A DNA stretch of 64,000 nucleotides from a virus. A program made the translations under genes and the position numbers. This document shows, in pieces, positions 1 to 64,000 of the stretch; position 1 is the first letter of the stretch; each line of letters opens with the position of its first letter. The notes under the pieces were generated by a model. The model worked only from the letters and a program-made list of their open reading frames with translations. It ran no database searches and had not been told where the DNA came from. The DNA lies in the IMG/VR virus record IMGVR_UViG_3300017963_000220, positions 1-64,000 of that record. One strand, 5' to 3'.

Positions 1-123
1 CCTGGAGCCCGGCCCTGGAGCCCGGCCCTGGAGCCCGGCCCTGGAGCCCGGCCCTGGAGCCCGGCCCTGGAGCCCGGCCCTGGAGCCCGGCCCTGGAGCC
101 CGGCCCTGGAGCCCGGCCCTGGA
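1..123. repeat. 13-bp tandem repeat (CCTGGAGCCCGGC), 9 full copies plus 6 nt, truncated by window start
   Basis: The only T of the unit recurs at 3,16,29...120 (period 13). Copies are perfect; unique sequence starts at 124. Confidence 0.95.
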
Positions 124-125
124 AT

Positions 126-190
126 AAGGTTTGATTGGTATCAGATCAAAGCTAACCCTTTGATTTCATGGTTCAATTCCATGGTAGCCT
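126..190 (+). ncRNA. tRNA-like element TLS0 (weak closing stem)
   Basis: Hairpin TTTGAT-N9-ATCAAA (130-150). T-arm CATGG-TTCAATT-CCATG (167-183). Lies 19 nt upstream of GGAGG (209-213). Confidence 0.35.
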
Positions 191-218
191 ATCGGTGAAA
201 CACATATTGGAGGAAAAC

Positions 219-539
219 ATGGCCAAGCAAGAGACAACAGAGACCGTCGAACACGTCGAATTCACCAGGGTAGACGCAGGCGTTTACGCTGTTCCCCTCG
301 GTCAGCTCGTCAAGGACGACGACGGCTGTCGAGGGCACCTAGTCGAGATCGTGTACGCTGACTACACAGGTTTTCATGCCTGTGGGGTCGTCGTGGACCT
401 TTCCGACGACGTGGGCGAGCCGCTGTATCGGGCAGTCCGGTATAACAACTGGCTCGGCGCTGACGAAGATGATGTCAGCACGGCATACTACGACTCGTTG
501 GAGGACGCGGCGAGAGCCACCTATCCCGACGCAGCGTAG
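219..539 (+). CDS. hypothetical early protein
   Basis: ORF 168..539 trimmed to ATG219, 5 nt after GGAGG (209-213). Confidence 0.55.
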   Translation: MAKQETTETVEHVEFTRVDAGVYAVPLGQLVKDDDGCRGHLVEIVYADYTGFHACGVVVDLSDDVGEPLYRAVRYNNWLGADEDDVSTAYYDSLEDAARATYPDAA

Positions 540-554
540 TCGGTCTACATTCAA

Positions 555-618
555 GTCACGGCTCAAGGCGAGATCGCCCCGAAAGGGCGGCAGGTGGGTT
601 CGATTCCCACGCGTGGCG
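555..618 (+). ncRNA. tRNA-like element TLS1
   Basis: Closing stem GTCACG(555-560)/CGTGGC(612-617). Hairpin CGCCC-cgaaa-GGGCG (575-589). T-arm GTGGG-TTCGATT-CCCAC (594-610). Confidence 0.55.
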
Positions 619-639
619 CTAAGGTGAAATGGAGGACAA

Positions 640-1062
640 ATGAATAGTCAAGCATTGAACGCTGTTCTGGAATCTATGGAAGAACGGTGTGAATGGTGTG
701 GCAGTAAACACGTGTCGTTTGAGGCTTTGACAGGGGATACTTTGTGTACCTGCTGCCAGGGTTTAGCGACATGGCTTGTTGAGTCACTAGATGATGAGGC
801 ACTATTTTGTGGGCCTAATTCTCCTAGTGTATCGGCTTGTAGGGTCTTGGCAGAAGCCTTCCGTAGTTTGAATAAGGCTACTGGGTACCTGTCGAAGGAA
901 CTAAAAGCCCTGCTCGATGAGGAGTGTGACGGGGGTTTTGGGGAATTCGATCCTCATATGCCGCGCATAGCCCAGATTCACGCCGAGTACATGGATTCAA
1001 CATGGGATATCGTCCACGTAGACTGGCAAACTAAGACGGTCACATGGGGGCGTGTCTACTAG
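640..1062 (+). CDS. hypothetical Cys-rich (zinc-ribbon-like) protein
   Basis: GGAGG at 631-635. Contains CEWCG...CTCC cysteine pairs. Confidence 0.6.
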   Translation: MNSQALNAVLESMEERCEWCGSKHVSFEALTGDTLCTCCQGLATWLVESLDDEALFCGPNSPSVSACRVLAEAFRSLNKATGYLSKELKALLDEECDGGFGEFDPHMPRIAQIHAEYMDSTWDIVHVDWQTKTVTWGRVY

Positions 1063-1123
1063 ACTCGAATGGTAACCCCACGGGGGCAACCCCGTGGGGT
1101 GGGGGTCCGATTCCCTCACGAGT
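1063..1123 (+). ncRNA. tRNA-like element TLS2
   Basis: Closing stem ACTCG(1063-67)/CGAGT(1119-23). Perfect 10-bp hairpin with GCAA tetraloop (1076-1099). T-arm GGGGG-TCCGATT-CCCTC (1101-1117). Confidence 0.55.
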
Positions 1124-1146
1124 AATCGGTGAATAGGAGGATGCAA

Positions 1147-1473
1147 ATGAAAAAGCGTCACAAGGAGAATGATTACGAGATAATCGTCCGTGAGCGTGAG
1201 GTGGCAACCCTCGATGAGGAGCTACCTGATGATCTCGTCGATACCTTGAGAAAGGTTATCATCGAAGCAGTAACGTCTCACCCGGATTTCCAACCGGATG
1301 ACGACGAGATCTTGGAGACGCTCAAGGAGCACATGGAAGACGCCATCCAAGGCGCGTTTTCCGAGGCTATTGACGACACAGCAAAAGCTCTCTTTATCAA
1401 GAGAGGGCGTGTGGCGGATATGGCGCAAGGTGTCCTAACGGATGTCGTCGAGGATATGACGACGTACTGGTAG
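1147..1473 (+). CDS. hypothetical acidic protein
   Basis: ORF 1129..1473 trimmed to ATG1147, 6 nt after AGGAGG (1135-1140). Confidence 0.55.
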   Translation: MKKRHKENDYEIIVREREVATLDEELPDDLVDTLRKVIIEAVTSHPDFQPDDDEILETLKEHMEDAIQGAFSEAIDDTAKALFIKRGRVADMAQGVLTDVVEDMTTYW

Positions 1474-1492
1474 CAGTTTCCCTTACAGCGTG

Positions 1493-1556
1493 GCCACGGC
1501 TCGAGGCGAGATCGGCTCGAAAGGTCGGCAGGTGGGTTCGATTCCCACGCGTGGCT
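1493..1556 (+). ncRNA. tRNA-like element TLS3 (paralog of TLS1)
   Basis: GCCACG(1493-98)/CGTGGC(1550-55). Hairpin CGGCT-cgaaa-GGTCG (1513-27) keeps pairing relative to TLS1 through G-U wobbles. T-arm 1532-1548. Confidence 0.55.
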
Positions 1557-1580
1557 CTAAGGTGAAATGGAGGTAGAGAA

Positions 1581-1814
1581 ATGCCTTATCCCAAGCAGGT
1601 AAGGATGGTTTTCAGTGGTAATTTAGATATTGGGCTAATACTCGAGCAACTCAGGTACGCTGGTTGTTTGACGTATGACGCCGATTCTGAGGAGGGCAGA
1701 CTAACTTTAGTGGTCAATCCCCCTCGGGGTGTCAATATCAAAAGGTGGGCTAGTCAGACGGCAGAGCGACCTAAGTCGTTTGGTGTGGTTACTGAGATTA
1801 TCACTAATCTATGA
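1581..1814 (+). CDS. hypothetical protein
   Basis: ORF-track entry with GGAGG upstream (1569-1573). Confidence 0.5.
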   Translation: MPYPKQVRMVFSGNLDIGLILEQLRYAGCLTYDADSEEGRLTLVVNPPRGVNIKRWASQTAERPKSFGVVTEIITNL

Positions 1815-1817
1815 TTT

Positions 1818-1876
1818 GATCTGATGGAGATCACGGGGGGCCAGCAATGGCCCCCCGTGGGAGGTTCGATTCCTCT
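1818..1876 (+). ncRNA. tRNA-like element TLS4 (no clear closing stem)
   Basis: GATC-N7-GATC hairpin (1818-32). 12-bp hairpin with GCAA loop (1832-1859). T-arm GGAGG-TTCGATT-CCTCT (1860-1876). Confidence 0.45.
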
Positions 1877-1901
1877 ACAAGTCGCCGAAAGGAGGTAGCA
1901 T

Positions 1902-2168
1902 ATGGCTATCGTAAGAGACAAGAGGGTTGTGGAAACCAAAGATGACGGCATGAGCTTCAAGGCGTGGATGAGTATTATCAACGCCTTGGTAGGCAGGTTC
2001 TACGGCTGTTCGCTGTATGATCTCCCGGACATGATGTTTCGGGACGCATACGACGGTGGTGATTCACCGCTCGATTTCTTCAATGAGTACGTAGCAGAGG
2101 AGATCGAGTCCTCGGGCTTTGGCGATATCGTTGAGAATGTCGTATACAAGCCCAAGGAGGCAGCGTGA
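1902..2168 (+). CDS. hypothetical protein
   Basis: AAAGGAGG lies 6 nt upstream of the ATG. Confidence 0.6.
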   Translation: MAIVRDKRVVETKDDGMSFKAWMSIINALVGRFYGCSLYDLPDMMFRDAYDGGDSPLDFFNEYVAEEIESSGFGDIVENVVYKPKEAA

Positions 2169-2386
2169 TGGCTTGGCTAACAGTGGTTCCGGCCTATGGC
2201 CGAGATTACAAGTCGGCTAAGGCAGCCAAGGTGGATTGGGAGTCGGGAAAAGACTTTCAGATCGCCGACATCTCCAGCCCGGACAACGGCAGATACGTGT
2301 CAAAGAACGATCTCGAGGGGTCGAATATTGACACCGTAAAGGTCAGGTTCGGCAAGCTGGCGAAGGTTACCACGATCAAGGTCTAG
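2165..2386 (+). CDS. hypothetical protein
   Basis: GTGATG overlap with the upstream stop, suggesting translational coupling. Confidence 0.5.
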   Translation: MMAWLTVVPAYGRDYKSAKAAKVDWESGKDFQIADISSPDNGRYVSKNDLEGSNIDTVKVRFGKLAKVTTIKV

Positions 2387-2510
2387 TCCCCAATGGGGGA
2401 TGGCGCAAAAAACGGCTTAGGCTTCCGGGTCTAGTTCGGGGTCAGTATGACCCAAGGGCCTGTGCGCTCTCCTCCTTTCACCGAGGACTAGGCCCGAGAG
2501 TTTGAGCAGG

Positions 2511-2564
2511 GGCGGTGATGATCTGAAAAGGATCATATCAGGTTCGTGACCTGACCGTCCCGCC
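2511..2564 (+). ncRNA. tRNA-like element TLS5 (divergent T-arm)
   Basis: GGCGG(2511-15)/CCGCC(2560-64). GATC-N7-GATC hairpin (2518-2536). CAGGT-tcgtg-ACCTG (2539-53). Confidence 0.4.
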
Positions 2565-2580
2565 GGGAAAGGAGGGACAA

Positions 2581-2979
2581 ATGGAAATCAAGTCCTTCGA
2601 CAGCATGGAGGAGATGTTCGAGGAGCTGGATAACCAGCGAAAAGCCGCCGATGATCGTGTGGAGCCGTGGCAGAGGAAACTCAGACCGGGCGATTACGCG
2701 GTTAGGTGGTTTGAGGGCATTACCATCTACTCGGAAATCCTTCGACCGTCCTCTGAGGACAGAGCCTTATATAAACAGCCGCATATGAAGCATTTCAGGC
2801 TTACGCGGTCGTATTCGGTCGTCTGTCCAGAGGGGGAGATTGGTGACGTTCACGTCAGCACTTTCCATCACCTCTGTGACGCGAAACAGTGGGAACGAGC
2901 GGTTGAAAAGGGATTTCCGAGCGAGATGCAGGACGTATACTACGTCGTTCGTGGTGAATATCCTCCACATTCCTGTTAG
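2581..2979 (+). CDS. hypothetical protein
   Basis: AAAGGAGGG upstream of the ATG. Confidence 0.6.
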   Translation: MEIKSFDSMEEMFEELDNQRKAADDRVEPWQRKLRPGDYAVRWFEGITIYSEILRPSSEDRALYKQPHMKHFRLTRSYSVVCPEGEIGDVHVSTFHHLCDAKQWERAVEKGFPSEMQDVYYVVRGEYPPHSC

Positions 2980-3007
2980 ACAAAGCATGTATCATAGCTC
3001 TGGTGAG

Positions 3008-3038
3008 ACCCTACGGGGTAGCCGGGTCCGATTCCCGG
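3008..3038 (+). ncRNA. tRNA-like element TLS6 (hairpin plus T-arm only)
   Basis: ACCC-UACG-GGGT hairpin with a UNCG-type loop (3008-19). T-arm CCGGG-TCCGATT-CCCGG (3022-38). Confidence 0.4.
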
Positions 3039-3081
3039 CTGTGATGTGTCAGGGCGCACAGAAGCGCGAAAGGAGACTGAA

Positions 3082-3639
3082 ATGAAGCTGAAGATGGGTA
3101 GTAAGAAGGCAAAGAAGTCCAAGGCTAAAAAGCCTGAGGCTAAGAAGAAGCCAGAGGTTCAGCGGCGGAAGTCGAAGCGAGCAACGGCCCAAGGGCCGCT
3201 CTTTGAGCGGGCTCGAAAGGTTGATGACGCTCTCCAGGCAGCTATTGACTTGGTTACCTCGGTAGCCAATGAGATGGACACTTGGAGCGCCGCTGATGGC
3301 AACGCTTTACGCGAAGTCGCGAATTCTCCGGATTCTTCCATGTTCTGGGATCACACTATGCGTGAACTGGGGCGTGAGGTCTCGGGAACGGCTCTGTTGA
3401 AAGACGCAGCCACACAGGCTATCAAGCTGACGAATCAGTTGGTTTGGTACCAGTGGGCCTTCACCGCCGTGGCAGCGTATGACGCGGCGAAAGCGGCTCA
3501 GGCGGCGAAAGCGGCTCAGAAGCCCAAGAAGGCTCAGAAGCCCAAGAAGGCAAAGAAAGCCAAGGCCGGAAAGCCCTCCAAGAAAAAGCAACCCAAAAAG
3601 GCATCAAAACTCAACCTGAAGAAGAAAAAGAAAAAGTGA
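3082..3639 (+). CDS. Lys/Ala-rich basic protein with histone-H1-like tails
   Basis: ORF 3046.. trimmed to ATG3082 after AAAGGAG. N-terminus MKLKMGSKKAKKSKAKK. C-terminus is AKAAQ/KPKK repeats ending KKKKKK. Confidence 0.6.
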   Translation: MKLKMGSKKAKKSKAKKPEAKKKPEVQRRKSKRATAQGPLFERARKVDDALQAAIDLVTSVANEMDTWSAADGNALREVANSPDSSMFWDHTMRELGREVSGTALLKDAATQAIKLTNQLVWYQWAFTAVAAYDAAKAAQAAKAAQKPKKAQKPKKAKKAKAGKPSKKKQPKKASKLNLKKKKKK

Positions 3640-3648
3640 GTCCTGACA

Positions 3649-3697
3649 GCGTGTAGGGTGCAAGGCCCAATGGAGAGGTTCGATTCCTCTCCCACGC
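3649..3697 (+). ncRNA. tRNA-like element TLS7
   Basis: GCGTG(3649-53)/CACGC(3693-97). Small GCAA-loop hairpin. 7-bp T-arm GGAGAGG-TTCGATT-CCTCTCC (3672-92). Confidence 0.5.
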
Positions 3698-3742
3698 GCC
3701 GAGCCCCAATGGTGGGGCATTTACAAGTAGTAGGAGGAGAAT

Positions 3743-4207
3743 ATGGCCCGTAGGAAGAAGAACAAGAACTCCAAGAAGCAAGCTCCGCCCCCTCCCCCGC
3801 CTGAAGAGGTAGAGGAGGAAGAAGCAGAGGAAGAGGAGGAAGCTGAAGAGGAGGACGAGGAAGAGGCCGAAGACGAAGACGACGAAGCAGAAGAAGAGGA
3901 GGAAGAGGAGGAAGAAGAGCCTCCGCCCCCTCGGAAGAAGCATCGTGGGAAAGTCTGGATCGATGAGCTTCATCTCATCCACCACGACGGAGCACTCTAT
4001 CTCTCTACCGATCCCCTGGCGTTCATCAAGGAATCGCTGGGCGATGTGGAGCCAGCAGAGCTGAATGATCAGCTCGAGGAGTTCAAGGTCGCGAGGCTCG
4101 TGCAATGGGACGAGCTAGAGATCGAGGACGGGGACGAGCTGGAATTCGCAGATATCACTGATGTCTGTGATATCCAGTTCTCCGACTGGGATCTCTCCTG
4201 GAAGTAA
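3743..4207 (+). CDS. polyacidic protein (~55-residue Glu/Asp tract)
   Basis: AGGAGGAG upstream. N-terminus MARRKKNKNSKK, then a PPPPPP-EEVEEEE...EEEE-PPPP tract. Confidence 0.6.
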   Translation: MARRKKNKNSKKQAPPPPPPEEVEEEEAEEEEEAEEEDEEEAEDEDDEAEEEEEEEEEEPPPPRKKHRGKVWIDELHLIHHDGALYLSTDPLAFIKESLGDVEPAELNDQLEEFKVARLVQWDELEIEDGDELEFADITDVCDIQFSDWDLSWK

Positions 4208-4226
4208 GCACCTTATTCCCCCCACA

Positions 4227-4268
4227 GGGGGTGGGGTGATCGAAGTCAGATCACCCCACCCCCATTTT
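4227..4268 (+). terminator. rho-independent terminator built on a GATC-N7-GATC hairpin
   Basis: 15-bp stem GGGGGTGGGGTGATC / GATCACCCCACCCCC, 7-nt loop, then ATTTT. Confidence 0.7.
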
Positions 4269-4317
4269 AGCAGTGTTGGGTATTCAGGCCCATAGAGGTT
4301 CGATTCCTCTAAACGCT
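4269..4317 (+). ncRNA. tRNA-like element TLS8
   Basis: T-arm TAGAGG-TTCGATT-CCTCTA (4293-4311). Imperfect closing stem AGC..GTT/AACGCT. Follows the terminator at 4227-4268. Confidence 0.4.
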
Positions 4318-4332
4318 AGAAAGGAGGACAGC

Positions 4333-4731
4333 ATGTCCGATATCAAAATAAGCCCTAAACATGGGCTGAATCCGTCTGTAACGGTGTGTTTCTTCTGTGG
4401 CAAGAGCGTCGGCGTGGCGATCTGTGGTCACCTGAAAGGTGATCAGGAAGCCCCACGCACAATGATGTCTTATCCAGAGGAAGCCTGTGACGAGTGTAAG
4501 GATTGGATGACGAAGGGTATTTACCTGGTAGGCATCGATCCTGAGCGCTCCGACCCTAAGAAGGGTCTGAACGGTTTCTACCGCTCAGGGCAGTGTACTG
4601 TTGTCAGTGAAGAGGCGTTTCGTCGGTTGTTCGACGGAGGAGCTGAAGCCGTGAAGTTCGGCTTGAAGCATCGTTGGACCTTCATTGATGGGACTATGTT
4701 GGCCCAGATAATAGACGCATCGACAGACTAA
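4333..4731 (+). CDS. hypothetical zinc-ribbon protein
   Basis: ORF 4273.. trimmed to ATG4333 after AAAGGAGG. Contains CFFCG and CDEC pairs. Confidence 0.6.
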   Translation: MSDIKISPKHGLNPSVTVCFFCGKSVGVAICGHLKGDQEAPRTMMSYPEEACDECKDWMTKGIYLVGIDPERSDPKKGLNGFYRSGQCTVVSEEAFRRLFDGGAEAVKFGLKHRWTFIDGTMLAQIIDASTD

Positions 4732-4738
4732 CGTAATA

Positions 4739-4830
4739 GACCACGAGAGCGGACTAACCAACCGCTCATGGGAGCACACAATTTCAGGAGTCGTTGTGTG
4801 ATCGCTGGTTCAAATCCAGCCGTGGTCACC
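4739..4830 (+). ncRNA. tRNA-like element TLS9 (four-arm cloverleaf-like, non-canonical)
   Basis: 7-bp acceptor GACCACG(4739-45)/CGTGGTC(4821-27) followed by A-CC. D-like arm AGCGG-N9-CCGCT. 7-bp stem with 12-nt loop (4775-4800). T-arm GCTGG-TTCAAAT-CCAGC. Confidence 0.6.
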
Positions 4831-4844
4831 GAAAGGAGGGTGTG

Positions 4845-5327
4845 ATGGGCATCCATAATAAAAAGACTAACCGGGAGTTGTTGGAGTTGTACTTCGACAC
4901 GGCGGCACAGCTCGTCGAGGTACAAAAGGATCTGGACGTAATAATCCAAGAATTCCAAGAGCGTGGAATAGCACAGATTGACCTAACAGCTCCGAAAATC
5001 TTTGTGGGCAACAACGGTAAAGGTTCTTTGGTGTCTGAGGATACCGAGGCAGAGGTAGCTTGGAAAGAGCTACAGGACGCTCGAAAGCACCGATCCAAAA
5101 AGACCCTCAAGAATGGGAAGAATGGGCAACCTACATTCCGTGGTCGTGGAGATATCTCGAAGAACATCTACGATCTACTTAGCTCAGGCAGAGCTACAGG
5201 AAAGGAACTAGCCGCGACCCTCGAGCTTACCCCGAAACAGGTGAGCAATTCTTTGTCGCTACTCAAGCGGCGGGGCTTGGTGGAGAAGACGCCAGGCTTT
5301 GACAGAGTGTGGCAAGTTACTGAATGA
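4845..5327 (+). CDS. putative winged-helix DNA-binding protein
   Basis: ORF 4794.. trimmed to ATG4845 after AAAGGAGGG. C-terminus GKELAATLELTPKQVSNSLSLLKRRGLVEK looks MarR-like. Confidence 0.5.
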   Translation: MGIHNKKTNRELLELYFDTAAQLVEVQKDLDVIIQEFQERGIAQIDLTAPKIFVGNNGKGSLVSEDTEAEVAWKELQDARKHRSKKTLKNGKNGQPTFRGRGDISKNIYDLLSSGRATGKELAATLELTPKQVSNSLSLLKRRGLVEKTPGFDRVWQVTE

Positions 5328-5333
5328 GTGAAC

Positions 5334-5392
5334 GCCCTGGGTGATCCTACTCAGATCACTGTGAGCCAGGTTCGGACCTGGCCAGGGCACCA
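5334..5392 (+). ncRNA. tRNA-like element TLS10 (D-armless mini-tRNA shape with encoded ACCA)
   Basis: 7-bp acceptor GCCCTGG(5334-40)/CCAGGGC(5382-88). Anticodon-arm-like GTGATC-ctactca-GATCAC (5341-59). CCAGG-ttcgga-CCTGG (5366-81). Then A-CCA (5389-92). Confidence 0.65.
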
Positions 5393-5407
5393 TGAAAGGA
5401 GGGTATA

Positions 5408-5728
5408 ATGGCCCTTAGAGTGACGAATGTGGAGCACTTCCACAAGGTTCTGGAAGAGTTGGCTGAACAACCAGATTTCGACCAGCTACACAAGGCGTTC
5501 GAGAAGCAGGTGAAATACCTTCACCATTACAACCCAAAAATGTTCGATGTCGAGGTAGGCTACGACATGGCAAAATGGAGCTTCTCGATCTACTGGGTGA
5601 AGAAGGGTAAGAACGAAGTCTATATGAATGGCGGTCTTATCTACCACCCAGGTGCCCGTGAGGCTGACCGTTCGTTGTCGGTTGAGCTAAACTATGACAG
5701 TGAGCCGCATTGGAGTGTACACACATGA
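5408..5728 (+). CDS. hypothetical protein
   Basis: AAAGGAGGG upstream. Confidence 0.6.
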   Translation: MALRVTNVEHFHKVLEELAEQPDFDQLHKAFEKQVKYLHHYNPKMFDVEVGYDMAKWSFSIYWVKKGKNEVYMNGGLIYHPGAREADRSLSVELNYDSEPHWSVHT

Positions 5729-6009
5729 AGATCAAAGTGGGGACATACACAGCCGCCAAAGGTGAGAACTACGGCATGAACGCTTTGTACGTTCAAGCCG
5801 GAAGTCTGACGGTCTGGTTTAGCTACGATACTATCATAGCATTCCAAGATGGAGTGGAAGACCGCGTGGGTTTATCAAACCCAGCGGGGAGCACTACGGC
5901 AAAGCATCTTGGTCTGGTGTGTCCAGAGTATCGCCTGGCTCAAGACGATTTCGACAAAGCTCTACACGCCGCTTTTGACAAGCATGGTGTGTGGATAGAA
6001 AAGGATTGA
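5725..6009 (+). CDS. hypothetical protein
   Basis: ATGA overlap with the upstream stop (ATG5725 / TGA5726-28). Confidence 0.5.
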   Translation: MKIKVGTYTAAKGENYGMNALYVQAGSLTVWFSYDTIIAFQDGVEDRVGLSNPAGSTTAKHLGLVCPEYRLAQDDFDKALHAAFDKHGVWIEKD

Positions 6010-6012
6010 GTC

Positions 6013-6252
6013 ATGACGTATGGTCAGACGAGAAACATTCGTCTACTTGAGGATCGAACAAAGGAGATGGAATCTCACCTCGAGTTTCTCGAAGAGCAGA
6101 TTGAAGACTATGAAAGCTTGGTCTTCAAGCTGGCTAATTTCTATGACGTTCCACCAGACTTCAAGGCGGAAACCTATGGGCTGAACGCAGATGAGGCTGA
6201 GTACCTCTACTGTGTTCTAAACCCCGATCCTGAAATAGATGAGGAGGATTGA
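6013..6252 (+). CDS. hypothetical acidic protein
   Basis: Starts 3 nt after the previous stop. Confidence 0.5.
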   Translation: MTYGQTRNIRLLEDRTKEMESHLEFLEEQIEDYESLVFKLANFYDVPPDFKAETYGLNADEAEYLYCVLNPDPEIDEED

Positions 6253-6257
6253 AAGCA

Positions 6258-6304
6258 AGCGTAGCCAGAAGGTGGCTAGGCGGGTTCGACTCCCGCCTAC
6301 GCTA
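6258..6304 (+). ncRNA. tRNA-like element TLS11 (minimal)
   Basis: 7-bp acceptor AGCGTAG(6258-64)/CTACGCT(6297-6303). Short hairpin CCA-gaagg-TGG. T-arm GCGGG-TTCGACT-CCCGC (6280-96). Confidence 0.6.
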
Positions 6305-6319
6305 TAGATAGGAGGCCAA

Positions 6320-8053
6320 ATGGTACATATCAGAAGGCAGTCTGTATGGTGTTACATCGATATGGAACGAAGTAACCCTCGGGCAGTCAAATGGCTCCAT
6401 ATGGTCCTGACTATCTCTACACAAGCCTATGTTAGAGGCAAGCTAGAGTTCTACAAACTCCGGCTTTTCGATCTACGAAGAAAGCGCTTTCCCGCTGGGC
6501 TACTAGGCACAGCGTATAGGCGTTTGAAACGTAAAGGGTATGATGTACAGGTCATAGATGACCGACCTGATCCACCTAAGATCAAACCACTACCTAAGAG
6601 CTGCTCACACCTATATGACTACCAGAAGGCCGCCGTAAGGGCGTGTCTGAAGCGTAGACATGGCATCGTAAGGATCGCCACAGGTGGGGGTAAAACTGAA
6701 GTAGCGGTGGGCCTGGCAAGTCGGGTGAATTGTCCGACACTGTTTCTGGTCGATGAGCGCTCTCTGGTACAGCAAGCTCGAGAGCGTTGGGCCAAGATAA
6801 CAGGTAAGCCAGCCGGTATCATAGGAGAGGGCAGGTTTGAGCCTAACATGGAGTTCACAGTAGCCACGCTACAGACACTCCAACGACGGCTCAAGCGAGC
6901 AGATCCAGCGCTAGTCGCGTATCTACTCGAGGTAGGTTGTCTGATAGTAGACGAGGCGCACGTATTGGGCGCTAAGACCTACTACCGGACAGTCATGTCT
7001 ATCCCCAACGCATACTATCGTATTGGTCTATCAGCCACCCCCACGGGGCGGTCAGACCAGCGAGACGCTTATGTGATTGGGGCAATGGGACCTATCATCT
7101 ACAAAGCTACCATCGAAAAGTTGGTGGAACAGAAGAAGCTAGCAAAGGCTCTGGTGTTATTCTACCGATATCCTGGAGCGCTCAACCTGGAGGACTACTC
7201 AGCCAAGTGGCATCACTTGTACCTGATGGGTATGGTGAGAGAGGCCGCCAGGAATCGAGCTATCATCAGGATTTGCAAGATTACACCGAGGCCGATTCTG
7301 GTCTTCTTTGACAGGAAGGCACACGGGTGGATACTCAAGGATCTACTCGAGGAACAAGGCTACAATGTAGAAATAGTCTATGGCATCCATAAGGGAGAAG
7401 AACGACTCAAGCTGGCCCGTCAACTCGGGTCTGGCGAACTAGACGTATTGTTGGCATCAAAGGTTTTCAACAAGGGGGTGGACATCCCTGAGATTCGGTC
7501 GGCTGTGAACGCGGCTGGTTACAAAGCGGCGATCACATCCATGCAAAAGCTGGGACGACCAATGAGAGTCTCTGACGGTAAGGTGCAATTTGTGTACTGG
7601 GATACCGTTGATGACCACCATCCTACACTACTCCGACACTCGAGGTATCGAGCAAGGATCTATAAAAGAGAAGGTCTCGAGCTACGGCTTGTAGACTCTC
7701 TGAAAGAGGCCGTCGAAATACTGGGTGAGGTGGGCATGATTTACAAGGTTCCTTGGTACGCGCCAAGGGACTGGCTGGATCTAACCTACGAGGAGTTTGC
7801 AAATGGGTTGGGAACCGTGGTTGAGGACACAGGAGGAGAGGACAATGGCAGACGAGAAGAGGACATATCTCATCTCTCTAACGGATCGGGAATGCGCAGC
7901 GGTGCAAGAATTGGTCAGATACAGCCTCGATTCTCTCGCTGGGGTGGACAAAAACGACACCGTGGTAGAGAAATGGCGGAAGACCATCTTAGCCGTACAA
8001 GCAAAAGTCGACAACCCAAAGGTGGGGCTCGTTCAGGCGTCAGAAGCTCTTAG
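6320..8053 (+). CDS. SF2 DEAH-box DNA helicase
   Basis: Motif I ATGGGKTEVA, motif II IVDEAH, motif III LSATP, motif VI QKLGRPMR. TAGGAGG upstream. The last ~70 aa overlap the next gene out of frame. Confidence 0.85.
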   Translation: MVHIRRQSVWCYIDMERSNPRAVKWLHMVLTISTQAYVRGKLEFYKLRLFDLRRKRFPAGLLGTAYRRLKRKGYDVQVIDDRPDPPKIKPLPKSCSHLYDYQKAAVRACLKRRHGIVRIATGGGKTEVAVGLASRVNCPTLFLVDERSLVQQARERWAKITGKPAGIIGEGRFEPNMEFTVATLQTLQRRLKRADPALVAYLLEVGCLIVDEAHVLGAKTYYRTVMSIPNAYYRIGLSATPTGRSDQRDAYVIGAMGPIIYKATIEKLVEQKKLAKALVLFYRYPGALNLEDYSAKWHHLYLMGMVREAARNRAIIRICKITPRPILVFFDRKAHGWILKDLLEEQGYNVEIVYGIHKGEERLKLARQLGSGELDVLLASKVFNKGVDIPEIRSAVNAAGYKAAITSMQKLGRPMRVSDGKVQFVYWDTVDDHHPTLLRHSRYRARIYKREGLELRLVDSLKEAVEILGEVGMIYKVPWYAPRDWLDLTYEEFANGLGTVVEDTGGEDNGRREEDISHLSNGSGMRSGARIGQIQPRFSRWGGQKRHRGREMAEDHLSRTSKSRQPKGGARSGVRSS

Positions 8054-8183
8054 ACGCTCGTTACGGGCCTCAGACCATCTGGGCTTTTCCCGCGATTCTG
8101 AGGAGCTTAGGTGTCCAGAGTGCGGCCTCGAACGACATGAATCGCTTGAGGTCAAATGTCCTAATTGTGGCTACGTGGAGTAA
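7845..8183 (+). CDS. hypothetical protein with C-terminal zinc ribbon
   Basis: ORF 7797.. trimmed to ATG7845 after GGAGGAGAGG. Contains CPECG...CPNCG. Confidence 0.5.
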   Translation: MADEKRTYLISLTDRECAAVQELVRYSLDSLAGVDKNDTVVEKWRKTILAVQAKVDNPKVGLVQASEALRRSLRASDHLGFSRDSEELRCPECGLERHESLEVKCPNCGYVE

Positions 8184-8191
8184 GTAGCTGT

Positions 8192-8256
8192 AGCCCTGGG
8201 TCGCTGGTAGTGGTACAGCGCACTGTGAGCTGGGTTCGGCCCCAGTCAGGGCTCCG
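8192..8256 (+). ncRNA. tRNA-like element TLS12
   Basis: AGCCCTG(8192-98)/CAGGGCT(8247-53). Hairpin CGCTG-N9-CAGCG (8202-20). CTGGG-ttcggc-CCCAG (8230-45). Confidence 0.6.
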
Positions 8257-8270
8257 AAAGGAGGGCTAGT

Positions 8271-8489
8271 ATGGAAGCAGCCCAGTGTAAGCTTATGGCA
8301 CAGTTTATATCGTCATTCTTCTGTCTTCTAACGAAGAACGATGGCAGGAGTATTGAGTATGTAATTACGTACTTTCGCGACGAATTTGTTCCAGATAAGC
8401 ATAAGGCGTTGTGGGATAACACATTTCTGGCGGTTTGTGATTCCGAAGGTGTGGAGTTCTATCCTAGGAGGGTAGAAAATGGCAAGTAA
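8271..8489 (+). CDS. hypothetical protein
   Basis: AAAGGAGGG upstream. Confidence 0.5.
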   Translation: MEAAQCKLMAQFISSFFCLLTKNDGRSIEYVITYFRDEFVPDKHKALWDNTFLAVCDSEGVEFYPRRVENGK

Positions 8490-8679
8490 CAAACCTGAGG
8501 CTATCAGGGAGTGGGCTATACAGGCTCTTTCCAGATCGCTGATATCTCCAGAAGAGCACGTGAAGCTTTTGAAAGCCGCTAAGGAAGTGATCCAAGATGG
8601 TGGCTTCAGGGGTGATGTGTGTGACAGATGGAGGAGCATGGGTTACGGCTCTGACAAGATCGAGGATTTCTATCCGTAG
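8479..8679 (+). CDS. hypothetical protein
   Basis: 11-nt overlap with the upstream ORF; AGGAGGG at 8465-8471. Confidence 0.45.
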   Translation: MASNKPEAIREWAIQALSRSLISPEEHVKLLKAAKEVIQDGGFRGDVCDRWRSMGYGSDKIEDFYP

Positions 8680-8684
8680 ACGTT

Positions 8685-8744
8685 AGCCCTGGGTGATCTG
8701 AGCAAGATCACTGTGAGCTGGGTTCGGCCCCAGTCAGGGCTCCG
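8685..8744 (+). ncRNA. tRNA-like element TLS13 (paralog of TLS10 and TLS12)
   Basis: AGCCCTG(8685-91)/CAGGGCT(8735-41). GATC-N7-GATC arm (8693-8711). Same tgtga linker and T-arm as TLS12. Confidence 0.65.
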
Positions 8745-8756
8745 AAAGGAGGAACA

Positions 8757-8984
8757 ATGCCCAAATATGTTTCCGTATCCTTCTACAAGGATGGGAAAAT
8801 GAGGACATATTCGAGATGTATGTTGAAGCAGGACGCTCAGGAAGTTGTAAAACAATTTATCCGAGATGGTGTTTCTGCTGGTACAGCCGAATTATCTCCA
8901 GCGAGGATACGTGAGCCCGACGAGTGGTCTTATGTATCCTTTCACAGGCGAGGCGGCAGAGGTGGTCCAGTACCATTTCCGTAA
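8757..8984 (+). CDS. hypothetical protein
   Basis: AAAGGAGG upstream. Confidence 0.5.
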   Translation: MPKYVSVSFYKDGKMRTYSRCMLKQDAQEVVKQFIRDGVSAGTAELSPARIREPDEWSYVSFHRRGGRGGPVPFP

Positions 8985-9118
8985 CCGACTCCCCCTCCCC
9001 CGTACCCCCTCCCCCACCCTAGACTACCCCCCTAAAGGGGGGTAGCTCTAGGGTGTGTGGGTGGAGGAGCAAAGATATACCCGAAAGTTTTTTATAAAAA
9101 ATTTTTCTAAGAGATAAC

Positions 9119-9142
9119 CTCTAGGATAGGGTATAGGGGGTG
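9119..9142 (+). promoter_or_regulatory. conserved CTAGGATAGG-type motif, copy 1
   Basis: CTCTAGGATAGGGTATAGGGGG, upstream of the dnaB-like gene. Confidence 0.4.
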
Positions 9143-9211
9143 ACTGGAGATTCCAGAATGATCTAAGCAAGATCATTAGAAAGGAGGGAAAACCTGCAAG
9201 AAAAGTATGGT

Positions 9212-10807
9212 TTGAATTCTGAGTTTCTCCTGAGACTATTGAGTCTAACGTTATCAGATCACGGCTTCGGGCTAAGAGTGGTCGAGGCACTCGATCCGGA
9301 CCTGATTACTTATGAAGCTCTCGGATTGGTTTTTTCTGTTTTACAGGGATATGCAAGAAAAGAGGGGTCTATACCAGACCGAGCCACTTTTCAGCAACTT
9401 TTATTACAGAGACATCATTCTGGAGCTGTATCAGGCTCGGTGTATAAAAAGGCAAGAAAGGCTTACAAAAGAGCCTTTCGGGAAGAGCCCCTATCCAGGG
9501 AGGACGCTAAGGTCGTCTTGACGGACGCAATCCTTGACGTAGAAACATTGGCGGCGCTAGATGACGGCTATAAGCTGTACAAAGACCGCAAATATGATGA
9601 TGTCTACTCGAGGATGGAGGACGCTCAAGCTCGGACAAGGCTTTTAGACCTGGGGTCGTTGGGAGCATCATTCCGAAGGGAAAAAGATGAGTACATCGAG
9701 GAGCTGAGATCTGGGGAATCCAAAGTTGATCGGATTCCGATTGGCGTGGACGTGTTTGATAAGTGCATCAAAGGCGGACTAGGCCGAGGTGAGCTGGGTT
9801 GTGTCCTGGCTCCTGAGAAAGACGGTAAATCCATGGCACTAAATCACATCGCCGCGACAGCGGTGTTGTGTGGGCTGAAGGTAGTCTATATTTCAGCGGA
9901 GTTAGGCAAGACTATACTCCGACATCGGTACACAGCTAATCTGACTGGGCTCACGGTAGACGCGTTGGAAGAGGGAGGCGATAAAATCGCTGACCTAGCA
10001 GACGAACGCCTAGAACGAATCTTCGACCGGACGGGAGGGGATTGTGTGTTCAAGGTGTTTCCATCGAAAGCCGCAACGGTAAGGGACATAGAAGCGTATC
10101 TACGAGACCTTCAGCGCCTCTGGGGCTATAAGCCGGATGTGTTGATAGTCGACTACGCAGATGAGTTAGCTTCTGGGGCTCGTAACCTTGACAGTTCGTC
10201 AACGTACTTGACTCTAGGGCAAATCTATTCCGAGCTAAGGGCTTTGGGGGCTCCCCCCGAAGACTCGAGCGGTGTAAAAGGCGGTTTCAACTGTGCAGTT
10301 TGGACCGCCTCACAAGTCCAGCGTAACGCCATTGGGAACGAGGTATTGGAGTTCAAGGATGTAGCGGACTCCATCCTCAAGGTAGCAAAGGTTGACCTCA
10401 TGGTCAGTCTTTGTCGTAACGAGGAGGAGCGTGAGGTTGACGTGGTACGTTTGTACGTATCGGCCTGTAGGTACGCTAAGTTCCCACAGGAAGTGGGACC
10501 TTTCGCTCGGGACTACGCACATGGGCGGCTTGTCTTATTTGACAGGAACGCCCGAAGGTTTGAGGAAGGGACATGGCAACAGCAAAGAAAACAAAGGCTA
10601 CGAAAAAGACAACCACCAAATCAACAGCCAAGAAGAAAGTCGGAACCAAGGCAATCGCTAAGGAACCCGTCAAGGAACCAGTTGTGGCTCCCGAAACCGA
10701 GTTGGCCAGTACCAAGGTCGACAAAGGTGATAACGGAGCCTCCAACAAACCCATCAGCAAGGATACTTTCCATCGCGATGGGGGCTGGAAGTCCTACGAA
10801 CTGGTAG
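9212..10807 (+). CDS. DnaB-family replicative helicase
   Basis: Walker A LAPEKDGKSMAL, Walker B VLIVDYADE, DnaB-like N-terminal domain. Start uncertain (TTG9212 or CTG9194). The ~80-aa basic tail overlaps the next gene. Confidence 0.7.
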   Translation: MNSEFLLRLLSLTLSDHGFGLRVVEALDPDLITYEALGLVFSVLQGYARKEGSIPDRATFQQLLLQRHHSGAVSGSVYKKARKAYKRAFREEPLSREDAKVVLTDAILDVETLAALDDGYKLYKDRKYDDVYSRMEDAQARTRLLDLGSLGASFRREKDEYIEELRSGESKVDRIPIGVDVFDKCIKGGLGRGELGCVLAPEKDGKSMALNHIAATAVLCGLKVVYISAELGKTILRHRYTANLTGLTVDALEEGGDKIADLADERLERIFDRTGGDCVFKVFPSKAATVRDIEAYLRDLQRLWGYKPDVLIVDYADELASGARNLDSSSTYLTLGQIYSELRALGAPPEDSSGVKGGFNCAVWTASQVQRNAIGNEVLEFKDVADSILKVAKVDLMVSLCRNEEEREVDVVRLYVSACRYAKFPQEVGPFARDYAHGRLVLFDRNARRFEEGTWQQQRKQRLRKRQPPNQQPRRKSEPRQSLRNPSRNQLWLPKPSWPVPRSTKVITEPPTNPSARILSIAMGAGSPTNW

Positions 10808-11175
10808 CCGACGCAACACGTAGGTTCAAGAATCCGATGGGTCGTGACGTGACAGTCAAGGCCGAGCTTCGGATTCCGGACGGACGTAGCTTCCTTCGGG
10901 TAGCAGTCGGAAGGACCGATGATCGGAGTCCAATTGGGCTATCACGACAAGTATTCTTCGAGGATCTCCCCTTCGCCATTGAGGCACTCATCGACGTGTA
11001 CGAAGCCGGTAAGGAAAAGTACATTGAGCTTGAGACTGGGCGGATTCGCCGCAGCATCGAACGCGGACTCGACGAGGTGGAGTCTGTAGTCTCCCATAAT
11101 CGGGAGGACTGGTCAGGCAAGCTGATGACTATCAAAAAGGATATGTTGGGTCAACTTCCTGATGTGGAGTCATGA
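10573..11175 (+). CDS. hypothetical protein with Lys/Thr-rich N-terminus
   Basis: GAGGAAGGG upstream. N-terminus MATAKKTKATKKTTTKSTAKKK. Confidence 0.55.
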   Translation: MATAKKTKATKKTTTKSTAKKKVGTKAIAKEPVKEPVVAPETELASTKVDKGDNGASNKPISKDTFHRDGGWKSYELVADATRRFKNPMGRDVTVKAELRIPDGRSFLRVAVGRTDDRSPIGLSRQVFFEDLPFAIEALIDVYEAGKEKYIELETGRIRRSIERGLDEVESVVSHNREDWSGKLMTIKKDMLGQLPDVES

Positions 11176-12011
11176 CGGAGAGCTATCTTCGTAAAAAGTG
11201 TCCGTTCTGTTACAAGAACGTAGGCTCTGTGGGTTCACGAGAGAACGTCGCTATTGACCTTGGCAAAGGTGTGTACTTCTGTTGGCGCTGTGGGGCGTCA
11301 GGACGATTGAACAAATGGGCAGCTAAACAGCTAGATGTTCCAGAGTCCTATGGCTACGTTAGTGATCTGGATCAGATCATGTCAGACGAGCCTGTGAGGA
11401 AGGTATCGCAGTCCTCCTATCCGGAGGGCTATGTACCCCTCTACCCCTGGCGAGAAGTCAAGAGGAGTATAGTCCTACGACGGTACGTCAAGTACCTGAC
11501 TAAAAGGCATGTGACGCCCAAGCTCATGTCACAGTTCAAGCTTGGCGTTGTTCTGGACCCACCTAAAGAGCACTGGTATATGAGGGGTAACCTCATCTAT
11601 CCAGTACTTGACGGTGATAGAAAAGGCTATATCCGTAGACGCATAGACCGTGACGGTTACTTCAACTCACGTGGGCTTGGCCGGGAGGACGCTTTCTATA
11701 ACGGGCGTATTCTCAAGAAGGCAAAGCGTGTGTACGTGGTGGAAGGGCCTCATGATGTGTTGTCGATGGGTCTAGCTGGTTTGGGTACACTGGGAACCAG
11801 TGTTACAGACAAGCAACTCATACGTCTAGCTCACTTTCCTGGTGAGGTCATCTGGACCATGGACGGTGACGCCTGGAGGGTGTCAATGGTTCTGGCAAGA
11901 AGACTTCTTCTCCGAGGTAAACACTCGGGTTGGGTTAGAGTACCCCCTGGGCGCGACCCCGGTAAGCTGGGATTTGAGAAGGTAGCTTCACTCGACGTGC
12001 GCTATCTGTAG
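11172..12011 (+). CDS. DNA primase (zinc finger plus TOPRIM)
   Basis: CPFC...CWRCG zinc finger. TOPRIM VYVVEGPHDVLS and MDGDAW. ATGA overlap with the upstream gene. Confidence 0.75.
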   Translation: MTESYLRKKCPFCYKNVGSVGSRENVAIDLGKGVYFCWRCGASGRLNKWAAKQLDVPESYGYVSDLDQIMSDEPVRKVSQSSYPEGYVPLYPWREVKRSIVLRRYVKYLTKRHVTPKLMSQFKLGVVLDPPKEHWYMRGNLIYPVLDGDRKGYIRRRIDRDGYFNSRGLGREDAFYNGRILKKAKRVYVVEGPHDVLSMGLAGLGTLGTSVTDKQLIRLAHFPGEVIWTMDGDAWRVSMVLARRLLLRGKHSGWVRVPPGRDPGKLGFEKVASLDVRYL

Positions 12012-12087
12012 TGATAGCTAGGCTACAGATTGTGTGGGGATGTACTACAGACACCTACACGAAATTTTTCAACTAACCCACTACTAT

Positions 12088-12108
12088 CCAGATAGGTAGT
12101 AGTGGGTA
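12088..12108 (+). promoter_or_regulatory. conserved GGATAGG-type motif, copy 2
   Basis: CCAGATAGGTAGTAGTGGGTA, upstream of the polyacidic gene and polA. Confidence 0.4.
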
Positions 12109-12172
12109 GAGGGAATAACCCCTCATGTGTGTGACGTAGGATGGTCAGTAAAACTGACAAGGAGGGCTGCAA

Positions 12173-12862
12173 ATGCCGAAGAAGAAGAACGCGAAGTCGG
12201 AAGCTGCACAGGTCGCTGAGGAATCGGCGGCTCTCTATGAGGCCCTGATGGGACAGTACGAGGGGCTTTATGAGACTGGCGGGAAGGTCGCAGACCATCG
12301 AGTGGTCTTGACTACCCAGAGCGCCACGTCTCGCGCTTTCCAACTCCTGATTTCTGACTTGACCGCCGAAGAGGTAGTCGCCTGTCTCTCCGCCATCGGA
12401 GTCAACCTCGCAGAGGAGGACGAAGAGGAGGAAGAGGAAGAGGCTGAGGCCGAAGAGGAGGAAGAGGAGGACGAAGAGGAGGAAGAGGAAGAAGAAGAGG
12501 AAGAAGAAGAGGCAGAGGACGACGACGAGGAAGAGGACGAGGAAGAAGAAGAGGACGAGGAGGACGACGACGAGGAGGAAGAAGAAGAGGAAGAAGAGGA
12601 CGAGGAGGAAGAGGACGACGAGGAAGAAGAGGAAGAGGACGACGAGGCAGAGATCGAACTCAAGGCTGGGACCTTGAAGAAGATCAAGAAAGCCAAGTCC
12701 GCTGACGCAGTGGCCAAGATGGTTTTGGCCGATATCGACATCGATGATGAAGATCTGTTGACGGCTGTCCTCGTCGAGCTTCGTGACGGAAAGGTGGCCC
12801 CCGCGCTCAAGGGTAAGAAAGAGGGCGGGCTCAAGAAGGTCGCCAAGAAGGCACTGAAGTAA
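12173..12862 (+). CDS. polyacidic protein (~110 consecutive Glu/Asp/Ala)
   Basis: AAGGAGGG upstream. N-terminus MPKKKNAKSE. The E/D run spans ~12415-12650. Followed by a strong terminator. Confidence 0.65.
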   Translation: MPKKKNAKSEAAQVAEESAALYEALMGQYEGLYETGGKVADHRVVLTTQSATSRAFQLLISDLTAEEVVACLSAIGVNLAEEDEEEEEEEAEAEEEEEEDEEEEEEEEEEEEEAEDDDEEEDEEEEEDEEDDDEEEEEEEEEDEEEEDDEEEEEEDDEAEIELKAGTLKKIKKAKSADAVAKMVLADIDIDDEDLLTAVLVELRDGKVAPALKGKKEGGLKKVAKKALK

Positions 12863-12879
12863 GCCTCACCTCCTACGTC

Positions 12880-12928
12880 GGGTACCCCCCAGGCTGGAGG
12901 AATCTGGCCTGGGGGGTACCCTTTTTTA
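12880..12928 (+). terminator. rho-independent terminator
   Basis: 15-bp stem GGGTACCCCCCAGGC / GCCTGGGGGGTACCC followed by TTTTTTATT. Confidence 0.85.
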
Positions 12929-15490
12929 TTGCCTGGAGGGTCACAAGATGGGGATATTAGAAACGTGCGTATAAGGTTCAAATCGAAATGTCGTAAGTGT
13001 CCGCTCCACATAGGCGCGGTAACAAAGTGCATTGGTGGTGAGGGTGTAAGTGACCTACGTGGTGAGGGCCTCTTACTCGTTGGCGAGGCTCCAGGTGAGG
13101 TTGAGGACTACAAGGGGAGACCCTTTGTAGGACCGACAGGAGCAGAGCTTCGTAAGATGGTGAACAGGGTGGTAGATGATCGTATTCCGATCAGATACAC
13201 CAACGCTGTACGCTGTTATCCGGGCAACAATGATGTGAGCCTCGGCGTAGGTCCATGTCGTGAATACCTGTTAGAGGAGATCGCCCAGGTCAATCCGGGG
13301 CGTATCATAGCCTTGGGTAGGCACGCTGTTCAGTCATTGACAGGCTATCGTCTCCCTATCAGTGAGGTTGTAGAGGGTTGGACAAAGAGCACACAGTTTG
13401 GTGTGAAAGTACCGACTCAGTTCGCCTATCATCCGGCGGCTCCACTACACAACAAGTCACTACGGAAGTTCTGGCTTGAGACAACAAAGCGCATGATCCA
13501 GAAGCCACCGCCAGATACCTGGCGGGCGCTCGAGGACGTCAAGATCATCAAGGTTCAGACGGTCAAGAAGGCTCTGGCAGTCTTGGCCGAGGCTATGGAA
13601 CAGGATTATGTAGCTTACGATACAGAGTACAACGACAAGACGAATCGACTCTTGTGTGCATCGTTCTGTTGGGACGTAAACAAGGCTTATGTCTTCAACG
13701 ATATTGTGATGGGCCATTCGTCGATAATAGCAGCCATAGAGCGGCTATTTCAGACGGTCAAGATGGTGGCTCACAACTGGAAGTTTGACGCTTGGGTATC
13801 TGTCAAGGCTCTGGGCATAGATCCAGAGGTCATTCTCCACCCTGGTAGGTGGTGGATTGACACCTCGACGCTGAGAAAGCTCTACCATCCAGAACAGGAC
13901 AGTAACTTGGAGATAGCTGAGTGGCAGGTCGGTATGGGTGGTGGTAAAGAGGAGCTGTTCGAGCTACTCGGGCGAAGTCATAAGGGGCCTTCCTATGAGA
14001 AGGCTTACAATGACTATCCAGACGTAGTGATGCGCTATTGTGGGAACGACGGGATAGGCTGTTATAGGCTTCTGGTTCGGTACTCACAGGGGCTCAAGAG
14101 AGAGGGACTGGCACCATTGTGGAATGATATCTTTGGGCCTCTTGGAGGTCTCCTGTTTCACATGGAATACGTCGGTCTTCAGGTGGACACAGAGGCAATG
14201 GACGCCTTGGACGCTAGGTTACGCGGTTCACTCGAGCGGGAGTTGATCGCTATAAGATCATCCAAAGTAGTCAAGCGTGTAGCAAAGAATTGGGACTTTG
14301 ACGCGACGGCTGACGATTTCAATCCGAAGTCAGCCCACCACATGAGAGAGCTACTCTTCATGAATGAGGAGGGGCTCCGACTAGCACCACGAGGAACAAC
14401 ACCAGGCGGTTTACCGTCAGCGAACAAACACGTAGTAGCAGCCTATAAGAACGACAATCCTGTGATGGGTCACATCTCGGAGTTCAACAGGCTCAAACAC
14501 AAGCACAGTACATATGTCGAGGGCTGGCGTAAGCGCCTCAGCCAGGAGGACAGGATTCACTGTTCCATTCGACAGGACGCCGCGAGGACACAGCGCGTAC
14601 AGGCAAGAGATCCTAACCTCATGACGATCCCTAACAGGGGTTGGGAGGAGGATTTGGCCATACGACGTATGTGTATAGCACATGATCCTGACGATGAGTT
14701 ACTACTCGAGGTGGACTTCTCTCAAGCTGAACTGAGAGAGGCCGCAGACCTGTCCAACGACCCAGCGATGATGGAAGTCTTTCTGAACAGGCTAGACATC
14801 CATAGGAAGACCGCCTCGGAGATTATGGGCGTATCCATGGATGAGGTTGACAAGCTTCAGCGTACCAAGGCGAAGCCTATCAACTTCGGCACGATATTCC
14901 TTCAGTCTTGGAAGGGTCTACAGGAGAACGCCGAGAAGGAATATGGAGTTCATCTCACTGATGATGAGGCAAAGATGTGGCGTAAGGGTTTCTTCAAAAC
15001 CTATCGCGGCTATCAGGTCTGGACCTTCGGTGAGCTGGCTCGAGCGCGTAAGCGTGGATGTGCGTACATCTACCGTAACGGAAAACCATTCGCCCGACGC
15101 TGGCTGTTCAACCTAGGAGAACAGTGGGATAAGGGCAAGCGTGGTCACGCGGAGCGCCAGGTGGTCAACACTCCCATTCAGGGTGGGGCCTCGCTCAAGC
15201 TACTCCACGCTGGCGTGATTCTGAGACGGATGCTTTACAAAGGTGACCTCCCTGGTGTCACTCGAATCGTCTTACCTGTTCACGACTCACTCATCTTTAC
15301 GGTCAGGCGCAAGATGGTCAAGAAAGCCTTCAGGAAGATTGGTAAGGTGATGATCAGTGAACCCACCATCCGGGTACCTATTGAGGTGGAGGGCAAAGCT
15401 GGTCCGAATCTGGCTGACATGAAGCTTGTAGGTGTGATGTCCGCGCTCGACAAGAACAAGCCTAAGAAGGTGAGGATAGCAGTTGTATGA
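12929..15490 (+). CDS. DNA polymerase I family: family-4 UDG-like domain, 3'-5' exonuclease, PolA
   Basis: UDG4 motif GEAPGEVEDYKGRPFVGPTG. Exo motifs YDTEY, NWKFD, YCGNDG. Pol motif A DFSQAELR, B KPINFG, C PVHDS. Start uncertain (TTG12929 or GTG12968). Confidence 0.9.
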   Translation: MPGGSQDGDIRNVRIRFKSKCRKCPLHIGAVTKCIGGEGVSDLRGEGLLLVGEAPGEVEDYKGRPFVGPTGAELRKMVNRVVDDRIPIRYTNAVRCYPGNNDVSLGVGPCREYLLEEIAQVNPGRIIALGRHAVQSLTGYRLPISEVVEGWTKSTQFGVKVPTQFAYHPAAPLHNKSLRKFWLETTKRMIQKPPPDTWRALEDVKIIKVQTVKKALAVLAEAMEQDYVAYDTEYNDKTNRLLCASFCWDVNKAYVFNDIVMGHSSIIAAIERLFQTVKMVAHNWKFDAWVSVKALGIDPEVILHPGRWWIDTSTLRKLYHPEQDSNLEIAEWQVGMGGGKEELFELLGRSHKGPSYEKAYNDYPDVVMRYCGNDGIGCYRLLVRYSQGLKREGLAPLWNDIFGPLGGLLFHMEYVGLQVDTEAMDALDARLRGSLERELIAIRSSKVVKRVAKNWDFDATADDFNPKSAHHMRELLFMNEEGLRLAPRGTTPGGLPSANKHVVAAYKNDNPVMGHISEFNRLKHKHSTYVEGWRKRLSQEDRIHCSIRQDAARTQRVQARDPNLMTIPNRGWEEDLAIRRMCIAHDPDDELLLEVDFSQAELREAADLSNDPAMMEVFLNRLDIHRKTASEIMGVSMDEVDKLQRTKAKPINFGTIFLQSWKGLQENAEKEYGVHLTDDEAKMWRKGFFKTYRGYQVWTFGELARARKRGCAYIYRNGKPFARRWLFNLGEQWDKGKRGHAERQVVNTPIQGGASLKLLHAGVILRRMLYKGDLPGVTRIVLPVHDSLIFTVRRKMVKKAFRKIGKVMISEPTIRVPIEVEGKAGPNLADMKLVGVMSALDKNKPKKVRIAVV

Positions 15491-15831
15491 AACTCAAGGT
15501 CAAGAAACCGAAGAAGGTGAAGCTGAAGCTCACTTCTGAGAAGTCCAAGGGCAAATACTATATGTTGTGGTGGGATCATTACAAGGTATCGCCTAGCTTC
15601 TATCTCATCCCAGCGAAGCGTGTGAGCCCTCGACTCTTGAAGGTACTTCAGCGAGCACACAATAACTTCATTGATACTGAGCGTGGTTACATACCAGATG
15701 ATACTCATCAGATCAGGATGGGGTTGAGCAGATGGTTGGTTCCATATCGAGTGATGGAACATCAGCTCATGTTCGCTCCAGAACTGAAGGTAAACCTACT
15801 TGGTGTCTTTTACACGGGGCAATTAGGATGA
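15487..15831 (+). CDS. hypothetical protein with MKLKVKK leader
   Basis: ATGA overlap with the polA stop. N-terminus MKLKVKKPKKVKLKL. Confidence 0.5.
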   Translation: MKLKVKKPKKVKLKLTSEKSKGKYYMLWWDHYKVSPSFYLIPAKRVSPRLLKVLQRAHNNFIDTERGYIPDDTHQIRMGLSRWLVPYRVMEHQLMFAPELKVNLLGVFYTGQLG

Positions 15832-16031
15832 GATTAGTACAGAAACATTATCCTGGCTATGAGCCAGCTAACGCGGAACACGTCGAGCGTATGGAGAAGT
15901 TCATGAGTGGGGCAGAAACTAAGGAGGAACTCGCCACAGCTTCGGTCCTATATATCTTTGACATGACCTACGCTCGTCAGGACATCGCAACGGTGGTAAG
16001 CGCAATTGAGCGGGAGCGTGGGTGGCGGTGA
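15828..16031 (+). CDS. hypothetical protein
   Basis: ORF 15732.. trimmed to ATG15828, which forms an ATGA overlap. Confidence 0.4.
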   Translation: MRLVQKHYPGYEPANAEHVERMEKFMSGAETKEELATASVLYIFDMTYARQDIATVVSAIERERGWR

Positions 16032-16624
16032 AACTCAAGGTCAAGAAGAAGCGAAAGCCCAAGCCAAAGAAATCCTTCTGGGAGCAACTTCAGGATTTTC
16101 CTTCTGAGGAAGCTACACAGGACGCGCTCAGAGCGATTCCGGATGACATGGCTGAGGCTCTTCAGCTTGAGCCAGCATTATTTCTTGTAGCCACGACGCG
16201 TCTAGCTGGTCTCATGAGCCACTGGTCTACTCGAATGGCCTACGCCAAGGGTAGATTCTCAGCAGCGAAACACGCTCGAGAGATTGGGCTCGAGGCGATG
16301 AAGTCTGACAACCGTCAGATACTCAAGCGCCTGTATGAGAAAGTTACAGAGCCTATGATAGGCGAGAGGGCAAAAGCCAGTGAGGAGTACGCCAGGCTGT
16401 GTCTAGCCGAGGTTGAGGCTGAGACTGACTACATACGCATCAAGGGTTTGGTGGATACGATAGCCACCAAGCGGGAGTCTCTCCGGATCATTTCCTTTTA
16501 TCTCAAGCCTGAGATGGATATAGCATCCGGTTCATATACCGTACCTGATCTGAATCAGATTACCCAGCCATCTGTCCTACAGTCCCTTTTGGAGCAGAAC
16601 CAGGAAAAAATGAAGAAAAAATGA
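16028..16624 (+). CDS. hypothetical protein with KLKVKKKRK leader
   Basis: GTGA overlap with the upstream stop. N-terminus VKLKVKKKRKPKPKK. Confidence 0.5.
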   Translation: MKLKVKKKRKPKPKKSFWEQLQDFPSEEATQDALRAIPDDMAEALQLEPALFLVATTRLAGLMSHWSTRMAYAKGRFSAAKHAREIGLEAMKSDNRQILKRLYEKVTEPMIGERAKASEEYARLCLAEVEAETDYIRIKGLVDTIATKRESLRIISFYLKPEMDIASGSYTVPDLNQITQPSVLQSLLEQNQEKMKKK

Positions 16625-16647
16625 AGAAAATTACCTAACAGGAACAT

Positions 16648-16669
16648 CCTAGGATAGGTAGTATGGGTA
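16648..16669 (+). promoter_or_regulatory. conserved CTAGGATAGG-type motif, copy 3
   Basis: CCTAGGATAGGTAGTATGGGTA, merging into the SD of 16681. Confidence 0.45.
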
Positions 16670-16680
16670 AGGAGGGTCGC

Positions 16681-17556
16681 GTGAAACTAACCGTAGGCAA
16701 GAAGAAAAAGAAACCACTCAAGAAAAAGTCTAAGCTCCTAGGGGAGCGGGAGAGTAAGCGAGTCAAGAAACGAAAGAAAAAGAAGGCAGACGCCAACGCT
16801 TTCGTTCAGCCCACGGCGAAGGCCGCCAAGAAACGCCTTGAAGAGGAAGGCGCAGGTGAGCTGTGGAAACCTCGTGATGGTCTCAATACCATCGTGATGT
16901 TACCATCGACGAGAGCCATGGGCATCTCAGGGGACTTTCCCTGGATCGAGACACGTTCACACTTCATTGGTGGGGAACAAGCCATGACCGCCCTCGGGAT
17001 TGAGCGTCCAGACGACTTCCCGATGGCTGTGGGCTGTGCAAAACACCATGAGAAGCGTACATGTGGCTGGTGTGAGTTTCAACAGAAGCTCCGACAATCC
17101 AGGCACGCTCGAGACAAGAAATTGTCTCGAGCCCTCTTCAATACGCTTTCCTGTTTCGCCAACATCGTCGATATGCGGCAACCGAAGGTGGTACGCCAAT
17201 GGCGTTTCGGACGTCGTGTGGAGACCGAGCTTCTGGTGGCTCTGGAGTCGGGCATCAACTTCGTGGACCCAGACGATCTGATGAAGATCAACATTCGGAG
17301 GATCAAAACTGGTAAGCAAGACTGGAATGTGGAATACAAAGTCAATGTACTCCAACACAAGACAGTCGGGCCTATCAAGACAGTCTGGAAGAAAAACATG
17401 GAGGATCTCTCCAAGTTTATCAATCCTGTTCAGTCTCCCAGTGAATACCAGGAGACCATGGATTTACTCCTAGCCGCCGCTGAGGCTGAGGGAGAGGATG
17501 TGGACTTGGAGGCAGACTACGACGATGACGACGACGATGATGACGTCGACTTCTAG
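16681..17556 (+). CDS. hypothetical protein, basic head and poly-Asp tail
   Basis: ORF 16663.. trimmed to GTG16681 after TAAGGAGGG. Ends DYDDDDDDDDVDF. Confidence 0.55.
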   Translation: MKLTVGKKKKKPLKKKSKLLGERESKRVKKRKKKKADANAFVQPTAKAAKKRLEEEGAGELWKPRDGLNTIVMLPSTRAMGISGDFPWIETRSHFIGGEQAMTALGIERPDDFPMAVGCAKHHEKRTCGWCEFQQKLRQSRHARDKKLSRALFNTLSCFANIVDMRQPKVVRQWRFGRRVETELLVALESGINFVDPDDLMKINIRRIKTGKQDWNVEYKVNVLQHKTVGPIKTVWKKNMEDLSKFINPVQSPSEYQETMDLLLAAAEAEGEDVDLEADYDDDDDDDDVDF

Positions 17557-17569
17557 GAGGACAGCTCCG

Positions 17570-17857
17570 TTGAACCGGAAGTTTTTGGTCTGGAAATATC
17601 TCGTGAGCTGTGGCTTCAGTCACAGGAAAGCAAGAGATATTTGGAACAAGGAAATCTACCCCAAGATAACCAATGACTGGAACGCGCAAGATATCATCCG
17701 AGCCATCAAAGATGGCTGGGACCAACAGGAACTTGAAGACATGAAAGGGTCGCAAGATGAAACTCAAAGGACTGAAGAAAGCGAAAAAGGGTGGGAAGAG
17801 CAAGAAGAAGACCGCCAAGATCGAGTCGATTCCGCCCGAGAACATCCTCATCTGTGA
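17570..17857 (+). CDS. hypothetical protein
   Basis: TTG17570 lies 9 nt after TAGGAGG (17554-60). The acidic tail overlaps the next gene by 101 nt. Confidence 0.4.
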   Translation: MNRKFLVWKYLVSCGFSHRKARDIWNKEIYPKITNDWNAQDIIRAIKDGWDQQELEDMKGSQDETQRTEESEKGWEEQEEDRQDRVDSAREHPHL

Positions 17858-19070
17858 GGCTACCGGCAACAAGGTACGCTTCAACAAAGAGGACGCTCTC
17901 AAGGCGTGTATCGCTGGTGAGCGTCGAGTGTTTTCCTCACGTGAGGTGGCGGCGGGTCACAAGGAGATCGAGGACGCAAAGGGTGTTCGTCACGTTCACC
18001 GAAATTGTATCTTCGCTGATCCGAACAAGAACGTTCGACGCTTCTCCATCAAGGCGGCTGAGTTCCTGGACCTGATGGAATCCATCAAGGAAGAGGGCAT
18101 TCTTCAGCCTCTTCTCGTCCATCGGAACGCGGATCACCTTCCGGCCTTGTACGAGCTTCGAGCTGGCTTCCGTCGGTTCGAGGTGGCCAAGAAGATCGAC
18201 CTGGAGCACATTCCTATCGTGATTCTGGACGATGAGGTCAACCCCAAGGTCGCTGGTATCCTCGAGAATCTCCGTGAGGATATGAAGCCCATCGAGATGG
18301 CTACGGCAATCAAGGCTATCATGGATGAGGGTATCATCGACAAGAAGACCGGGAAGAAGATGAAGTTGTCTCAGCGCAAGGTCGCTAAGATGATCGGTGT
18401 CTCCCAGTCTCGTGTCTCTGATCTCCTCGGCTTGGTGGGTGACCTTCATACGAAGGTATCCCGCGCCGTCACCGATGGTGAGCTTCCCGTGAGCAAGGCC
18501 GCGCTGTTGAAACAGCTTCCGCCGAAGGCCCAGGTCAAGGGCCTCAAACTCGCCTCGGATCTCGACGTGAAGGATCTCCGCAAGTACGTTCAGGACACTC
18601 GTGAGTCGCTCGGACTTCCGCCGCCCGCTCATCAGGCGAAGCCCGCGAAGACCCAGATGAAGGGCAGGAAGTTCAAGGTTCGTCCGGTGGGTGAGCTGTT
18701 CGACGCCTGTCTCGCCGCTGAGAAAGCCTACTTCAAGGGTAAGGGCAAGAAGTCGGTCACAAAGAAGACCGTCGTCGCTGTCCTTCAGTGGCTCGGTGGG
18801 ATGATCGAGAAGCCGACCGACGATCCCGTGGACCCCGTGGAGTTTCAGCGGAAGGTTGAGGAGGAGGCCGAGCGGAAGAAGCAGGAGCGTCTCGAGAACC
18901 TGAAGAAGGGCCGCGAGGCTCGGAAGGCCAAGATCGCGAAGAAGAAGAAGGGTGGCGGAAAGAAAGCCGCCAAGGGCAAGAAGAAGCCACCCGCCAAAGG
19001 GAAGGCGAAAACCAACAAGGCCAAGCTCCCCAAGGTGAAGACCAAGAAGAAGGCCAAGGGTAAGAAATAG
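17757..19070 (+). CDS. ParB-like protein (ParB N-domain plus HTH) with Lys-rich termini
   Basis: EGILQPLLV and LRAGFRRFEVAK (ParB/Srx box). HTH LSQRKVAKMIGVSQSRVSDL. N-terminus MKLKGLKKAKK. Confidence 0.7.
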   Translation: MKLKGLKKAKKGGKSKKKTAKIESIPPENILICEATGNKVRFNKEDALKACIAGERRVFSSREVAAGHKEIEDAKGVRHVHRNCIFADPNKNVRRFSIKAAEFLDLMESIKEEGILQPLLVHRNADHLPALYELRAGFRRFEVAKKIDLEHIPIVILDDEVNPKVAGILENLREDMKPIEMATAIKAIMDEGIIDKKTGKKMKLSQRKVAKMIGVSQSRVSDLLGLVGDLHTKVSRAVTDGELPVSKAALLKQLPPKAQVKGLKLASDLDVKDLRKYVQDTRESLGLPPPAHQAKPAKTQMKGRKFKVRPVGELFDACLAAEKAYFKGKGKKSVTKKTVVAVLQWLGGMIEKPTDDPVDPVEFQRKVEEEAERKKQERLENLKKGREARKAKIAKKKKGGGKKAAKGKKKPPAKGKAKTNKAKLPKVKTKKKAKGKK

Positions 19071-19073
19071 GTC

Positions 19074-19370
19074 ATGCCCGTCAGGGTACCTAAGTCGGAC
19101 CTTTGGCGGGCTATCAGGGCGATGTGTTTTGAGTGTAGAGGAGGCATGACTCGACTCGATTGTAGGGGTCGAGTCTGTCCCTTCTACTTTGTATTGAAGG
19201 CGGCGAAGCTTGATCCGATACTCTGGTGGAAACATCCCTACACATTATGGGAAGCCATGTCGCAGGCAGCACATCGTCAAATGATGGAAGAAGCTACTCA
19301 AAAGAAAAAGGTCCGAATCAAGGTCAAGAAACGACGTAGGAAAAAACGCAAAGTGAAGCTGGTGATCTGA
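19074..19370 (+). CDS. hypothetical Cys-rich protein with basic tail
   Basis: CFECRGG...CRGRVCPFY. Ends KKKVRIKVKKRRRKKRKVKLVI. Confidence 0.5.
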   Translation: MPVRVPKSDLWRAIRAMCFECRGGMTRLDCRGRVCPFYFVLKAAKLDPILWWKHPYTLWEAMSQAAHRQMMEEATQKKKVRIKVKKRRRKKRKVKLVI

Positions 19371-19649
19371 ACCAGATCATTTAGGGCTCTGGGGCTGTGC
19401 AAATCGTTCCTTTGGGTATCGGCCATAATACCCCTCCTTTCATCGAAACAGGGTGGTTCTAATAGCACAGTAGACAGAGAAAGCTGACGAGTGGGTGGGA
19501 GGTCAGCCTTAGGTTATCAGCTACGGCATAGTTATAAGAGGGTTCCCACTAGGGTACGGAGAGTGGGCCGCTGTGGGTCTTCCAGACACACAGCGCGTAG
19601 AGGCAGGACCAGGATGAGGGCGCTGTATCTACCAATTGAAAGGGTCGCG

Positions 19650-20771
19650 ATGGCTAAGGCACAACTGAGTAACACGGATAAGGTCCGTGAGATTCTCAAC
19701 AAAAGCTACGGAGCTGATGTCACCTATCTCATGGCTGATGTCAGCGACGCAGCTGATACCGCTATAGACACAGGTCTGACAGCCTTCGACTATGGGCTCC
19801 TCGGGATCGGTGGGATTCCCCGAGGGCACTTCTTTGAGCTATCAGGGGAGGAGAAGGCTGGAAAGACTACGATGGTTCTACACATGATAGCCGCTTGTCA
19901 GCGTGAGGGCATGGTTCCTCTCGTCATCGATTCAAAGGGCGCTGTCACGACTGATGTGGCTCGCGCCCAGCGGATAGGTGTGGACGCTGACAAGTGTGTT
20001 CTGGTTCCTGTAGACTCCTCGGATGAGGTACTCCAGCGGACGCGGGAGGCTCTAGGCAAATTACAGAAGGAAGACATCGAGGTGGCTTTCTTCTGGGACG
20101 ACATGGGGCTGACTCCTAGTGACGCTGAGATGGCACCTAAGAAGGATAAGAAGACCAAGAAAGAGATCGTCAAGGTGGGCTCGAAGGCTTCCTCTATATG
20201 GAGGTTTTGTCGGTCACTAGCTGGGGCATGTTACAAAGTAGGAGCCCCGATGGTAGTCGTGAATCAGCTCACCGCGAAGATAACGACAGACTGGACAGCA
20301 CAGTACGCTGAGAAGGAACAGACCGCTGGGGGTGGGGGTTTGAAGTACACAGCCCGTATCCGAGCGGAGCTTAGAAAAGGCAAGAAGATCAAGAAGGGTG
20401 GGAACAAGGTGGCTCAGGTCGTCTACGCTCAGACGATAGCGAACGCTTTCTTTCCACCGTTCAAGCGAGTGCAACTCTATCTCGACTTTCGATCTGGGTA
20501 CAATTCTACACTCTCTACACTCCTCAACGCCGAAAAGGCAGGAGTGGTGACAAAGAATCGAGGACTCTTCAAGATGAAGGGAGCCCCACGGGGAACCAAA
20601 GGGGCAAAGCCTGAGGACCTCGATGAAGAGACGTTGTGGGCCATAGAGGCTAGGCTCTGGCCTTGGATGGAAGGTGATTATGAAGCTGAAGACGAAGGCA
20701 GCGAAGAAGACCTCGACGAAGACGAAGAGGCCGAAGAAGACTTCGCCACAGCCTATATCGAAGACGAATAA
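19650..20771 (+). CDS. RecA/RadA-family recombinase
   Basis: ORF 19491.. trimmed to ATG19650. Walker A GEEKAGKTT. Acidic tail. Confidence 0.7.
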   Translation: MAKAQLSNTDKVREILNKSYGADVTYLMADVSDAADTAIDTGLTAFDYGLLGIGGIPRGHFFELSGEEKAGKTTMVLHMIAACQREGMVPLVIDSKGAVTTDVARAQRIGVDADKCVLVPVDSSDEVLQRTREALGKLQKEDIEVAFFWDDMGLTPSDAEMAPKKDKKTKKEIVKVGSKASSIWRFCRSLAGACYKVGAPMVVVNQLTAKITTDWTAQYAEKEQTAGGGGLKYTARIRAELRKGKKIKKGGNKVAQVVYAQTIANAFFPPFKRVQLYLDFRSGYNSTLSTLLNAEKAGVVTKNRGLFKMKGAPRGTKGAKPEDLDEETLWAIEARLWPWMEGDYEAEDEGSEEDLDEDEEAEEDFATAYIEDE

Positions 20772-21981
20772 TCGCTCAGGTCGCTGTGCAATAGCGGCTG
20801 ACTGTCACATCGGTCCTCGAGCTATAGCGGTGGGGACTATCTGGGAACAGAGCCTTGTAGCGAAGCGAATGTTGTGGACGTTCTACGAATTTATGATCTG
20901 GTGTGAGGAGCACAATATCAAGACACCGATCATCGCTGGAGATTTCTTCGACACTCGATTGATTCCACCGAAGTTGGTGGGAGATATCAATGCACAGCTT
21001 CGTCAGTACGCCAACAGGGGTATACGTCCTATCTTCGTCAATGGGAATCACGAAGAGGACAAGTGGAACGGTTCGGCATTACAATACCTCAATGAGGTTC
21101 ACTGTAAGATTGTCAGAGAGCCTAGCGTGATTATGACAGTCGAGGGCACAACAGCTTTGGCTGTTCCGTTCGTTTACGGTCTCAGCGCTGAGGAAGCTTT
21201 GGACAAGGCTCTGGAGGAACTCTCGCTTCACTATGCACCAGATTCGGTGAGGCTACTGGTCGGACACTTCGGTCTGTATAGTGACGGGGCAGCTTTGTGG
21301 GAACAAAACGATAGGCTGTCACTCCACGTCAATCACGTCAAGAAACGCCTAGCTGGAACCAACATTCGTGTTGTAGCTGTAGGGCACTACCACAATCGTT
21401 CACACTACGAGTTTGATGATCTTGATCTGTATCAGATCGGCTCCCTCAGTCCTCGGAACTTTGGCGAGTCCGGTGCTGCCTACGGTAACATACTCGAGGT
21501 GGATGGTCTCGCTAACAGTGACGAAATAGGGGCTACTCATTACCTGGGGGCCTGTGCAGGTGTCCGGTATGTAGCTCACCCTGACCAGTTTCGTGGTCAT
21601 TTCATCAAGGAACTGGAGCTAGAACCCGTCAAACGTTGTTGGTACATAGCACGTGACGCTCTTCAGTCCTTTCCGATTTCTGTTCCCGTGGTCTCTAAAC
21701 CAAAGGAGATCATGGAGGTTCAGAGCGGAGCGTTTACCTCAGCGAGGTATGATAAGCAGCACGAGAAGCCGTACTACGATGGCGACGAGATCGGCCCTCG
21801 GGGTATCTCGTCTCAGCGAGCTGTACAGCATTTTGTTCAGAGGAAGATGACCACGGGTGAGTTCAAGGGACCTATTCCTGGTCTAGCTACTGAGGCTGTG
21901 AGCCGCACAAAAGGAACTGAGGGTAACTCGGTTGTGACGGCTCCCAGGCTAGAGAATCCGGTACCATGGAAATTGCATTGA
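20680..21981 (+). CDS. Mre11/SbcD-family nuclease
   Basis: Phosphoesterase motifs DCHIG, GDFFD, GNHE, GHFG, GHYH. MKLKTKAAKK leader overlaps the recA-like tail. Confidence 0.8.
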   Translation: MKLKTKAAKKTSTKTKRPKKTSPQPISKTNNRSGRCAIAADCHIGPRAIAVGTIWEQSLVAKRMLWTFYEFMIWCEEHNIKTPIIAGDFFDTRLIPPKLVGDINAQLRQYANRGIRPIFVNGNHEEDKWNGSALQYLNEVHCKIVREPSVIMTVEGTTALAVPFVYGLSAEEALDKALEELSLHYAPDSVRLLVGHFGLYSDGAALWEQNDRLSLHVNHVKKRLAGTNIRVVAVGHYHNRSHYEFDDLDLYQIGSLSPRNFGESGAAYGNILEVDGLANSDEIGATHYLGACAGVRYVAHPDQFRGHFIKELELEPVKRCWYIARDALQSFPISVPVVSKPKEIMEVQSGAFTSARYDKQHEKPYYDGDEIGPRGISSQRAVQHFVQRKMTTGEFKGPIPGLATEAVSRTKGTEGNSVVTAPRLENPVPWKLH

Positions 21982-23588
21982 TGAACTTTGGGAATCATGA
22001 AAGCTCACATATCGTCATTCCTGATGTGGGGATGACCTTGATTGTGGGTGAGAATGGTTCAGGGAAGTCCATGATTGGTGAGGCGATTACCTGGTGCCTC
22101 TGGGGAGAGACAATACGAACCACGCGCCGGGGTTGGTCACCAGCCAGTCCCGGCGCGTCCGTTTCTTTGCTTTTAGGAGAGCGTGTCTATGACAGAAAGC
22201 TCAATAAAAGTGGTGGGAGATTCACCATCGACGGCAAGGGAACCACGCGTGACAACAATACGGAGGTCCGAAGACTCCTCGGGTCGGCAAAGTTATACCT
22301 TTCAACTCGAGTATTCCACCGTTCTCTTCTTGTCAAATTCTCCAACGCCACAGACAGTGAACGCAAAGCTATTATTGAATATCTCCTTGGAGCCTCTGAG
22401 TTTGACGTGTGGCTCCAACAAACCAAAGAAGAGCAACGTGAACTTGGACCAGAGTTCATCAGACTGACACGTCAGGTCAACAAGCTAAGGTCTCAGATAG
22501 CATTCCATGATGGTCAGCTCGCGGCTTTTGAAGCTCCTAAGAAACCTAAGAAGAGTAAGGCTGTCAAAGAGGCAGAGAAGTTTCTCAAGGCGTACAAGCC
22601 TATCGAGGTTCCGCTGGAGCCCCCACCGGAAGCCTATGAAAAGGCAAGAACCCACAAGGATTCCTCGAAGTGGGAGCTACGAACAGTTGAGAAGGAAATG
22701 CAACGCTGTGGTCAGCTCATGGAAGAGGGTAAATGTCCTACGTGTGGCCGAGCGACGAAGAAGGTCATGGAGAGTCAGCTCGTTGAGTTGACAGCCAAGC
22801 GCATAGCAATAAAGCTGGTCTATGAAAAGGCGTGTGAGACTTTCGACCGTGAAGGGAAAGCCTACGCCAAGCTTGTCGACGCTCATGGCCAGCTACGTAA
22901 AGAGGCCCATGAGCAACGCCAACAAAAGGCTCGAGCTGAGTATGTCCTAGAGGCTTACGAGCTGGAGCTTGATGAATATAAGCAAGTCAAGCGTAGCTTC
23001 AAGAAAGCCAAGCGTGAGGCTGAGAAGAATCTTGGAAAACTGGTAAAGAAAAAGCGCACACTCATGACACGTTGGGTAAGTCTCGAGTCCAGAATGAGAC
23101 GGCTGGGTGATCTGATGAAGATCTATGGTCCTCGTGGGGCAAGAGTTGACTTACTTCGAGAGGCGTTTGAGGTGTTGGGCGAGGTAGCTACAAATGTCGC
23201 GAGAGAACTCTATAAACAGCGCGTCGAAATCGAAGTCAGACCATCTGATGACCTCGAGCGATTTACACTCAGGGTCACCATCCCGGATGGCCGAGATATA
23301 TCATATAGAGGCTTGTCGGAAGGCGAGAGAAGCCTTGTTGACTTTAGCTTACTCAAAGCTCTTGCAGCCGTACCGAGGACCTCTACTGGAGCGGAAAGAC
23401 TACCCCTCTGTTACGACGACATCTTCGATGCTATCGACGAAGGTAACCGTGACAGGGTTTCAACCTTCATTCGTAATGAAGCGCGTACCCAAGGCGTGAT
23501 TGTCTTTTCACACGACGACACATTGCTAGACGTATTCACAGACGCTACCTGTTACAAGGTAGTCGACGGAAAGGTTGAGAAAGTATGA
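21966..23588 (+). CDS. Rad50/SbcC-family ATPase
   Basis: Walker A GENGSGKS, CPTCG zinc hook within a coiled coil, signature LSEGERSL, Walker B LCYDDIFD. Confidence 0.8.
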   Translation: MEIALMNFGNHESSHIVIPDVGMTLIVGENGSGKSMIGEAITWCLWGETIRTTRRGWSPASPGASVSLLLGERVYDRKLNKSGGRFTIDGKGTTRDNNTEVRRLLGSAKLYLSTRVFHRSLLVKFSNATDSERKAIIEYLLGASEFDVWLQQTKEEQRELGPEFIRLTRQVNKLRSQIAFHDGQLAAFEAPKKPKKSKAVKEAEKFLKAYKPIEVPLEPPPEAYEKARTHKDSSKWELRTVEKEMQRCGQLMEEGKCPTCGRATKKVMESQLVELTAKRIAIKLVYEKACETFDREGKAYAKLVDAHGQLRKEAHEQRQQKARAEYVLEAYELELDEYKQVKRSFKKAKREAEKNLGKLVKKKRTLMTRWVSLESRMRRLGDLMKIYGPRGARVDLLREAFEVLGEVATNVARELYKQRVEIEVRPSDDLERFTLRVTIPDGRDISYRGLSEGERSLVDFSLLKALAAVPRTSTGAERLPLCYDDIFDAIDEGNRDRVSTFIRNEARTQGVIVFSHDDTLLDVFTDATCYKVVDGKVEKV

Positions 23589-23992
23589 GCAGGAGACTTC
23601 ATACAGAGCTACTGATTCAGGTCGCTACAGACCTAGCTCTGGAACACATTCGAGGACAATTCAACACAGAGCAGAACCAGGACAACCTTATCAAGACCGT
23701 TGGCCCACTGGATATGCAGGTAGGGGCTGGTGTGTCTGACCTTGAGGTGTCCTTTCCTGGTGGAGTGACGACCCTTCGTTTTCTCGCCATCATGGACGTG
23801 GACGCCCCGGATGGTGTGCAAGTTCTGTTGAATGGCGCGACGACGGACCCACTGGTGGTCAAGCCCGGTACGGGTACTGGTTTGACTGGTGAGCTTGTGG
23901 TCACCACCACTGCCACTTCGCTTCACCTGACAAACCCATCTTCGACGACGGATGTCAATCTGTCGCTGTTGATGGGTTTTGCCAACACTTGA
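23585..23992 (+). CDS. hypothetical protein
   Basis: ATGA overlap with the upstream gene. Confidence 0.5.
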   Translation: MSRRLHTELLIQVATDLALEHIRGQFNTEQNQDNLIKTVGPLDMQVGAGVSDLEVSFPGGVTTLRFLAIMDVDAPDGVQVLLNGATTDPLVVKPGTGTGLTGELVVTTTATSLHLTNPSSTTDVNLSLLMGFANT

Positions 23993-24626
23993 TGAGGTAG
24001 ACGTGGCGACATCAGTAGGTATTGACCCTGGTGTTTTACACTTGGGTCTGGCCGCAAAAACCGATGATGACAGCGTTCTAGTTCAAGAGCTGTCGTTCCC
24101 TAAAGAGGGAATAGATGGTGTCGTTGGCGACTATCTGCGTTGTACAGCTTTGTGTGATGACCTGTATGATTGGCTTCTAGCTTGTATTCGTCCGATGGCG
24201 ACCAGGCTAAGGGTAAACACCAAGAGGGGAAAGCAACTGGTGAACAGTCCAATCATTACAGTGGAGGGACCAGCGCTGGCGCGAGGTGGGACACGCACCG
24301 TGCAGGTAGGTTTTCTACACATGGCTATTTACACCGCGCTCTGTAGATTACGGAGCCTGACCCTGGTGGTTTGTCCCCCAATGGTCCTGAAGAAGCGTGT
24401 CACTGGAAAGGGAAACGCTTCCAAGGAAGCTATGATGGAGGGCATCCTCAAACGTTGGTTTTCGGGGGATATTCCGAGCTTCGGGAACCAAAACATTTAC
24501 GAAGCTTACGCACTTGCACGGTTGGGTGAAGAGGTGGTTTTAGGTGTACCACCTTCATGGATGCAGGGTAAAGTACAGGTATACACCATTTCGGAAGGTT
24601 CGATTCATGACATCACAATCAGATGA
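23979..24626 (+). CDS. RuvC-like Holliday-junction resolvase (tentative)
   Basis: N-terminal VGIDPGVLHLGLA (RuvC-fold GIDPG). Sits after the recombination genes. Start uncertain. Confidence 0.5.
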   Translation: MPTLDEVDVATSVGIDPGVLHLGLAAKTDDDSVLVQELSFPKEGIDGVVGDYLRCTALCDDLYDWLLACIRPMATRLRVNTKRGKQLVNSPIITVEGPALARGGTRTVQVGFLHMAIYTALCRLRSLTLVVCPPMVLKKRVTGKGNASKEAMMEGILKRWFSGDIPSFGNQNIYEAYALARLGEEVVLGVPPSWMQGKVQVYTISEGSIHDITIR

Positions 24627-24963
24627 GGAGCGGCGGAAGACAGAACGTAACCGTCGCAAGAGAGAAAGGAAGAGACAACAAAGAGACACCAAACGTCTGA
24701 GAAAGCTCTCTGAAGAGGAGAAACGGAAGATCCGAATCAGATCAAAACTGGCTGTTGAAGAGAGCTTGGACCGTCTCTTCCGGACGTTGACCAAAAGCCT
24801 ACCAGTGGCGCACATACGGAGTGACATCCCTGAGAGTACCCGTGTTTTGATTCATCCTCGGCTACAGAAGTATGCCCGAGGCTATTGGAGAAAGAAGGTA
24901 CTCCAACTCATCGCTGAGAGTAAGCGAAAAGCTCCGTCCATACTTCGGCGGGGTGCAGCATGA
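24607..24963 (+). CDS. Arg/Lys-rich hypothetical protein
   Basis: ORF 24544.. trimmed to ATG24607. Contains ERRKTERNRRKRERKRQQRDTKRLRK. Confidence 0.45.
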   Translation: MTSQSDEERRKTERNRRKRERKRQQRDTKRLRKLSEEEKRKIRIRSKLAVEESLDRLFRTLTKSLPVAHIRSDIPESTRVLIHPRLQKYARGYWRKKVLQLIAESKRKAPSILRRGAA

Positions 24964-25316
24964 CTGAGATGAAACTTAGTCTGGCGGGATTCGTGGTTAT
25001 GATTCTTGCCCTGGACCTTGTTCTGAAGTGGCGGAATCGCCATGGGGCTTTAGAAGATGTAACAGACTGGAAAGGGCTTATACCTCTGCCAGCGCTAGCT
25101 GTGTTGGGAGGTCTCTCCTCACTCGTTTGTGGATGGGTGGGGTGGGGGCTTCTCATCACAGCTGGTTTGGCTTCTGCCGATACTATCAAGGTGGTGGCGT
25201 CTCCTGGAGTGGGCTGGGAACGAGCGATCGTTATCAGATCAACCATGATATTCCAGGCAGCTACTATCGCGATGGGTATCCGAGCCGCTGTTCAGCTTAG
25301 TATGAGCTTAGTCTGA
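24960..25316 (+). CDS. small membrane protein (3-4 predicted TM segments)
   Basis: Hydrophobic stretches LAGFVVMILALDLVL and LAVLGGLSSLVCGWVGWGLLITAGLA. ATGA overlap. Confidence 0.55.
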   Translation: MTEMKLSLAGFVVMILALDLVLKWRNRHGALEDVTDWKGLIPLPALAVLGGLSSLVCGWVGWGLLITAGLASADTIKVVASPGVGWERAIVIRSTMIFQAATIAMGIRAAVQLSMSLV

Positions 25317-25330
25317 TAAAGGAGGGCCGC

Positions 25331-25693
25331 TTGTCGTTTTATGGGAAGGTAGTACACAAAGGACATTTCGACGCAGCACATTGTCTGGAGGGCTTTGGTA
25401 AGTGTTCCAACCTTCATGGGCACACCTATACAGTTGAGATAGAGATAAGCGGTCCTGTAATGGAGAACGGTGTCATAGCCGACTTCCGTGACGTCAAGGA
25501 TTGCTACATGTGTCTCGATCACAAAAATCTCAATGAAGTTTTGGGCGTTTTACCTACAGCCGAGAACACCGCGATCTTTATACTCGAAACTCTGCACGCA
25601 AAGTTTGACCTCAAGCCTGGGACAAAACATGACCGCGAGTATAGGGTCCGTCTCTGGGAGGGCAAGAACAACTATGTGGAGTTTGAGCTGTGA
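25331..25693 (+). CDS. queD: 6-carboxy-5,6,7,8-tetrahydropterin synthase
   Basis: PTPS motif CSNLHGHTYTVEI. TTG start after TAAAGGAGGG. Confidence 0.85.
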   Translation: MSFYGKVVHKGHFDAAHCLEGFGKCSNLHGHTYTVEIEISGPVMENGVIADFRDVKDCYMCLDHKNLNEVLGVLPTAENTAIFILETLHAKFDLKPGTKHDREYRVRLWEGKNNYVEFEL

Positions 25694-26685
25694 CGCGAGT
25701 GTTCCTGGCTGATGAAGCCTCTCCAGTGGTGACAAGGTACAAGAACATAGGAGACATAGACTTCTCTGTGAGACTTCTCTTGACATGCACAGGTTCGGCG
25801 CGGTCTCGAGCGCGTATTATGGCTCGAGCCTGTGACGCTCTACAGCCTCAGAGTCTCTTTGTGGATTCTGGCGCTTTTGTGTTACGCAGCGCTTTCTACA
25901 AACATGGTAAGCTCCCGTCTGTTTCAGAGGCCGAGGAGATCATCAGGAATCATCTGGGCTCTTGTGTTTGGCTGGTAGAGCATAAATATCCTCTCGAAGC
26001 CGTAGCCGAGTTGGACTTGCCTGATATCTATGGCGAGGACATCAATGAGCGCTGGCGAGAGAAATATTTCTACCCATTCCAGGAGCAGACTGGTGTACCT
26101 GTTGTTCTAGCGGTACACGGGAGTGTCAAATGGGAGGCTGTCATAGAGAATCCCCGGCTCAAGTATCTGGGGATGTCGGCGGCGATGAACAAGAAAACTA
26201 TTGCTGCTAGCTATGGCTCCTATGAGGGTTACGTCAAGTTCATGAGAAACATCGCTGAAATTTGCTACCTGGCTGGCGTGAAGTTTCACGGCTACGCTGT
26301 GACGCGCTCGAGTCTCTTGAGGAGGGTACCATACTACTCCTGTGATAGTGTTACCTGGCAACAGGCTTTACACTTCGGCGGAGCTATGGCGTTCGACGAG
26401 TCATCAGGGAACCTGGTACGTGTGGACGCTGGGAAGTCTCTCGTCAAGAACAAGGGAGCAAAGAAGCTAGCTATGAATATCGTCAAGATTCAGAGTCATG
26501 GGTCACGGCTCAGACCTCTGGATGTCATTGGACGAGAGAAGATAAAAGGTCGCCCTCGGGCTGACCATCATGCAATATTCCATGATCAAGCCCGAGTCTT
26601 TTCCCAGATGGAGACCTACTTCACCAAGTTCTGGAAGCTCAAGGGCTTTGACTGGGAACAGCAACTCGAGGACCACGGACGATGA
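25690..26685 (+). CDS. dpdA: DpdA-like DNA-guanine transglycosylase (TGT superfamily)
   Basis: LFVDSGAF resembles the TGT DSGGF catalytic-Asp motif. Located between queD and queE. Size ~330 aa. Confidence 0.6.
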   Translation: MTRVFLADEASPVVTRYKNIGDIDFSVRLLLTCTGSARSRARIMARACDALQPQSLFVDSGAFVLRSAFYKHGKLPSVSEAEEIIRNHLGSCVWLVEHKYPLEAVAELDLPDIYGEDINERWREKYFYPFQEQTGVPVVLAVHGSVKWEAVIENPRLKYLGMSAAMNKKTIAASYGSYEGYVKFMRNIAEICYLAGVKFHGYAVTRSSLLRRVPYYSCDSVTWQQALHFGGAMAFDESSGNLVRVDAGKSLVKNKGAKKLAMNIVKIQSHGSRLRPLDVIGREKIKGRPRADHHAIFHDQARVFSQMETYFTKFWKLKGFDWEQQLEDHGR

Positions 26686-27503
26686 AGGTACAGAAGAAGA
26701 AAAAGACGAAAAAGAAAAAGCTGAAATTGAAGCTGCCCGAGCGGGTCAGACTAAAAGCTGGCCAGTTTGTGGAGCTACCAGGTGGTCTCATCATAGGCGA
26801 GGTTCCGCTCGAGAAGATTGAGCATCGAAAGGTTCGCTTTCGACGTATGGATTCATTACAGCTTGGCGCTCTCAAGGAATCCATTGAGCGTCTGGGTGTG
26901 AAGGACCCTGCCTTGGTGGTTCCCAACAAGAAGGGTGGCTTTGACCTTGTGGATGGTCACCATCGCGAGGACGAGATCTCTGCTCAAGGTGGAGAGTCTA
27001 TTCCTGTGGTGGTACTCACCGACAAGGAAGGTGAGCTAGTGACAGCCAAAGAGGCTGACCTGGCTATGCACCGCTTCAACATTTCAGCTCATACAGATGG
27101 AGAGAACTTTCTTCAGGTACTCCATGAGATGCACGGATCAGGTATCTCCATCGAAGACATCGCGAAGGCCACAGCCAAAGACGTCGCCTCCATTTCTGAG
27201 ATGGTCGAAGCTTTTACAGCAGACCTCGAAGAAGACGATGACGATGAGGACGACACCAGAGGCGGGGCCGGTTCAGGTGGGAGTCGTTATGACTCGGCTA
27301 CTGCTTTCGGCGCGGCTGAGAATGACGAACCAACACATGAATCCTCACGTGGGATTCCCTTGATTTTGCAGCTACCAGGGACAGATGATGTCCGAGAGCT
27401 GTTGAGTAGGGCTGTAGAACTGTTCAAATCTTCCTCTACCTCTGAGGCGGTAGTGGAAGCCTTGCGTGTAGTCGTTGGAAGAAACGACGAAGGAGAAGAG
27501 TAA
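26682..27503 (+). CDS. ParB N-terminal-domain protein (DpdB-like position)
   Basis: GVKDPALVV...FDLVDGHHR (ParB/Srx domain). ATGA-coupled to the dpdA-like gene. N-terminus MKVQKKKKTKKKKLKLKL. Confidence 0.6.
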   Translation: MKVQKKKKTKKKKLKLKLPERVRLKAGQFVELPGGLIIGEVPLEKIEHRKVRFRRMDSLQLGALKESIERLGVKDPALVVPNKKGGFDLVDGHHREDEISAQGGESIPVVVLTDKEGELVTAKEADLAMHRFNISAHTDGENFLQVLHEMHGSGISIEDIAKATAKDVASISEMVEAFTADLEEDDDDEDDTRGGAGSGGSRYDSATAFGAAENDEPTHESSRGIPLILQLPGTDDVRELLSRAVELFKSSSTSEAVVEALRVVVGRNDEGEE

Positions 27504-27887
27504 ATGTCAGACGATCTCATGAGAACCGTTCTCACACAACTTCTGGGCGAGACCGAGCATCCCTATCCGGACATGAGGCCCCTCGCGAGAGGACTCACCA
27601 ACGCCGCTCAGATTCAATTCGGTAACGAGGTGAGCACAGGCGCGGACATCAATGTGGATACCGATGGTGATCCACGAGCGGTCATCGTCTTCAACGAGAC
27701 TGATCCTACGCTCGCTGTCAAGCTCTACGGCATGGCTGGCGAGTACGCGATGAAGCTCACCGACGCTCCCGCGCTGACTTTCAGCGATGACGTGATCGAG
27801 CTGAAGTCCGGTGGCTTCGAGATCGGCACAGATGCAGACATGAATCCGGCGGGCGGTGAAGTCCTTCGGTGGGCCGCGATCATCTGA
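27504..27887 (+). CDS. hypothetical protein inside the deazaguanine cluster
   Basis: Starts 1 nt after the upstream stop. No motif recognised. Confidence 0.5.
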   Translation: MSDDLMRTVLTQLLGETEHPYPDMRPLARGLTNAAQIQFGNEVSTGADINVDTDGDPRAVIVFNETDPTLAVKLYGMAGEYAMKLTDAPALTFSDDVIELKSGGFEIGTDADMNPAGGEVLRWAAII

Positions 27888-27901
27888 TCGGAATCCGATC
27901 A
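27885..27901. repeat. GATC-N7-GATC inverted repeat (compensated variant)
   Basis: TGATCGGAATCCGATCA. The inner arms change from CTGA/TCAG to CGGA/TCCG but remain complementary. Confidence 0.9.
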
Positions 27902-27958
27902 ACCAACGCCATGGCTGTGGGGCTCTTCTAGCCCCCAGCCTGGGCCGCACTTTTTATA

Positions 27959-28657
27959 ATGAAACCATACACTTACCCGATAAGCGAGATGGTGGAGACA
28001 TGGCAGGGTGAAGGACCACACACTGGTTATCCTGTAATACTCGTCCGTTTCGCTGGGTGTAACCTGAATTGTACCTGGTGTGACCAGCCTGACGCGAAAG
28101 CGTTTGGTGATTCTCCACGGTATACTCTGAGGCAGTTTGATATCAAACTGAGGGGACATTCTTACGCCAATATCCTACTGACTGGTGGCGAGCCTACGCA
28201 ACATCTGGATCGTGACATTGTAGAGGTATTGACAAACTATCAGGCCGATTTCAGCAAGCCAGGGCTGTTCACACCGAAGATTATCCTCGAGACGAATGGT
28301 ACTGTACCTGATCGAGAAGACCCTACACCGGAGAGGGGAATACCTAATCTGGCAGTGGTTGTCTCTCCCAAGTATGGTAGCCGAGATGATATACGTCTAC
28401 GGTGGTATGGTAACATGGTGTGGTTGAAGTATGTTGTACCAGGTGACTGGCCTGACCCGGATGCTATCGTAGATTCCGTAGAGAGTCTGTGTGTAGCTCC
28501 GAACATGGTATACTTTCAGCCTCAGAGTAGGCTTACTTCGCATGGAGAGTCCATGGCTATGTCTGTCACTGAGACATGGGCAGATGTTTACCGAGCCCGT
28601 ACAGGTTTTAGACCTAGACTCTCTCTACAAACTCACAAGTTCGTGAATATACCTTAG
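27959..28657 (+). CDS. queE: 7-carboxy-7-deazaguanine synthase (radical SAM)
   Basis: YPISEMVETWQGEG...VRFAGCNLNCTWCD matches the QueE N-terminus and CX3CX2C-type cluster. Confidence 0.85.
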   Translation: MKPYTYPISEMVETWQGEGPHTGYPVILVRFAGCNLNCTWCDQPDAKAFGDSPRYTLRQFDIKLRGHSYANILLTGGEPTQHLDRDIVEVLTNYQADFSKPGLFTPKIILETNGTVPDREDPTPERGIPNLAVVVSPKYGSRDDIRLRWYGNMVWLKYVVPGDWPDPDAIVDSVESLCVAPNMVYFQPQSRLTSHGESMAMSVTETWADVYRARTGFRPRLSLQTHKFVNIP

Positions 28658-28665
28658 GAGGCGAG

Positions 28666-29571
28666 ATGGCAAAAGCCGAGATTATTATCTCACAAGACCC
28701 ACATGGATCGTCTCCCGCTGGCGTAGCCAAACGAGAGCTTGATCTGTATTCGGTCGGAAGTAAACCCATCATTTTCACGAACTCATCTGATGGCAACATC
28801 GGCGTGAGTAAGTGGGAGTGGACGCTTGTGGAGCGCCCACCAGGGTCGTCGGCTAGCTTGGCTGACGCCGACACAGATACGGCAGAGCTTGAAGCTGATG
28901 TGTACGGTAGATATGTTGTGTCTCTTCGCGTGAATGACTTGGGTGATGACACCATGGGGTTCTCTGTAACCGTTGCTGGTGTCTCGTATCCCTCGTTGGG
29001 TTCTCTGGTGAGCGGTGATGAACTGGGTGACTGGGACTTACCTGCCTTTCATGAGGAGACCTACGCGAATTGGACGGACTTCTATGGTCCACTCAATCCC
29101 TTTGGCGCACAGCGAGAGCTGTTCCGGATTCTGAAACAGATGAGAGAGAACCTGAGCGGTGGGGTGGCTGATGGTGTCATTCGCTTCCCATTGTCGGGGG
29201 CTCTCACACAACGTACTGACCTGAGTACCTGGACAGACGCAGCTTACATCAAAGCTTTTGATATGAGTGACATCGCTCACGTCAACGCTTACTTTGGGGC
29301 GACGGCTGTTCGAGAGGGTGTGGCAGGCACAGTAAACATACGGCTCTACGACGTGACGAACGCGGTAGCTATCACAGGTAGCACGCTCACAGGTTATGGG
29401 GCCTCCCCAGAAGACAAAGAAACATCTGCTCTGACTGTTGGCGGCTCGGCGGGTAACCTCCGTAATGACGCTGACACAAACTACAAGGTTCAGATTCAGA
29501 TCACAGGCGGTACACCATCGACAGACTTCGTTAGTATGTACGATGCCTGGCTAAGATTGGTGTTGGTGTAA
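28666..29571 (+). CDS. hypothetical protein with PKD/Ig-like N-terminal segment
   Basis: AGGAGG upstream. WEWTLVERPPGSSASL...GRYVVSLRVND resembles a PKD-type repeat. Confidence 0.55.
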   Translation: MAKAEIIISQDPHGSSPAGVAKRELDLYSVGSKPIIFTNSSDGNIGVSKWEWTLVERPPGSSASLADADTDTAELEADVYGRYVVSLRVNDLGDDTMGFSVTVAGVSYPSLGSLVSGDELGDWDLPAFHEETYANWTDFYGPLNPFGAQRELFRILKQMRENLSGGVADGVIRFPLSGALTQRTDLSTWTDAAYIKAFDMSDIAHVNAYFGATAVREGVAGTVNIRLYDVTNAVAITGSTLTGYGASPEDKETSALTVGGSAGNLRNDADTNYKVQIQITGGTPSTDFVSMYDAWLRLVLV

Positions 29572-29572
29572 C

Positions 29573-30373
29573 ATGGAAGACGTTCACGAGGAAGCCGATG
29601 ACCGAGGCATACCTATCAAGGTAGGTGTGGAGAATGTTCGTCATACTGTCTTGGTTCTTGGGCGTGATGGGGATCTCCGTGAATGCTTTGCGAGTGTTGA
29701 TGTCCAGGTGGAACTTGAACACGACGTTCGAGGTATTCACATGAGTAGAATCCTGCGTTGGTTGACGGATTGGAATCCTCTACCAGTGTATGGTGGGCTG
29801 ACTTTGGACGCCGCGACAAAACTAAGACAGGTAATGGGTGGAGGCGCAGTGGACATTGTGTCTCGTTTTCCTTTACCAGTTGTCAGGCGAACACCATCTG
29901 AACATCTCAGAACATCTCAATTCTATGATGCTGTAGTTCAACAGTCCTGGTCTGGGGCTCCATCGGAGCTGACCTATCGTTCATCTCTGACGGTTCCTGT
30001 GTTTACTGTCTGCCCTTGTAGCTTGTCGATGTGTGAGGGGATAGCCGCTCATACTCAGCGCTGTTACATAACTGCTACTGTAACACAGAACTGGGAACAC
30101 CTATGGGAGCGCTACATCCCACTCGAGGACGTTTACGATTGTCTCGCGAAGTGTGGGTCTGCCCCTGTCTTCTCGACACTGAAACGTCCAGATGAGATGA
30201 GCGTGGTCCAAGGTGGCTTCGCCAATCCAAAGTTTGTTGAAGACGTGGTACGTGATGCCGTGATCGAACTCAGATCACGGCTGAAGTTTTCGCGTTTAGA
30301 GGTACGAGCCCACAGTCAGGAAAGTATTCATCCCCACAATGTTGTGGCGTGCGCTACAGAGGTTTCAGAATGA
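29573..30373 (+). CDS. folE2: GTP cyclohydrolase I type 2
   Basis: RGIHMSRI (FolE2 GTHMSRF-like) and VCPCS motifs. Confidence 0.7.
   Translation: MEDVHEEADDRGIPIKVGVENVRHTVLVLGRDGDLRECFASVDVQVELEHDVRGIHMSRILRWLTDWNPLPVYGGLTLDAATKLRQVMGGGAVDIVSRFPLPVVRRTPSEHLRTSQFYDAVVQQSWSGAPSELTYRSSLTVPVFTVCPCSLSMCEGIAAHTQRCYITATVTQNWEHLWERYIPLEDVYDCLAKCGSAPVFSTLKRPDEMSVVQGGFANPKFVEDVVRDAVIELRSRLKFSRLEVRAHSQESIHPHNVVACATEVSE
30259..30279. repeat. GATC-N7-GATC inverted repeat inside folE2
   Basis: CGTGATC-gaactca-GATCACG. It encodes AVIELRSR. Confidence 0.9.
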
Positions 30374-31173
30374 CCAAGAAGTTGAAACTGAAACTGAAGG
30401 TGAAGAAGAAGCGGAAGTCAAAGAAGGCAAAGGACAAAGAGGTACTCGAGAAGCTACCTAAGGTCAAGGTCACATTCGAGTACAATCCTAAGTCACGAAG
30501 ACGGATACCTCTTGACGTGGTGGAACGCATGTTTGAGCTGTACTGTCAGGAGTATCCTGTTCGCGCCATCGCTGAGGAGACAGGTGCAGCAGTCCCGACC
30601 GTTACGAAGTATATCAATGAGGGAGATCCTGAGCGCCAGGTGGAACCGTTACGGGACCGCCGGGCTCGAGTCCTACAGGCGCTCTTCGCTCAGAATGAAG
30701 AGGCGTTGAATAAGCGCATGTCCCATCATACCAAACTGAACTCCGCTGGTTTTGGTCAAGCGGCGGCGCGGATTATCAGACGATACCAAGCTGCCGAAGC
30801 TCTCGATGACGCTACGCTCCTCTCCGACAAAGAGCGGGCGTTGTATGAGCGCATAGCTCTCGAGCCTGACCTGGCTGACGTATCGACGTTCCATCGGAAT
30901 TCTATGGATCTCATGCGCCTATCCTTGGGACTGAGAGACACAGCTCCAGTGAATATCAACGTGAGTCAGAATCAAGAGCAAACTCAAGACCAGGGCGCTG
31001 ACATTTCTGTGAAAGACCAGGGTGACATCGAGATAGTCTACGAACACATCCAAGCATTGTCTCGTGCTGGCGAGAAGGACGAGAAGATAGTAGCGAACAC
31101 CGTCAAGAGAGCCAGCTTGCGCACCGAAGGTACACTTGAGAACGAGGACCCACATACACCTACACAGAAATAA
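30370..31173 (+). CDS. putative HTH protein with KLKLKLKVKKKRK leader
   Basis: ORF 30349.. trimmed to the ATGA overlap at 30370. HTH-like VRAIAEETGAAVPTVTKYI. Confidence 0.5.
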   Translation: MTKKLKLKLKVKKKRKSKKAKDKEVLEKLPKVKVTFEYNPKSRRRIPLDVVERMFELYCQEYPVRAIAEETGAAVPTVTKYINEGDPERQVEPLRDRRARVLQALFAQNEEALNKRMSHHTKLNSAGFGQAAARIIRRYQAAEALDDATLLSDKERALYERIALEPDLADVSTFHRNSMDLMRLSLGLRDTAPVNINVSQNQEQTQDQGADISVKDQGDIEIVYEHIQALSRAGEKDEKIVANTVKRASLRTEGTLENEDPHTPTQK

Positions 31174-31190
31174 TTACCAACCATACACAG

Positions 31191-31212
31191 CCTCGGATAG
31201 GTTATGTGTGGA
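31191..31212 (+). promoter_or_regulatory. conserved GGATAGG-type motif, copy 4
   Basis: CCTCGGATAGGTTATGTGTGGA, upstream of 31224. Confidence 0.4.
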
Positions 31213-31223
31213 AGGGAGGGAAT

Positions 31224-31598
31224 GTGAAACTCAAAATCAAGTACAAGAAGAAGAAGAAAAGCCAGACGGCAGGCTACTTCGACGTGATCCATCCTCCAAA
31301 GGAGGAAAATATTACTACTCCTGAAGCCAAAAAGGCTGTAAAGGAGGCATGGGCTAGGATTGAGGAGAAGAGGAAGGCTAAAGCTGACCATGGTGTCTAC
31401 ACTATCGTGGAAGCTCCGTGTCCGTTGTGTGGTATTCTTCACAGACTCAACGCACTCATCAAACATCATGGTGAGGCCCACACAATCTGTATGGATTGTG
31501 CGTTGAGTAAAGACCTTCGTGACAAGCTGAAAAAGAAGGGTTGGTTACCTAGTCAAAGCAAAAGGAAGGTGAAGCGTGTCAAAATCAAATCTGTATAG
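31224..31598 (+). CDS. hypothetical Cys-rich protein with KLKIKYKKKKK leader
   Basis: GTG31224 after GGGAGGG. Contains CPLCG...CMDC. Confidence 0.5.
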   Translation: MKLKIKYKKKKKSQTAGYFDVIHPPKEENITTPEAKKAVKEAWARIEEKRKAKADHGVYTIVEAPCPLCGILHRLNALIKHHGEAHTICMDCALSKDLRDKLKKKGWLPSQSKRKVKRVKIKSV

Positions 31599-31893
31599 GG
31601 CTCTCGAGGCCCTGTTAGGTTTGGGCTGGTATCCGATTGATCGCAATCAGATCAAAGGTGAGGTCATTCACAGTGTCACTGGGGACGTGACCAGTAGCTC
31701 TCGCCCGGATGAATTCTGGGCTAGACGGTCAACCCCTCGAGTGGGTGGCTTTGACATAATTCGCCGTTGTAAGGCTCAGCATGGTTGTTATCCAGAGGAT
31801 ATAGAGGAGGAAGGGCTAGCCCCGGTGCTGGCACCTAGGTGTGAGTATGGTGATATTCGTGTTGATGATCCTTGGCTGGCTATTGGTGATTGA
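31576..31893 (+). CDS. hypothetical protein
   Basis: ORF-track entry; 23-nt overlap with the upstream gene. Confidence 0.4.
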   Translation: MSKSNLYRALEALLGLGWYPIDRNQIKGEVIHSVTGDVTSSSRPDEFWARRSTPRVGGFDIIRRCKAQHGCYPEDIEEEGLAPVLAPRCEYGDIRVDDPWLAIGD

Positions 31894-31914
31894 CCTGGTA
31901 GAAAGGGAGGTTCT

Positions 31915-32232
31915 ATGGAACTCTTACTCGAAAGCCTCAAAACGGCAATCGAAAATGGAGGACCAGCCCTCATAGTAGCGGCTGTCCTCATGATCTTGGT
32001 GACTCTGTTCACGAAGATGTTCGGCAAGTATGTTCCGCCTTATTGGCGGCCACTCGCCACGTCTGTTGTGGGTGTAGTCACTGTAACAGCGACAGCGCTG
32101 ATGGCAGGCGTGGATTGGTACTGGGGTATCGCCTCGGGAATCCTTGTCGGAACATCGGCTGGCGGTCAATGGTCCCTTTGGGGCAAATACATCGCCAAAG
32201 CGCTGAAGCTCAAAGACCATGGGCCGCTTTGA
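31915..32232 (+). CDS. membrane protein (holin-like size and topology)
   Basis: AAAGGGAGG upstream. Hydrophobic segments ALIVAAVLMILVTLF, VVGVVTVTATALMAG and GIASGILVG. Confidence 0.5.
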   Translation: MELLLESLKTAIENGGPALIVAAVLMILVTLFTKMFGKYVPPYWRPLATSVVGVVTVTATALMAGVDWYWGIASGILVGTSAGGQWSLWGKYIAKALKLKDHGPL

Positions 32233-32485
32233 CCCGCCTCGGCGGGATATACTAGGTGCATTGTTCGCTGTCTTCGGTATTGTGACCACCATCTTTGTGG
32301 TGTTGGTCATGATACACTTTGGCGAGCTGATGGGATGCCATGGTAGATCCAACAAAGATCACCCCAGAATTGATCCGCGAACCACAGATGATTGCATGGG
32401 ATCGGTGGCTGAGAGACATTCACGACGACATTTCAACGTTTTCGGACAACGCATCTCGCCTCGAGCGAGCGCGGGAGATTCGTGA
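32219..32485 (+). CDS. possible small membrane protein
   Basis: N-terminal TM-like ILGALFAVFGIVTTIFVVLVMIHF. The 3' half overlaps ORF 32340..32801, so its extent is doubtful. Confidence 0.3.
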   Translation: MGRFDPPRRDILGALFAVFGIVTTIFVVLVMIHFGELMGCHGRSNKDHPRIDPRTTDDCMGSVAERHSRRHFNVFGQRISPRASAGDS

Positions 32486-32801
32486 CGAGTTGTCTGAGAG
32501 TTACTCATCTCTATTCATCGATGTAGATATCTATCAGCTAGGCAAACGCCTGGTCGATAGCGTCATTCGTGGTTGGTTCAATCAACCCGTCGGAGTTCTC
32601 TGTGCTGGCATCACAGACTGTGACGCTCAGTGTGAGAACGCTCAGAAATGTGCTGTCTACGAGATTTGGGCCAGGATGTACCCTGGCTCGAATCTCAAGG
32701 ACAGTAGAATACGCATGTGTTCATATCTCATGATCTTCGTTCCGGAGTTCAGTGAGAGAACAGCTAAACGCTTAGGCATACACCAAGAGGAGGCTTTCTG
32801 A
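32340..32801 (+). CDS. hypothetical protein
   Basis: ORF-track entry; weak RBS; start uncertain. Confidence 0.45.
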   Translation: MVDPTKITPELIREPQMIAWDRWLRDIHDDISTFSDNASRLERAREIRDELSESYSSLFIDVDIYQLGKRLVDSVIRGWFNQPVGVLCAGITDCDAQCENAQKCAVYEIWARMYPGSNLKDSRIRMCSYLMIFVPEFSERTAKRLGIHQEEAF

Positions 32802-33535
32802 TGAGGCTTACTCGTGACAACACTTTTCGATTCATGGACAAAGCTGCACTCAAGGAAGTCGATGAAAACTACATAAAGGTTCTCATTGATCGTGGTCAGA
32901 TCAACTGTACGGATTGTGTTGGTCTGACCAAGTTCGTTGAGGACTGGCTATTTCTCCCACAAAATCTCAAGTTTCTGGTTGACGATTCATTTTTGCTCAT
33001 TACAATTCTTACGTTTCTTTTGGATCGTGGTCGACGAATAAATGTAGGTAACACACCTAGACTCAAGCCCCTACCTATACAAGAGGCACCATTGGGTCTC
33101 ACTCAAGTACCACGTCTGGTAGCTGAACAATTTAGACACGAAACTACCGCTGATGTGCAGATGTTACCTTTGTTTCCTGATGAGGACAGGCCGCGCCATG
33201 AGGTAGCTGTCATGTTTTCAGAGTCAGAGTATGATCCCAGCGTATATGGGCCTAGTCCTCCTGACGTGTCCTACAGGCGAGCCGTGACAAGCTATTTCAG
33301 GGTGGGTACAAGCCCTCATGGCTATTTGTTACAAGGACAAATAGCTTTGCACCGGGATATGGTCTTCGATATGGCTCGAGAGCTTTATGATGTCGTATAC
33401 CGAGAGTGGTTCACGAGGCTTGGTGACCTTCCACGTCCTATGGCTACTGCTCGTGTGTATGTGTGGGATTGGATCGAGATGGATCAAGATATAACCAGAG
33501 GCTCTAACATACTTACCATAGCAGTGGCGATGTAG
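32801..33535 (+). CDS. hypothetical protein
   Basis: TGATG junction with the upstream gene. Confidence 0.55.
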   Translation: MRLTRDNTFRFMDKAALKEVDENYIKVLIDRGQINCTDCVGLTKFVEDWLFLPQNLKFLVDDSFLLITILTFLLDRGRRINVGNTPRLKPLPIQEAPLGLTQVPRLVAEQFRHETTADVQMLPLFPDEDRPRHEVAVMFSESEYDPSVYGPSPPDVSYRRAVTSYFRVGTSPHGYLLQGQIALHRDMVFDMARELYDVVYREWFTRLGDLPRPMATARVYVWDWIEMDQDITRGSNILTIAVAM

Positions 33536-33543
33536 GGGGAGAC

Positions 33544-33786
33544 ATGGAAAACAAACCAGAAAACTTCATCTCAGAGTACATCAGCGAAGAGCAGCTCGAG
33601 CTGTTCCCAGAAGAAAAACCACCGCTTTGTACCGAGTGTGGCGACCCAGCGAAGATTCTTTACTGGTTCGATCCGCAAGTTGTGGACGAAACGGACGGAG
33701 AATCGACGTGGGAGTATCTCGGTAGGGCTTATTACTGTGAGGACTGTTCACGAGGTTTGAACATCCTTCCGGAGGCAACGTTGTGA
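33544..33786 (+). CDS. hypothetical zinc-ribbon protein
   Basis: CTECGD...CEDCS. GGGGGAG upstream. Confidence 0.5.
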   Translation: MENKPENFISEYISEEQLELFPEEKPPLCTECGDPAKILYWFDPQVVDETDGESTWEYLGRAYYCEDCSRGLNILPEATL

Positions 33787-33799
33787 TCGGAGTCAGATC

Positions 33800-34372
33800 A
33801 TGAAACTCAAGATTAGAAAGCGGAGGGGTGACGCTCACATAACGCAAGGTACACCTAAGGTTCCTCATTTCAAAACTATCGTCGCTGACCCACCCTGGAT
33901 GGAACGTGGCGGCGGAAAGATTCGTCGAGGAGCCGACAAACACTATCCACTACTCACAACACCGCAAATCATCCAGACAATGGCGACATCTGGCTACTGG
34001 AGACCACACCCCGATGGCTGTCATATGTATCTCTGGGTGACCAACAACTTTCTAAAAGATGGCATCTTTGTCATGGAAGCTCTTGGTTTCCGGTACATCA
34101 CGAATCGCGTCTGGGTGAAAGACCGCTTCGGGATAGGCTACTACTTCAGAGGGCAACATGAGATCGTCCTCTTTGGAACCTCGCTCTCAGGAAAAGCCAT
34201 CCCACCCAAGGTGAAAAACATGCCATCAATCTTCTACGCCGACAGAACGAAACACTCTCAGAAACCATCTCAGTTCTACAATGACGTAGAACTAATTTCT
34301 CAAGGACCATACCTCGAGATGTTTGCTCGCTGTCCTCGTGAAGGCTGGACCACATGGGGTAACGAGGTGTGA
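33800..34372 (+). CDS. MT-A70-family N6-adenine DNA methyltransferase
   Basis: Catalytic DPPW (IVADPPWMERGG). N-terminus MKLKIRKRR. No SD; the ATG abuts a GATC hairpin. Confidence 0.8.
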   Translation: MKLKIRKRRGDAHITQGTPKVPHFKTIVADPPWMERGGGKIRRGADKHYPLLTTPQIIQTMATSGYWRPHPDGCHMYLWVTNNFLKDGIFVMEALGFRYITNRVWVKDRFGIGYYFRGQHEIVLFGTSLSGKAIPPKVKNMPSIFYADRTKHSQKPSQFYNDVELISQGPYLEMFARCPREGWTTWGNEV

Positions 34373-34373
34373 G

Positions 34374-34796
34374 ATGATCCGAGTCAGATCAGTCATCCTC
34401 CTCACCGATGCTCTTCGAACCTGGCGAGAAGTGAAAGAAGAAACCTGGCCAGGGGAGCTAGAAGTCAAACCCTACCCTAGAGGGAGGAAGCTTTTCGTCA
34501 TATTGAGAGCATCAGCTAGAGACGACGACGATACATCCATAGGTGAAGAAGTCTACGAAGCAACGTTCAAAATGGAACCGATAGGTACGTCTACATCTCG
34601 CTCCGGGTATGACCGTTGGTTGGTATATGTAGATGAGTGGGAGGGCAAACTAAAGTCAGCTCCATCAGCTTCAGATACGTATATGAGACCAGACCAAGAC
34701 AAGGTACGCAGATTACTTAGGAGGTGGATTACTCAATTTGAGTGGTATCTATCGTTCCCTAGTAAGATCAGATGTCTAAAAACGTCTCTCTCTTAG
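34374..34796 (+). CDS. hypothetical protein
   Basis: ORF 34323.. trimmed to ATG34374, 1 nt after the methylase stop. Confidence 0.45.
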   Translation: MIRVRSVILLTDALRTWREVKEETWPGELEVKPYPRGRKLFVILRASARDDDDTSIGEEVYEATFKMEPIGTSTSRSGYDRWLVYVDEWEGKLKSAPSASDTYMRPDQDKVRRLLRRWITQFEWYLSFPSKIRCLKTSLS

Positions 34797-34848
34797 AGAG
34801 GCCAGAATGTGATCCTATTCAGATCACTCAGAAAGGCTAGTAGCCCCA

Positions 34849-35298
34849 ATGACCAAACCCAAAGATTCATCCCAAATTTCGCCCAAAAACCCCAAGCGTC
34901 TCACTCTCGTCTACCTGGCGTCCAATCGAGCCCTCATTGGGCAACTGGACAAAGCGAAGTCAGACGACTATGGCATAGTCCTGAACGCTGTGGCTGAGGT
35001 TGTGGACCAGTCCGCTATACTTCCCAACGGAAGTGTGGCCAAGCAGACGTTCCTCATCGGTATTGGGATGAACATGGGACCTATCAAAGAGGTCTCAGTC
35101 CAGACAGCAACAACAACACATATTCTCGAGTGTTCACCAGAGAACCTGGGACCTGCCTGTTACGATAGGGTAGAAAGGTCCTACAGAGACTTCCTGGGCT
35201 TCGAGCAGCGTGACAAGGTGTCAAAGATCCAGCTACCTACCACCAAACAGGTGGCGGACGTAGCCGACCCGTCAGGCAAGCTCCACAGAGTCCAGTGA
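34849..35298 (+). CDS. hypothetical protein
   Basis: ORF-track entry; coding-like composition. Confidence 0.5.
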   Translation: MTKPKDSSQISPKNPKRLTLVYLASNRALIGQLDKAKSDDYGIVLNAVAEVVDQSAILPNGSVAKQTFLIGIGMNMGPIKEVSVQTATTTHILECSPENLGPACYDRVERSYRDFLGFEQRDKVSKIQLPTTKQVADVADPSGKLHRVQ

Positions 35299-35329
35299 TC
35301 TGAGACAGATCAAAACAAGGAGTAGTAAC

Positions 35330-35896
35330 ATGAGAACTCTACTTGCACTACTAGTAGCGCTGTCCGTCACAGTTACGGTGGGAGTGTGGGCTAACGAAGA
35401 AGACGCCAATATCACTCGGCAACGCCTAGCTGATAACATTCAGACGCTACAACCCAGGGTTCCGATGGAGAGAGCCTTAGACCTTGCAGCCCACTTCGCT
35501 GAGGCTGGCGAGGATCACTACTTTGACCCGAAGCTACTGATAGCAGTCTCATATAGGGAAACCAACTTTGACCCTGACTTTGAGACGCTACAACGCTTTG
35601 GGAAATCTCGGGGGGAGATAGGGCTGATGCAGTGTCATGGGGCCTGTCTTCGATTTCGCCCAGCGAAATGTAGTGAGGTACTCGAGGGAGCATGGTGTCA
35701 AATTCAGACTGGGACCAGGTACCTAGCGTATCTAAGGTCCAAATGTCCGGGACCACGCCGCAGGTGGTTGACAACCTACGCTACAGGGAGATGTCTTCCT
35801 CTACAATCGAGGAAGATGCACTACAGTGTGTGGAGGGCGTACTTGTACTACAAGAAGATAGGAGGAGAGAGATGGGTATTGAAAAAGAGTCGATGA
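35330..35896 (+). CDS. secreted lytic transglycosylase (SLT domain)
   Basis: Signal-like MRTLLALLVALSVTVTVGVWA. Catalytic SYRETNFDP. GEIGLMQ motif. Confidence 0.75.
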   Translation: MRTLLALLVALSVTVTVGVWANEEDANITRQRLADNIQTLQPRVPMERALDLAAHFAEAGEDHYFDPKLLIAVSYRETNFDPDFETLQRFGKSRGEIGLMQCHGACLRFRPAKCSEVLEGAWCQIQTGTRYLAYLRSKCPGPRRRWLTTYATGRCLPLQSRKMHYSVWRAYLYYKKIGGERWVLKKSR

Positions 35897-36084
35897 GTGA
35901 CCATGAGTTCTCAATGTTGCTCTCTCAGCGTTTGAGAGAACACGGGATATCCTCTGAAACCAAGGACTACAAGCTCCTCAAACGAGAGTTTGGGGCTGCT
36001 TACGACCCTGGTGACAATCCAGTGGATGTCTACTCTGATAGGCTCAGGCGCAAGCCTGGACCACAGACTTTCTTCCGTCTGTAG
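35872..36084 (+). CDS. hypothetical protein
   Basis: ORF 35692.. trimmed to ATG35872 after AGGAGGAGAG. Confidence 0.45.
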   Translation: MGIEKESMSDHEFSMLLSQRLREHGISSETKDYKLLKREFGAAYDPGDNPVDVYSDRLRRKPGPQTFFRL

Positions 36085-36308
36085 TGGGTCGTAACCCTGG
36101 GGGAAACCTATAACCAAAGGTGAATACACCACAGCACCATTCTATCCCAAGAAAACGAGACCATTGTTGTCTTGGTGATGGTGGGAAAAAATCCCTAAAA
36201 CACGGAAAACTGATTGAGGTTCTGCCGCCCCTCTTCACTGAGGCCAAACTCCCCAGGGTCAGGGGGAGAGGGGCGGCTCCTTTACTTCCTTACATAAGGA
36301 GGGCCGCA
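36085..36308 (+). promoter_or_regulatory. structured ~220-nt leader upstream of thyX
   Basis: Nested inverted repeats (36225-34 / 36267-76). CTCCTT (36277-82) is complementary to the SD AAGGAG (36296-301). Confidence 0.45.
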
Positions 36309-37118
36309 ATGAAAATAAGAGTAGTAAGTCCTCAGGCGTGGATGTTGACCACGCCTTACGACGCGAAGAAACAACTAGCCCTGTGTGCATACGCCGCTGG
36401 GCTTTCAAGAGGTAGACAAGATATCTACCAGGTACCAGCTCATGAGGGTGATGTCTACGTGGGGGCATCTGAGTCAACACGTCACAGGACGTTCGCTGAC
36501 GCTGAGGAGCTTATCAGGAAACTCCTCAGCTACAAGCCGCATCCACATGAGTCAGTGATCGAACACGGATCAGTTACATTCCTGTTTCAGTGTTCCCGAA
36601 TCGCTACCCACGAAATCGTGAGACATAGGCTGTGCGCCTTCACTCAAACATCAACACGCTACATCGAGGAGAAGGATGAGGTCACACTCATCAGACCTCC
36701 ACACATGCCTCGAGAACATGGGAAGGTATGGAACTTCCATGGTGACCTCGAAGAGTTGGGTAACAGTGCAGACCCATTGAACGCCATCACCCATATCGGT
36801 GACCCGGAGAACACTCCAGAGTGGATCTTTACAGCACTACACTCCTTTGTGGAGTACGCCATGATGAGGGACAAGGGTGTCAAGCGAGAGTCCGCTCGAT
36901 ACATACTCCCACATGCGCTGGCCTGTTACATCCAGATCACAGCCAACTTCCGACAGTGGCGTCACATGATACGCCTCCGGACCTCGAAGAAGGCCGCTCC
37001 TGAAATGCAAGAACTATTCAAGGCGGTACGCGCCGATCTGAATCAGATCAGCCCTGTACTCGTCGAGGATCTCGAGGAAGAAGAGTTCGTCATACCAGCA
37101 GGGTCAACGGTAGAGTAA
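36309..37118 (+). CDS. thyX: flavin-dependent thymidylate synthase
   Basis: ThyX signature VRHRLCAFTQTSTRY (RHR...S-x-RY). ORF 36120.. trimmed to ATG36309 after TAAGGAGGG. Confidence 0.9.
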   Translation: MKIRVVSPQAWMLTTPYDAKKQLALCAYAAGLSRGRQDIYQVPAHEGDVYVGASESTRHRTFADAEELIRKLLSYKPHPHESVIEHGSVTFLFQCSRIATHEIVRHRLCAFTQTSTRYIEEKDEVTLIRPPHMPREHGKVWNFHGDLEELGNSADPLNAITHIGDPENTPEWIFTALHSFVEYAMMRDKGVKRESARYILPHALACYIQITANFRQWRHMIRLRTSKKAAPEMQELFKAVRADLNQISPVLVEDLEEEEFVIPAGSTVE

Positions 37119-37119
37119 G

Positions 37120-37287
37120 ATGACTGAAGAAGAGAAGGCTTTGATACTGGAGCTGGCAGATGTATGTCTCGCTTTTCTCAAAGGTGATATCGCCAAGCTC
37201 CGGGGATTCAATGAACCATTGGCCAATGAGTTGAGCGCCAAGCAGAAATACATCGAGAGTCTCATGAGGAAGATACGTAATGGCTGA
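37120..37287 (+). CDS. small hypothetical protein (55 aa, below ORF-track cutoff)
   Basis: My own translation: MTEEEKALILELADVCLAF...RKIRNG. ATG lies 1 nt after the thyX stop. Confidence 0.4.
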   Translation: MTEEEKALILELADVCLAFLKGDIAKLRGFNEPLANELSAKQKYIESLMRKIRNG

Positions 37288-37447
37288 GCACAAGTGGGTT
37301 CAAAGGGGTACACACTGTATCTATAAGACTCACTGGCTCTGTCTGAACTGTGGCCGCAAACATTATGGTCTGAAGAGGCCAGATAAGGATGGGTGTCGTG
37401 TCAGACGATCTGAAACAGATCAAACAGATGCTCTGGGAGCTAAACTG
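37280..37447 (+). CDS. small zinc-ribbon ORF (55 aa, below ORF-track cutoff)
   Basis: My own translation: MAEHKWVQRGTHCIYKTHWLCLNCGRKHY.... Overlaps both neighbours. Confidence 0.3.
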
Positions 37448-37721
37448 TAAGCTCGAGGGGCTTTCACATAAAGACGACTTCGTATTCCAAAACGGTATCC
37501 TTGTGCCGAAGGAACATATCCTACAGAAGGGTGACCGTGACTGGACTGGGGGGATCGACTGGGCATTTCCCATGACCACAGCGGCTCATGAGGACAGACT
37601 CAAGAAAGAGAAGGAGCAGAAATGGAAAGCTATTACTACTTCAAAGGGGACGACGCGGAAGGTCCCACGAGATGTGTACGAGCGTATGATGCGTATGGAC
37701 TGGATCTTTGGGCGTGGGTGA
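37389..37721 (+). CDS. hypothetical protein
   Basis: ORF-track entry. Confidence 0.45.
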   Translation: MGVVSDDLKQIKQMLWELNCKLEGLSHKDDFVFQNGILVPKEHILQKGDRDWTGGIDWAFPMTTAAHEDRLKKEKEQKWKAITTSKGTTRKVPRDVYERMMRMDWIFGRG

Positions 37722-37957
37722 GAGCCTTAGTCCTGATGATCCTAGCCATCGTCCTCATGTTCATGTGGGGCTGCGCTGTGTGTACGTCCCAAGCCACCCG
37801 CTGTTCCGGGAACGTGACGGAGATCTGTGACAGCCGAGGGCACTGGCGTGTTCTCATGGACTGTGACGAGGTAGACGGTGACCAAGACTTCTCATGTCAG
37901 GAAACCGTCGTGGATGGTGAGGCAGCTCATACCTGTCTCCCAGGAGATGATCTATGA
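37717..37957 (+). CDS. putative exported Cys-rich protein or lipoprotein
   Basis: ORF 37622.. trimmed to the GTGA overlap at 37717. N-terminus VRALVLMILAIVLMFMWGC, then 7 more Cys. Confidence 0.4.
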
Positions 37958-38586
37958 GTGACAAGCTATCAGGTACGAAGGTCAAGGAGTTCTGGGAGTA
38001 TATGTCCCAGCATTACGATACCACGGTCCTTCAGAAGAACAGTGATCTGAGTAAGATCCTCAAGCTCAAGGACTTCTCGCTGGATGCCCTCAAGGAACTG
38101 GGGACGGAGATCTACGCCGTGGCGCTGTTCTTGGACAAGCTCAAGGTGATGGATGTGGGCAAGTTCATGAACAACTACGCCACAACCCTCGGGGACAGGA
38201 TCTACATCCCGTTCGAGCCAGGCAAGAAGAACAAGAACTACAGTCTCAAGAAACAGATGGTCATCTGTGTCCATGAGCATCAACACGTTCTACAGTTCCG
38301 TAAGGAGCCATTCGCTTTCGCTATCAGGTACCTGGCGGACAGGGCGCAGAGGGCTATGTTCGAGGCCGAGTGTTACAGGTGTAACATGGAGATCGAGTAC
38401 GCTCTCACTGGGACGATGCCCAAGGCCGAAGGCTACGCCAAGAGCCTCAAGAACTACGCCTGTACCGATGAGGACATCGCAGTGGTGGAGAAGGCTCTGA
38501 AGCTCTCCGCTCAAACCATCAAAGCTGGGGGCGTCACCACCAAGGCAAGTGGTGTGGCTCTCAAGTGGATGACGAAGAATCTTTAG
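37954..38586 (+). CDS. hypothetical protein with HExxH motif
   Basis: VICVHEHQHVLQF is a possible metallopeptidase motif. ATGA overlap. Confidence 0.45.
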   Translation: MSDKLSGTKVKEFWEYMSQHYDTTVLQKNSDLSKILKLKDFSLDALKELGTEIYAVALFLDKLKVMDVGKFMNNYATTLGDRIYIPFEPGKKNKNYSLKKQMVICVHEHQHVLQFRKEPFAFAIRYLADRAQRAMFEAECYRCNMEIEYALTGTMPKAEGYAKSLKNYACTDEDIAVVEKALKLSAQTIKAGGVTTKASGVALKWMTKNL

Positions 38587-38599
38587 AAAGGTGAGAAAC

Positions 38600-38932
38600 A
38601 TGAAGACACTGCACAATAGCGACGTGAGCCAAGCCAGGAAGAACGTCCCGGACATTCAAACCTTTGGTGACGCGGATATGTTCAAGCTGCTCTGTAAGGC
38701 CAGCTCTAAGTCCGAAGGGTGGATGAAGTCTACCAAGGCCATGGAGGTTCCGCCACGTGCTCCGTATGGGGGCTGTGTGGTACAGGTGACCACTCAACAG
38801 AAGAATCCCGACGGAAGCTACGTTGTAGCAGAAGCGGTGACCTTTATTCCTGGGGCTCGTATCTATGAGGATTTGGATGAGGAAGGTCAAGTCACAGGGA
38901 GGCATCTGGGCTTTCCTCTGAGCGAGAGCTGA
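38600..38932 (+). CDS. hypothetical protein
   Basis: ORF 38591.. trimmed to ATG38600. Confidence 0.5.
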   Translation: MKTLHNSDVSQARKNVPDIQTFGDADMFKLLCKASSKSEGWMKSTKAMEVPPRAPYGGCVVQVTTQQKNPDGSYVVAEAVTFIPGARIYEDLDEEGQVTGRHLGFPLSES

Positions 38933-39492
38933 TGATCATCTTGGCTGTACTCGAGGGCTACTCACGGAGCACCTCACCTGTTGACCTGAGCGACATGACG
39001 GAGGCGCTTTTGAAAGGCGAAGTCTATAAACGCCTGATAAAGAAAGCATGGCTTGGGAAACATCAGGTGAGGCGCTTCGTGGGATTTGTCCAAGAGAATG
39101 AATCAGAAGAGAATGTCCTATTGCTCGTAGGTAAGTCACTCGGCGGTAGGAACATCATTAGGGTGTTCAACCTGATCGATGTGAACGCCTACAAGGCAGT
39201 TGTATTGTTTACCATAGATGTCAACTGGCCAACGTGGAGAGACCTATCACCTAATCTGAATAAGATCAGTGTTGCTATGAACGACGACGCTGACATGGCT
39301 GTGAACGTATACCTGAGAACACCCAATAAGCGCCTACAAGCTGGCTGCCGGGTAGACAGGGCGTTCAACATACCTATCGTAGATCCTACGGTGACACATA
39401 GGAACATCATAGGAGCCAGGCCAGTGCGTGATAATCTCTACCACGCGGTCAAGTTCGCCATTGGGTGTCAAAACAAGAAGGGAACAGAATGA
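38932..39492 (+). CDS. possible alpha/beta hydrolase
   Basis: GxSxG-type VGKSLGG. TGATG junction. Confidence 0.4.
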   Translation: MIILAVLEGYSRSTSPVDLSDMTEALLKGEVYKRLIKKAWLGKHQVRRFVGFVQENESEENVLLLVGKSLGGRNIIRVFNLIDVNAYKAVVLFTIDVNWPTWRDLSPNLNKISVAMNDDADMAVNVYLRTPNKRLQAGCRVDRAFNIPIVDPTVTHRNIIGARPVRDNLYHAVKFAIGCQNKKGTE

Positions 39493-40107
39493 ATGTCTGC
39501 GACTACACTCACAAGATTTGTCACCTACCTCGTAGTGGCTGTATCAGTTGTTCTATTAGGGAGCGACTGCGAGCCAGAGAGGCTGAACGCCCTAGACGAG
39601 GGGCTCGAGGTAAGGGACGGGTACGAGGTAGAGCCCTACGTACTGCCCTGGTCCATTACCGTTACCACAGAGGTAGATGACCCAGATTTCGGCTTTGATC
39701 GGAATCTGATCACTGAAGCAGTCGATTGGTGGAACGACACCATTGACAGGGATGGTACAGATAGGACGTGGTTCACTGAAGAGCCAGTCACAGAGCAAAA
39801 CGGTGTTCTACATGTCACTGTAGGATTCACTGGTGGTACTGAGGAGGAGCCTGTAGGTGGCCTACTCGAGGCAGCCTATAGTGAGGGGTTCATTCTATAC
39901 GCTACCCTTATTGTCTCTTCGGATTTGACGTATCATGAAGACACTGTACTGGCAATTCTCAAACACGAGATGGGTCACGCCATGGGCCTGGCCGATGACC
40001 CTGGACCGCCAACTACCGTAGACCTCAATTCAGTCATGGGCAGCCCGTTGGTCATAGATGGGGACCTGACGGACCATGACTTTGAGCTACTGATTGGTAG
40101 ACAGTAG
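39493..40107 (+). CDS. exported zinc metalloprotease (HExxHxxGxxD, snapalysin/M7-like)
   Basis: LKHEMGHAMGLADD. Hydrophobic N-terminus VTYLVVAVSVVLLGSDC. Confidence 0.65.
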   Translation: MSATTLTRFVTYLVVAVSVVLLGSDCEPERLNALDEGLEVRDGYEVEPYVLPWSITVTTEVDDPDFGFDRNLITEAVDWWNDTIDRDGTDRTWFTEEPVTEQNGVLHVTVGFTGGTEEEPVGGLLEAAYSEGFILYATLIVSSDLTYHEDTVLAILKHEMGHAMGLADDPGPPTTVDLNSVMGSPLVIDGDLTDHDFELLIGRQ

Positions 40108-40125
40108 CAAGGAAGGGCCGATAAG

Positions 40126-40923
40126 ATGGGACCAAAAACACCAATACCAATAGATACGCATATGGAGACGCCGAGTCTGGACTTCCACTACTGGGAGGAC
40201 AAGCAGCGTGTTCCAGTGGACGGTGATGAGTTTACCTATCAAGGTAGACACTACCGCCGAGACAACGAACAGTGGGTGCAGGTTGACACAGAGGCTTCGA
40301 TGGAGGTCTACATGTCGCCTCAGCCCATGATCCCGTTCCACCAGTACAAGCAGCTCGAGGAGAAGCTCGAGAAGGTAGTCCACCAGAAGAGCGCTTACGC
40401 TCGAGAGTATGGCGCTCTGAAACGCGCTGCCCAACACAACCTAAAGCTCTTAGAAAGGCTTCAAAGCGGAGCTGACGGTGATCCTCCTGGGTATGGTTCT
40501 GGCTTCGTTACAGAGGCCACTCATCGGCATATTGTGGCGGAAAAGGACGAGGATATCCTCAAGCTCCGTGACGATGTGTCGAGGCTTCAAGACAATAACG
40601 TTGCCTACATCAACGTCCTCAAAGAGGTCATTATTGTGTTGGATCTTTCGACGCACACACCTATTGTTGACATCCCCAAGTTTGTGGCTGAGCTGAAGGA
40701 GCGGGCAGACGAGGGCGATAAGGTCTACAGCGCGGGTGATATCAAGAAGGTAGAGATCTTTGACAGATCAGCAGTCTACAACAATATCCAGAATCTCATC
40801 TCCTGGATCAGGAACGCTCGGAAGTCTAGACCTTCTCAAGGATTGCAAACACATGATGTTGGTGAGATCGTCATTCGGCTCAGGGATATCCAGGATAAGG
40901 TATCTCCGGGAGGTGAGTCATGA
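40126..40923 (+). CDS. hypothetical coiled-coil protein
   Basis: ORF-track entry. Confidence 0.5.
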   Translation: MGPKTPIPIDTHMETPSLDFHYWEDKQRVPVDGDEFTYQGRHYRRDNEQWVQVDTEASMEVYMSPQPMIPFHQYKQLEEKLEKVVHQKSAYAREYGALKRAAQHNLKLLERLQSGADGDPPGYGSGFVTEATHRHIVAEKDEDILKLRDDVSRLQDNNVAYINVLKEVIIVLDLSTHTPIVDIPKFVAELKERADEGDKVYSAGDIKKVEIFDRSAVYNNIQNLISWIRNARKSRPSQGLQTHDVGEIVIRLRDIQDKVSPGGES

Positions 40924-41123
40924 AGGTAGTCATACATCTCGGCAAACCATACTCCCCTCCGGGGACCAAGTGTCTCTACTGTGGGAAGCCAGCAACTAGA
41001 ACAATGACCGGTGTGGAAGGTTCTATCACTCGAGACGGTGTGAAGGAAGGCTTCAAAGAGACAGGCACTACTGTTCACCTCTGTGATGACCACGGGATCA
41101 TCGTGAAAGAGGTGCTACTATGA
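40920..41123 (+). CDS. hypothetical small protein
   Basis: ATGA overlap. Contains CLYCGK. Confidence 0.45.
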   Translation: MKVVIHLGKPYSPPGTKCLYCGKPATRTMTGVEGSITRDGVKEGFKETGTTVHLCDDHGIIVKEVLL

Positions 41124-41488
41124 CAAACTTCGCGTGTAAAGGCCCTCATATCGACAAGGTAGTGTCCACTTTAGTCAAGGCTGTACTCTTGATGCTAGAC
41201 GACCGGATGAAACACATCGAGGAAGGCTCGGTACTGTGGGGAAAGCTGCACAAGGTAGAGCTGGACATCATCGACCTGACCGGTAAGGAGTCTGTGCATA
41301 GGTATGGGCCTAGTTACTGGAACGAGCGCCTATACGAGGCGAGTCGTGGTAGTAGTATCGACGACTTCCAGAAAGTCATGATTGAAGCCGTCTACTCATT
41401 GGATGAGGCAGCATACTCCCAGTTGAAGGCGTCTATTGACGACATCTCTTGGGCTAAGAAGGTTCTAGCGGCGCGGGAGGGGAAGTGA
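41120..41488 (+). CDS. hypothetical protein
   Basis: ATGA overlap. Confidence 0.5.
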   Translation: MTNFACKGPHIDKVVSTLVKAVLLMLDDRMKHIEEGSVLWGKLHKVELDIIDLTGKESVHRYGPSYWNERLYEASRGSSIDDFQKVMIEAVYSLDEAAYSQLKASIDDISWAKKVLAAREGK

Positions 41489-42327
41489 TGCTCAAGACAC
41501 AAAAACTGACCAAGGAGTTCATGGAGGCTTGTGACCTTCGGATGTCAGAGACACCTACTATTGTGCTCGACTACAAAAAGCTCCGCGCTTTAGTGAAAGA
41601 GGAGTATGAAGAGTTTGACCATGCCATGGTCAAGCTGTCCGGTTACTTGACCATGAATAATGATGCCAAGGCTACATGGTGTGATGTCATTGACGCCCTG
41701 TGTGATCTTGTAGTGGTCGTTCATAACACGAGCAATGCCATGGGTGTGGACCTCGAGCCATTCTTTGATGAGGTCCACCGCGCCAATATGACTAAGGTAG
41801 GTGGGCCTAAGCGTGAGGACGGCAAACAGCTCAAGCCTAAAGGGTGGACACCTCCAGACCATCTGGCGATTCTGGATATGATCCAGTGTATTCATATAGA
41901 CGGGCAATACGCGATGGTCGTGGCTTCGCGACAGCCTGAATTGAGGAGATGCCACGCTGAGACGCTGAATGGTCAGCGCTGTGTGAAACCTATGGGACAC
42001 AACGAGAATCATGTGTACGAATCCTGCGAATGGTTCAAAGCTCCCAACACCAGTATCTTTGAAGAACTCGCTGCTAACACTGGGAAGCTCGTCACAGAGA
42101 AGAACCGAGCCTATGGTGATTCCGTGAGGAACTCAGCCAAGATCATGCAGCTTCTCTACCCCAACGGTATAGCGTTTGACCAGATACCTGGAGCGCTCGT
42201 GACAGTACGGATCATCGACAAGCTATCACGCATAGCTAACGACCCGAAGTACGGAGGCGAGGACCCAGCTCAGGACATCACCGGCTATGGGCTTCTCTTG
42301 CAAGAGCTGATCAAGAACGGGTTGTGA
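41485..42327 (+). CDS. MazG-like NTP pyrophosphohydrolase, two-domain (tentative)
   Basis: EEYEEFDHA...DALCDLVVV (MazG-type EExxE/D helices). C-terminal KNRAYGDS...IIDKLSRI module. Confidence 0.45.
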   Translation: MMLKTQKLTKEFMEACDLRMSETPTIVLDYKKLRALVKEEYEEFDHAMVKLSGYLTMNNDAKATWCDVIDALCDLVVVVHNTSNAMGVDLEPFFDEVHRANMTKVGGPKREDGKQLKPKGWTPPDHLAILDMIQCIHIDGQYAMVVASRQPELRRCHAETLNGQRCVKPMGHNENHVYESCEWFKAPNTSIFEELAANTGKLVTEKNRAYGDSVRNSAKIMQLLYPNGIAFDQIPGALVTVRIIDKLSRIANDPKYGGEDPAQDITGYGLLLQELIKNGL

Positions 42328-42328
42328 C

Positions 42329-42664
42329 ATGTTACTTGTAACAGTCACACCTATAGCCGAGAAAGAACTGAAAAAGCTGAAAAACCGTCGTGATTGGTAT
42401 AAATCGGTTTGTCATCATTGGGACCATGTGTTTTGGCAACGTCTAGCTGACTACACACAAATTGACCCTAGATGGTTGTATAGACGAGGTATCAAGTACC
42501 GATATCCACATGGTAGGCAAGGTGGTGTAGCTCCACCTTTGTCTATACCTGAGTTAGTGGTTGAGCTTATCACACCAGGTAATAAGGACAGACATGGTTT
42601 ACGCGATGACCTACCTTTGTTCACAGCAATAGGTTGGGTAGAGGGTGACTACTGTGGTCTATAG
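42329..42664 (+). CDS. hypothetical protein
   Basis: ORF-track entry. Confidence 0.45.
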   Translation: MLLVTVTPIAEKELKKLKNRRDWYKSVCHHWDHVFWQRLADYTQIDPRWLYRRGIKYRYPHGRQGGVAPPLSIPELVVELITPGNKDRHGLRDDLPLFTAIGWVEGDYCGL

Positions 42665-42680
42665 AACACCGGGGAGAGAA

Positions 42681-42953
42681 ATGGACAAGGAACTAAAGAT
42701 TCAGTTGAGTGCAAGAGAGTTGGTGATGTTGGCTTACAAAGCTTCTCCTCAAATGTTCGAGTCATTCAAACCTGACGACGTTAGTTGCACTCGTGTTGTC
42801 GAAAAGAAGACTTCTGTACAAATGTGTCTATTGACAGATCACATAGTAGTGGAAGTCCACCTGCTTCGTGAAGATCTTGGAGTGTTTGAAGGCACAAAAA
42901 GGGTAAAACCTACAGAAATACCGCCGCCAGGTGTCAAGCATTCTATTGGTTGA
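42681..42953 (+). CDS. hypothetical protein
   Basis: ORF 42645.. trimmed to ATG42681 after GGGGAGAG. Confidence 0.45.
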   Translation: MDKELKIQLSARELVMLAYKASPQMFESFKPDDVSCTRVVEKKTSVQMCLLTDHIVVEVHLLREDLGVFEGTKRVKPTEIPPPGVKHSIG

Positions 42954-42983
42954 TCTAACTCAGATCAAAGAAAGGGCTAAAAG

Positions 42984-43832
42984 ATGGGTAATCATAGGCA
43001 AGGTCAGACGACCAAGGAAGACCCCTACAACGACCTAACGGTACCAGGAGTACCACAACCACACTTGTCCACGAATGACGTGGCAATATTCGTTCCTGAG
43101 TACAACTCGCCGGGTAAGCGTGACGCTACTGGGGCGTTTCATCTTGGGGCTGCACAGTTCTGTGAGTTCTACAACTTGGATGACGAGAAGTGTGTCCACT
43201 TCATCGACAACACCATGTCACCAGCTCTCAGGGCAAGACAGCTACTCGCTAAGATGGGACGCTGTGTCTACAGGAACGAGGAAACCCAAGAAGACATGTA
43301 TCCGCAGGTATACGTCTTCTTCTGTCATGGATTTATCAACGGGATTCAGTTCGGTATCAAGTCGAACACACCAGGCAGGGTGTGGAACACCCAGATGAAA
43401 CACGACTGGAAGGAATTCGTCCGACTGATAGGCCGTCACGTTGCTCCCATCGTGTTACTGTACGCCTGTTCGACTGGCGATGATCCCGATGACGACCCAG
43501 ACACCGCGCCAGGCTCCGGGGATGACAGCTTCGGAGACCTGCTGAGAGATGATCTGTGTCAGATCGGTTGTTGGTTCAACCGCGTCGTGACACATACCAC
43601 AGCGAGGCACTCCTGGTACAATCCAGACATCAAGCTCATGGACGGTCTGGGCTCTCCGATAGGCGGGCAGGGCGGACTACAAGTAGCCGCCTCAGGTACC
43701 AAAGCCTATCGTGAGCTGGGGAAGATGCTGAAGGTAAAGCCTGGTAAATCAGACTATGGCTTCGCCTGGCGTTTCCCGTTTATGACCATAGCAGATATCC
43801 ACCAGGAGATCGCTATACGCCTCGCTGTTTAG
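42984..43832 (+). CDS. hypothetical protein with caspase-like His/Cys dyad pattern
   Basis: VYVFFCHG, then ~55 aa, then IVLLYACSTGDD. Each catalytic-type residue follows a hydrophobic strand. Confidence 0.4.
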   Translation: MGNHRQGQTTKEDPYNDLTVPGVPQPHLSTNDVAIFVPEYNSPGKRDATGAFHLGAAQFCEFYNLDDEKCVHFIDNTMSPALRARQLLAKMGRCVYRNEETQEDMYPQVYVFFCHGFINGIQFGIKSNTPGRVWNTQMKHDWKEFVRLIGRHVAPIVLLYACSTGDDPDDDPDTAPGSGDDSFGDLLRDDLCQIGCWFNRVVTHTTARHSWYNPDIKLMDGLGSPIGGQGGLQVAASGTKAYRELGKMLKVKPGKSDYGFAWRFPFMTIADIHQEIAIRLAV

Positions 43833-43845
43833 TGAAGGAGAGGAG

Positions 43846-44949
43846 ATGGCAGTTCAGATACGAAACCTTCGGATCGGTAAGAGTAGTGATGGGAACTACA
43901 CGTTCTACGACTACGCAAACATGATCTTCAAAGAGTTGTTCCGAGCAGGAAAGTGGGAGACGGACACCTACACGGCGAACAACACAGAGTATGAGAACAA
44001 CGTCGAGATCACCGCCTCCGACTTTGCGGTGAGCGACTCCACTCCGGGGATCGTAACAAGAGTCGCGGGAGGACTGACCGGGAAGGCGGGGAAGTACATT
44101 ACGCTTATGTCGTCGGTGAACGACATCAACAGAGGTGTGTTCTACATCGACTATGTGATCGACGATTACACAATGCGCGTCGAGAACCCTCCGCCCCCAG
44201 GATGGACGACGGAGACTGGCATCTCTGGTCGTCTATTCAGTGACGGTCGAACCGATCCCATAGCTGACAATAACTACGCCCGTTGCATCCCTCCGAGCGG
44301 TAATCAGGCTATCTCGTTTACGTCGAACAACGGCTACGGTCATTACCTCTATGCCTATCCTGACGGCTATCCAGGTGGAACTCACACAGGAGGGTTTACG
44401 ACTTTCGGGGTCGGATACACGGTCCACGAAATGCAAATGAACGCCTACTTCGACGGACCGAACGGATGGCTTCTCGGTAACATAGACTCCGTGCATTGGA
44501 TTCTATATGTCTTCGGTGAACTTGAGGGCGTTGGGGCGGGGGACACCTATCCAGGTTTCGTTTTGCAGTGTTCCGACCTCGACATTACGGGAGATGATCA
44601 GATTCGCGATCAACCTCTGAATATGTTGGACGAGTTACTGACGAATTGTGACTTTCAAATGGCCCTGTACAATAACGGGACACAGACTTTAGCCGTGAGT
44701 GGTCCGAATGTAGAGCAGCTTCAAAAGCGGAACTTCCAGGGGAAAGCGAAGCTAGAGAAGATTTGGGCCTACTCGGGAGCAACGGGATCTGGAGGTTATC
44801 CTCGCGGAAAGATCCCCCATATCCGGATGACCAATCGACATTGGGAGAAGTGGCGAGCTATGAGCAGTTCCTATGATTGGTTCCATCTCGCCGCTGGAAT
44901 TTGTCTACCTATGATGGGTGCCAATGACATCCTTCCGAGACCGAGATAA
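43846..44949 (+). CDS. hypothetical structural-module protein (paralog of the next ORF)
   Basis: AGGAGAGGAG upstream. Shares its N- and C-terminal motifs with 44962..46620. Confidence 0.6.
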   Translation: MAVQIRNLRIGKSSDGNYTFYDYANMIFKELFRAGKWETDTYTANNTEYENNVEITASDFAVSDSTPGIVTRVAGGLTGKAGKYITLMSSVNDINRGVFYIDYVIDDYTMRVENPPPPGWTTETGISGRLFSDGRTDPIADNNYARCIPPSGNQAISFTSNNGYGHYLYAYPDGYPGGTHTGGFTTFGVGYTVHEMQMNAYFDGPNGWLLGNIDSVHWILYVFGELEGVGAGDTYPGFVLQCSDLDITGDDQIRDQPLNMLDELLTNCDFQMALYNNGTQTLAVSGPNVEQLQKRNFQGKAKLEKIWAYSGATGSGGYPRGKIPHIRMTNRHWEKWRAMSSSYDWFHLAAGICLPMMGANDILPRPR

Positions 44950-44961
44950 GGAGCTGATGAA

Positions 44962-46620
44962 ATGTCACTGCACTACATACGAGACGCTCAAACACCGGCG
45001 GCAACGACTAACGGAAGTTATGACTACTCTCTGATGCTCGCGATCCCGCTTCTCTATCACGTCCTTCGTTGCATGGGCTGGACTCGCCTCTATGAGGGGA
45101 TGGGCTACAACAATGCTTATAACTATCCAGCCGACGCCGACATGGAGGAAGATGGGACTACAGACTGGACAGCGGTTGGAACAGCAACACTCGCGAAAGA
45201 TACAACAATAAAGTATCAAAGAAACCAATCGCTCAAGGTGACCTCAAATGCTTCTGGGGATGGTGTTGAAAGTGACACCTGGGACGCCCCCGCGGACACT
45301 GCGGCGACCTTCTACTTGAAACTTCGAGCGTACAACGACTCCGGGTCGAGCTGGGATGTTCAGGTCGACAACGGAGGGGGTTATGCTTCCGTCGGAAGTA
45401 TCCCAGACAATAGTGGGGTTTGGACCGAGTACGAGTTCAGCTATACTCGTAGCGCGACCGCAAATAACAAGTTCAAGGTGTTGGACGATAACAACACCCA
45501 GGGGATCATCTACCTCGACGACGTTCAGACATACCGACAGTGTTTCGAGCATAGCGCCTATGAGAACGGAACCGACGGCGACGTCGTGAACGGCGACGAG
45601 TTCGAGTCGAGTGGTTACACTTTTGACTCCGGAGATGTCGGACACTTCCTCTGCTTCTACGACCCAACGAATCCCGAAAACACTGGCGGATACAAGATCA
45701 CCTCGATCAACGCTGGGAATGCCGTTCTTGACCTCCGAGTTGGCGGGAGTGAGACGCTGACGAACACGACGTCACAAGACTTGGTGTGGAGGATCTACGA
45801 TCCAAATCTGTGCCCTGTCTTCTCGAACACTTCGGATGAAGATTACAGCGCGTTCCATCGTTCGCGGGTCTACCTCGAATCGCCGCATTCGTCGAAGTGG
45901 CGGCTTGGTCTTCAGGTTTACAAGACAAGCTATAATGTCCAAACATACGGTCTTATTTATGGCTCGCCGAATGACAATGTTCCTTACAACCGTGCAGGAT
46001 TCCCGACCTACGAAGGCGGACCAAGCACTGCTGATTTCACGTACCGCTACATACACACACCGAATTCGAGTAACACGAGGACTCCGCGAGTCTACGCGAT
46101 GATCGCGGGAGACGGATCATTTGTGAGCTTTGGAATGAGGCACAACGAGATTTCTACGTACCTCTATCCGTATTGTGTGGTTGGGTATTTCAGCGACGAC
46201 ACAGAATACACAGAGCAGGAGAGGTTCGCGTGGCTGGCTCCGGGGTCCGTCGCAGCGGAGAACGGAACACTCGATGTCGAGGGAGGATCAAGCTTTGGAA
46301 ACGGAAAGATCTGCACCGATTCAGACAAGGTTGTGGACTGCTCTCTCGCCGTACTCAATACACATTCGTACATAATGAACCAGGATACTGACAATAGAGC
46401 TAACCCGTTCTCCTCTGAAGAGTGGGTGGTCCCGGTTGTAGTTGTGCGTGACCCTGGGGGTGATGATTACAAGTACGGTGAAATCGAAATGGACCGGGAG
46501 AGTGGGTTCTTCTGGACCAGGGACAACATGAACCAGTATTCAACATTCGACTCGGAAACCTACTTCCATCTATGCAATGGACTTGTATGGCCATGGAATG
46601 GGTTCTCCGTGATAGCTTAG
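44962..46620 (+). CDS. hypothetical structural-module protein with inserted CBM-like segment
   Basis: C-terminus YFHLCNGLVWPWNG versus WFHLAAGICLPMMG in the upstream ORF. Confidence 0.6.
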   Translation: MSLHYIRDAQTPAATTNGSYDYSLMLAIPLLYHVLRCMGWTRLYEGMGYNNAYNYPADADMEEDGTTDWTAVGTATLAKDTTIKYQRNQSLKVTSNASGDGVESDTWDAPADTAATFYLKLRAYNDSGSSWDVQVDNGGGYASVGSIPDNSGVWTEYEFSYTRSATANNKFKVLDDNNTQGIIYLDDVQTYRQCFEHSAYENGTDGDVVNGDEFESSGYTFDSGDVGHFLCFYDPTNPENTGGYKITSINAGNAVLDLRVGGSETLTNTTSQDLVWRIYDPNLCPVFSNTSDEDYSAFHRSRVYLESPHSSKWRLGLQVYKTSYNVQTYGLIYGSPNDNVPYNRAGFPTYEGGPSTADFTYRYIHTPNSSNTRTPRVYAMIAGDGSFVSFGMRHNEISTYLYPYCVVGYFSDDTEYTEQERFAWLAPGSVAAENGTLDVEGGSSFGNGKICTDSDKVVDCSLAVLNTHSYIMNQDTDNRANPFSSEEWVVPVVVVRDPGGDDYKYGEIEMDRESGFFWTRDNMNQYSTFDSETYFHLCNGLVWPWNGFSVIA

Positions 46621-46629
46621 GAGGGAGCT

Positions 46630-46875
46630 GTGGAGCTTTGCTTCTATCAAAGAACAGCTAACGCGCCGAGACCAACACGAGACACTGAGGGAGCGATTAC
46701 ATCAACTGGTGTGCTCGGAGAGCTGGTGAGCGAGGAAAGTACCTACGTTACGGAGGATATCGTATCTACCTACAGTGACAGGACGGTCTCTGACCTTGCT
46801 GTTGGGGAGTTCATAACGGTGGAGCTTAGTTACGACGGTGATGTCATAGTCTGCGACCTGTATAGGGTGAGCTAG
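46630..46875 (+). CDS. hypothetical protein
   Basis: GTG start after GGAGGGAG. Confidence 0.4.
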   Translation: MELCFYQRTANAPRPTRDTEGAITSTGVLGELVSEESTYVTEDIVSTYSDRTVSDLAVGEFITVELSYDGDVIVCDLYRVS

Positions 46876-46876
46876 T

Positions 46877-47203
46877 ATGAGTGTATACACAGCTACACCG
46901 GATTATGGGTTGGCGACACCTTTAGACTTCGCCGGAGCAACTACTACACCTGATTACTCCTTAGTAACCCCGCTTCAACTAGACGCTTTAGAGGCTGATC
47001 CGCTCTACGACTTGTTATCCCCATATGGTGAGGGTGTTGCCATCCTGTTCCTGAACACGGTCTACGATACAGATCGTTCAGAATGGGTAACGTGGGCCAC
47101 AAATGGTGCCTATGACGACACTGGGACGTCCTATCCGTACTCTGTTGGGGATTGGAAGGCTGACTCTTACGCACACGTGGGCCGTTTCTACACGGCTGAG
47201 TAA
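46877..47203 (+). CDS. hypothetical protein
   Basis: ORF-track entry. Confidence 0.5.
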   Translation: MSVYTATPDYGLATPLDFAGATTTPDYSLVTPLQLDALEADPLYDLLSPYGEGVAILFLNTVYDTDRSEWVTWATNGAYDDTGTSYPYSVGDWKADSYAHVGRFYTAE

Positions 47204-47229
47204 TCTGAATCAGATCAAAGGGAGGAACG

Positions 47230-49128
47230 ATGAGTAGGAAAGCCCTCAATGCAGTACCGGAGGGCGCTCGAGCTAGGCCAGGTAACACAGGTCTAGCGGA
47301 CAGGGCCGCTTTCCGCAAGAACATCGGAGATTGGGCGCTACCGTCCTTGTGGGCCATGTCATTCAGACATCTCAAGGGTAGACCTATGCAGTTCTACTCG
47401 AAGAAAGATCCGTTCTTTCATCGCCCGTGGCAGGTAGCGCCTACTGACGACATGTCTCCTACTCTGGTGATCCAGAAGGGTCGTCAGATGGGTTTCACAG
47501 AAATATTCATCACCAGCATGGTCTACATGTCCACGCTGGTTCGATGTCGAACCATCTACACAATGCCTAAGGAACGTAAGGCTGAGGAGATAGCTCGTAC
47601 CAGGATTATGCCTGTAGGCGAGCCACATCATCCTGACGCCTTTCATGGTGAGGTACTCGACCGTCTTCAGAACGGTTGGAGATACGTCATGCACAAGGCT
47701 ATCTTTCCTAAGAGCGGCGGTGGTAGGTCTGAAATCCTCATCTCCGGGTCATTCAACGAAGACCTGGGTGAGTCTACCGCTGCTGATAGGGTATTCTTAG
47801 ACGAGTACGACAGAATGAAGCCTGGGGTTATCTCAGCCTTCCGTGAGTGCCTGTCCTCTTCTCGCCTAAAACACCTTCGGGTGTTCTCTACGCCAACGTT
47901 TCCCAAGGTAGGTGTTGATGGGCAATATAGGAACAGTGACAAACGCCATTGGACCTACAAGTGTCCTAAGTGTGGTCACTGGCAATTCCTGACGCGAGAG
48001 AATCTAGTCCAGCGGAAGGGTAACACGTCTCTCATTCAGAGACTCGAGGCGCACGATGAGTCAGCTAACGTCCCAGATGGGACCTTCGCGATAGCTTGTC
48101 TGAAGTGTGGTAATGACCTGGACCGTTGGAACGCAAAGTGTGAGTGGGTAGCTGAGACTGATCAGGGTGAGATCAGGGGATACAAGGCCAGTCAGCTAGA
48201 CTGCGTTTGGATCTCGGCTGACGACATAATGAGGAAACTCCGTGAGTACAAGCCTATCGGCAAATGGTTCAATTATGTACTGGCTGAAGGCTATCTCGGC
48301 GACGCTGGGAGACTTGCTGAAAACTTCATCTATCAACTCGTCCGTCCAGATCTCCATTTTCCCAACTACCAATCTTTCATCAAACAACATCCTGATGGCA
48401 AAGTAGTAATCGGTATTGACTGGGGTAAGACGAACTGGGCTATGGTCCTAGGGATCACTAATGACTACCAGCATCCTGTACTACTCGAGCCGTTCATGTT
48501 CTTGGATACCGATGATCCAGAAGACACAGTGAATGCCATGGTAGACCTGGCGAAGCGGTGGAAAGCTACAGTCGTGGTCGCTGACTACGGCTATGGCCAA
48601 GATCGCAATCCAAAGCTCTATCAGCGTCTCCCGTGTCAGTTCTGGTGTTGTCTCTACCCAACAGTCAACTCTGCGCAGTCTACCAGTGAGCCCCTCTTCG
48701 GCCCGTCAACCCTCGGGTCTACGATGAGGGCTTCACAGCATCCATACCCACTGGTGAAAATCGGTAGGGCTCCATCGATCAAGGAACGAATCATTGGGCT
48801 CTTTGCTCAACAACTGATAATCCCGAAGTTGAGCGCCTTGGAACAGAACCTCGACGTGTTAGATATGCACTTCAGAAATGTCGCCATCGTTCTACACGAG
48901 CTGGCTGACGGCACTAACATTGAGGTAGCTGAAACGACTGGACCAGACCATTATCTACACTGTTACAACTACGCGATGATCGCAATCAAGTGGCTGGTTA
49001 CTCATGACTTGAAGGTACTCGAGCTTGACCAGCCTAATTCAGTCAGAGACCCCCGTAAAGCAGGGGGGAGTATAGGCGTTCCAGCGTTCGATGACGTGGT
49101 GGATGCCCTAGACATTTTGGATTACTAG
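47230..49128 (+). CDS. terL: terminase large subunit (GpA-like)
   Basis: Walker A-like IQKGRQMGFTE, Walker B RVFLDEYD, CPKCGHW zinc motif. C-terminal nuclease-like VVIGIDWG...VVVADYGYG. Confidence 0.8.
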   Translation: MSRKALNAVPEGARARPGNTGLADRAAFRKNIGDWALPSLWAMSFRHLKGRPMQFYSKKDPFFHRPWQVAPTDDMSPTLVIQKGRQMGFTEIFITSMVYMSTLVRCRTIYTMPKERKAEEIARTRIMPVGEPHHPDAFHGEVLDRLQNGWRYVMHKAIFPKSGGGRSEILISGSFNEDLGESTAADRVFLDEYDRMKPGVISAFRECLSSSRLKHLRVFSTPTFPKVGVDGQYRNSDKRHWTYKCPKCGHWQFLTRENLVQRKGNTSLIQRLEAHDESANVPDGTFAIACLKCGNDLDRWNAKCEWVAETDQGEIRGYKASQLDCVWISADDIMRKLREYKPIGKWFNYVLAEGYLGDAGRLAENFIYQLVRPDLHFPNYQSFIKQHPDGKVVIGIDWGKTNWAMVLGITNDYQHPVLLEPFMFLDTDDPEDTVNAMVDLAKRWKATVVVADYGYGQDRNPKLYQRLPCQFWCCLYPTVNSAQSTSEPLFGPSTLGSTMRASQHPYPLVKIGRAPSIKERIIGLFAQQLIIPKLSALEQNLDVLDMHFRNVAIVLHELADGTNIEVAETTGPDHYLHCYNYAMIAIKWLVTHDLKVLELDQPNSVRDPRKAGGSIGVPAFDDVVDALDILDY

Positions 49129-49136
49129 GAGGTAAC

Positions 49137-50645
49137 ATGGGTTTCTTTGGAGATCTCGCGGGCGCTCTCTCCTCTGCGGTAGAGGGTGTGGGCGAACTCC
49201 GTAAAGCCTCTGTTATGGGTGACGACACAACTACTCTGAGAGGTAGGGGACCGGGCGTTGCTATGGTGACAGATCCGTTGGTCTGGTCTGTGGCTGGTAT
49301 CGCCTACAAGGAAAAGCCTTTCCCGGCATCCTACAGCGTTCTCAGATATCTGTGTAAGCGAGATACAGTCTTGTCAGCTATCATTCTGACGCGGCTACGT
49401 CAGATAAAGACCTTTGCTCGTATCCGAACTCATGAAGAGGTTGAGAGAACAAACACAACTGGCTTCCGTGTGAAGCTCAAGGCTGGTGCTGGTGAGCGGA
49501 CACCACAGGTGGAGCGTACTGAGGATGATCTGACTCAGTTCGTTTCTCGATGTGGTAGGGCAGACGTGACGCGCCGAGAGCGCTCGTTCGCCCACTTCCT
49601 ATGGAAGTACACCAAAGACCGTCTCGAGATAGACCAGGCTTGTGCAGAAAAGAGGAAAGCGCGTGATGGTACGCTGGTGGAATTCTACGCGATAGATGGG
49701 GCATCCATCAGAATCGTAGATCCCGCGAAGCGTAACACTGACGCCGCTTATGTACAGCTCTGGCAGAATAGGCCGGTCGCCAAGTTCAACGAGGAAGACC
49801 TGATGTTCTGTCCGGAGAACGTAACTACTGACATCTACTCCAACGGCTACGCAATCAGTGAGACTGAGATAGCTATAAAGAAGATCATGGCTCACCTGGG
49901 TATCGATGAGACGAACGCTCGTCAATTTCATCCAGGGTCGATGCCCAAGGGCTTCTTACAGGTCGTGAACGCCGATATCTCAGAGGAACAGATTCAGGTA
50001 CTCGAGGCCCGTTGGCGTAATCAGGTAGCCAACTACAGGGGCAAACACAAGCTTCCATTCATCCCCATCCCTCGGGGTGGGAGAATGGAGTTCATAGCTC
50101 TTCCCCAAGCGACCGACATCGAGCATGGGAACTTCTTAGACTATCTCGTGAACACACTCACATCCCTGTACGGGATGGACCCTGCTGAAATCAATTTTCC
50201 AAACCGCTCTGGCGGTATCGCTGGGGCTACTCCTGGGCTGATTCAATCATCACCAGAAGCTACACGTCTGACTGCCTCTCGAGACAAGGGCCTGAGAACA
50301 CTCTTGGCCTATCTCGAGGACTGTATCAATGATGAGATTATGCCTGACCTGGACCCAACGGGAGATTTTGAGTTCTCCTTTATAGGGTTCGACCGACAGA
50401 CCGACGGTGACCGTGCTGACTTGGAGAACAAGACGGTACGTTTCTATAAGACGGTCAATGAGATCCGTGAAGGGCATGGCCTCGAGCCTCGGGATGACGG
50501 AGATGTCATTCTGGACGCCACCTGGCTACAAGCTAAACAGGGGGCTGAGATGGCTCAGATGCAGGAACAGATGGGTGGAGAAGGTGGCGGCGGTGAAGAA
50601 GAAGGCTGGGGTGCTCCTGAAGAAGGTGAGGGTGATCTGTTTTAG
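49137..50645 (+). CDS. portal protein (positional call)
   Basis: ~500 aa immediately downstream of terL. Acidic Gly/Glu C-terminus. No motif verified. Confidence 0.55.
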   Translation: MGFFGDLAGALSSAVEGVGELRKASVMGDDTTTLRGRGPGVAMVTDPLVWSVAGIAYKEKPFPASYSVLRYLCKRDTVLSAIILTRLRQIKTFARIRTHEEVERTNTTGFRVKLKAGAGERTPQVERTEDDLTQFVSRCGRADVTRRERSFAHFLWKYTKDRLEIDQACAEKRKARDGTLVEFYAIDGASIRIVDPAKRNTDAAYVQLWQNRPVAKFNEEDLMFCPENVTTDIYSNGYAISETEIAIKKIMAHLGIDETNARQFHPGSMPKGFLQVVNADISEEQIQVLEARWRNQVANYRGKHKLPFIPIPRGGRMEFIALPQATDIEHGNFLDYLVNTLTSLYGMDPAEINFPNRSGGIAGATPGLIQSSPEATRLTASRDKGLRTLLAYLEDCINDEIMPDLDPTGDFEFSFIGFDRQTDGDRADLENKTVRFYKTVNEIREGHGLEPRDDGDVILDATWLQAKQGAEMAQMQEQMGGEGGGGEEEGWGAPEEGEGDLF

Positions 50646-50652
50646 ATCACCC
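50630..50652. repeat. GATC-N7-GATC inverted repeat (8-bp arms)
   Basis: GGGTGATC-tgtttta-GATCACCC. It spans the portal stop TAG. Confidence 0.9.
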
Positions 50653-50664
50653 TAGGAGGTATCA

Positions 50665-52137
50665 ATGTACGTAGACCGAGCGGGCAAAGACGAGCCCACT
50701 CTCAATACAGAAGAGGCCGAAGCCTACGTCAAGGCACTGATGAGGATGGCCGCTCGAGACTGTGTTCAACACAGCTACAAGTGGCGTCAGTACGTGCCAA
50801 ATACACCTGAAGGACCCTTTTGGTCTGGTGTATCCGATGACTTCAAGCGGAAGGTCGCCAAGGTTGCTGGCGACAAGATGTACGACAAGCTCACGGCGGC
50901 TATCGCTGTCAACAAGAACGTCAGGAAGGCAAAGGAAGCTATCACGCGCTCGCGCTGTGAGGACGCTGTTCGAGAAGCCTTACATGACGAGAAAGAACTG
51001 CATCACGAGGGCGCTGAATCAGGGGAGAGTTCAAAGCCTGAACCGGAGGAGAAGATGGAAGAGGCCAAAGGCACGGTACGTATTGACGTGGGTCATCCCA
51101 ATGTCAATGTCCCCTCTGTCACAGCAAAGGCTGAAGAGCTTTCTGAAGCTATGGGCGATTCCTTGGTGAAGGCTTTCGCGCCCAAACCCAACATGCACGA
51201 CTTCGTTCCCAAGACCAGAGAAGAACTCGAGCTGTACAAGTCTCATGGCATCGTTCCCAAGGGCTTCCTCGACCGTAAGATGGTCGCCCAGATCTGTCCT
51301 GGTCTCGCCGACGAGATGAAGAAGGCTCAGATGCCCCTCATTCGTGAGGAGCGTTTCCTCTCCGACATCGGGAAGCGTGTAGCTTTGGATGTTCACAGGA
51401 ACGCCGAAAAGTACGCTCAGGCCATTCTCGAGCACGCCCCAGAGATGATCGAGGAGTTCGCCAAGGCCGAGGACGCCCACGAGTACGACCTGTACAAGGC
51501 AGGAGACCTGACCATGGATCTCATCAAGGCTGGGAAGCCTGGTATGGTTCAGAAGAAGGTCAAGGTCACTCGTGGTGGTAAGACCTTCTACCAAATGCGT
51601 TGGGTCCGTGAAGGAGGAGAGAGTACAGAAGAGGCTCTGAAATCCAGAGAGGAGTCCGAGGGCGGATACGGTCTGAAACACCGTACCCAGACAGAGGGCG
51701 TTAGAGCTGTGGCAAAACAATACGGCTTGAACGCTGAGGTCTCTGTTCGTCTACACGACCAGTGGAAGCTGGGACGTAGCCCTGATGTTGCACGCTCCGT
51801 CTTACAAGACCATGGAGTGGAGGGCGTTCCATCCTCTGAGACAGTGAAAAAGGTTTGGCTTGCCTATAAGGCTGACGTGGAGGCTGACGTCAAATCGTAT
51901 GCAGAAGGAATGAAATCCAGGGAACGGAAACAGCGCCGAGCCTCGGGAGCCGAGGGTGAGAATTGGAGCGTGTCTGAGGCGAAAGCACGGCTAGCTGAGC
52001 TACACAAGGAAACCGCTAAGGCCCGTAAGGCTGGCGATAAGAAGGCGGCAGCACGCTTTCATCGTCAAGCTCGACGCGCTATGAGAATCATCCAGGCAGC
52101 TCGCGAGAAGTCTGGACGCGGCGCTCGTCGCGGCTGA
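50665..52137 (+). CDS. large virion-module protein
   Basis: TAGGAGG upstream. Contains KKVKVTRGGKTFYQMRWV. Confidence 0.6.
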   Translation: MYVDRAGKDEPTLNTEEAEAYVKALMRMAARDCVQHSYKWRQYVPNTPEGPFWSGVSDDFKRKVAKVAGDKMYDKLTAAIAVNKNVRKAKEAITRSRCEDAVREALHDEKELHHEGAESGESSKPEPEEKMEEAKGTVRIDVGHPNVNVPSVTAKAEELSEAMGDSLVKAFAPKPNMHDFVPKTREELELYKSHGIVPKGFLDRKMVAQICPGLADEMKKAQMPLIREERFLSDIGKRVALDVHRNAEKYAQAILEHAPEMIEEFAKAEDAHEYDLYKAGDLTMDLIKAGKPGMVQKKVKVTRGGKTFYQMRWVREGGESTEEALKSREESEGGYGLKHRTQTEGVRAVAKQYGLNAEVSVRLHDQWKLGRSPDVARSVLQDHGVEGVPSSETVKKVWLAYKADVEADVKSYAEGMKSRERKQRRASGAEGENWSVSEAKARLAELHKETAKARKAGDKKAAARFHRQARRAMRIIQAAREKSGRGARRG

Positions 52138-52150
52138 TCGGAATCAGATC

Positions 52151-54394
52151 ATGGGCAAGAAACGTGTACATGTCGACGTGGCCAAGGCTCTGGGTGTCAA
52201 GCTAGGGGTCAAATGGAATCGCGTCGACTTCACTCCTTACGACCTAGCCGCAGGTATGTCTGTCGAGATGGAACATCAAGGTGGAAAGACCGATGTAGTT
52301 GGGAAAGACGTAAACCTGGATACCGCAAAGATAGCTCTCGCCCATCTCAAAGAGGGTGGTGACTACTATAAGCGGCTGGCCAAGATGGAGAAGGATATGA
52401 AGAAAAGCGATCCTCTGTGCCGCTTCTGTGGCGACACGGCGACGAAATCTCTTACGATGAACAACGGAACGACGGTCAACGCCTGTGGAGCCTGTGCCCG
52501 GAAGCGTAAGCGGAAGGGTCAGGTCAAGGAGAATTGTGACCTGAAACGTTCAGAGGGTGATCTGACTCAGATCGATCCCATGGCAGACATCCACAGCTTC
52601 GTCGATATGGTCAAAGCCAAGAAGGGCAAAAAGACCAAGATGAAGAAACGCGTGAAGGTCACCCGTGGTGGTAAGACCTTCTATCAGATGCGCGAAGTCA
52701 ACGTCGAAGGTGAGGAGATTCAAGAAGCTAAGGGTAAGGCTCTGGGGCCTGTAGCAGATTTTACACAGATGCCTAAGAGTCACGCGGATCTCGTCAATAA
52801 GCTGACAGCCTACCTCAAGACGAACGAGTCGAAGCTTACGCTGGGCAGTCATCACGACCTTCCTGTTGGGCCGAAGGGTGGCTCCATGGGCTACTTCTAC
52901 GTGCGCACTGGCCGGTTTAGTGGGGGTAAACCTGTCTACGTTCTCAAGACACGAGCAACAGCTATGTTGGACTTTGAGGATGTGTCCTATTCTCTTGAGG
53001 GGCTTGCCAAGGATATAGCTGATCTTGTTTTTGATGAGCTAGATATCCTTACTCCTGAGCAGGAAAAGGAGGCGGCTTATAAGAAGGCGGTCAAGAACAT
53101 AGAAAACAAGTTCGGTGGTGCCATAGAAGCCCTAGAGCCTGGTGACAAGGTACAACATAAAGAGTCGGGTTACACTGTGACGCGTGGCTGGTATGGCAAA
53201 GGCGGCTTCAATCAAAAGGGTCAGGGACCTACAGCCTATCAGATATCACGTAAAGGTGATCGTAGTAGTACGTCAGTGTATTCTGCGAAAGACGCCTCGG
53301 AACATCTAGCCTCTCGTCTTTATCAAATTGACCATGACAAGCAACGGCATGAAGAAGCTACTCGACGCGCTCCTCCAGGTGGGTTCAAGCGTGGTATGCG
53401 TGTACAGAACGCTAAGGGAGAAACCGGCGTAGTTCAAAGTGGCTTGACGCCTCCAGGTAAGGGGCATGTCACAGGACGTATTCGTGTCAAGACACACGGC
53501 GGAAAGTATAACGCTGATCAGATCTGGGATGTCATTGATGATGGTGTGTCTGCCATTGGGGCGGAACTCGCTCCCAAGAAAGAGCTGACCACAGAACAAG
53601 AGGTCGAGGCATTCGTCAAGAAGGTTCACGAGAAGTTAGGAACCCCAAAGGTTCCCTCGAAGGGTCTCCCCGCGAAGCGTGCTGTGGCTGGTAAGGCTGG
53701 CGGTAAGAAGAAAACTAAAGGTGACCCTCTCAAGACGAAAGAAGCTGCCGAAGCCTATTTCTCTGGGAGTACACGGTCTGGTCCAAAGGAGTCGTACCCT
53801 TACTACCAGAAGAAGTCTCAGAAAAAGAGCAAAGCCGAAGCGAAGCCAGCTAAGGCCCCCAAGCCTAAGAAGGCCCCGAAGCCCCAGAAGGCTCCTAAGG
53901 CTAAAGCAGCTCCCAAATCAAAGGCTCAGAAGAAGACGACCACGCCGTCAGATATCACGTCGCTACCAGTTCATGCTGTCAGTGTAGGCGATACCGTCTC
54001 GTTTACACGGTTCGGTACAGAGATATCTGGCAAGATTACCAAGGTCTCCCGGAAAGGGAGTCAAGCTGTCTTGACCATTGGCGGTCAAGACTTCCCTATG
54101 ATGGGACACAGGAAGGTGAAAATCATGAAGTCAGATGATCCGACTCCGATCATTGGGGACAAGCCAGATCTCGTCGACTTCCTCAAGGCACACGCTTCGG
54201 CGTCCACTCGAGGCTGGGCGCGGAAGATGAAGCGTGAGGGTGGTGAGCATCCATTTACGTGGTGTTCCAACAAGGTCCGGGGTATTGGTTTCACTGATGA
54301 TCCCAACGCGTTCTGTGCAGCGGTCCATCTCGCCGCCTACGGTATGACACCGATGCAGCGGAAGAAGGCCAAAGAGTCGAAGGACGAGTCGTGA
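52151..54394 (+). CDS. large virion-module protein
   Basis: Contains KRVKVTRGGKTFYQMREV, AKPAKAPKPKKAPKPQKAPKAK repeats, and a C-terminal ~50-aa domain shared with the next ORF. Confidence 0.65.
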   Translation: MGKKRVHVDVAKALGVKLGVKWNRVDFTPYDLAAGMSVEMEHQGGKTDVVGKDVNLDTAKIALAHLKEGGDYYKRLAKMEKDMKKSDPLCRFCGDTATKSLTMNNGTTVNACGACARKRKRKGQVKENCDLKRSEGDLTQIDPMADIHSFVDMVKAKKGKKTKMKKRVKVTRGGKTFYQMREVNVEGEEIQEAKGKALGPVADFTQMPKSHADLVNKLTAYLKTNESKLTLGSHHDLPVGPKGGSMGYFYVRTGRFSGGKPVYVLKTRATAMLDFEDVSYSLEGLAKDIADLVFDELDILTPEQEKEAAYKKAVKNIENKFGGAIEALEPGDKVQHKESGYTVTRGWYGKGGFNQKGQGPTAYQISRKGDRSSTSVYSAKDASEHLASRLYQIDHDKQRHEEATRRAPPGGFKRGMRVQNAKGETGVVQSGLTPPGKGHVTGRIRVKTHGGKYNADQIWDVIDDGVSAIGAELAPKKELTTEQEVEAFVKKVHEKLGTPKVPSKGLPAKRAVAGKAGGKKKTKGDPLKTKEAAEAYFSGSTRSGPKESYPYYQKKSQKKSKAEAKPAKAPKPKKAPKPQKAPKAKAAPKSKAQKKTTTPSDITSLPVHAVSVGDTVSFTRFGTEISGKITKVSRKGSQAVLTIGGQDFPMMGHRKVKIMKSDDPTPIIGDKPDLVDFLKAHASASTRGWARKMKREGGEHPFTWCSNKVRGIGFTDDPNAFCAAVHLAAYGMTPMQRKKAKESKDES
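54135..54153. repeat. GATC-N7-GATC inverted repeat inside a virion gene
   Basis: ATGATC-cgactcc-GATCAT. It encodes DDPTPII. Confidence 0.9.
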
Positions 54395-54502
54395 GTCGAC
54401 ACGTATTCAAGAAGGCAAAAGCGTCTGATCCAGAGCTGGAGTTGAACCTTGACGAGGAGAACTCAGACTGGATCAGAACGCTACGCCGAAAACGGAGGGA
54501 CC

Positions 54503-57500
54503 GTGCCAAAGAAGGACCTGTCAAAGTACGTCAAGGTCAAGGTTCCGGTAACGAAGGGACCTAAGAAAGGTACATATACTACCGTCTATAAGAAGAAGGC
54601 CGAGCTAGAGAAGGAGAAGAAGCAAAAGAAGGCTCCTAAGGAGTCGAGCTTCTTCATGGACGTGGCTAAGTATCTCAAGATGGTAGATCTTCATGACGCT
54701 ATCTATGATGTTGCGGTCCACGCTCCGGCGGATATAGATATACCTTCTCGTCTAAGTGACCACGAGGCAGTGTTACTTTTAGACGAGACTACGTATCCTT
54801 CTTATATGCGTCACATGACACATATTCTTCGTCAGCTACGTGATAAGACTTACACATCCAAGGAACAGCTTGCCCATGAAAAGCTAGCGTTTAGTTGGAA
54901 GGTTGAGGCTGATAAGCTGCACACTAGGGCTTCACATGAGACACATAAGCGCTTGAACAAGCTCTTAGACAAGCTCTGGGATGCTGCTGAAGGTACCGAG
55001 GACGAAGAACCAGCGAAACCTCTCAGTGTCAAGGCTCCAAAGGAACCCAAAAAGTTCACAAAGGCTGGCATACGTAAGTACGCCAGAGAGCTATATACGT
55101 CTCTCACAGAGTTGCAAAAGCTCGCCAAGGATAGAAACAACCACATGAAGTCCATAACCTTGGAAGGTTCACTTGCCAAGGCTGTACTTCACGCCTATTC
55201 CTATGGTGGACCCAAGGGTAGGGTTCATCTGAAGGATGGCACTGTCATACGCTCTGAACACATTGGTAACCACACGGGTCGACGTAACGCTGATCGCCCT
55301 CCAGGTACCGTAATATGTGCATATTACGATGTTACTCCTCTGGAAAGTGCCAAGAAGTACCTTTCTGGTTACGCCGTTTTTCACATGGATGACGTGGAGA
55401 GCATAGAGGTGGATAACGTCACGTCTATGGACTACATGATGAGTCCTATGGGTATCGCTGGTGATATGGCTTCCTTCGCTGGTGGTTGCTACGTTGGTCA
55501 ACATCTCTTGGCGGACTGGTACGGCTCGGCTAATGGTCCAGCCTCCAAAGTCTTCGCCCATGCCTTGGAGCTGATGGGAGCTGTCCCTAAAGCCTACAGG
55601 TGGAATCGTGGTGAAGCCAAGTATGAGCCTGTGAGCAAAGCTATCAAGGGTAAAGGCGAGGCTACCTTTGACGCTGTGAGATACGCGAAGCAACGTTATC
55701 ACGTGACACAAGAACTCCTAGAGGGTAAGAGCAAAACCTGGACGATGTACCGGGGACTGAAGGGTGAAGTAGCTCAAGGTATCTCAGACCATTTCCTCGA
55801 ACATGGTGAGAACGCCTCTGTTGCTCTGAACTGTAGGACATTGGAGTCTTGGGCTACAGATAAAGGTGTGGCAAAAAACTTCGGCCAAACCGTATTGGTT
55901 GCTCAGGTTCCTAATGAAGCTGTGTTTGTGGACCCTCGAGTCTCCGCGATTATGACAGACTTTCGTGAGTCTGAAGCGCTTGTCGTGCAGATGAATAAGG
56001 ATAAGAAGAAGGGTAACCTTCCTCGCTTTGTAGTCGACGATTTGTTAGAGGAGAAGGAGACTTCCTGGGGTGATACCTACGCAGAGTATAGCGTGAAGCT
56101 TCGAGGTGAGAAGCCTCGGGTGCCTGTGGCGGAGCCTAAGAAGGTAACGATCAAGTCTTTGGAAGCTCGTCGTAAGGAACTTCAGAAGATAATGAAGAAG
56201 CAAGACGACATCATGGATAAGCTTCACGACAAACATGGCGATGATCATGCCGACTGGCCAGAAGAGGCTCAAGAAGCTTTCGAGGAGGCTGAAGACACCT
56301 GGTACGCAGCTGATGAGGAATCGAATCATCATTTCAATAAGATCTTCAAGATGCAGGAAGCTAACAAGAAGAAGAAGGCTACCAAGGCCGCTGCTAAGAA
56401 GAAGAAAGAGGAATCTAAAGCCTCTTCAGCAAATCTCAAGAAGCTTCAGAAGAAGATGAAGAGTCTTCGAGCCGATAAAATGGCGGCGGAAAAGATCATG
56501 AACAAGATTGAAAATAAGCATGGTAATCGGCCAGATGGATCTTATATAGGTAAGGACAAGTGGCCTAAAGCTGCTGTTGAAGCTCATAACGAAGCGGAAG
56601 CTGAGTGGTATGATCTTGATGATCAGGTAGCAGATTTAGCGGAAGAGATGTCTAAAATGAAACTCCAGTTGAAAGCCAAGAAAGGCATCACACACTTCTT
56701 CAAGAAGAGTGATCGGGGTAAGATCAGAAAGCGTATCGCCTATCAGCGTAATGGGAAGACCCATTACCGTTGGCAGTGGGTAAACGCTCCGACAGGAGAA
56801 ACCGCTCCAGTCCCAGGACAGGATGAGGACTACCGTACACATCTTGCCTATGTGTTCACCGAGGGGCGAGAAGCCTACACGAAGAACGTACTCGAGAAGG
56901 TCAAAGAGTTTCATGAGGAGCTACGAGCAAAAGGGAAACCTATTCCTGAAACCAGGGCTCAGGCTCAAGCGAAACGTACCGCTAAACGCCAGGCTGCTGT
57001 GTTACCTCGAGACATGGGACGTCTTTATTCTCTGGCTCCCATGGTTCGTCACAAGATCGCTCGAGAGACTGACGCTATAGCGAGCAAGAATCAGGGGAAG
57101 TGGCTTCGACCTGTGGGTGTGGATACTATGGGCTACTCTGTCAAGAAGGTAGGGAAGCGCGTGCATGTCCGCGACCGCTCAGGTCGAAGGCAACAGTCAT
57201 TCGCTACCATGGGCGAGGCCATAGAACACATTTACCAGGAGACCGGCCCTCGGGCTGAGGAGATAGCTCACCAAGAGCGTCGACAGGGCAAAAAGTCTAA
57301 GACCAAGCCTCTCAAGATTGAGAAGGTCAAGACCAAGGAGAAGCAGGATGTTCATGTGGAGCCCAGACGACGAGAAGATACGAAAAAGCGTAAAGTGGTC
57401 AGTACACGTGTCGCGTTGCGACGAATCAAAGAGGGCTCCTGGGGACAAGTGGGCGGCCATGATGTCTACAGGAACCTTAGTGGCGGGTACGAACTGCCGG

Positions 57501-57823
57501 GTGGCGTCAAAGCTAAGAATCTCGCTTCAGCCGTCAAACACATGTCGGAATTGAAGGTCAAGAAGCCTTCTAAAGAAGAGACGGCAAAGTCTGGGACCGC
57601 TGGGGCGATCTCAGTAGGATCACGAATCAGCTTTGGCCGTTTTGGTCAGACTGTTACAGGCAAGGTAACCAAGGTCACAAGGAAGGGTAGTCAGGTCATC
57701 GTGACCATCGGTGGTACTGACTATCCAATGGCATCACATAGGCGAGTGAAGTTCCTGAAAGGGGAGCGTACAGCTCGTCTGACATTCACGCCAGATGGAC
57801 AGCTAGTCCAGATTTGGCACTAG
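54503..57823 (+). CDS. very large virion-module protein with ADP-ribosyltransferase-like segment
   Basis: ORF 54449..57823. Start uncertain (TTG54449 or GTG54503 after ACGGAGGG). R-S-ExE pattern: MYRG, ESWAT, ESEAL. Confidence 0.6.
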   Translation: MPKKDLSKYVKVKVPVTKGPKKGTYTTVYKKKAELEKEKKQKKAPKESSFFMDVAKYLKMVDLHDAIYDVAVHAPADIDIPSRLSDHEAVLLLDETTYPSYMRHMTHILRQLRDKTYTSKEQLAHEKLAFSWKVEADKLHTRASHETHKRLNKLLDKLWDAAEGTEDEEPAKPLSVKAPKEPKKFTKAGIRKYARELYTSLTELQKLAKDRNNHMKSITLEGSLAKAVLHAYSYGGPKGRVHLKDGTVIRSEHIGNHTGRRNADRPPGTVICAYYDVTPLESAKKYLSGYAVFHMDDVESIEVDNVTSMDYMMSPMGIAGDMASFAGGCYVGQHLLADWYGSANGPASKVFAHALELMGAVPKAYRWNRGEAKYEPVSKAIKGKGEATFDAVRYAKQRYHVTQELLEGKSKTWTMYRGLKGEVAQGISDHFLEHGENASVALNCRTLESWATDKGVAKNFGQTVLVAQVPNEAVFVDPRVSAIMTDFRESEALVVQMNKDKKKGNLPRFVVDDLLEEKETSWGDTYAEYSVKLRGEKPRVPVAEPKKVTIKSLEARRKELQKIMKKQDDIMDKLHDKHGDDHADWPEEAQEAFEEAEDTWYAADEESNHHFNKIFKMQEANKKKKATKAAAKKKKEESKASSANLKKLQKKMKSLRADKMAAEKIMNKIENKHGNRPDGSYIGKDKWPKAAVEAHNEAEAEWYDLDDQVADLAEEMSKMKLQLKAKKGITHFFKKSDRGKIRKRIAYQRNGKTHYRWQWVNAPTGETAPVPGQDEDYRTHLAYVFTEGREAYTKNVLEKVKEFHEELRAKGKPIPETRAQAQAKRTAKRQAAVLPRDMGRLYSLAPMVRHKIARETDAIASKNQGKWLRPVGVDTMGYSVKKVGKRVHVRDRSGRRQQSFATMGEAIEHIYQETGPRAEEIAHQERRQGKKSKTKPLKIEKVKTKEKQDVHVEPRRREDTKKRKVVSTRVALRRIKEGSWGQVGGHDVYRNLSGGYELPGGVKAKNLASAVKHMSELKVKKPSKEETAKSGTAGAISVGSRISFGRFGQTVTGKVTKVTRKGSQVIVTIGGTDYPMASHRRVKFLKGERTARLTFTPDGQLVQIWH

Positions 57824-57835
57824 GAGGGCTGAGAG

Positions 57836-58111
57836 ATGGGTGAGTACGATGAGGTTGTGAAGAAACACCTGGGTCCAGGTCCGTACAAGACGGGCGAGTT
57901 GCGTCCTGGGAAGGCTCTTGAGGGTGGCGACGTTCGTCAGACCACAGAGAAGCCTCTCACCAAGCTCGAGCTTACGCAAGGACAGCTCGAGCGGATCAAG
58001 GATCACATGGCTGACGGTAAGAGCTACGAAGAGGCTGTGTCTCGCGTAGCAGGCGTTCCTGTCGAGGAGCTGGAGAAGGGTTCCTACATCATTCAGAGGA
58101 AACATGGTTGA
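57836..58111 (+). CDS. hypothetical protein
   Basis: AGGAGGGCTGAGAG upstream. Confidence 0.5.
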   Translation: MGEYDEVVKKHLGPGPYKTGELRPGKALEGGDVRQTTEKPLTKLELTQGQLERIKDHMADGKSYEEAVSRVAGVPVEELEKGSYIIQRKHG

Positions 58112-58781
58112 CTCATGTGTGCTGCTATTGAGCGGTGGTCTTGATTCGGCTGTCTGTCTGTACCAGCTACTTGAACAGGAGGTAGATGTCTACCCTTTGT
58201 TCGTTCACTATGGACAGGCAGCCGAACAAGAGGAGTACCAAGCAGTACTACGTCTTATTTCTCAGGCTAGGGAACGCTTTGACACTGAGGTGATCAATCT
58301 CCAACACGTATCCATGCAAATGATGGGTTCGTACCTGACTTTTGATCAACCAGTCTGGTATGACCTGGACGACCCTAAAATGCTGGATGGTGAGTACGTG
58401 AAGGTGTCCCCTACATATGTACCTGCTCGTAACACAATTTTGGCGCTGTTGGGGTTCCAGGTAGCCTACAAATACGACCTGGATGCTGTAGCGCTCGGTG
58501 TGAAGGTCGTCAACGAGGCCCTTTATCCTGATTGTGGTACTGAGTGGGCCGTCGCCATGCAACATATGTTCAATCTACACACATTGGGAGGTAGAAAAGA
58601 GGTTCGTCTCTTGACCCCCATCGCAACGGCTCGGCGTTTTGAAGTCCGGAAAATGGCCAAAGAGTACGGTGTACCAGAGGATCTCCTTATGAGTTGTCTT
58701 CTCCCTATAGATGGGGAACCTTGTGGTAGGTGCTCGGGCTGTCTGGAAGAAGAAGATGAAAACACCGAGAAAAAAGAGTGA
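58104..58781 (+). CDS. queC: 7-cyano-7-deazaguanine synthase
   Basis: PP-loop LLLSGGLDSAV. C-terminal Zn cluster CLLP...CGRCSGC. Confidence 0.85.
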   Translation: MVDSCVLLLSGGLDSAVCLYQLLEQEVDVYPLFVHYGQAAEQEEYQAVLRLISQARERFDTEVINLQHVSMQMMGSYLTFDQPVWYDLDDPKMLDGEYVKVSPTYVPARNTILALLGFQVAYKYDLDAVALGVKVVNEALYPDCGTEWAVAMQHMFNLHTLGGRKEVRLLTPIATARRFEVRKMAKEYGVPEDLLMSCLLPIDGEPCGRCSGCLEEEDENTEKKE

Positions 58782-58796
58782 TCTGAATCAGATCAC
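58778..58796. repeat. GATC-N7-GATC inverted repeat (near-perfect 19-bp palindrome)
   Basis: GTGATCTGAATCAGATCAC. It contains the queC stop TGA. Confidence 0.9.
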
Positions 58797-58824
58797 CTGA
58801 AAAAAGCTGTTTTTAGCAGAACTA

Positions 58825-58846
58825 CTAGGATAGGAGGGATAGTAGA
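58825..58846 (+). promoter_or_regulatory. conserved CTAGGATAGG-type motif, copy 5
   Basis: CTAGGATAGGAGGGATAGTAGA, upstream of the MuF-like gene. Confidence 0.4.
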
Positions 58847-58848
58847 GG

Positions 58849-59991
58849 ATGCCCCGAAATAGGAAGCCATTTCGCCATAAATGGCCCAAGGGTTGGCGTC
58901 CGAGAGTATTCCGTGGTGTTGATACTGGTGCTCCTAAGGAGTTTTTCCAGGGAGCGGTGAATTCTGTGGTTCGTGATAGGACTCCAGAGGTAAACACAGT
59001 GCTGGCTGTAGGTCAGTCCCTAGGTCATACCCACGCTATATTCAAGGCTCATCCTAACTGTTGTCCTTTATGCCAGGCCCATGATGGGCGTCGTCAACGA
59101 TTGGCGACTGTCCTGACGTGGAAGTATGCCCTACCACACCCCAATTGTTGGTGCAATTGGGAGACGGAGAAGGTGGTGAGAAAGGCTGACATGTTAGCGA
59201 ACGCTCCCTTACTGGACACTAGTAAGGAGCAGCGTATAGTACACATTTTCAACAAGGCTCATAGTAAACACTCCCATTTGGTCCTACGCCAGGGACCGTC
59301 TGGCAAGAAACGCTGGATGAAAGTTGGCGAAGGCGGACCTGGGGAGGCTCGAGTCAAGGCGGTAGCCGAGAGGAGGGCTCAAAAGGATGAGCCGATACGT
59401 GAAGCGCTCCGTAAAGAGCGTAAGGCAGAACTTGAAGCTAGTCTTCAGCGCCTCAAGGCGGAGGAAGCTAAAGGAAAAGCTCCTCAGAAGGCAGCTAAGA
59501 CAGAACAAAAGCCTAAGAAGAAGGCTGAGGAACCAAAGATAGAAGTTCACGAGGATGCCAAGAAAGAGCTGAACGAGTCTGTGGATGATCTGAGAAAGAT
59601 CGATCCTGGCCAGGAGGGTGAGGTTCGAGGTCACAAAGTTCAACGTCATCCCGACGGCAAAAGATTCAAGGTCGAAGGCGTCGTGGCTCATGGCTTCAAA
59701 GCTGCTGCGTTCATTATGATGGGTATTGAGCGCGTGTCGGCTAGCTATGGTCAAACAATGGGCGGGACGATAGGTCCCGGCGCTGAGATGGCTCAAGGTG
59801 GAGAAGGTACCCGTACTATTCAGCAGGCTGGAGCGAAGACAACAGGTGTCACCGCTCAGATGGCTGAGAAGGTACGCGCCTCACGCCAAGAGAAAGCAGC
59901 AAAGCGCCAGGCTAAGACCGACGAGAAGAAGAAAAAGAGTAAACCGAAACGGAAACGCTCGAAGAAAAAGAGCAAGGGCAAAGAGGGGTAG
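58849..59991 (+). CDS. MuF/SPP1 gp7-like head morphogenesis protein
   Basis: CPLCQAHDG...PHPNCWCNW motif. Basic C-terminus. Confidence 0.65.
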   Translation: MPRNRKPFRHKWPKGWRPRVFRGVDTGAPKEFFQGAVNSVVRDRTPEVNTVLAVGQSLGHTHAIFKAHPNCCPLCQAHDGRRQRLATVLTWKYALPHPNCWCNWETEKVVRKADMLANAPLLDTSKEQRIVHIFNKAHSKHSHLVLRQGPSGKKRWMKVGEGGPGEARVKAVAERRAQKDEPIREALRKERKAELEASLQRLKAEEAKGKAPQKAAKTEQKPKKKAEEPKIEVHEDAKKELNESVDDLRKIDPGQEGEVRGHKVQRHPDGKRFKVEGVVAHGFKAAAFIMMGIERVSASYGQTMGGTIGPGAEMAQGGEGTRTIQQAGAKTTGVTAQMAEKVRASRQEKAAKRQAKTDEKKKKSKPKRKRSKKKSKGKEG

Positions 59992-60900
59992 GTGGACATG
60001 GGCCGCGATGGTAATCCTCAAGTGTTCGTTGGGAGTGGTTATCCCGATCCCGTGAACCTTCGGCAGGGTATAGAGATACTCACCGATGTTTTCGGTAGAG
60101 AACCAGATATCCAAGGACCAGAGCATCCAGATTCACCTCCTTGGGTCTTGTCTGACCCCGAAGAGATCATGGATGACTTCCGCACTCTGGTGAAGTCTTC
60201 CGTGAATGTCTTTATCGCTGGTGGTGGTACAGGAGCCGCTCGGGTGACACGTCATTTCAGATCCCATAAGACTGCCAAGTTGTCGTCTACAGTCTGTGGT
60301 AGCTCTGATGGCTTTGTCTATCCTCTGATGGCGTGGTTGTGGGGGCTCGATGCCTACTATGGGCCGAATGTCGCTGAGGCGTTCGACTCAGAGGTGGCGT
60401 CAGCCGTTCGCTCTCATGACTCGCTCAGGTGCAGTGACACGTACTCTACGGTCATAGCCACGTGTTATGACTGTAGTGAAGACTATACGGTGTTACCTGT
60501 CTGTGCTGGCGTGTTACGCCAGTGTTCTAATGTCATCACTGGGGAGCTGATATCCAGGCTCGTTGAGGAGTCACATCTACTTTTGCTCGAGGACAACTAT
60601 CCAGCCTCTCCCATGGGGCTGATCGCTTTCTACGAAGACGTAACGGGTCTTTGGGATATTATCAGGGCGACGGCGGCAGGAGAGGGCGCTATAGGTGTTT
60701 GTACTATATACGATCACTTTGGTGTCTCTCCGATGGGAATACTCCGTAATGCCTTGGACCACATGAACTTCCCAGAGACCCCTGTCTTCTACGGTGTAAA
60801 CTTTGGTCATAGGGACGGGCCGCTCTCAGTGATCAAATTTGGATCAAAATGGTGCCTCTCCTACTTTGAAGAGGCTGGCCTTTTGGTTACGGTGGAGTAA
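59992..60900 (+). CDS. hypothetical virion-module protein
   Basis: GTG start after GAGGGGTAG. Ends at TAA 60898-60900. Confidence 0.55.
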   Translation: MDMGRDGNPQVFVGSGYPDPVNLRQGIEILTDVFGREPDIQGPEHPDSPPWVLSDPEEIMDDFRTLVKSSVNVFIAGGGTGAARVTRHFRSHKTAKLSSTVCGSSDGFVYPLMAWLWGLDAYYGPNVAEAFDSEVASAVRSHDSLRCSDTYSTVIATCYDCSEDYTVLPVCAGVLRQCSNVITGELISRLVEESHLLLLEDNYPASPMGLIAFYEDVTGLWDIIRATAAGEGAIGVCTIYDHFGVSPMGILRNALDHMNFPETPVFYGVNFGHRDGPLSVIKFGSKWCLSYFEEAGLLVTVE

Positions 60901-60906
60901 ACAGCG

Positions 60907-63900
60907 GTGAAGGTATACTACTTCAGAATGAGGAAGGCGAAGAAGCCATCAAAGATGCCTGGTCTCGTTCCTATGAGAGTCACCGTTGGAAAGCGTGGCT
61001 CGAGGACTCATTTAGTTCTCCGTGTCGGACCTTCCGGCAAGAAACGCTGGATGAATCCACAGGCACAGGACTTAGGACGGGATCACCCGGTCTTCGGACA
61101 TCCTGACGACTATCGCTCCTACTACGGCATAATTTACATAAAGGAAGAGGATGTGGAGAAAGCCTTCAGTTTCGCTGAGGCTGCACGTCTATCCCTACGC
61201 GCCTTCGCTGAATGGTTACTCGCCAACAAGCCCATGAAGGTTGGAACCGACCGCTTCAAAGACCCGGAGACGGGCAAGACGGAGTTCCGAGCTGTCATGG
61301 CGAAGCCTGAAGACATATCACTCGAGAAGTGTGATGGCTTAGGCGGGCAGGTCAATGAGAATGTCCTGGAGTACCTCAAGGGTAAGGTTGTAACCATGCT
61401 CTCTGAGGACTTCAGCGAGAGCCTGGAAGGTTTCAGTACGAAGGACTTCGACGAAGCAATAGCCAAGATGGTGGATAAGCTGACCGCTCGGTCGGCTGGA
61501 GCCATGTTTGGTTTCTACGAAGCTGAGAAGAACCGAGCCTATGGTGGACCCCAGGAGGGCGAGTCTGAGCAAGACTTCAAAGAGCGCTGGAAAAGTATAC
61601 GAAGAAACATCGCGAAGATGTTACGCTGGCACGCTAGGAGACTAGCGTTAGCCTACCGTGATGATCTGAGTGAGATCATTCCTTACCAGGCGCACCCGTT
61701 CACAGATGAGATGAGTGAAGGCCCAGAGCTACCAGCGACGGCTCGAGGTGAGTATTTCGCTTTGACACGTAAGGCAGCACAGGGCGATTTGATGATACCT
61801 ATCCGTAAGGGTAAGGTTCAACAGTCACTCTTCGGTAAGATTGACAGAAAGACAGGCAAAAGGTTCCTCACAAAGGAGGAGCTAGACACGTTGATAGCCG
61901 AGCTGATGGGCTCGCGAGTGAAAATATTCGATGAACAGTCAGGCAACGCTATAGTCTACCCAGTCCCCATCAAAGGTGACGTTCCGGGTAAGTACGCGAA
62001 GAATGTGTGGCAGTTTGGTCTAGTGGATGTAATTGTTCCTATCACCATGGGTATCATGAGGAGACATGGTGTTACCTCCCAAGAGCTTCAACGCTGTCTA
62101 GGCGCAGCTTTGGTGGGTATGTTGGAACGCCTGGGTCAGTATACAGCCGCGCCTGGTACTGAGAATTCAGGGCAGAAGTTCAAGGTCTATCAAGTCGATC
62201 CCGCCTTAGCTCTCATGGAGTACGTAGCCAAGTGGGCTGTACGTCATGTGGAGACGGAGGCAGTCAACATACGCGGTGAGCGTGAAGGTGATGAGTGGCG
62301 AGCCCGTATGACTGTAGGTCAGCGTTACGGTGGCCAACAGGGTGACTTCCGGCTCATGAGGGCAATATACGAGGAGGCCCAGCGGCGTAGTGTCGCTATG
62401 GGTATCTATGAAGAGCCTTCACCCCAATTTATGCACGAGGTTGGTAAGGAGTTCCGAGGTTCAATCGAACGCCTGGTCGACTTGTCAAAATGGGAGGATA
62501 AACCTGACGATGCCTGGGAAGAGTGGCTGAAGGAAAAGATTACTAAAGGTATCTACACCGTAGGCTATGATCCCCATGCCGGTGAGGACGACGAAGAGGA
62601 ACAAATTCACATTTCAACTGGTCAGATTTATCGAGACGCTCAAATTATGTCTCACATTGGCTCGCAGCGTCCTAAGACGGTAGGCCAGATTGGAGAGATG
62701 AGTCATCAGATTCGTCGCTATGAACGTGATGAACATGGCAACTTCGTCAGAGGCTTTCGAGACTTCTCCACTGGACATATCAATCCAGACCCCATGGGGC
62801 CACTGGTACTCATGGAGGAGTTCAAGAGAGACAAGGATGGCACCTTTCTCCGTGAGGAGACTGGAGTCACGCGGAAGAAGGAAGACCTCAAGGTTGGTAC
62901 AGTCTACCAGGCGCAGGACGGTACAGTCCGCGTCCGGACCTCGGAAGGTTCGGAGGAAACTGTCATAGCCAATCCGTACAATGTACATTGGCGTGAGACC
63001 AGAGGCGGCATGGTTGAGAAGACGGGTGACCTAGTACCTAATCCTGATTCCTTTACCTACGTTCGTGGTGGTACGTCTATTTCGGCTGCTCAGATTGAGA
63101 AGGCTGAGGTTCAGGCCAAGCTTCGGCTCGAGGCTTTGACTCGAGCCGCTGAGGCTGGCTGGCTCACAGCAGAAAAGGCGCGAGCTTTCGATATGTTGTA
63201 CTCTCGTGGTACAGCTTTGAGCCCTCATCAGGAATATTATGATGACACACGGCACATCAATAAGCTCGAGTCTGAGTACGCCAAGCTCAAGACGCTTTTG
63301 GAGCCACTGTCCCTCAAGTCTTACTATGATAAGCACTATAGAGCCGCCAAAGGCCACAAGCCGTCAAAGGATGAGACGTTTCAGAAGCCTAAGAAACTCT
63401 CACTCATCGAGCAGAACAAAGCCAAGCTGATAGCTCAGAACATCGCGGCTGGGAAGTCTGGTAGTGATCTGAGACGGATCAAAGCCCAGGCTGAAGCCGA
63501 GCACAAGGCTAACATTGAACGCTATATTGAGCTGGCTAGCGAACTCCGGGGGCTTTCTCCTACAGTTCATTTTCCTGATGCTGCTCCACCGTCTATGTGG
63601 ACCGAGGGTATGTTGAATTACCCTGGTGTACCTGTAGACGATTCTGGTCGACCGATGCGCGAGCTACTTCTGTCAGCGGAAAACTTCGCTGATGAGCCTG
63701 AGCGACATCTGGGTGGTAACTTGTCTTTTAGTATTGTGAAGCAGATAGGTAGGCCGCCTCCGCGTGTTCAGGAGACCAGTGTCAAGAAACGCCGCGCCAA
63801 TGAAAACTTTGACGTGGCTTTCCATATGGCTCTCTGCAAAGAGCTGGAGAGCCCACGGTATAAGCGTACCGTGGTGACGAGTATCGACGATCCAGAAGAC

Positions 63901-63999
63901 TTTGACAATCCTGACTTGCGCCGTGTAGCGAAGATATTCTTCGACACTGGTGACCTTCCACCTACTGTGGAGGTGGAACGTACCCATTTACCTGGGAAG
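60907..63999 (+). CDS. giant ORF, 5' partial (more than 1030 codons, runs off window end); absent from the ORF track
   Basis: I translated frame 1 line by line from 60901 to 64000 and found no stop. GTG60907 is 9 nt after GGAG; ATG60928 is an alternative start. Contains LVLRVGPSGKKRWM. Confidence 0.7.
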   Translation, partial: MKVYYFRMRKAKKPSKMPGLVPMRVTVGKRGSRTHLVLRVGPSGKKRWMNPQAQDLGRDHPVFGHPDDYRSYYGIIYIKEEDVEKAFSFAEAARLSLRAFAEWLLANKPMKVGTDRFKDPETGKTEFRAVMAKPEDISLEKCDGLGGQVNENVLEYLKGKVVTMLSEDFSESLEGFSTKDFDEAIAKMVDKLTARSAGAMFGFYEAEKNRAYGGPQEGESEQDFKERWKSIRRNIAKMLRWHARRLALAYRDDLSEIIPYQAHPFTDEMSEGPELPATARGEYFALTRKAAQGDLMIPIRKGKVQQSLFGKIDRKTGKRFLTKEELDTLIAELMGSRVKIFDEQSGNAIVYPVPIKGDVPGKYAKNVWQFGLVDVIVPITMGIMRRHGVTSQELQRCLGAALVGMLERLGQYTAAPGTENSGQKFKVYQVDPALALMEYVAKWAVRHVETEAVNIRGEREGDEWRARMTVGQRYGGQQGDFRLMRAIYEEAQRRSVAMGIYEEPSPQFMHEVGKEFRGSIERLVDLSKWEDKPDDAWEEWLKEKITKGIYTVGYDPHAGEDDEEEQIHISTGQIYRDAQIMSHIGSQRPKTVGQIGEMSHQIRRYERDEHGNFVRGFRDFSTGHINPDPMGPLVLMEEFKRDKDGTFLREETGVTRKKEDLKVGTVYQAQDGTVRVRTSEGSEETVIANPYNVHWRETRGGMVEKTGDLVPNPDSFTYVRGGTSISAAQIEKAEVQAKLRLEALTRAAEAGWLTAEKARAFDMLYSRGTALSPHQEYYDDTRHINKLESEYAKLKTLLEPLSLKSYYDKHYRAAKGHKPSKDETFQKPKKLSLIEQNKAKLIAQNIAAGKSGSDLRRIKAQAEAEHKANIERYIELASELRGLSPTVHFPDAAPPSMWTEGMLNYPGVPVDDSGRPMRELLLSAENFADEPERHLGGNLSFSIVKQIGRPPPRVQETSVKKRRANENFDVAFHMALCKELESPRYKRTVVTSIDDPEDFDNPDLRRVAKIFFDTGDLPPTVEVERTHLPGK

Positions 64000-64000
64000 C

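Follow-up and report, generated by a model that had tools for sequence, protein, structure and literature searches.

TLS10, the 59-nt element at positions 5334 to 5392, is one unit of an array of tRNA-like elements that lie gene by gene between the early genes of a phage. Judged from comparative sequence analysis, the spacers that make up this array most likely act as RNA-processing or stability signals and not as working mini-tRNAs. The original prediction had described TLS10 as a D-armless mini-tRNA shape and as the strongest candidate in the array for a molecule that could be matured, CCA-repaired or even charged; the array and its conservation, beyond TLS10 alone, are the interesting result. 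The window analyzed here, a 64-kb stretch of DNA, is a tailed-phage genome (terminase, portal, family A DNA polymerase, helicases, RecA, and ThyX) in which all genes are encoded on the plus strand; winged-helix and ParB-like proteins are also among the phage products.

The 14 elements of the array are built on a common plan, in which an acceptor stem encloses one or two inner hairpins and a T arm, the latter abutting the 3′ acceptor strand. A simple descriptor scan of the plus strand recovered 11 distinct elements, all within positions 1 to 9000, and only scattered weak matches (about 6 raw matches per 64 kb) were obtained outside this region and in shuffled sequences. One element is found in each of the 13 early junctions that exceed 60 nt, and another is found in the leader of the first gene; where no element intervenes, neighboring genes overlap or are directly adjacent (−11 to +3 nt). 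The placement is regular on both sides: 11 of the 13 elements following a gene start 0 to 19 nt past the upstream stop codon, and the distance from the element end to the next start codon is 15 to 45 nt overall and 15 to 28 nt in 12 of the 14 cases. A strong Shine-Dalgarno sequence lies directly 3′ of the elements, and a (G)TGAAAGGAGG motif follows most of them, both in the window and in the related contig L001. Past 9 kb, the genes are tightly packed, and scans of the 64-kb window with the descriptor and with the covariance model R1 (see below) revealed no element there. A promoter reading, modeled on the intergenic repeats of halovirus HF2 (PMC8707807), was rejected; the spacers are GC rich, and no sigma-70-like promoters were found when they were searched for in the array spacers. 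A terminator reading was likewise rejected for TLS10 and for the whole family, with no U-tract directly following the element in 13 of 14 cases; the exception is the tail of the element at 3651 to 3697, a short hairpin followed by TTT.

Within this array, TLS10 begins 6 nt past a stop codon and lies 19 nt ahead of a start codon, and the extended Shine-Dalgarno sequence GAAAGGAGGG of the following gene begins two nt past its CCA. The segments listed in Table 1, read in order, make up all 59 nt. The 3′ acceptor strand directly abuts the T stem and thereby produces a 7+5-bp coaxial stack. RNAfold returned the same three-helix fold at −30.4 kcal/mol, representing 64% of the ensemble, and the folding energy (z = −3.06) was equaled by only 2 of 200 shuffles. 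Three assemblies made independently from this phage (L007, L008, and L009) carry the identical sequence. TLS10 is a genuine conserved RNA with an acceptor/T stack in the style of a tRNA. Much of the layout had been read correctly in the original prediction: the 7-bp acceptor stem without mismatch, the 6-bp stem and 7-nt loop with a T at the U33-equivalent position, the T arm, and the encoded A-CCA all lie where it had placed them. The linker is also in its predicted position, with a length of 6 nt (TGTGAG) and not the shorter of the 5 to 6 nt ("tgtga") proposed. The tails given for three other elements, ACCG after position 4827 (TLS9) and TCCG after positions 8252 and 8740 (TLS12 and TLS13), were borne out as well.

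Table 1. Coordinates of TLS10, its flanking genes, and the other elements of the array in the 64-kb window
Feature	Position	Strand	Remarks
Upstream gene, 160-aa winged-helix protein	4845-5327	+	TGA stop 6 nt before TLS10
TLS10 acceptor stem, 5′ strand GCCCTGG	5334-5340	+	7 Watson-Crick pairs with 5382-5388
TLS10 central hairpin	5341-5359	+	GTGATC 5341-5346, loop CTACTCA 5347-5353, GATCAC 5354-5359
TLS10 linker TGTGAG	5360-5365	+	6 nt; invariant in the nine phage-group copies of the TLS10-type subfamily
TLS10 T-like arm	5366-5381	+	CCAGG 5366-5370, loop TTCGGA 5371-5376, CCTGG 5377-5381
TLS10 acceptor stem, 3′ strand CCAGGGC	5382-5388	+	adjoins T stem directly
TLS10 discriminator A and encoded CCA	5389-5392	+	
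Extended Shine-Dalgarno GAAAGGAGGG and ATG (5408) of 106-aa gene	5394-5410	+	downstream of TLS10
Array of 14 tRNA-like elements	125-8744	+	descriptor scan with shuffles, folds, gene positions
Array elements (approximate)	127-190, 555-617, 1063-1124, 1493-1555, 1813-1883	+	
Array elements (approximate)	2509-2561, 2991-3045, 3651-3697, 4272-4317, 4739-4827	+	
Array elements (approximate)	5334-5388 (TLS10), 6258-6303, 8193-8252, 8686-8740	+	
TLS12, TLS10 paralogue	8193-8256	+	different hairpin sequence, tail TCCG
TLS13, TLS10 paralogue	8686-8744	+	hairpin is palindrome copy 8694-8710, tail TCCG

A megablast search of positions 1 to 12000 against GenBank phages gave no match, and the DNA polymerase is at most about 27 to 32% identical to that of any isolate phage. 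Metagenomic relatives were found by a helicase search, and their contigs were then analyzed. These relatives span 50 to 81% helicase identity and also carry tRNA-like arrays. L001 (an 87.8-kb contig, 62% helicase identity) contains about 13 elements at early junctions, most of which end in N-C-C/T-A followed by GTGAAAGGAG. Five TLS10-type copies, near-identical to one another, are present in L129 (58% helicase identity, NCBI assembly GCA_030606965.1), and orthologues of TLS12 and TLS13 are present in L130 (81% helicase identity). L004 (50% helicase identity) combines two tRNA-like elements with ACCA ends and a long-hairpin repeat at other junctions; this repeat is not tRNA-like and predominates at the junctions equivalent to those of the array. 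Neither helicase peptides nor a strict TLS10 pattern gave a match when IMG/VR was scanned. A broader TLS10 pattern, applied to metagenome and genome collections, returned 88 loci, nearly all of them single chance matches, and the full fold was found only in contigs unrelated to the phage group, namely, L140 (2 copies), L164, and L169/L223, the last being one 47-kb IMG/VR contig with 66% GC. A generic pattern (T arm, CCR, and AAAGGAG) was also tried and rejected, as it retrieved mostly ordinary tRNAs of phage tRNA islands and no homologues. In such genuine islands from IMG/VR, the CCA of a tRNA is followed directly by the ribosome-binding site of a small open reading frame (ORF). The literature searched contained no account of such arrays in phages, and Rfam 15 contained no family matching the TLS10-type element.

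Twelve homologues were aligned for covariation analysis, nine from the phage group together with L140, L164, and L169, which were chosen with a filter on T-stem/acceptor pairing and are therefore not fully independent. In this alignment, 94% of the cells are paired, compared to 23 to 50% when the partners are slid, and compensatory changes on both sides occur at 13 of the 18 pairs. The covariation score of 0.612 (0.24 in shuffles) was reached by none of 500 shuffled alignments. The changes are distributed over the whole fold: 5 of the 7 acceptor pairs changed on both sides, with G1-C72 invariant, the central hairpin covaries at all 6 basal pairs, and the 5-bp T-like stem, paired in 100% of the cells, changed on both sides at 2 of its 5 pairs. 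C3-G70 is replaced by U-A, for example, and the T stems read CCAGG/CCTGG, CTGGG/CCCAG, or CCCGG/CCGGG. Compensatory changes in all three helices are already seen among the nine phage-group sequences alone. Counted over 28 curated elements, the pairs of the acceptor and T stems are 306 Watson-Crick, 20 G.U, and 3 A.C, and this preponderance of G.U over A.C indicates that the fold is selected in the sense-strand RNA. The TLS10 fold is under selection and is maintained by compensatory evolution. In the same 28 elements, 19 have G1-C72, and 19 have T-loops of the TTCRANN type.

TLS10, TLS12, TLS13, the copies in L129 and L130, and compact versions in L140 (2 copies), L164, and L169 constitute a TLS10-type subfamily. 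Its plan runs from a 7-bp acceptor stem through a hairpin and TGTGAG to a 5-bp stem that closes a 6-nt loop (TTCRRN), and from there to the 3′ acceptor strand. The TGTGAG linker is invariant in all 12 aligned sequences, an observation that is evidential only for the nine from the phage group because L140, L164, and L169 were retrieved by a pattern containing TGTGAG; a later-found, weaker member of the subfamily carries CGTAAG in its place. The covariance model R1, built from the 12-sequence alignment, found exactly three copies in the 64-kb window (5334 to 5392, 8193 to 8256, and 8686 to 8744; E-values of 1e-11 to 1e-14). Since these three are training sequences, the scan shows that the window holds no further copies and does not represent independent detection. 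In L001, R1 found weaker members, including the positional orthologue of TLS10 at 8765 to 8822 (7-nt T-loop, tail GCTA) and an element at 13400 to 13449 that ends in ACCA. The T-loop measures 6 or 7 nt across the family; the other 11 window elements have a TTCGANT loop, which exceeds that of TLS10 by 1 nt.

The 3′ tail follows a pattern of its own. Positions 74 to 76 of the 28 curated elements read CCA in nine, CCG in nine, CTA in five, and other triplets in five. Base composition predicts about 0.5 CCA among 28; the paralogues are not independent, yet CCA recurs in four lineages, and ACCA ends all five TLS10-type copies in L129. The N-CC-A/G tail is a family trait, and the ACCA of TLS10 is no accident. 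Half of the window tails are CCG or other triplets, about one tail in four departs from C-C/T-R, and the conserved part is N73-C74-C75 rather than A76. Aminoacylation needs the terminal A76. The retention of N73-C74-C75 over A76 fits recognition or antirecognition by processing enzymes better than aminoacylation. On its 3′ side, the tail merges into the conserved (G)TGAAAGGAGG ribosome-binding motif. The ACCA-TGAAAGGAGG of TLS10 is equivalent to the NCCA-GTGAAAGGAG of L001, and the NCC-GAAAGGAGG tails of the window look like versions of the NCCA-GTGAAAGGAG arrangement that are 3 nt shorter.

The central hairpin has a different history from the stems around it. Positions 5342 to 5358 match exactly a 17-bp palindrome, TGATC-N7-GATCA, an undescribed repeat of this phage group with 31 exact copies in the window and 53 copies with at most one mismatch, compared to 3.1 ± 1.7 expected; GATC-N7-GATC is by far the commonest GATC spacing (44 occurrences). 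Sixteen of the palindrome copies are located in coding regions, and in six cases the TGA stop codon of a gene is provided by the copy. Further copies are found in five tRNA-like elements, at the tip of a terminator-like hairpin (4229 to 4260), and before a ribosome-binding site (9159 to 9175). The relatives contain copies as well (9 in L001, 8 in L004, 10 in L129, and 5 in L132), and the palindrome probably acts at the DNA level. The stem and the 7-nt loop of the TLS10 hairpin are therefore set by the palindrome. Among paralogues and orthologues, the hairpin ranges from 4 to 13 bp with loops of 4 to 9 nt, the extremes being 4 bp with a 4-nt loop in L169 and 12 to 13 bp with a 5-nt loop in L129. 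TLS12 has a hairpin of unrelated sequence with a 9-nt loop, and the TLS13 loop, TGAGCAA, carries a G at the 33-equivalent position and lacks U33. Because loop, U33, and stem length are not conserved in homologues, no decoding function is under selection. The anticodon-arm geometry seen in the original prediction is thus that of a genome-wide palindrome.

TLS10 shares with canonical tRNAs the 7-bp acceptor on a 5-bp T stem, the discriminator, and CCA; it lacks a D arm, detection by tRNA models, and the 7-nt T54-T55-C56-R57-A58-N-N loop, its T-loop TTCGGA having 6 nt instead of the canonical 7 and a G at the A58 position. A conserved anticodon arm (5-bp stem, 7-nt loop, U33, and purine 37) is also missing. 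The hairpin stem has 6 bp, compared to 5 in the canonical arm, and the position equivalent to 37 is C, a pyrimidine. The analogy that had been drawn with the D-armless tRNAs of metazoan mitochondria does not hold: with 0 nt between acceptor strand and hairpin, TLS10 is without a D-replacement loop, and ARAGORN in metazoan-mitochondrial mode did not call it at the default threshold. In canonical mode, ARAGORN found 0 tRNA genes in the window and none in positions 1 to 9500 even with the -ps option. TLS10 was called with -mt plus -ps, a relaxed mode that gave 36 calls over 9.5 kb, most of them spurious. At the 80% threshold, eight other elements were called, including the paralogues at 8193 and 8686, and TLS10 was not. 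None of the four modes gave a meaningful call at TLS10. Rfam produced no match in the window at gathering scores and nothing over positions 5334 to 5392 at E ≤ 10, tmRNA included; two other array elements reach about 20 bits with the Rfam tRNA-Sec model. The claim that TLS10 is the strongest candidate of the array is right for the encoded CCA only, and by its T-loop and tRNA-detector score, TLS10 belongs to the least tRNA-like elements. Viral tRNA-like structures (TLSs) and tmRNA domains do not match either. TLS10 does not lie at an RNA 3′ terminus, as such TLSs do, but within an operon of a DNA phage, and it is without aminoacyl-tRNA synthetase identity elements such as G3:U70; its pair 3:70 is C-G, position −1 is C, and position 73 is A.

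That TLS10 is a functional D-armless mini-tRNA that decodes on the ribosome is hardly credible on these data. The 7-nt loop, the T at the 33-equivalent position, the 7-bp acceptor stem, and ACCA would all suit such a molecule. Against this stand the derivation of loop and stem from a palindrome found 31 times in the window, the lack of conservation of loop size, U33, and stem length in paralogues and orthologues, the C at the 37-equivalent position, the 6-nt T-loop, the missing D-replacement loop, and the failure of ARAGORN (bacterial and default mitochondrial modes) and of Rfam at E ≤ 10 to detect it. Comparative sequence data already contradict the decoding reading. From the chargeable mini-tRNA that was originally proposed, the conserved acceptor/T fold and the nonaccidental ACCA survive, and the anticodon arm and the mitochondrial analogy do not. 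Because of the conserved acceptor/T fold and the family ACCA tail, enzymes that process tRNA ends or repair CCA could plausibly accept TLS10 as a substrate.

We hypothesize that the array punctuates the early polycistronic RNA, with host RNase P and 3′-end enzymes cutting or capping at the elements, a model that we regard as about evenly balanced between right and wrong. An acceptor/T-arm minihelix suffices for RNase P, whose P15 loop pairs with the RCCA tail, and in Bacillus an encoded CC acts against RNase Z as an antideterminant. RNase P cutting is proposed because the conserved acceptor/T stack, T-like loop, G1-C72, and N-CC are RNase P determinants. Early genes and elements would be transcribed as one polycistronic RNA, in which the conserved 12-bp acceptor/T minihelix, the T-like loop, G1-C72, and N73-C74-C75 would be recognized by bacterial RNase P and by 3′-end or CCA-repair enzymes. 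Host RNase P would then cut on the 5′ side of each element and separate the cistrons. The element might be retained at the 5′ end of the downstream mRNA, as a structured cap beside the 9-nt Shine-Dalgarno sequence, or 3′ trimming might release a small RNA of about 59 nt with a CCA end; either outcome would lead to defined, stable, and independently translated early mRNAs. The central hairpin would represent a slot without tRNA function, filled in TLS10 by a separate, genome-wide palindrome. Phage tRNA islands may be the evolutionary source of the elements, an origin suggested by the tRNA CCA that directly precedes the ribosome-binding site of a small ORF in these islands. RNase P, RNase Z, CCA-adding enzyme, and RNA ligase were sought by Pfam and PHROGs among the about 60 window proteins, and none was found. 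Pairing of N−1 with N73 usually disfavors correct RNase P cleavage, and such pairing is possible in TLS12 and TLS13. The 6-nt T-loop of TLS10, which may not form a canonical T-loop elbow, and the quarter of tails that deviate from C-C/T-R also speak against RNase P cutting. Non-tRNA substrates of RNase P include phage M3 RNA, C4 antisense RNA, and operon mRNAs (PMC11143913). Plant t-elements serve as RNase P/Z signals at mRNA ends (PMC1920247), and they are CCA-tailed and base-modified and not aminoacylated (bioRxiv 10.1101/2024.09.09.612099).

The main rival to RNase P punctuation is an uncleaved structure acting in cis, an insulator or 5′-untranslated-region stabilizer that would keep the Shine-Dalgarno sequence single-stranded and prevent the upstream cistron from interfering. 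Its resemblance to a tRNA would then be historical, inherited from the genes of tRNA islands. We consider this rival unlikely. It agrees with the fixed site just upstream of a very strong ribosome-binding site and with a T-loop that varies between 6 and 7 nt, and the hairpin repeats of L004, not tRNA-like and at equivalent junctions, indicate that a stable structure before the ribosome-binding site, and not RNase P recognition, may be what is selected. It leaves unexplained the 7+5-bp register, the frequent G1-C72, the unpaired N-CC-R tail across lineages, and the ACCA kept in all five L129 copies. The encoded ACCA, the perfect acceptor stem, and the discriminator base would suit a released RNA of about 59 nt with a CCA end that acts in trans, as a decoy or sponge or as an RNA aminoacylated without decoding. 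Host enzymes or defense toxins that attack tRNA acceptor ends are proposed as its targets, and the tRNA-like domain of tmRNA and the TLSs of plant viruses are models of charging without decoding. The many copies per genome in the earliest transcribed region and the single occurrence of the TLS10-type motif in unrelated phage contigs are also compatible with a trans role. We nevertheless regard it as quite improbable: trimming and CCA addition would be required for the half of the window tails that are CCG or other triplets, TLS10 has neither G3:U70 nor the −1G:C73 identity element, plant t-elements, the closest studied analogues, are CCA-tailed but not charged, and the elements are coupled so strictly to ribosome-binding sites that a cis role is indicated. 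Similarly doubtful is the scenario in which tRNA genes were turned into excised, CCA-ended, D-armless mimics (about 55 to 60 nt) that act in trans, for example, as decoys for host immunity or for toxins that modify or cleave acceptor ends, or as RNAs that undergo CCA repair or even aminoacylation, with the cuts also making the mRNAs.

Two further readings deny the elements a role as RNA, and we consider both very unlikely. If they were decaying relics of tRNA genes or selfish intergenic repeats without current function, their resemblance to phage tRNA islands would be accounted for, and the near-identical copies in L129 would suggest duplication or gene conversion. Such a reading is at odds with three helices held by compensatory substitutions across 50 to 81% helicase identity, with one element per junction at constant spacing to the ribosome-binding site, and with the bias of G.U over A.C, which indicates selection on RNA. 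A DNA-level element, whether a site for protein binding, a tRNA fragment resembling attP, or a linker for recombination in cassette shuffling, would fit the occurrence of the central palindrome in coding DNA, and repeated spacers could promote module exchange. The stems, however, accept G.U and not A.C, a strand-specific mark of RNA, and they covary instead of conserving their sequence. An attP site corresponds to a single copy of a tRNA 3′ part beside an integrase, and here 14 copies carry their own complete 5′ acceptor strands; no integrase was found by Pfam and PHROGs among the about 60 proteins of the window, with about 31 kb of the phage lying outside it.

tRNA-like processing signals are already known from mitochondria and MALAT1, and T7 provides a known case of early phage RNA that is processed between its cistrons. 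To our knowledge, no tRNA punctuation has been reported for phages, for which the RNase III sites of T7 are the precedent. If host tRNA-processing enzymes cut at the elements, the early genes of this phage group would be expressed by a mitochondrion-style tRNA punctuation. Cutting would also reveal a route by which decoding is lost from phage tRNA islands and the processing signal alone is retained, and it would add a compact motif of about 50 to 67 nt that is absent from Rfam (acceptor stem, free hairpin slot, UGUGAG, and 6-nt T-like loop) as well as natural, small, and portable insulator or processing parts for synthetic operons. Should excised mimics act in trans, they would represent the first tRNA-punctuation system and the first armless tRNA-like class in viruses of prokaryotes. 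For annotators, the array is a warning that CCA-bearing tRNA-like shapes in phage genomes need not be tRNAs.

In the model of Ojala, Montoya, and Attardi, tRNAs reportedly punctuate the polycistronic transcripts of animal mitochondria, and their excision yields the mRNAs. As in the phage array, a tRNA-shaped unit lies between almost all gene pairs with nearly no other spacer; the mitochondrial marks are functional tRNAs, whereas ARAGORN finds none in the phage window and the hairpin is not an anticodon arm. The mascRNA/MALAT1 and MEN-beta elements are cleaved by RNase P and then by RNase Z, receive CCA, and are not charged. They resemble the phage elements as tRNA mimics of about 60 nt within a long transcript, but they are eukaryotic, nuclear, and single-copy, form a cloverleaf with a small D arm, and show no coupling to ribosome-binding sites. 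Like mascRNA-type elements and t-elements, TLS10 is an acceptor/T mimic at gene boundaries, for which we infer location within one transcript. T7 early RNA, according to Dunn and Studier, is said to be cut between genes by host RNase III into stable monocistronic mRNAs. Both T7 and the present phage place structured intercistronic signals in an early operon. RNase III sites of the T7 type form long, imperfectly paired hairpins with some 20 bp or more of duplex, in contrast to the three short helices with acceptor/T geometry of TLS10, in which the longest helix, within a three-way junction, has 7 bp; the long hairpin repeats of L004 look more T7-like than TLS10 does. Phage tRNA islands show the same alternation of a tRNA-shaped unit and a small ORF, with the CCA within a few nucleotides of the Shine-Dalgarno sequence, and the tRNA regions of T4 and T5 are further islands with interspersed small ORFs. 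Islands differ in that they consist of canonical, ARAGORN-called tRNAs with anticodons, of which this phage lineage has none. Maturation of C4 RNA depends on a 3′ CCA-like tail. M3 RNA of phi80 and C4 RNA of P1/P7 are likewise small phage RNAs that are matured by host RNase P via an acceptor-like stem (PMC11143913, in which they appear solely as RNase P substrates); each is a single regulatory RNA, outside any intercistronic array and without comparable T-arm mimicry. In plant mitochondria, t-elements are tRNA-like structures by protein genes that mark the 5′ or 3′ ends of mRNAs (PMC1920247; bioRxiv 10.1101/2024.09.09.612099). They are cut by RNase P and RNase Z, as proposed or shown, are recognized by the CCA-adding enzyme, and are neither charged nor decoding. 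Unlike these few, scattered, full-cloverleaf tRNA homologues, none of which has an encoded CCA, the phage elements are without a D arm, carry a variable hairpin, often encode N-CC-R, and are present at every operon junction.

The 17-bp palindrome TGATC-N7-GATCA, a copy of which forms the central hairpin of the tRNA-like element TLS10, occurs at 31 exact sites in the window, and 53 copies were counted when up to one mismatch was allowed (about 3 expected). Its consensus, TGATC-K-GANTC-A-GATCA, comprises a central GANTC and two GATC sites; position 6 is T or G, whereas position 12 is mostly A, and the palindrome is therefore incompletely symmetric. Copies lie in both non-coding and coding DNA and often overlap stop codons. 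The palindrome is kept throughout the phage group, with copies also carried by the relatives L001, L004, L129 and L132. The window encodes a 7-deazaguanine module (25331-30373), the role of which is probably DNA modification, and its proteins, together with an MT-A70 methyltransferase, are candidates for binding or modifying the palindrome. The invariant UGU of the TLS10-type linker, UGUGAG, is a putative look-alike of the recognition triplet of bacterial TGT.

TLS10-type elements were also found in unrelated contigs of 57-66% GC, and the range of the motif is therefore wider than the phage group of the window. There, too, they are located between small genes, and each combines an acceptor stem with a short hairpin, the UGUGAG linker and a T-like loop 6 nt long. 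The motif has no Rfam entry. One of these contigs, L223, additionally carries three ordinary tRNAs.

Directly 5′ of the first tRNA-like element, a GC-rich tandem repeat is present in three lineages, and all three repeats contain GCCC(C)TGG, the 5′ acceptor strand of TLS10 and its paralogues TLS12 and TLS13. Copy number varies between assemblies of one phage (9.5 in the window versus about 2.5 in L007). The array is closed by a long C-rich/G-rich palindrome (…CTACCCCCCCTAAAGGGGGGTAG…), after which come AT-rich sequence and a further copy of TGATC-N7-GATCA; this region probably constitutes a terminator together with the promoter region of the middle genes. The array-end palindrome of L129 is far larger (about 300 bp). 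In L004, a more distant relative, early gene junctions harbor a different repeated structure, a hairpin that is long (about 70 nt), bulged and devoid of a T-loop, and the contig has two tRNA-like elements in addition. The presence of both types suggests that the kinds of intercistronic structure are interchangeable.

Several early proteins of the window contain extreme low-complexity tracts, namely, long Glu/Asp runs and lysine-rich KKAKK repeats. The N-terminal part of the family A DNA polymerase includes a uracil-DNA-glycosylase-superfamily domain, a fusion shared by relatives L002, L004 and L129.

Positions of the features described in the text
Feature	Source	Position
Palindrome, exact sites (examples)	Window	1817, 2519, 4237, 5342, 8694, 9159, 19363, 27885, 33784, 35296, 42951, 52135, 58779
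QueD/PTPS (7-deazaguanine module)	Window	25331-25693
TGT/DpdA-like transglycosylase, phrog_887 (module)	Window	25690-26685
ParB-like protein (module)	Window	26682-27503
Radical-SAM QueE-like protein (module)	Window	27959-28657
FolE2 GTP cyclohydrolase (module)	Window	29849-30373
MT-A70 methyltransferase	Window	33800-34372
TLS10-type elements	L140	3686-3739, 4259-4315
TLS10-type element	L164	191-243 (minus strand)
TLS10-type element	L169 = L223	33-84 = 3051-3102
Tandem repeat, CCTGGAGCCCGGC x9.5	Window	1-123
Tandem repeat, other assembly of the window's phage	L007	about 3772-3795
Tandem repeat, TGGCCCC x29	L001	5304-5501
Tandem repeat, GAGCCCTGGCGT x8	L004	about 3990-4085
Array-end region	Window	8985-9210
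Array-end region	L001	13470-13660
Array-end region	L129	6364-7075
Long bulged hairpin repeat	L004	6248-6345, 7043-7140, 7351-7442, 7979-8072
tRNA-like elements with ACCA end (n=2)	L004	inside spacers 4779-4913 and 5430-5569
Low-complexity early proteins	Window	3082-3639, 3743-4207, 12173-12862
Family A DNA polymerase	Window	12929-15490
tRNA/small-ORF alternation (IMG/VR loci)	L012, L034, L053, L074, L084, L092, L104, L117, L123	

Many large phages among the IMG/VR loci alternate small ORFs with genuine tRNA genes. At these loci, the Shine-Dalgarno sequence of the ORF lies 2-10 nt past the encoded CCA, and in phage tRNA islands generally, tRNA 3′ processing may set the mRNA 5′ ends.

Follow-up and report, generated by a model that had tools for sequence, protein, structure and literature searches.

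Phage DpdA enzymes are among the closest described counterparts of the locus analysed here. Those of phages 9g and CAjan insert preQ0, dPreQ0 occurs in phages that have the minimal FolE/QueD/QueE/QueC/DpdA set, and in Rosebush DNA it makes up ~28% of G (PMC6884629), while the DpdA2 of VH7D is promiscuous and inserts preQ1, preQ0 and CDG (PMC10516641). Bacterial DpdA requires the ParB-fold ATPase DpdB, whose ATPase activity is needed for preQ0 insertion (PMC10164549); the validated phage DpdAs of 9g, CAjan, nt-1 and VH7D function without a ParB partner (PMC6884629, PMC10516641). A ParB-like gene next to DpdA has been speculated to be a dpdB homologue (PMC6392294). In Rosebush-type (cluster B) mycobacteriophages, a ParB-like nuclease-domain protein (gp1) precedes DpdA (gp2), QueC, QueD, QueE and FolE, and in Arthrobacter phage Mufasa8 DpdA (gp90) is followed by a ParB-like nuclease-domain protein (gp91). 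DpdA/ParB pairs are therefore not new, and the first-pass annotation, in stating that DpdA is generally annotated by itself in phage systems, is inaccurate for these actinophages.

The window, a stretch of 64,000 nucleotides from a viral contig of ~96 kb, contains the following features (all on the + strand), which we read, with a probability of roughly 60%, as a phage-encoded 7-deazaguanine DNA-modification system in which DpdA has a short ParB protein (“ParBs”) as its partner and three further ORFs belong to the phage backbone:

24960..25316, +, 118-aa membrane protein (hydropathy: hydrophobic stretches at residues ~4-24 and 39-73)
25331..25693, +, QueD, 6-carboxytetrahydropterin synthase (Pfam PTPS 1.8e-25; TIGR03367 7.5e-21)
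25690..26685, +, putative divergent phage DpdA, DNA-guanine transglycosylase, DpdA1-related (phrog_887 3e-9; hhalign to phage DpdAs)
26682..27503, +, ParBs, short ParB/Srx-fold protein and candidate DpdA partner (ParB_N 1.9e-4; ParB-like PHROGs 1.4e-9)
27504..27887, +, 127-aa protein, abutting ParBs (L041 homologue, E 6e-35)
27885..27945, +, two GC-rich stem-loops 3' of the 127-aa gene (dG -37 kcal/mol, z -5.3)
27959..28657, +, QueE, 7-carboxy-7-deazaguanine synthase, radical SAM, CNLNCTWC (phrog_2076 1.8e-29; Radical_SAM 1.6e-9; QueE NCBIfam models)
28666..29571, +, 301-aa two-domain beta-sandwich protein, Ig/PKD-like plus CBM-like jelly roll (AF2 pLDDT 87)
29573..30373, +, FolE2, GTP cyclohydrolase IB (PF02649 7.6e-55, full length; NF010200 2e-46)
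58104..58781, +, QueC, preQ0 synthase, unfused (PF06508 4.2e-34; TIGR00364 1e-30)

The family assignments support the earlier description of a 7-deazaguanine DNA-modification cluster: the QueD, DpdA-like, ParB-N-domain, QueE and FolE2 ORFs are confirmed at these positions and on this strand, as is QueC at 58104, and the motifs reported for them (HGHTY, DSGAF, DGHHR, CNLNCTWC, GIHMSR and CPCS) are all seen in the translations. FolE2 stands where cultured phages use FolE, and its homologues are rare in phages (3 of 50,697 phage records). QueC, which besides the SGGLDS loop has a cluster of Cys residues at its C-terminus, is encoded next to structural genes, ~28 kb (27.7 kb) further downstream than FolE2. 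A strong AAAGGAGG ribosome-binding site precedes the QueD start (25331..25693), the QueD/DpdA and DpdA/ParBs junctions are GTGA and ATGA overlaps, respectively, and ParBs joins the 127-aa ORF through TAAATG. None of 200 shuffles was as stable as the stem-loops at 27885..27945, and the same spacer holds hairpins of different sequence in L001, L002 and L003; they probably represent a terminator or RNA-processing site that ends a QueD-DpdA-ParBs-127-aa unit. Since the same gene order is repeated across many independent metagenomic contigs, the arrangement of the cluster is non-random.

Like the window, Rosebush-type phages encode the full preQ0 pathway and DpdA without a tailoring enzyme, and DpdA and their ParB-domain gene share a 4-nt overlap. 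However, this gene lies upstream of DpdA rather than downstream, its relation to ParBs is not detectable beyond the fold (E 0.044), FolE is of type I instead of FolE2, and the cluster is compact whereas that of the window is interleaved and split. Mufasa8 shares with the window the order of DpdA and ParB, their overlap and the adjacent que genes; its FolE is likewise type I, unlike the window's FolE2, and its ParB has only the N-domain in common with ParBs (DGEHR in Mufasa8; E 2.4e-7, 59 columns). The Dpd system of Salmonella Montevideo also places a TGT-superfamily DNA transglycosylase gene next to that of a D-G-x-x-R ParB-fold protein (DGQQR in DpdB, DGHHR in ParBs), but the window is without DpdC-K genes, and between its DpdA and bacterial DpdA a sequence match was not detected. 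Finally, ParBc domains (PF02195) fused or adjacent to phage methyltransferases and CmoX combine, as here, a small ParB N-domain with a post-replicative DNA base-modifying enzyme (PMC12783734); in contrast to those cases, the window enzyme would be a base-exchange transglycosylase, and ParBs, unlike the fusions, stands alone as a polypeptide and has a conserved C-terminal module of its own.

No Pfam family matched the DpdA-like protein, whose matches are limited to phage “queuine tRNA-ribosyltransferase” profiles (phrog_887 3e-9), and its tie to the TGT/DpdA superfamily runs solely via phage DpdAs: neither solved TGT nor bacterial DpdA could be matched to it directly, by sequence or by fold. 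With hhalign it aligned to 9g-type DpdA1 (98%, E 2.9e-13), the DSGAF, HG(F/Y)xxT and YSCDSxxW motifs of both proteins coinciding, and to the DpdA of BCD7 (E 4.4e-11); the DpdAs of Mufasa8 (E 1.9e-7) and Rosebush-type phages (E 2.6e-6) are also homologous, while similarity to DpdA2 and DpdA3 was not found. The catalytic core is thus shared with the DpdA1 systems of Enterobacteria phage 9g, Escherichia phage CAjan and Pseudomonas phage Iggy and with Bacillus phage BCD7, where DpdA likewise lies beside preQ0 genes, and the His that corresponds to 9g H196 and is absent from DpdA2 is part of it. Unlike the window, these systems have no adjacent ParB gene, and identity to them is just ~25%; moreover, 9g adds Gat-QueC and makes G+, and the BCD7 DpdA carries a ~450-aa C-terminal half of unknown function. 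Conserved residues comprise D59-S-G-A-F63, D109, H143, H200-G-Y202 and S217-x-D219-S; 58 distant relatives all share D59, S60, G61, D109 and H200, and across them D219 reaches at least 90% conservation. QueD, QueE or QueC adjoins every distant relative, one of which is a DpdA-QueF fusion. The AF2 model (pLDDT 82) has an alternating beta/alpha barrel-type fold, and its best structural neighbours in BFVD (Foldseek) are phage DpdA-annotated proteins, that of Mufasa8 among them. The hhalign and Foldseek results uphold the assignment to the DpdA family, and on this homology we take 25690-26685 to encode a genuine phage DNA-guanine transglycosylase, if a divergent one.

ParBs opens with a Lys-rich tail, followed by a ParB N-domain in which DGHHR is invariant; after a helical middle region and an acidic linker, it ends in a conserved beta-alpha-alpha module. 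Its ParB_N match (1.9e-4) is below the Pfam threshold, a profile search against the PDB returned the Noc/ParB/Spo0J N-domain (E 3e-7), and it also matches phrog_498, a ParB-methyltransferase family. The phage encodes a separate canonical ParB with an HTH domain, and ParBs scores far better than this protein against a short-ParB profile. In 12/12 related contig lineages with downstream sequence, spanning DpdA identities from 86% to ~26%, ParBs overlaps or abuts the DpdA 3' end, and the pair is kept although the surrounding que genes are rearranged between lineages. In the related phage L041, both genes are missing at the syntenic locus and the canonical ParB is kept. ParB-domain genes also flank DpdA in L016/L058, L014/L052 and L054, as they do in Rosebush-type phages and Mufasa8; an adjacent ParB gene is missing in about half of the sampled DpdA lineages. 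Because of the strict 12/12 linkage and the joint absence in L041, ParBs is probably a partner of DpdA. The proposal that it is a phage analogue of DpdB accordingly stands, on much stronger comparative grounds than the sequence alone could offer, as far as a credible partnership is concerned, but not as orthology, which we rejected: DpdB and DndB models did not match ParBs, nor was the SspE/DndB-like C-terminal domain of bacterial DpdB found in it.

The 127-aa, 301-aa and membrane proteins had been put forward as candidates for a new tailoring or targeting function. Neither the membrane protein (Pfam, PHROG, NCBIfam) nor the 127-aa protein (PDB, PHROG), which has just five homologue clusters, matched any family. 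Pfam gave a PKD match for 28666-29571 below its threshold (E 0.0018); this match is backed by PF22352-bearing homologues and by the AF2 model, for which Foldseek returned CBM36/CBM16/CBM4, Cry toxin lectin domains and a phage spike knob. This family has variable C-termini; in L041 paralogues are arranged in tandem and the syntenic locus has no que genes, and L002 has a beta-helix variant and a GT4. L041 also encodes a homologue of the membrane protein (E 1e-11) in the same backbone position, and its homologue of the 127-aa protein is flanked by the membrane gene and the slot gene. Because all three thus occur there in the same order, with no QueD, DpdA, ParBs, QueE or FolE2 between them, we judged them from synteny to be backbone genes that are not pathway-specific, and rejected them as candidates for tailoring or targeting. 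Within this backbone, the 301-aa gene occupies a variable slot.

That one of these three proteins is nonetheless a new component of the modification system is a reading already weakened by the L041 synteny and by the domain composition and variability of the 301-aa protein, and L039, which has the DpdA-ParBs pair but no detectable homologues of the three ORFs, speaks against it as well. We therefore regard it as very improbable, even though the ORFs are interleaved among pathway genes, the 127-aa gene lies inside the hairpin-bounded unit and no fold match was detected for its product. ParBs itself might be unrelated to DpdA chemistry and merely share the operon as an early-gene DNA-binding regulator, a partition-like factor or a nuclease. 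This is possible, though in our view doubtful: its N-domain is generic, the partner ParB proteins of actinophages resemble it in this domain only, validated phage DpdAs are active alone (PMC6884629, PMC10516641), and since ParB domains adjoin many unrelated phage DNA enzymes (PMC12783734), such adjacency is not specific to deazaguanine chemistry. Against it stand the persistence of the overlap to ~26% identity despite que rearrangement, the joint loss in L041 and a canonical ParB already present in the phage.

The DpdA-like enzyme belongs to the tRNA-guanine transglycosylase superfamily and sequence alone does not fix its substrate, but a cluster that supplies preQ0/queuosine to tRNA, with the TGT-like enzyme acting on tRNA, is hardly credible given that the detectable homologues are phage DpdAs proven to modify DNA (PMC6884629), that ParBs is a DNA-type ParB-fold protein and that QueA, QueG, QueH and QueF were not found in Pfam scans. 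As to the nucleoside, Pfam searches, run on the remaining window ORFs from 100 aa upwards, did not find QueF, ArcS, Gat, DUF328 or DUF6610, and Pfam, PHROG and NCBIfam scans of the 64-kb window gave no signature of QueF, ArcS, Gat-QueC, DpdC, DpdL, DpdM or DpdN. With none of the known tailoring enzymes recognised in the window, dPreQ0 is predicted as the baseline modification of the phage DNA, in agreement with the first-pass annotation. Another derivative (dPreQ1, dADG, dG+ or dCDG), made through an unrecognised enzyme, the rest of the genome or host QueF, is unlikely in view of these scans, the unfused QueC and the dPreQ0 carried by phages with the minimal gene set; in its favour are the promiscuity of DpdA enzymes such as VH7D DpdA2, the many window ORFs without a family match and a scan that covered 64 kb of the ~96-kb contig.

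In the mechanism that we propose, FolE2, QueD, QueE and the distant QueC would convert GTP to preQ0, which the DpdA-family TIM-barrel enzyme (25690-26685) would exchange for guanine in already-replicated phage DNA. We infer a TGT-type double-displacement mechanism in which D59 (DSGAF) would act as general acid/base and D219 (SCDS) as nucleophile. ParBs (26682-27503) is translationally coupled to DpdA and would most likely act with it on DNA, possibly as a nucleotide-dependent DNA-binding/loading factor or as a targeting factor; its function would then parallel that of bacterial DpdB without orthology. The genes for the 127-aa, 301-aa and membrane proteins would belong to the conserved backbone, with the modification genes interleaved between them, and would have no specific part in the pathway, and the product would be dPreQ0-containing phage DNA that resists host restriction.

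On sequence evidence the locus is a genuine phage 7-deazaguanine system, and the hypothesis that its DpdA works with ParBs, a short ParB-fold protein encoded directly 3' of it, is well motivated and readily testable. The ORFs and motifs named in the first-pass annotation are all present in the window translations, and the genes that bear on the argument are as follows.

12929-15490, + strand, N-terminal UDG domain fused to a family-A DNA polymerase
17757-19070, + strand, canonical ParB
24960-25316, + strand, 118-aa membrane protein
25331-25693, + strand, QueD
25690-26685, + strand, DpdA
26682-27503, + strand, ParBs
27504-27887, + strand, 127-aa protein
27959-28657, + strand, QueE
28666-29571, + strand, 301-aa protein
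29573-30373, + strand, FolE2 (GTP cyclohydrolase IB)
54449-57823, + strand, 1124-aa protein with a DRAT-type ADP-ribosyltransferase domain
58104-58781, + strand, QueC

The long ORFs of the window all lie on the + strand. Besides the pathway they include replication and recombination genes (helicase, DnaB-like helicase, UDG-PolA fusion, canonical ParB with ParB_N and HTH, RecA, SbcC-like) and structural genes (terminase, portal, large DRAT-domain protein). Polymerases of N4-like and SPO1-like phages have been described with this UDG-family-A architecture (bioRxiv 10.1101/2025.03.26.645540). In relatives, a Metallophos (Mre11/SbcD-like) gene lies between RecA and SbcC, and the window ORF at this position has no Pfam match. 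An identical copy of the DpdA protein is encoded on a 95.8-kb JGI contig; at the DNA level the cluster matched none of the 50,697 phage records searched, and no cultured phage matches.

The preQ0 pathway is complete (FolE2, 7.6e-55; QueD, 1.8e-25; QueE, PHROG match at 1.8e-29; QueC, 4.2e-34), and the sequence-based assignments of its four enzymes are unambiguous. QueD and DpdA are joined by GTGA, DpdA and ParBs by ATGA, and ParBs and the 127-aa gene by TAAATG, each junction being preceded by a Shine-Dalgarno-like sequence. FolE2 stands in place of FolE. Judging from tblastn, which found FolE2 homologues in only three of the 50,697 phage records (at least one of them a 2-kb fragment), this replacement is rare in phages; a more distant relative in the same DpdA clade (locus L039) carries a type-I FolE. 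QueC is separated from the other pathway genes by about 28 kb; it stands among structural genes, directly after the DRAT-domain gene. Pathway and backbone genes were compared in GC and GC3, and nothing pointed to recent insertion.

The DpdA-like gene had been proposed from its motifs, and profile-profile comparison bore the proposal out by showing homology to experimentally validated phage DpdA. Aligning the clade (A1) to the 9g-type DpdA1 profile (A3) with hhalign gave a probability of 98% (E = 2.9e-13) and paired DSGAF with DSGAF, HGYAVT with HGFGIT and YYSCDSVTWQ with WYSCDSSSWIQ. The DpdA of BCD7 aligned to the clade over 229 columns (E = 4.4e-11), followed by those of Mufasa8 (1.9e-7) and Rosebush-type phages (2.6e-6). 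DpdA genes were also matched by tblastn with the window protein, and in PHROG the ORF matches only "queuine tRNA-ribosyltransferase" families (phrog_887, 3e-9). Within the clade D59-S-G-A-F63, D109, H143, H200-G-Y202 and D219 are invariant, and in 58 distant relatives D59, S60, G61, D109 and H200 remain invariant while D219 is at least 90% conserved. The catalytic-type residues pair with D72, H141, H196 and D215 of 9g (hhalign), and the conserved Asp and His residues agree with the Asp/Asp/His/Asp set of catalytic residues reported in bacterial DpdA (PMC10164549). The conserved positions of the clade fit the residue types expected of the family: an acid/base Asp in the DSG motif with a stacking aromatic four positions on, an Asp and a His for base recognition, and a nucleophile Asp. 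From motif order and a sub-significant DpdA1/7ui4 alignment we infer a mapping onto bacterial D95, F99, D130, H181, L236 and D256.

The AlphaFold2 (AF2) model of DpdA (pLDDT 82, pTM 0.81) shows the strand/helix alternation of a barrel and places conserved Asp and His residues at strand C-termini. Its best structural neighbours in Foldseek are phage models annotated as DpdA or queuine tRNA-ribosyltransferase (E 1e-14 to 1e-5, TM 0.5-0.65). Against the PDB, sequence and profile searches with the clade did not connect it directly to TGT or bacterial DpdA, and Foldseek returned generic TIM barrels only (TM 0.3-0.4), with no TGT or DpdA among them. These negatives are uninformative, because in a control bona fide 9g-type DpdA1 likewise had no Pfam TGT match, and its alignment to bacterial DpdA (7ui4) came only to E = 0.4. 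Membership in DpdA2, DpdA3 or DpdA4 was rejected. Against the DpdA2 of Vibrio phage nt-1 (YP_008125322) hhalign gave only E = 0.88, and whereas the His equivalent to 9g H196 is reported lost in DpdA2 (PMC6884629), the window protein keeps it as H200. For DpdA3, hhalign against Cellulophaga phiST CGPG_00065 gave E = 0.32, with a weak Foldseek match to the phiST DpdA3 protein M4SLA5 (E = 3e-3, TM 0.31-0.37); for DpdA4 of archaeal viruses (DUF6610, PF20314) there was no Pfam match at E <= 0.1. We therefore place the window protein in DpdA1 sensu lato, where it forms a divergent branch. Its assignment as DpdA, a predicted DNA-guanine transglycosylase, is secure at the family level, with independent support from the genomic context: QueD, QueE and FolE2 flank the gene, QueC lies in the same window, and each distant relative that IMG/VR and JGI yielded adjoins QueD, QueE or QueC.

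A whole-library profile search collected 945 relatives, and only nine close clusters were found among 5.8 billion proteins. The distant relatives include a DpdA-QueF fusion, tandem paralogue pairs, which might form heterodimers, and proteins of 710-757 aa whose C-terminal half is unassigned; the unusual architectures are found at L018 6174-7742, L054 479-2415, L056 722-2859, L062 3289-5255, and L009-L013 and L026 4800-7073 (all metagenomic contig loci). Inteins occur in three of the 58 distant relatives, and a Hint (intein) domain is also found in the SbcC/Rad50-like gene of the related locus L003 (2319-4412). Among public records, MT135025.1 (Vibrio phage V07; 349 kb, UNVERIFIED_ORG) carries at 278736-279686 a 100% identical copy of the DpdA1 gene of siphovirus VspDsh_1, and the record is probably chimeric.

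The ParBs ORF gives a sub-threshold ParB_N match in Pfam and clear ParB-like matches in PHROG. Eight orthologues were combined into a profile (A4), which in the PDB matches the N-terminal CTPase domain of Noc/ParB/Spo0J (E = 3e-7) and, more weakly, SbnI, SerK and sulfiredoxin, with the invariant DGHHR aligning to the GERRxRA box of Noc/ParB. The protein begins with a Lys-rich tail and the ParB N-domain, and continues through a helical region and an acidic linker to a conserved beta-alpha-alpha module; tblastn found no match in cultured phages. More specific identities were considered. A canonical ParB/Noc CTPase was rejected, as DGHHR replaces GERRxRA and Pfam gave no HTH_ParB match. The canonical ParB of this phage is a separate gene, with ParB_N, HTH_ParB and a GFRRFEVA box. 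Every relative keeps this gene, the dpdA-less L041 among them, so that the phage has two different ParB-fold proteins. A ribbon-helix-helix C-terminus found no support: the search drew only compositional matches to designed helical repeats. The first-pass annotation had proposed a phage analogue of DpdB, the ParB-fold ATPase required by bacterial DpdA (PMC10164549). DGHHR keeps the D-G-x-x-R pattern but differs from the DpdB signature DGQ(Q/H)R, the DpdB/DndB (DGQHR-domain) models of NCBIfam and PADLOC gave no match at E <= 1, and the ParBs profile matched no DndB/SspE-type C-terminal domain in the PDB. Lacking both a family match and the C-terminal domain, ParBs is therefore not a DpdB orthologue; what stands of the proposal is that ParBs is a candidate DpdA partner, on the strength of strict linkage.

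This linkage was followed in 12 non-identical lineages with DNA downstream of DpdA (the window and the contig loci L001, L002, L003, L005, L034, L035, L037, L039, L044, L045 and L048). In all 12, ParBs overlaps or abuts DpdA as the next ORF. Its match to the short-ParB profile ranges from E 1e-9, for a 50-aa fragment at a contig end, to 1e-137, and it matches the canonical ParB of the phage far more weakly. The pair is intact even in L039, where DpdA is only about 26% identical, the que genes are rearranged and FolE is of type I. Elsewhere, the DpdA genes of L016/L058, L014/L052 and Rosebush-type phages have a ParB-domain gene upstream and those of L054 and Mufasa8 have one downstream, whereas no ParB gene adjoins DpdA in 9g, Iggy, a Synechococcus phage and BCD7. 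Because of the strict linkage, the other ParB-flanked DpdAs and the need of bacterial DpdA for DpdB, a functional DpdA-ParBs partnership is the best reading of these sequences, although some validated phage DpdAs work alone, and we give it roughly even odds. The idea is not new in outline, as annotations and one paper already hint at it: the CRB2 study suggested the gene next to a mycobacteriophage DpdA as a possible dpdB homologue (PMC6392294), and our literature search found no paper testing that suggestion.

The stronger form of the partnership, to which we assign a probability of about 0.35, is that this large, mostly uncultured phage DpdA clade is an obligate two-component transglycosylase with a co-evolving short ParB-fold protein. 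ParBs would bind or hydrolyse nucleotide through its DGHHR site, and its C-terminal module would load or target DpdA on duplex DNA. Such a system would be analogous to bacterial DpdA-DpdB and independently derived. Some phage DpdAs, for example phiSM DpdA1, DpdA3 and DpdA4, were inactive when expressed alone (PMC10516641), and the two-component model, if true, could explain some such cases.

The membrane, 127-aa and 301-aa ORFs had been put forward as new tailoring or targeting factors, a proposal that finds no support: the same genes occur in L041 without pathway genes among them. L041 is a related phage locus (JGI 3300041084 Ga0452213_000125, 67509-88408), of which 20.9 kb of a 105-kb contig were seen. 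With the window it shares the canonical ParB, RecA, Mre11, SbcC, 135-aa and 215-aa genes and an HTH protein, and its gene order runs 135-aa, 215-aa, membrane protein, 127-aa homologue (E = 6e-35), two tandem 301-aa copies (E = 1e-94 and 1e-88) and HTH. Within these 20.9 kb, no QueD, DpdA, ParBs, QueE or FolE2 was found among the backbone genes, and no close DpdA cluster has a longest listed contig matching the 105 kb of L041; the metagenome scan covered contigs other than those of the window and L041. In the light of this synteny, the window can be read as an L041-type backbone with pathway genes at three positions, [QueD-DpdA-ParBs], [QueE] and [FolE2], and gene order across the 20.9 kb indicates that the three ORFs are independent of the pathway. 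L041 also encodes an N6_N4 methyltransferase, MT-A70, thymidylate synthase and dCMP deaminase and has a faint nucleoside deoxyribosyltransferase match; its phage may use a different DNA-modification strategy.

The AF2 model of the 301-aa protein (pLDDT 87) starts with an Ig/PKD sandwich, passes through a helix and ends in a jelly roll, with likenesses to carbohydrate-binding modules (CBM), Cry-toxin lectin domains and a phage spike knob. Among homologues the N-terminal half of the protein is conserved, whereas the C-terminal half varies, and tblastn found no match in cultured phages. The slot between QueE and FolE2, which holds this one PKD + CBM-like protein in the window and two tandem paralogues in L041 (10001-11796), contains eight genes in L002 (13068-20043), including a 576-aa version whose C-terminal part is beta-helix-like by eye, followed by a 542-aa protein with fibre-like repeats and a GT4 glycosyltransferase. 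The model makes the 301-aa product, encoded in a diversity hotspot, a binding or structural protein and not a nucleobase-tailoring enzyme. The 127-aa protein has five homologue clusters and no relatives found in the PDB or PHROG. Folding of the spacer after its gene revealed hairpins that a consensus terminator scan had missed, at the following positions.

Window 27885-27945, two GC-rich stem-loops (dG -37 kcal/mol, z -5.3)
L001 ~12195-12280, hairpin of different sequence in the equivalent spacer
L002 ~12280-12365, likewise
L003 ~9003-9075, likewise

Their position suggests a terminator or RNA-processing site closing a QueD-DpdA-ParBs-127aa unit.

The initial impression that the window encodes no recognisable tailoring enzyme was confirmed by a scan of the ORFs under study with their flanks, the large replication and structural ORFs and 37 other + strand ORFs of at least 100 aa. 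Beyond the pathway, the scan returned only ThyX, MT-A70, a MazG-like protein, SLT and HTH proteins; no QueF, ArcS, amidotransferase, DUF328 or DpdN/DpdM-type formyl- or methyltransferase was found in the scanned ORFs. QueC is unfused. According to the gene-content rule, a minimal set yields dPreQ0 (PMC6884629), and from the minimal gene set, the lack of a recognised tailoring enzyme in the window and the unfused QueC we predict dPreQ0 in the phage DNA.

The locus thus adds a divergent DpdA lineage that standard Pfam annotation misses and shows that FolE2 can replace FolE in a phage pathway, while three tempting candidates for new tailoring enzymes, the 127-aa, 301-aa and membrane ORFs, have been removed as wrong. 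Modifying DNA with 7-deazaguanines is a major means by which phages escape restriction and some CRISPR systems, and what is known of the enzymology comes from a few cultured phages. Here the window provides the cleanest comparative case so far tying a ParB-fold protein to a phage DpdA. If ParBs is required, it would supply a mechanistic link between the phage and bacterial systems and a rule of practical use in reconstituting those phage DpdAs that do not work when expressed by themselves.
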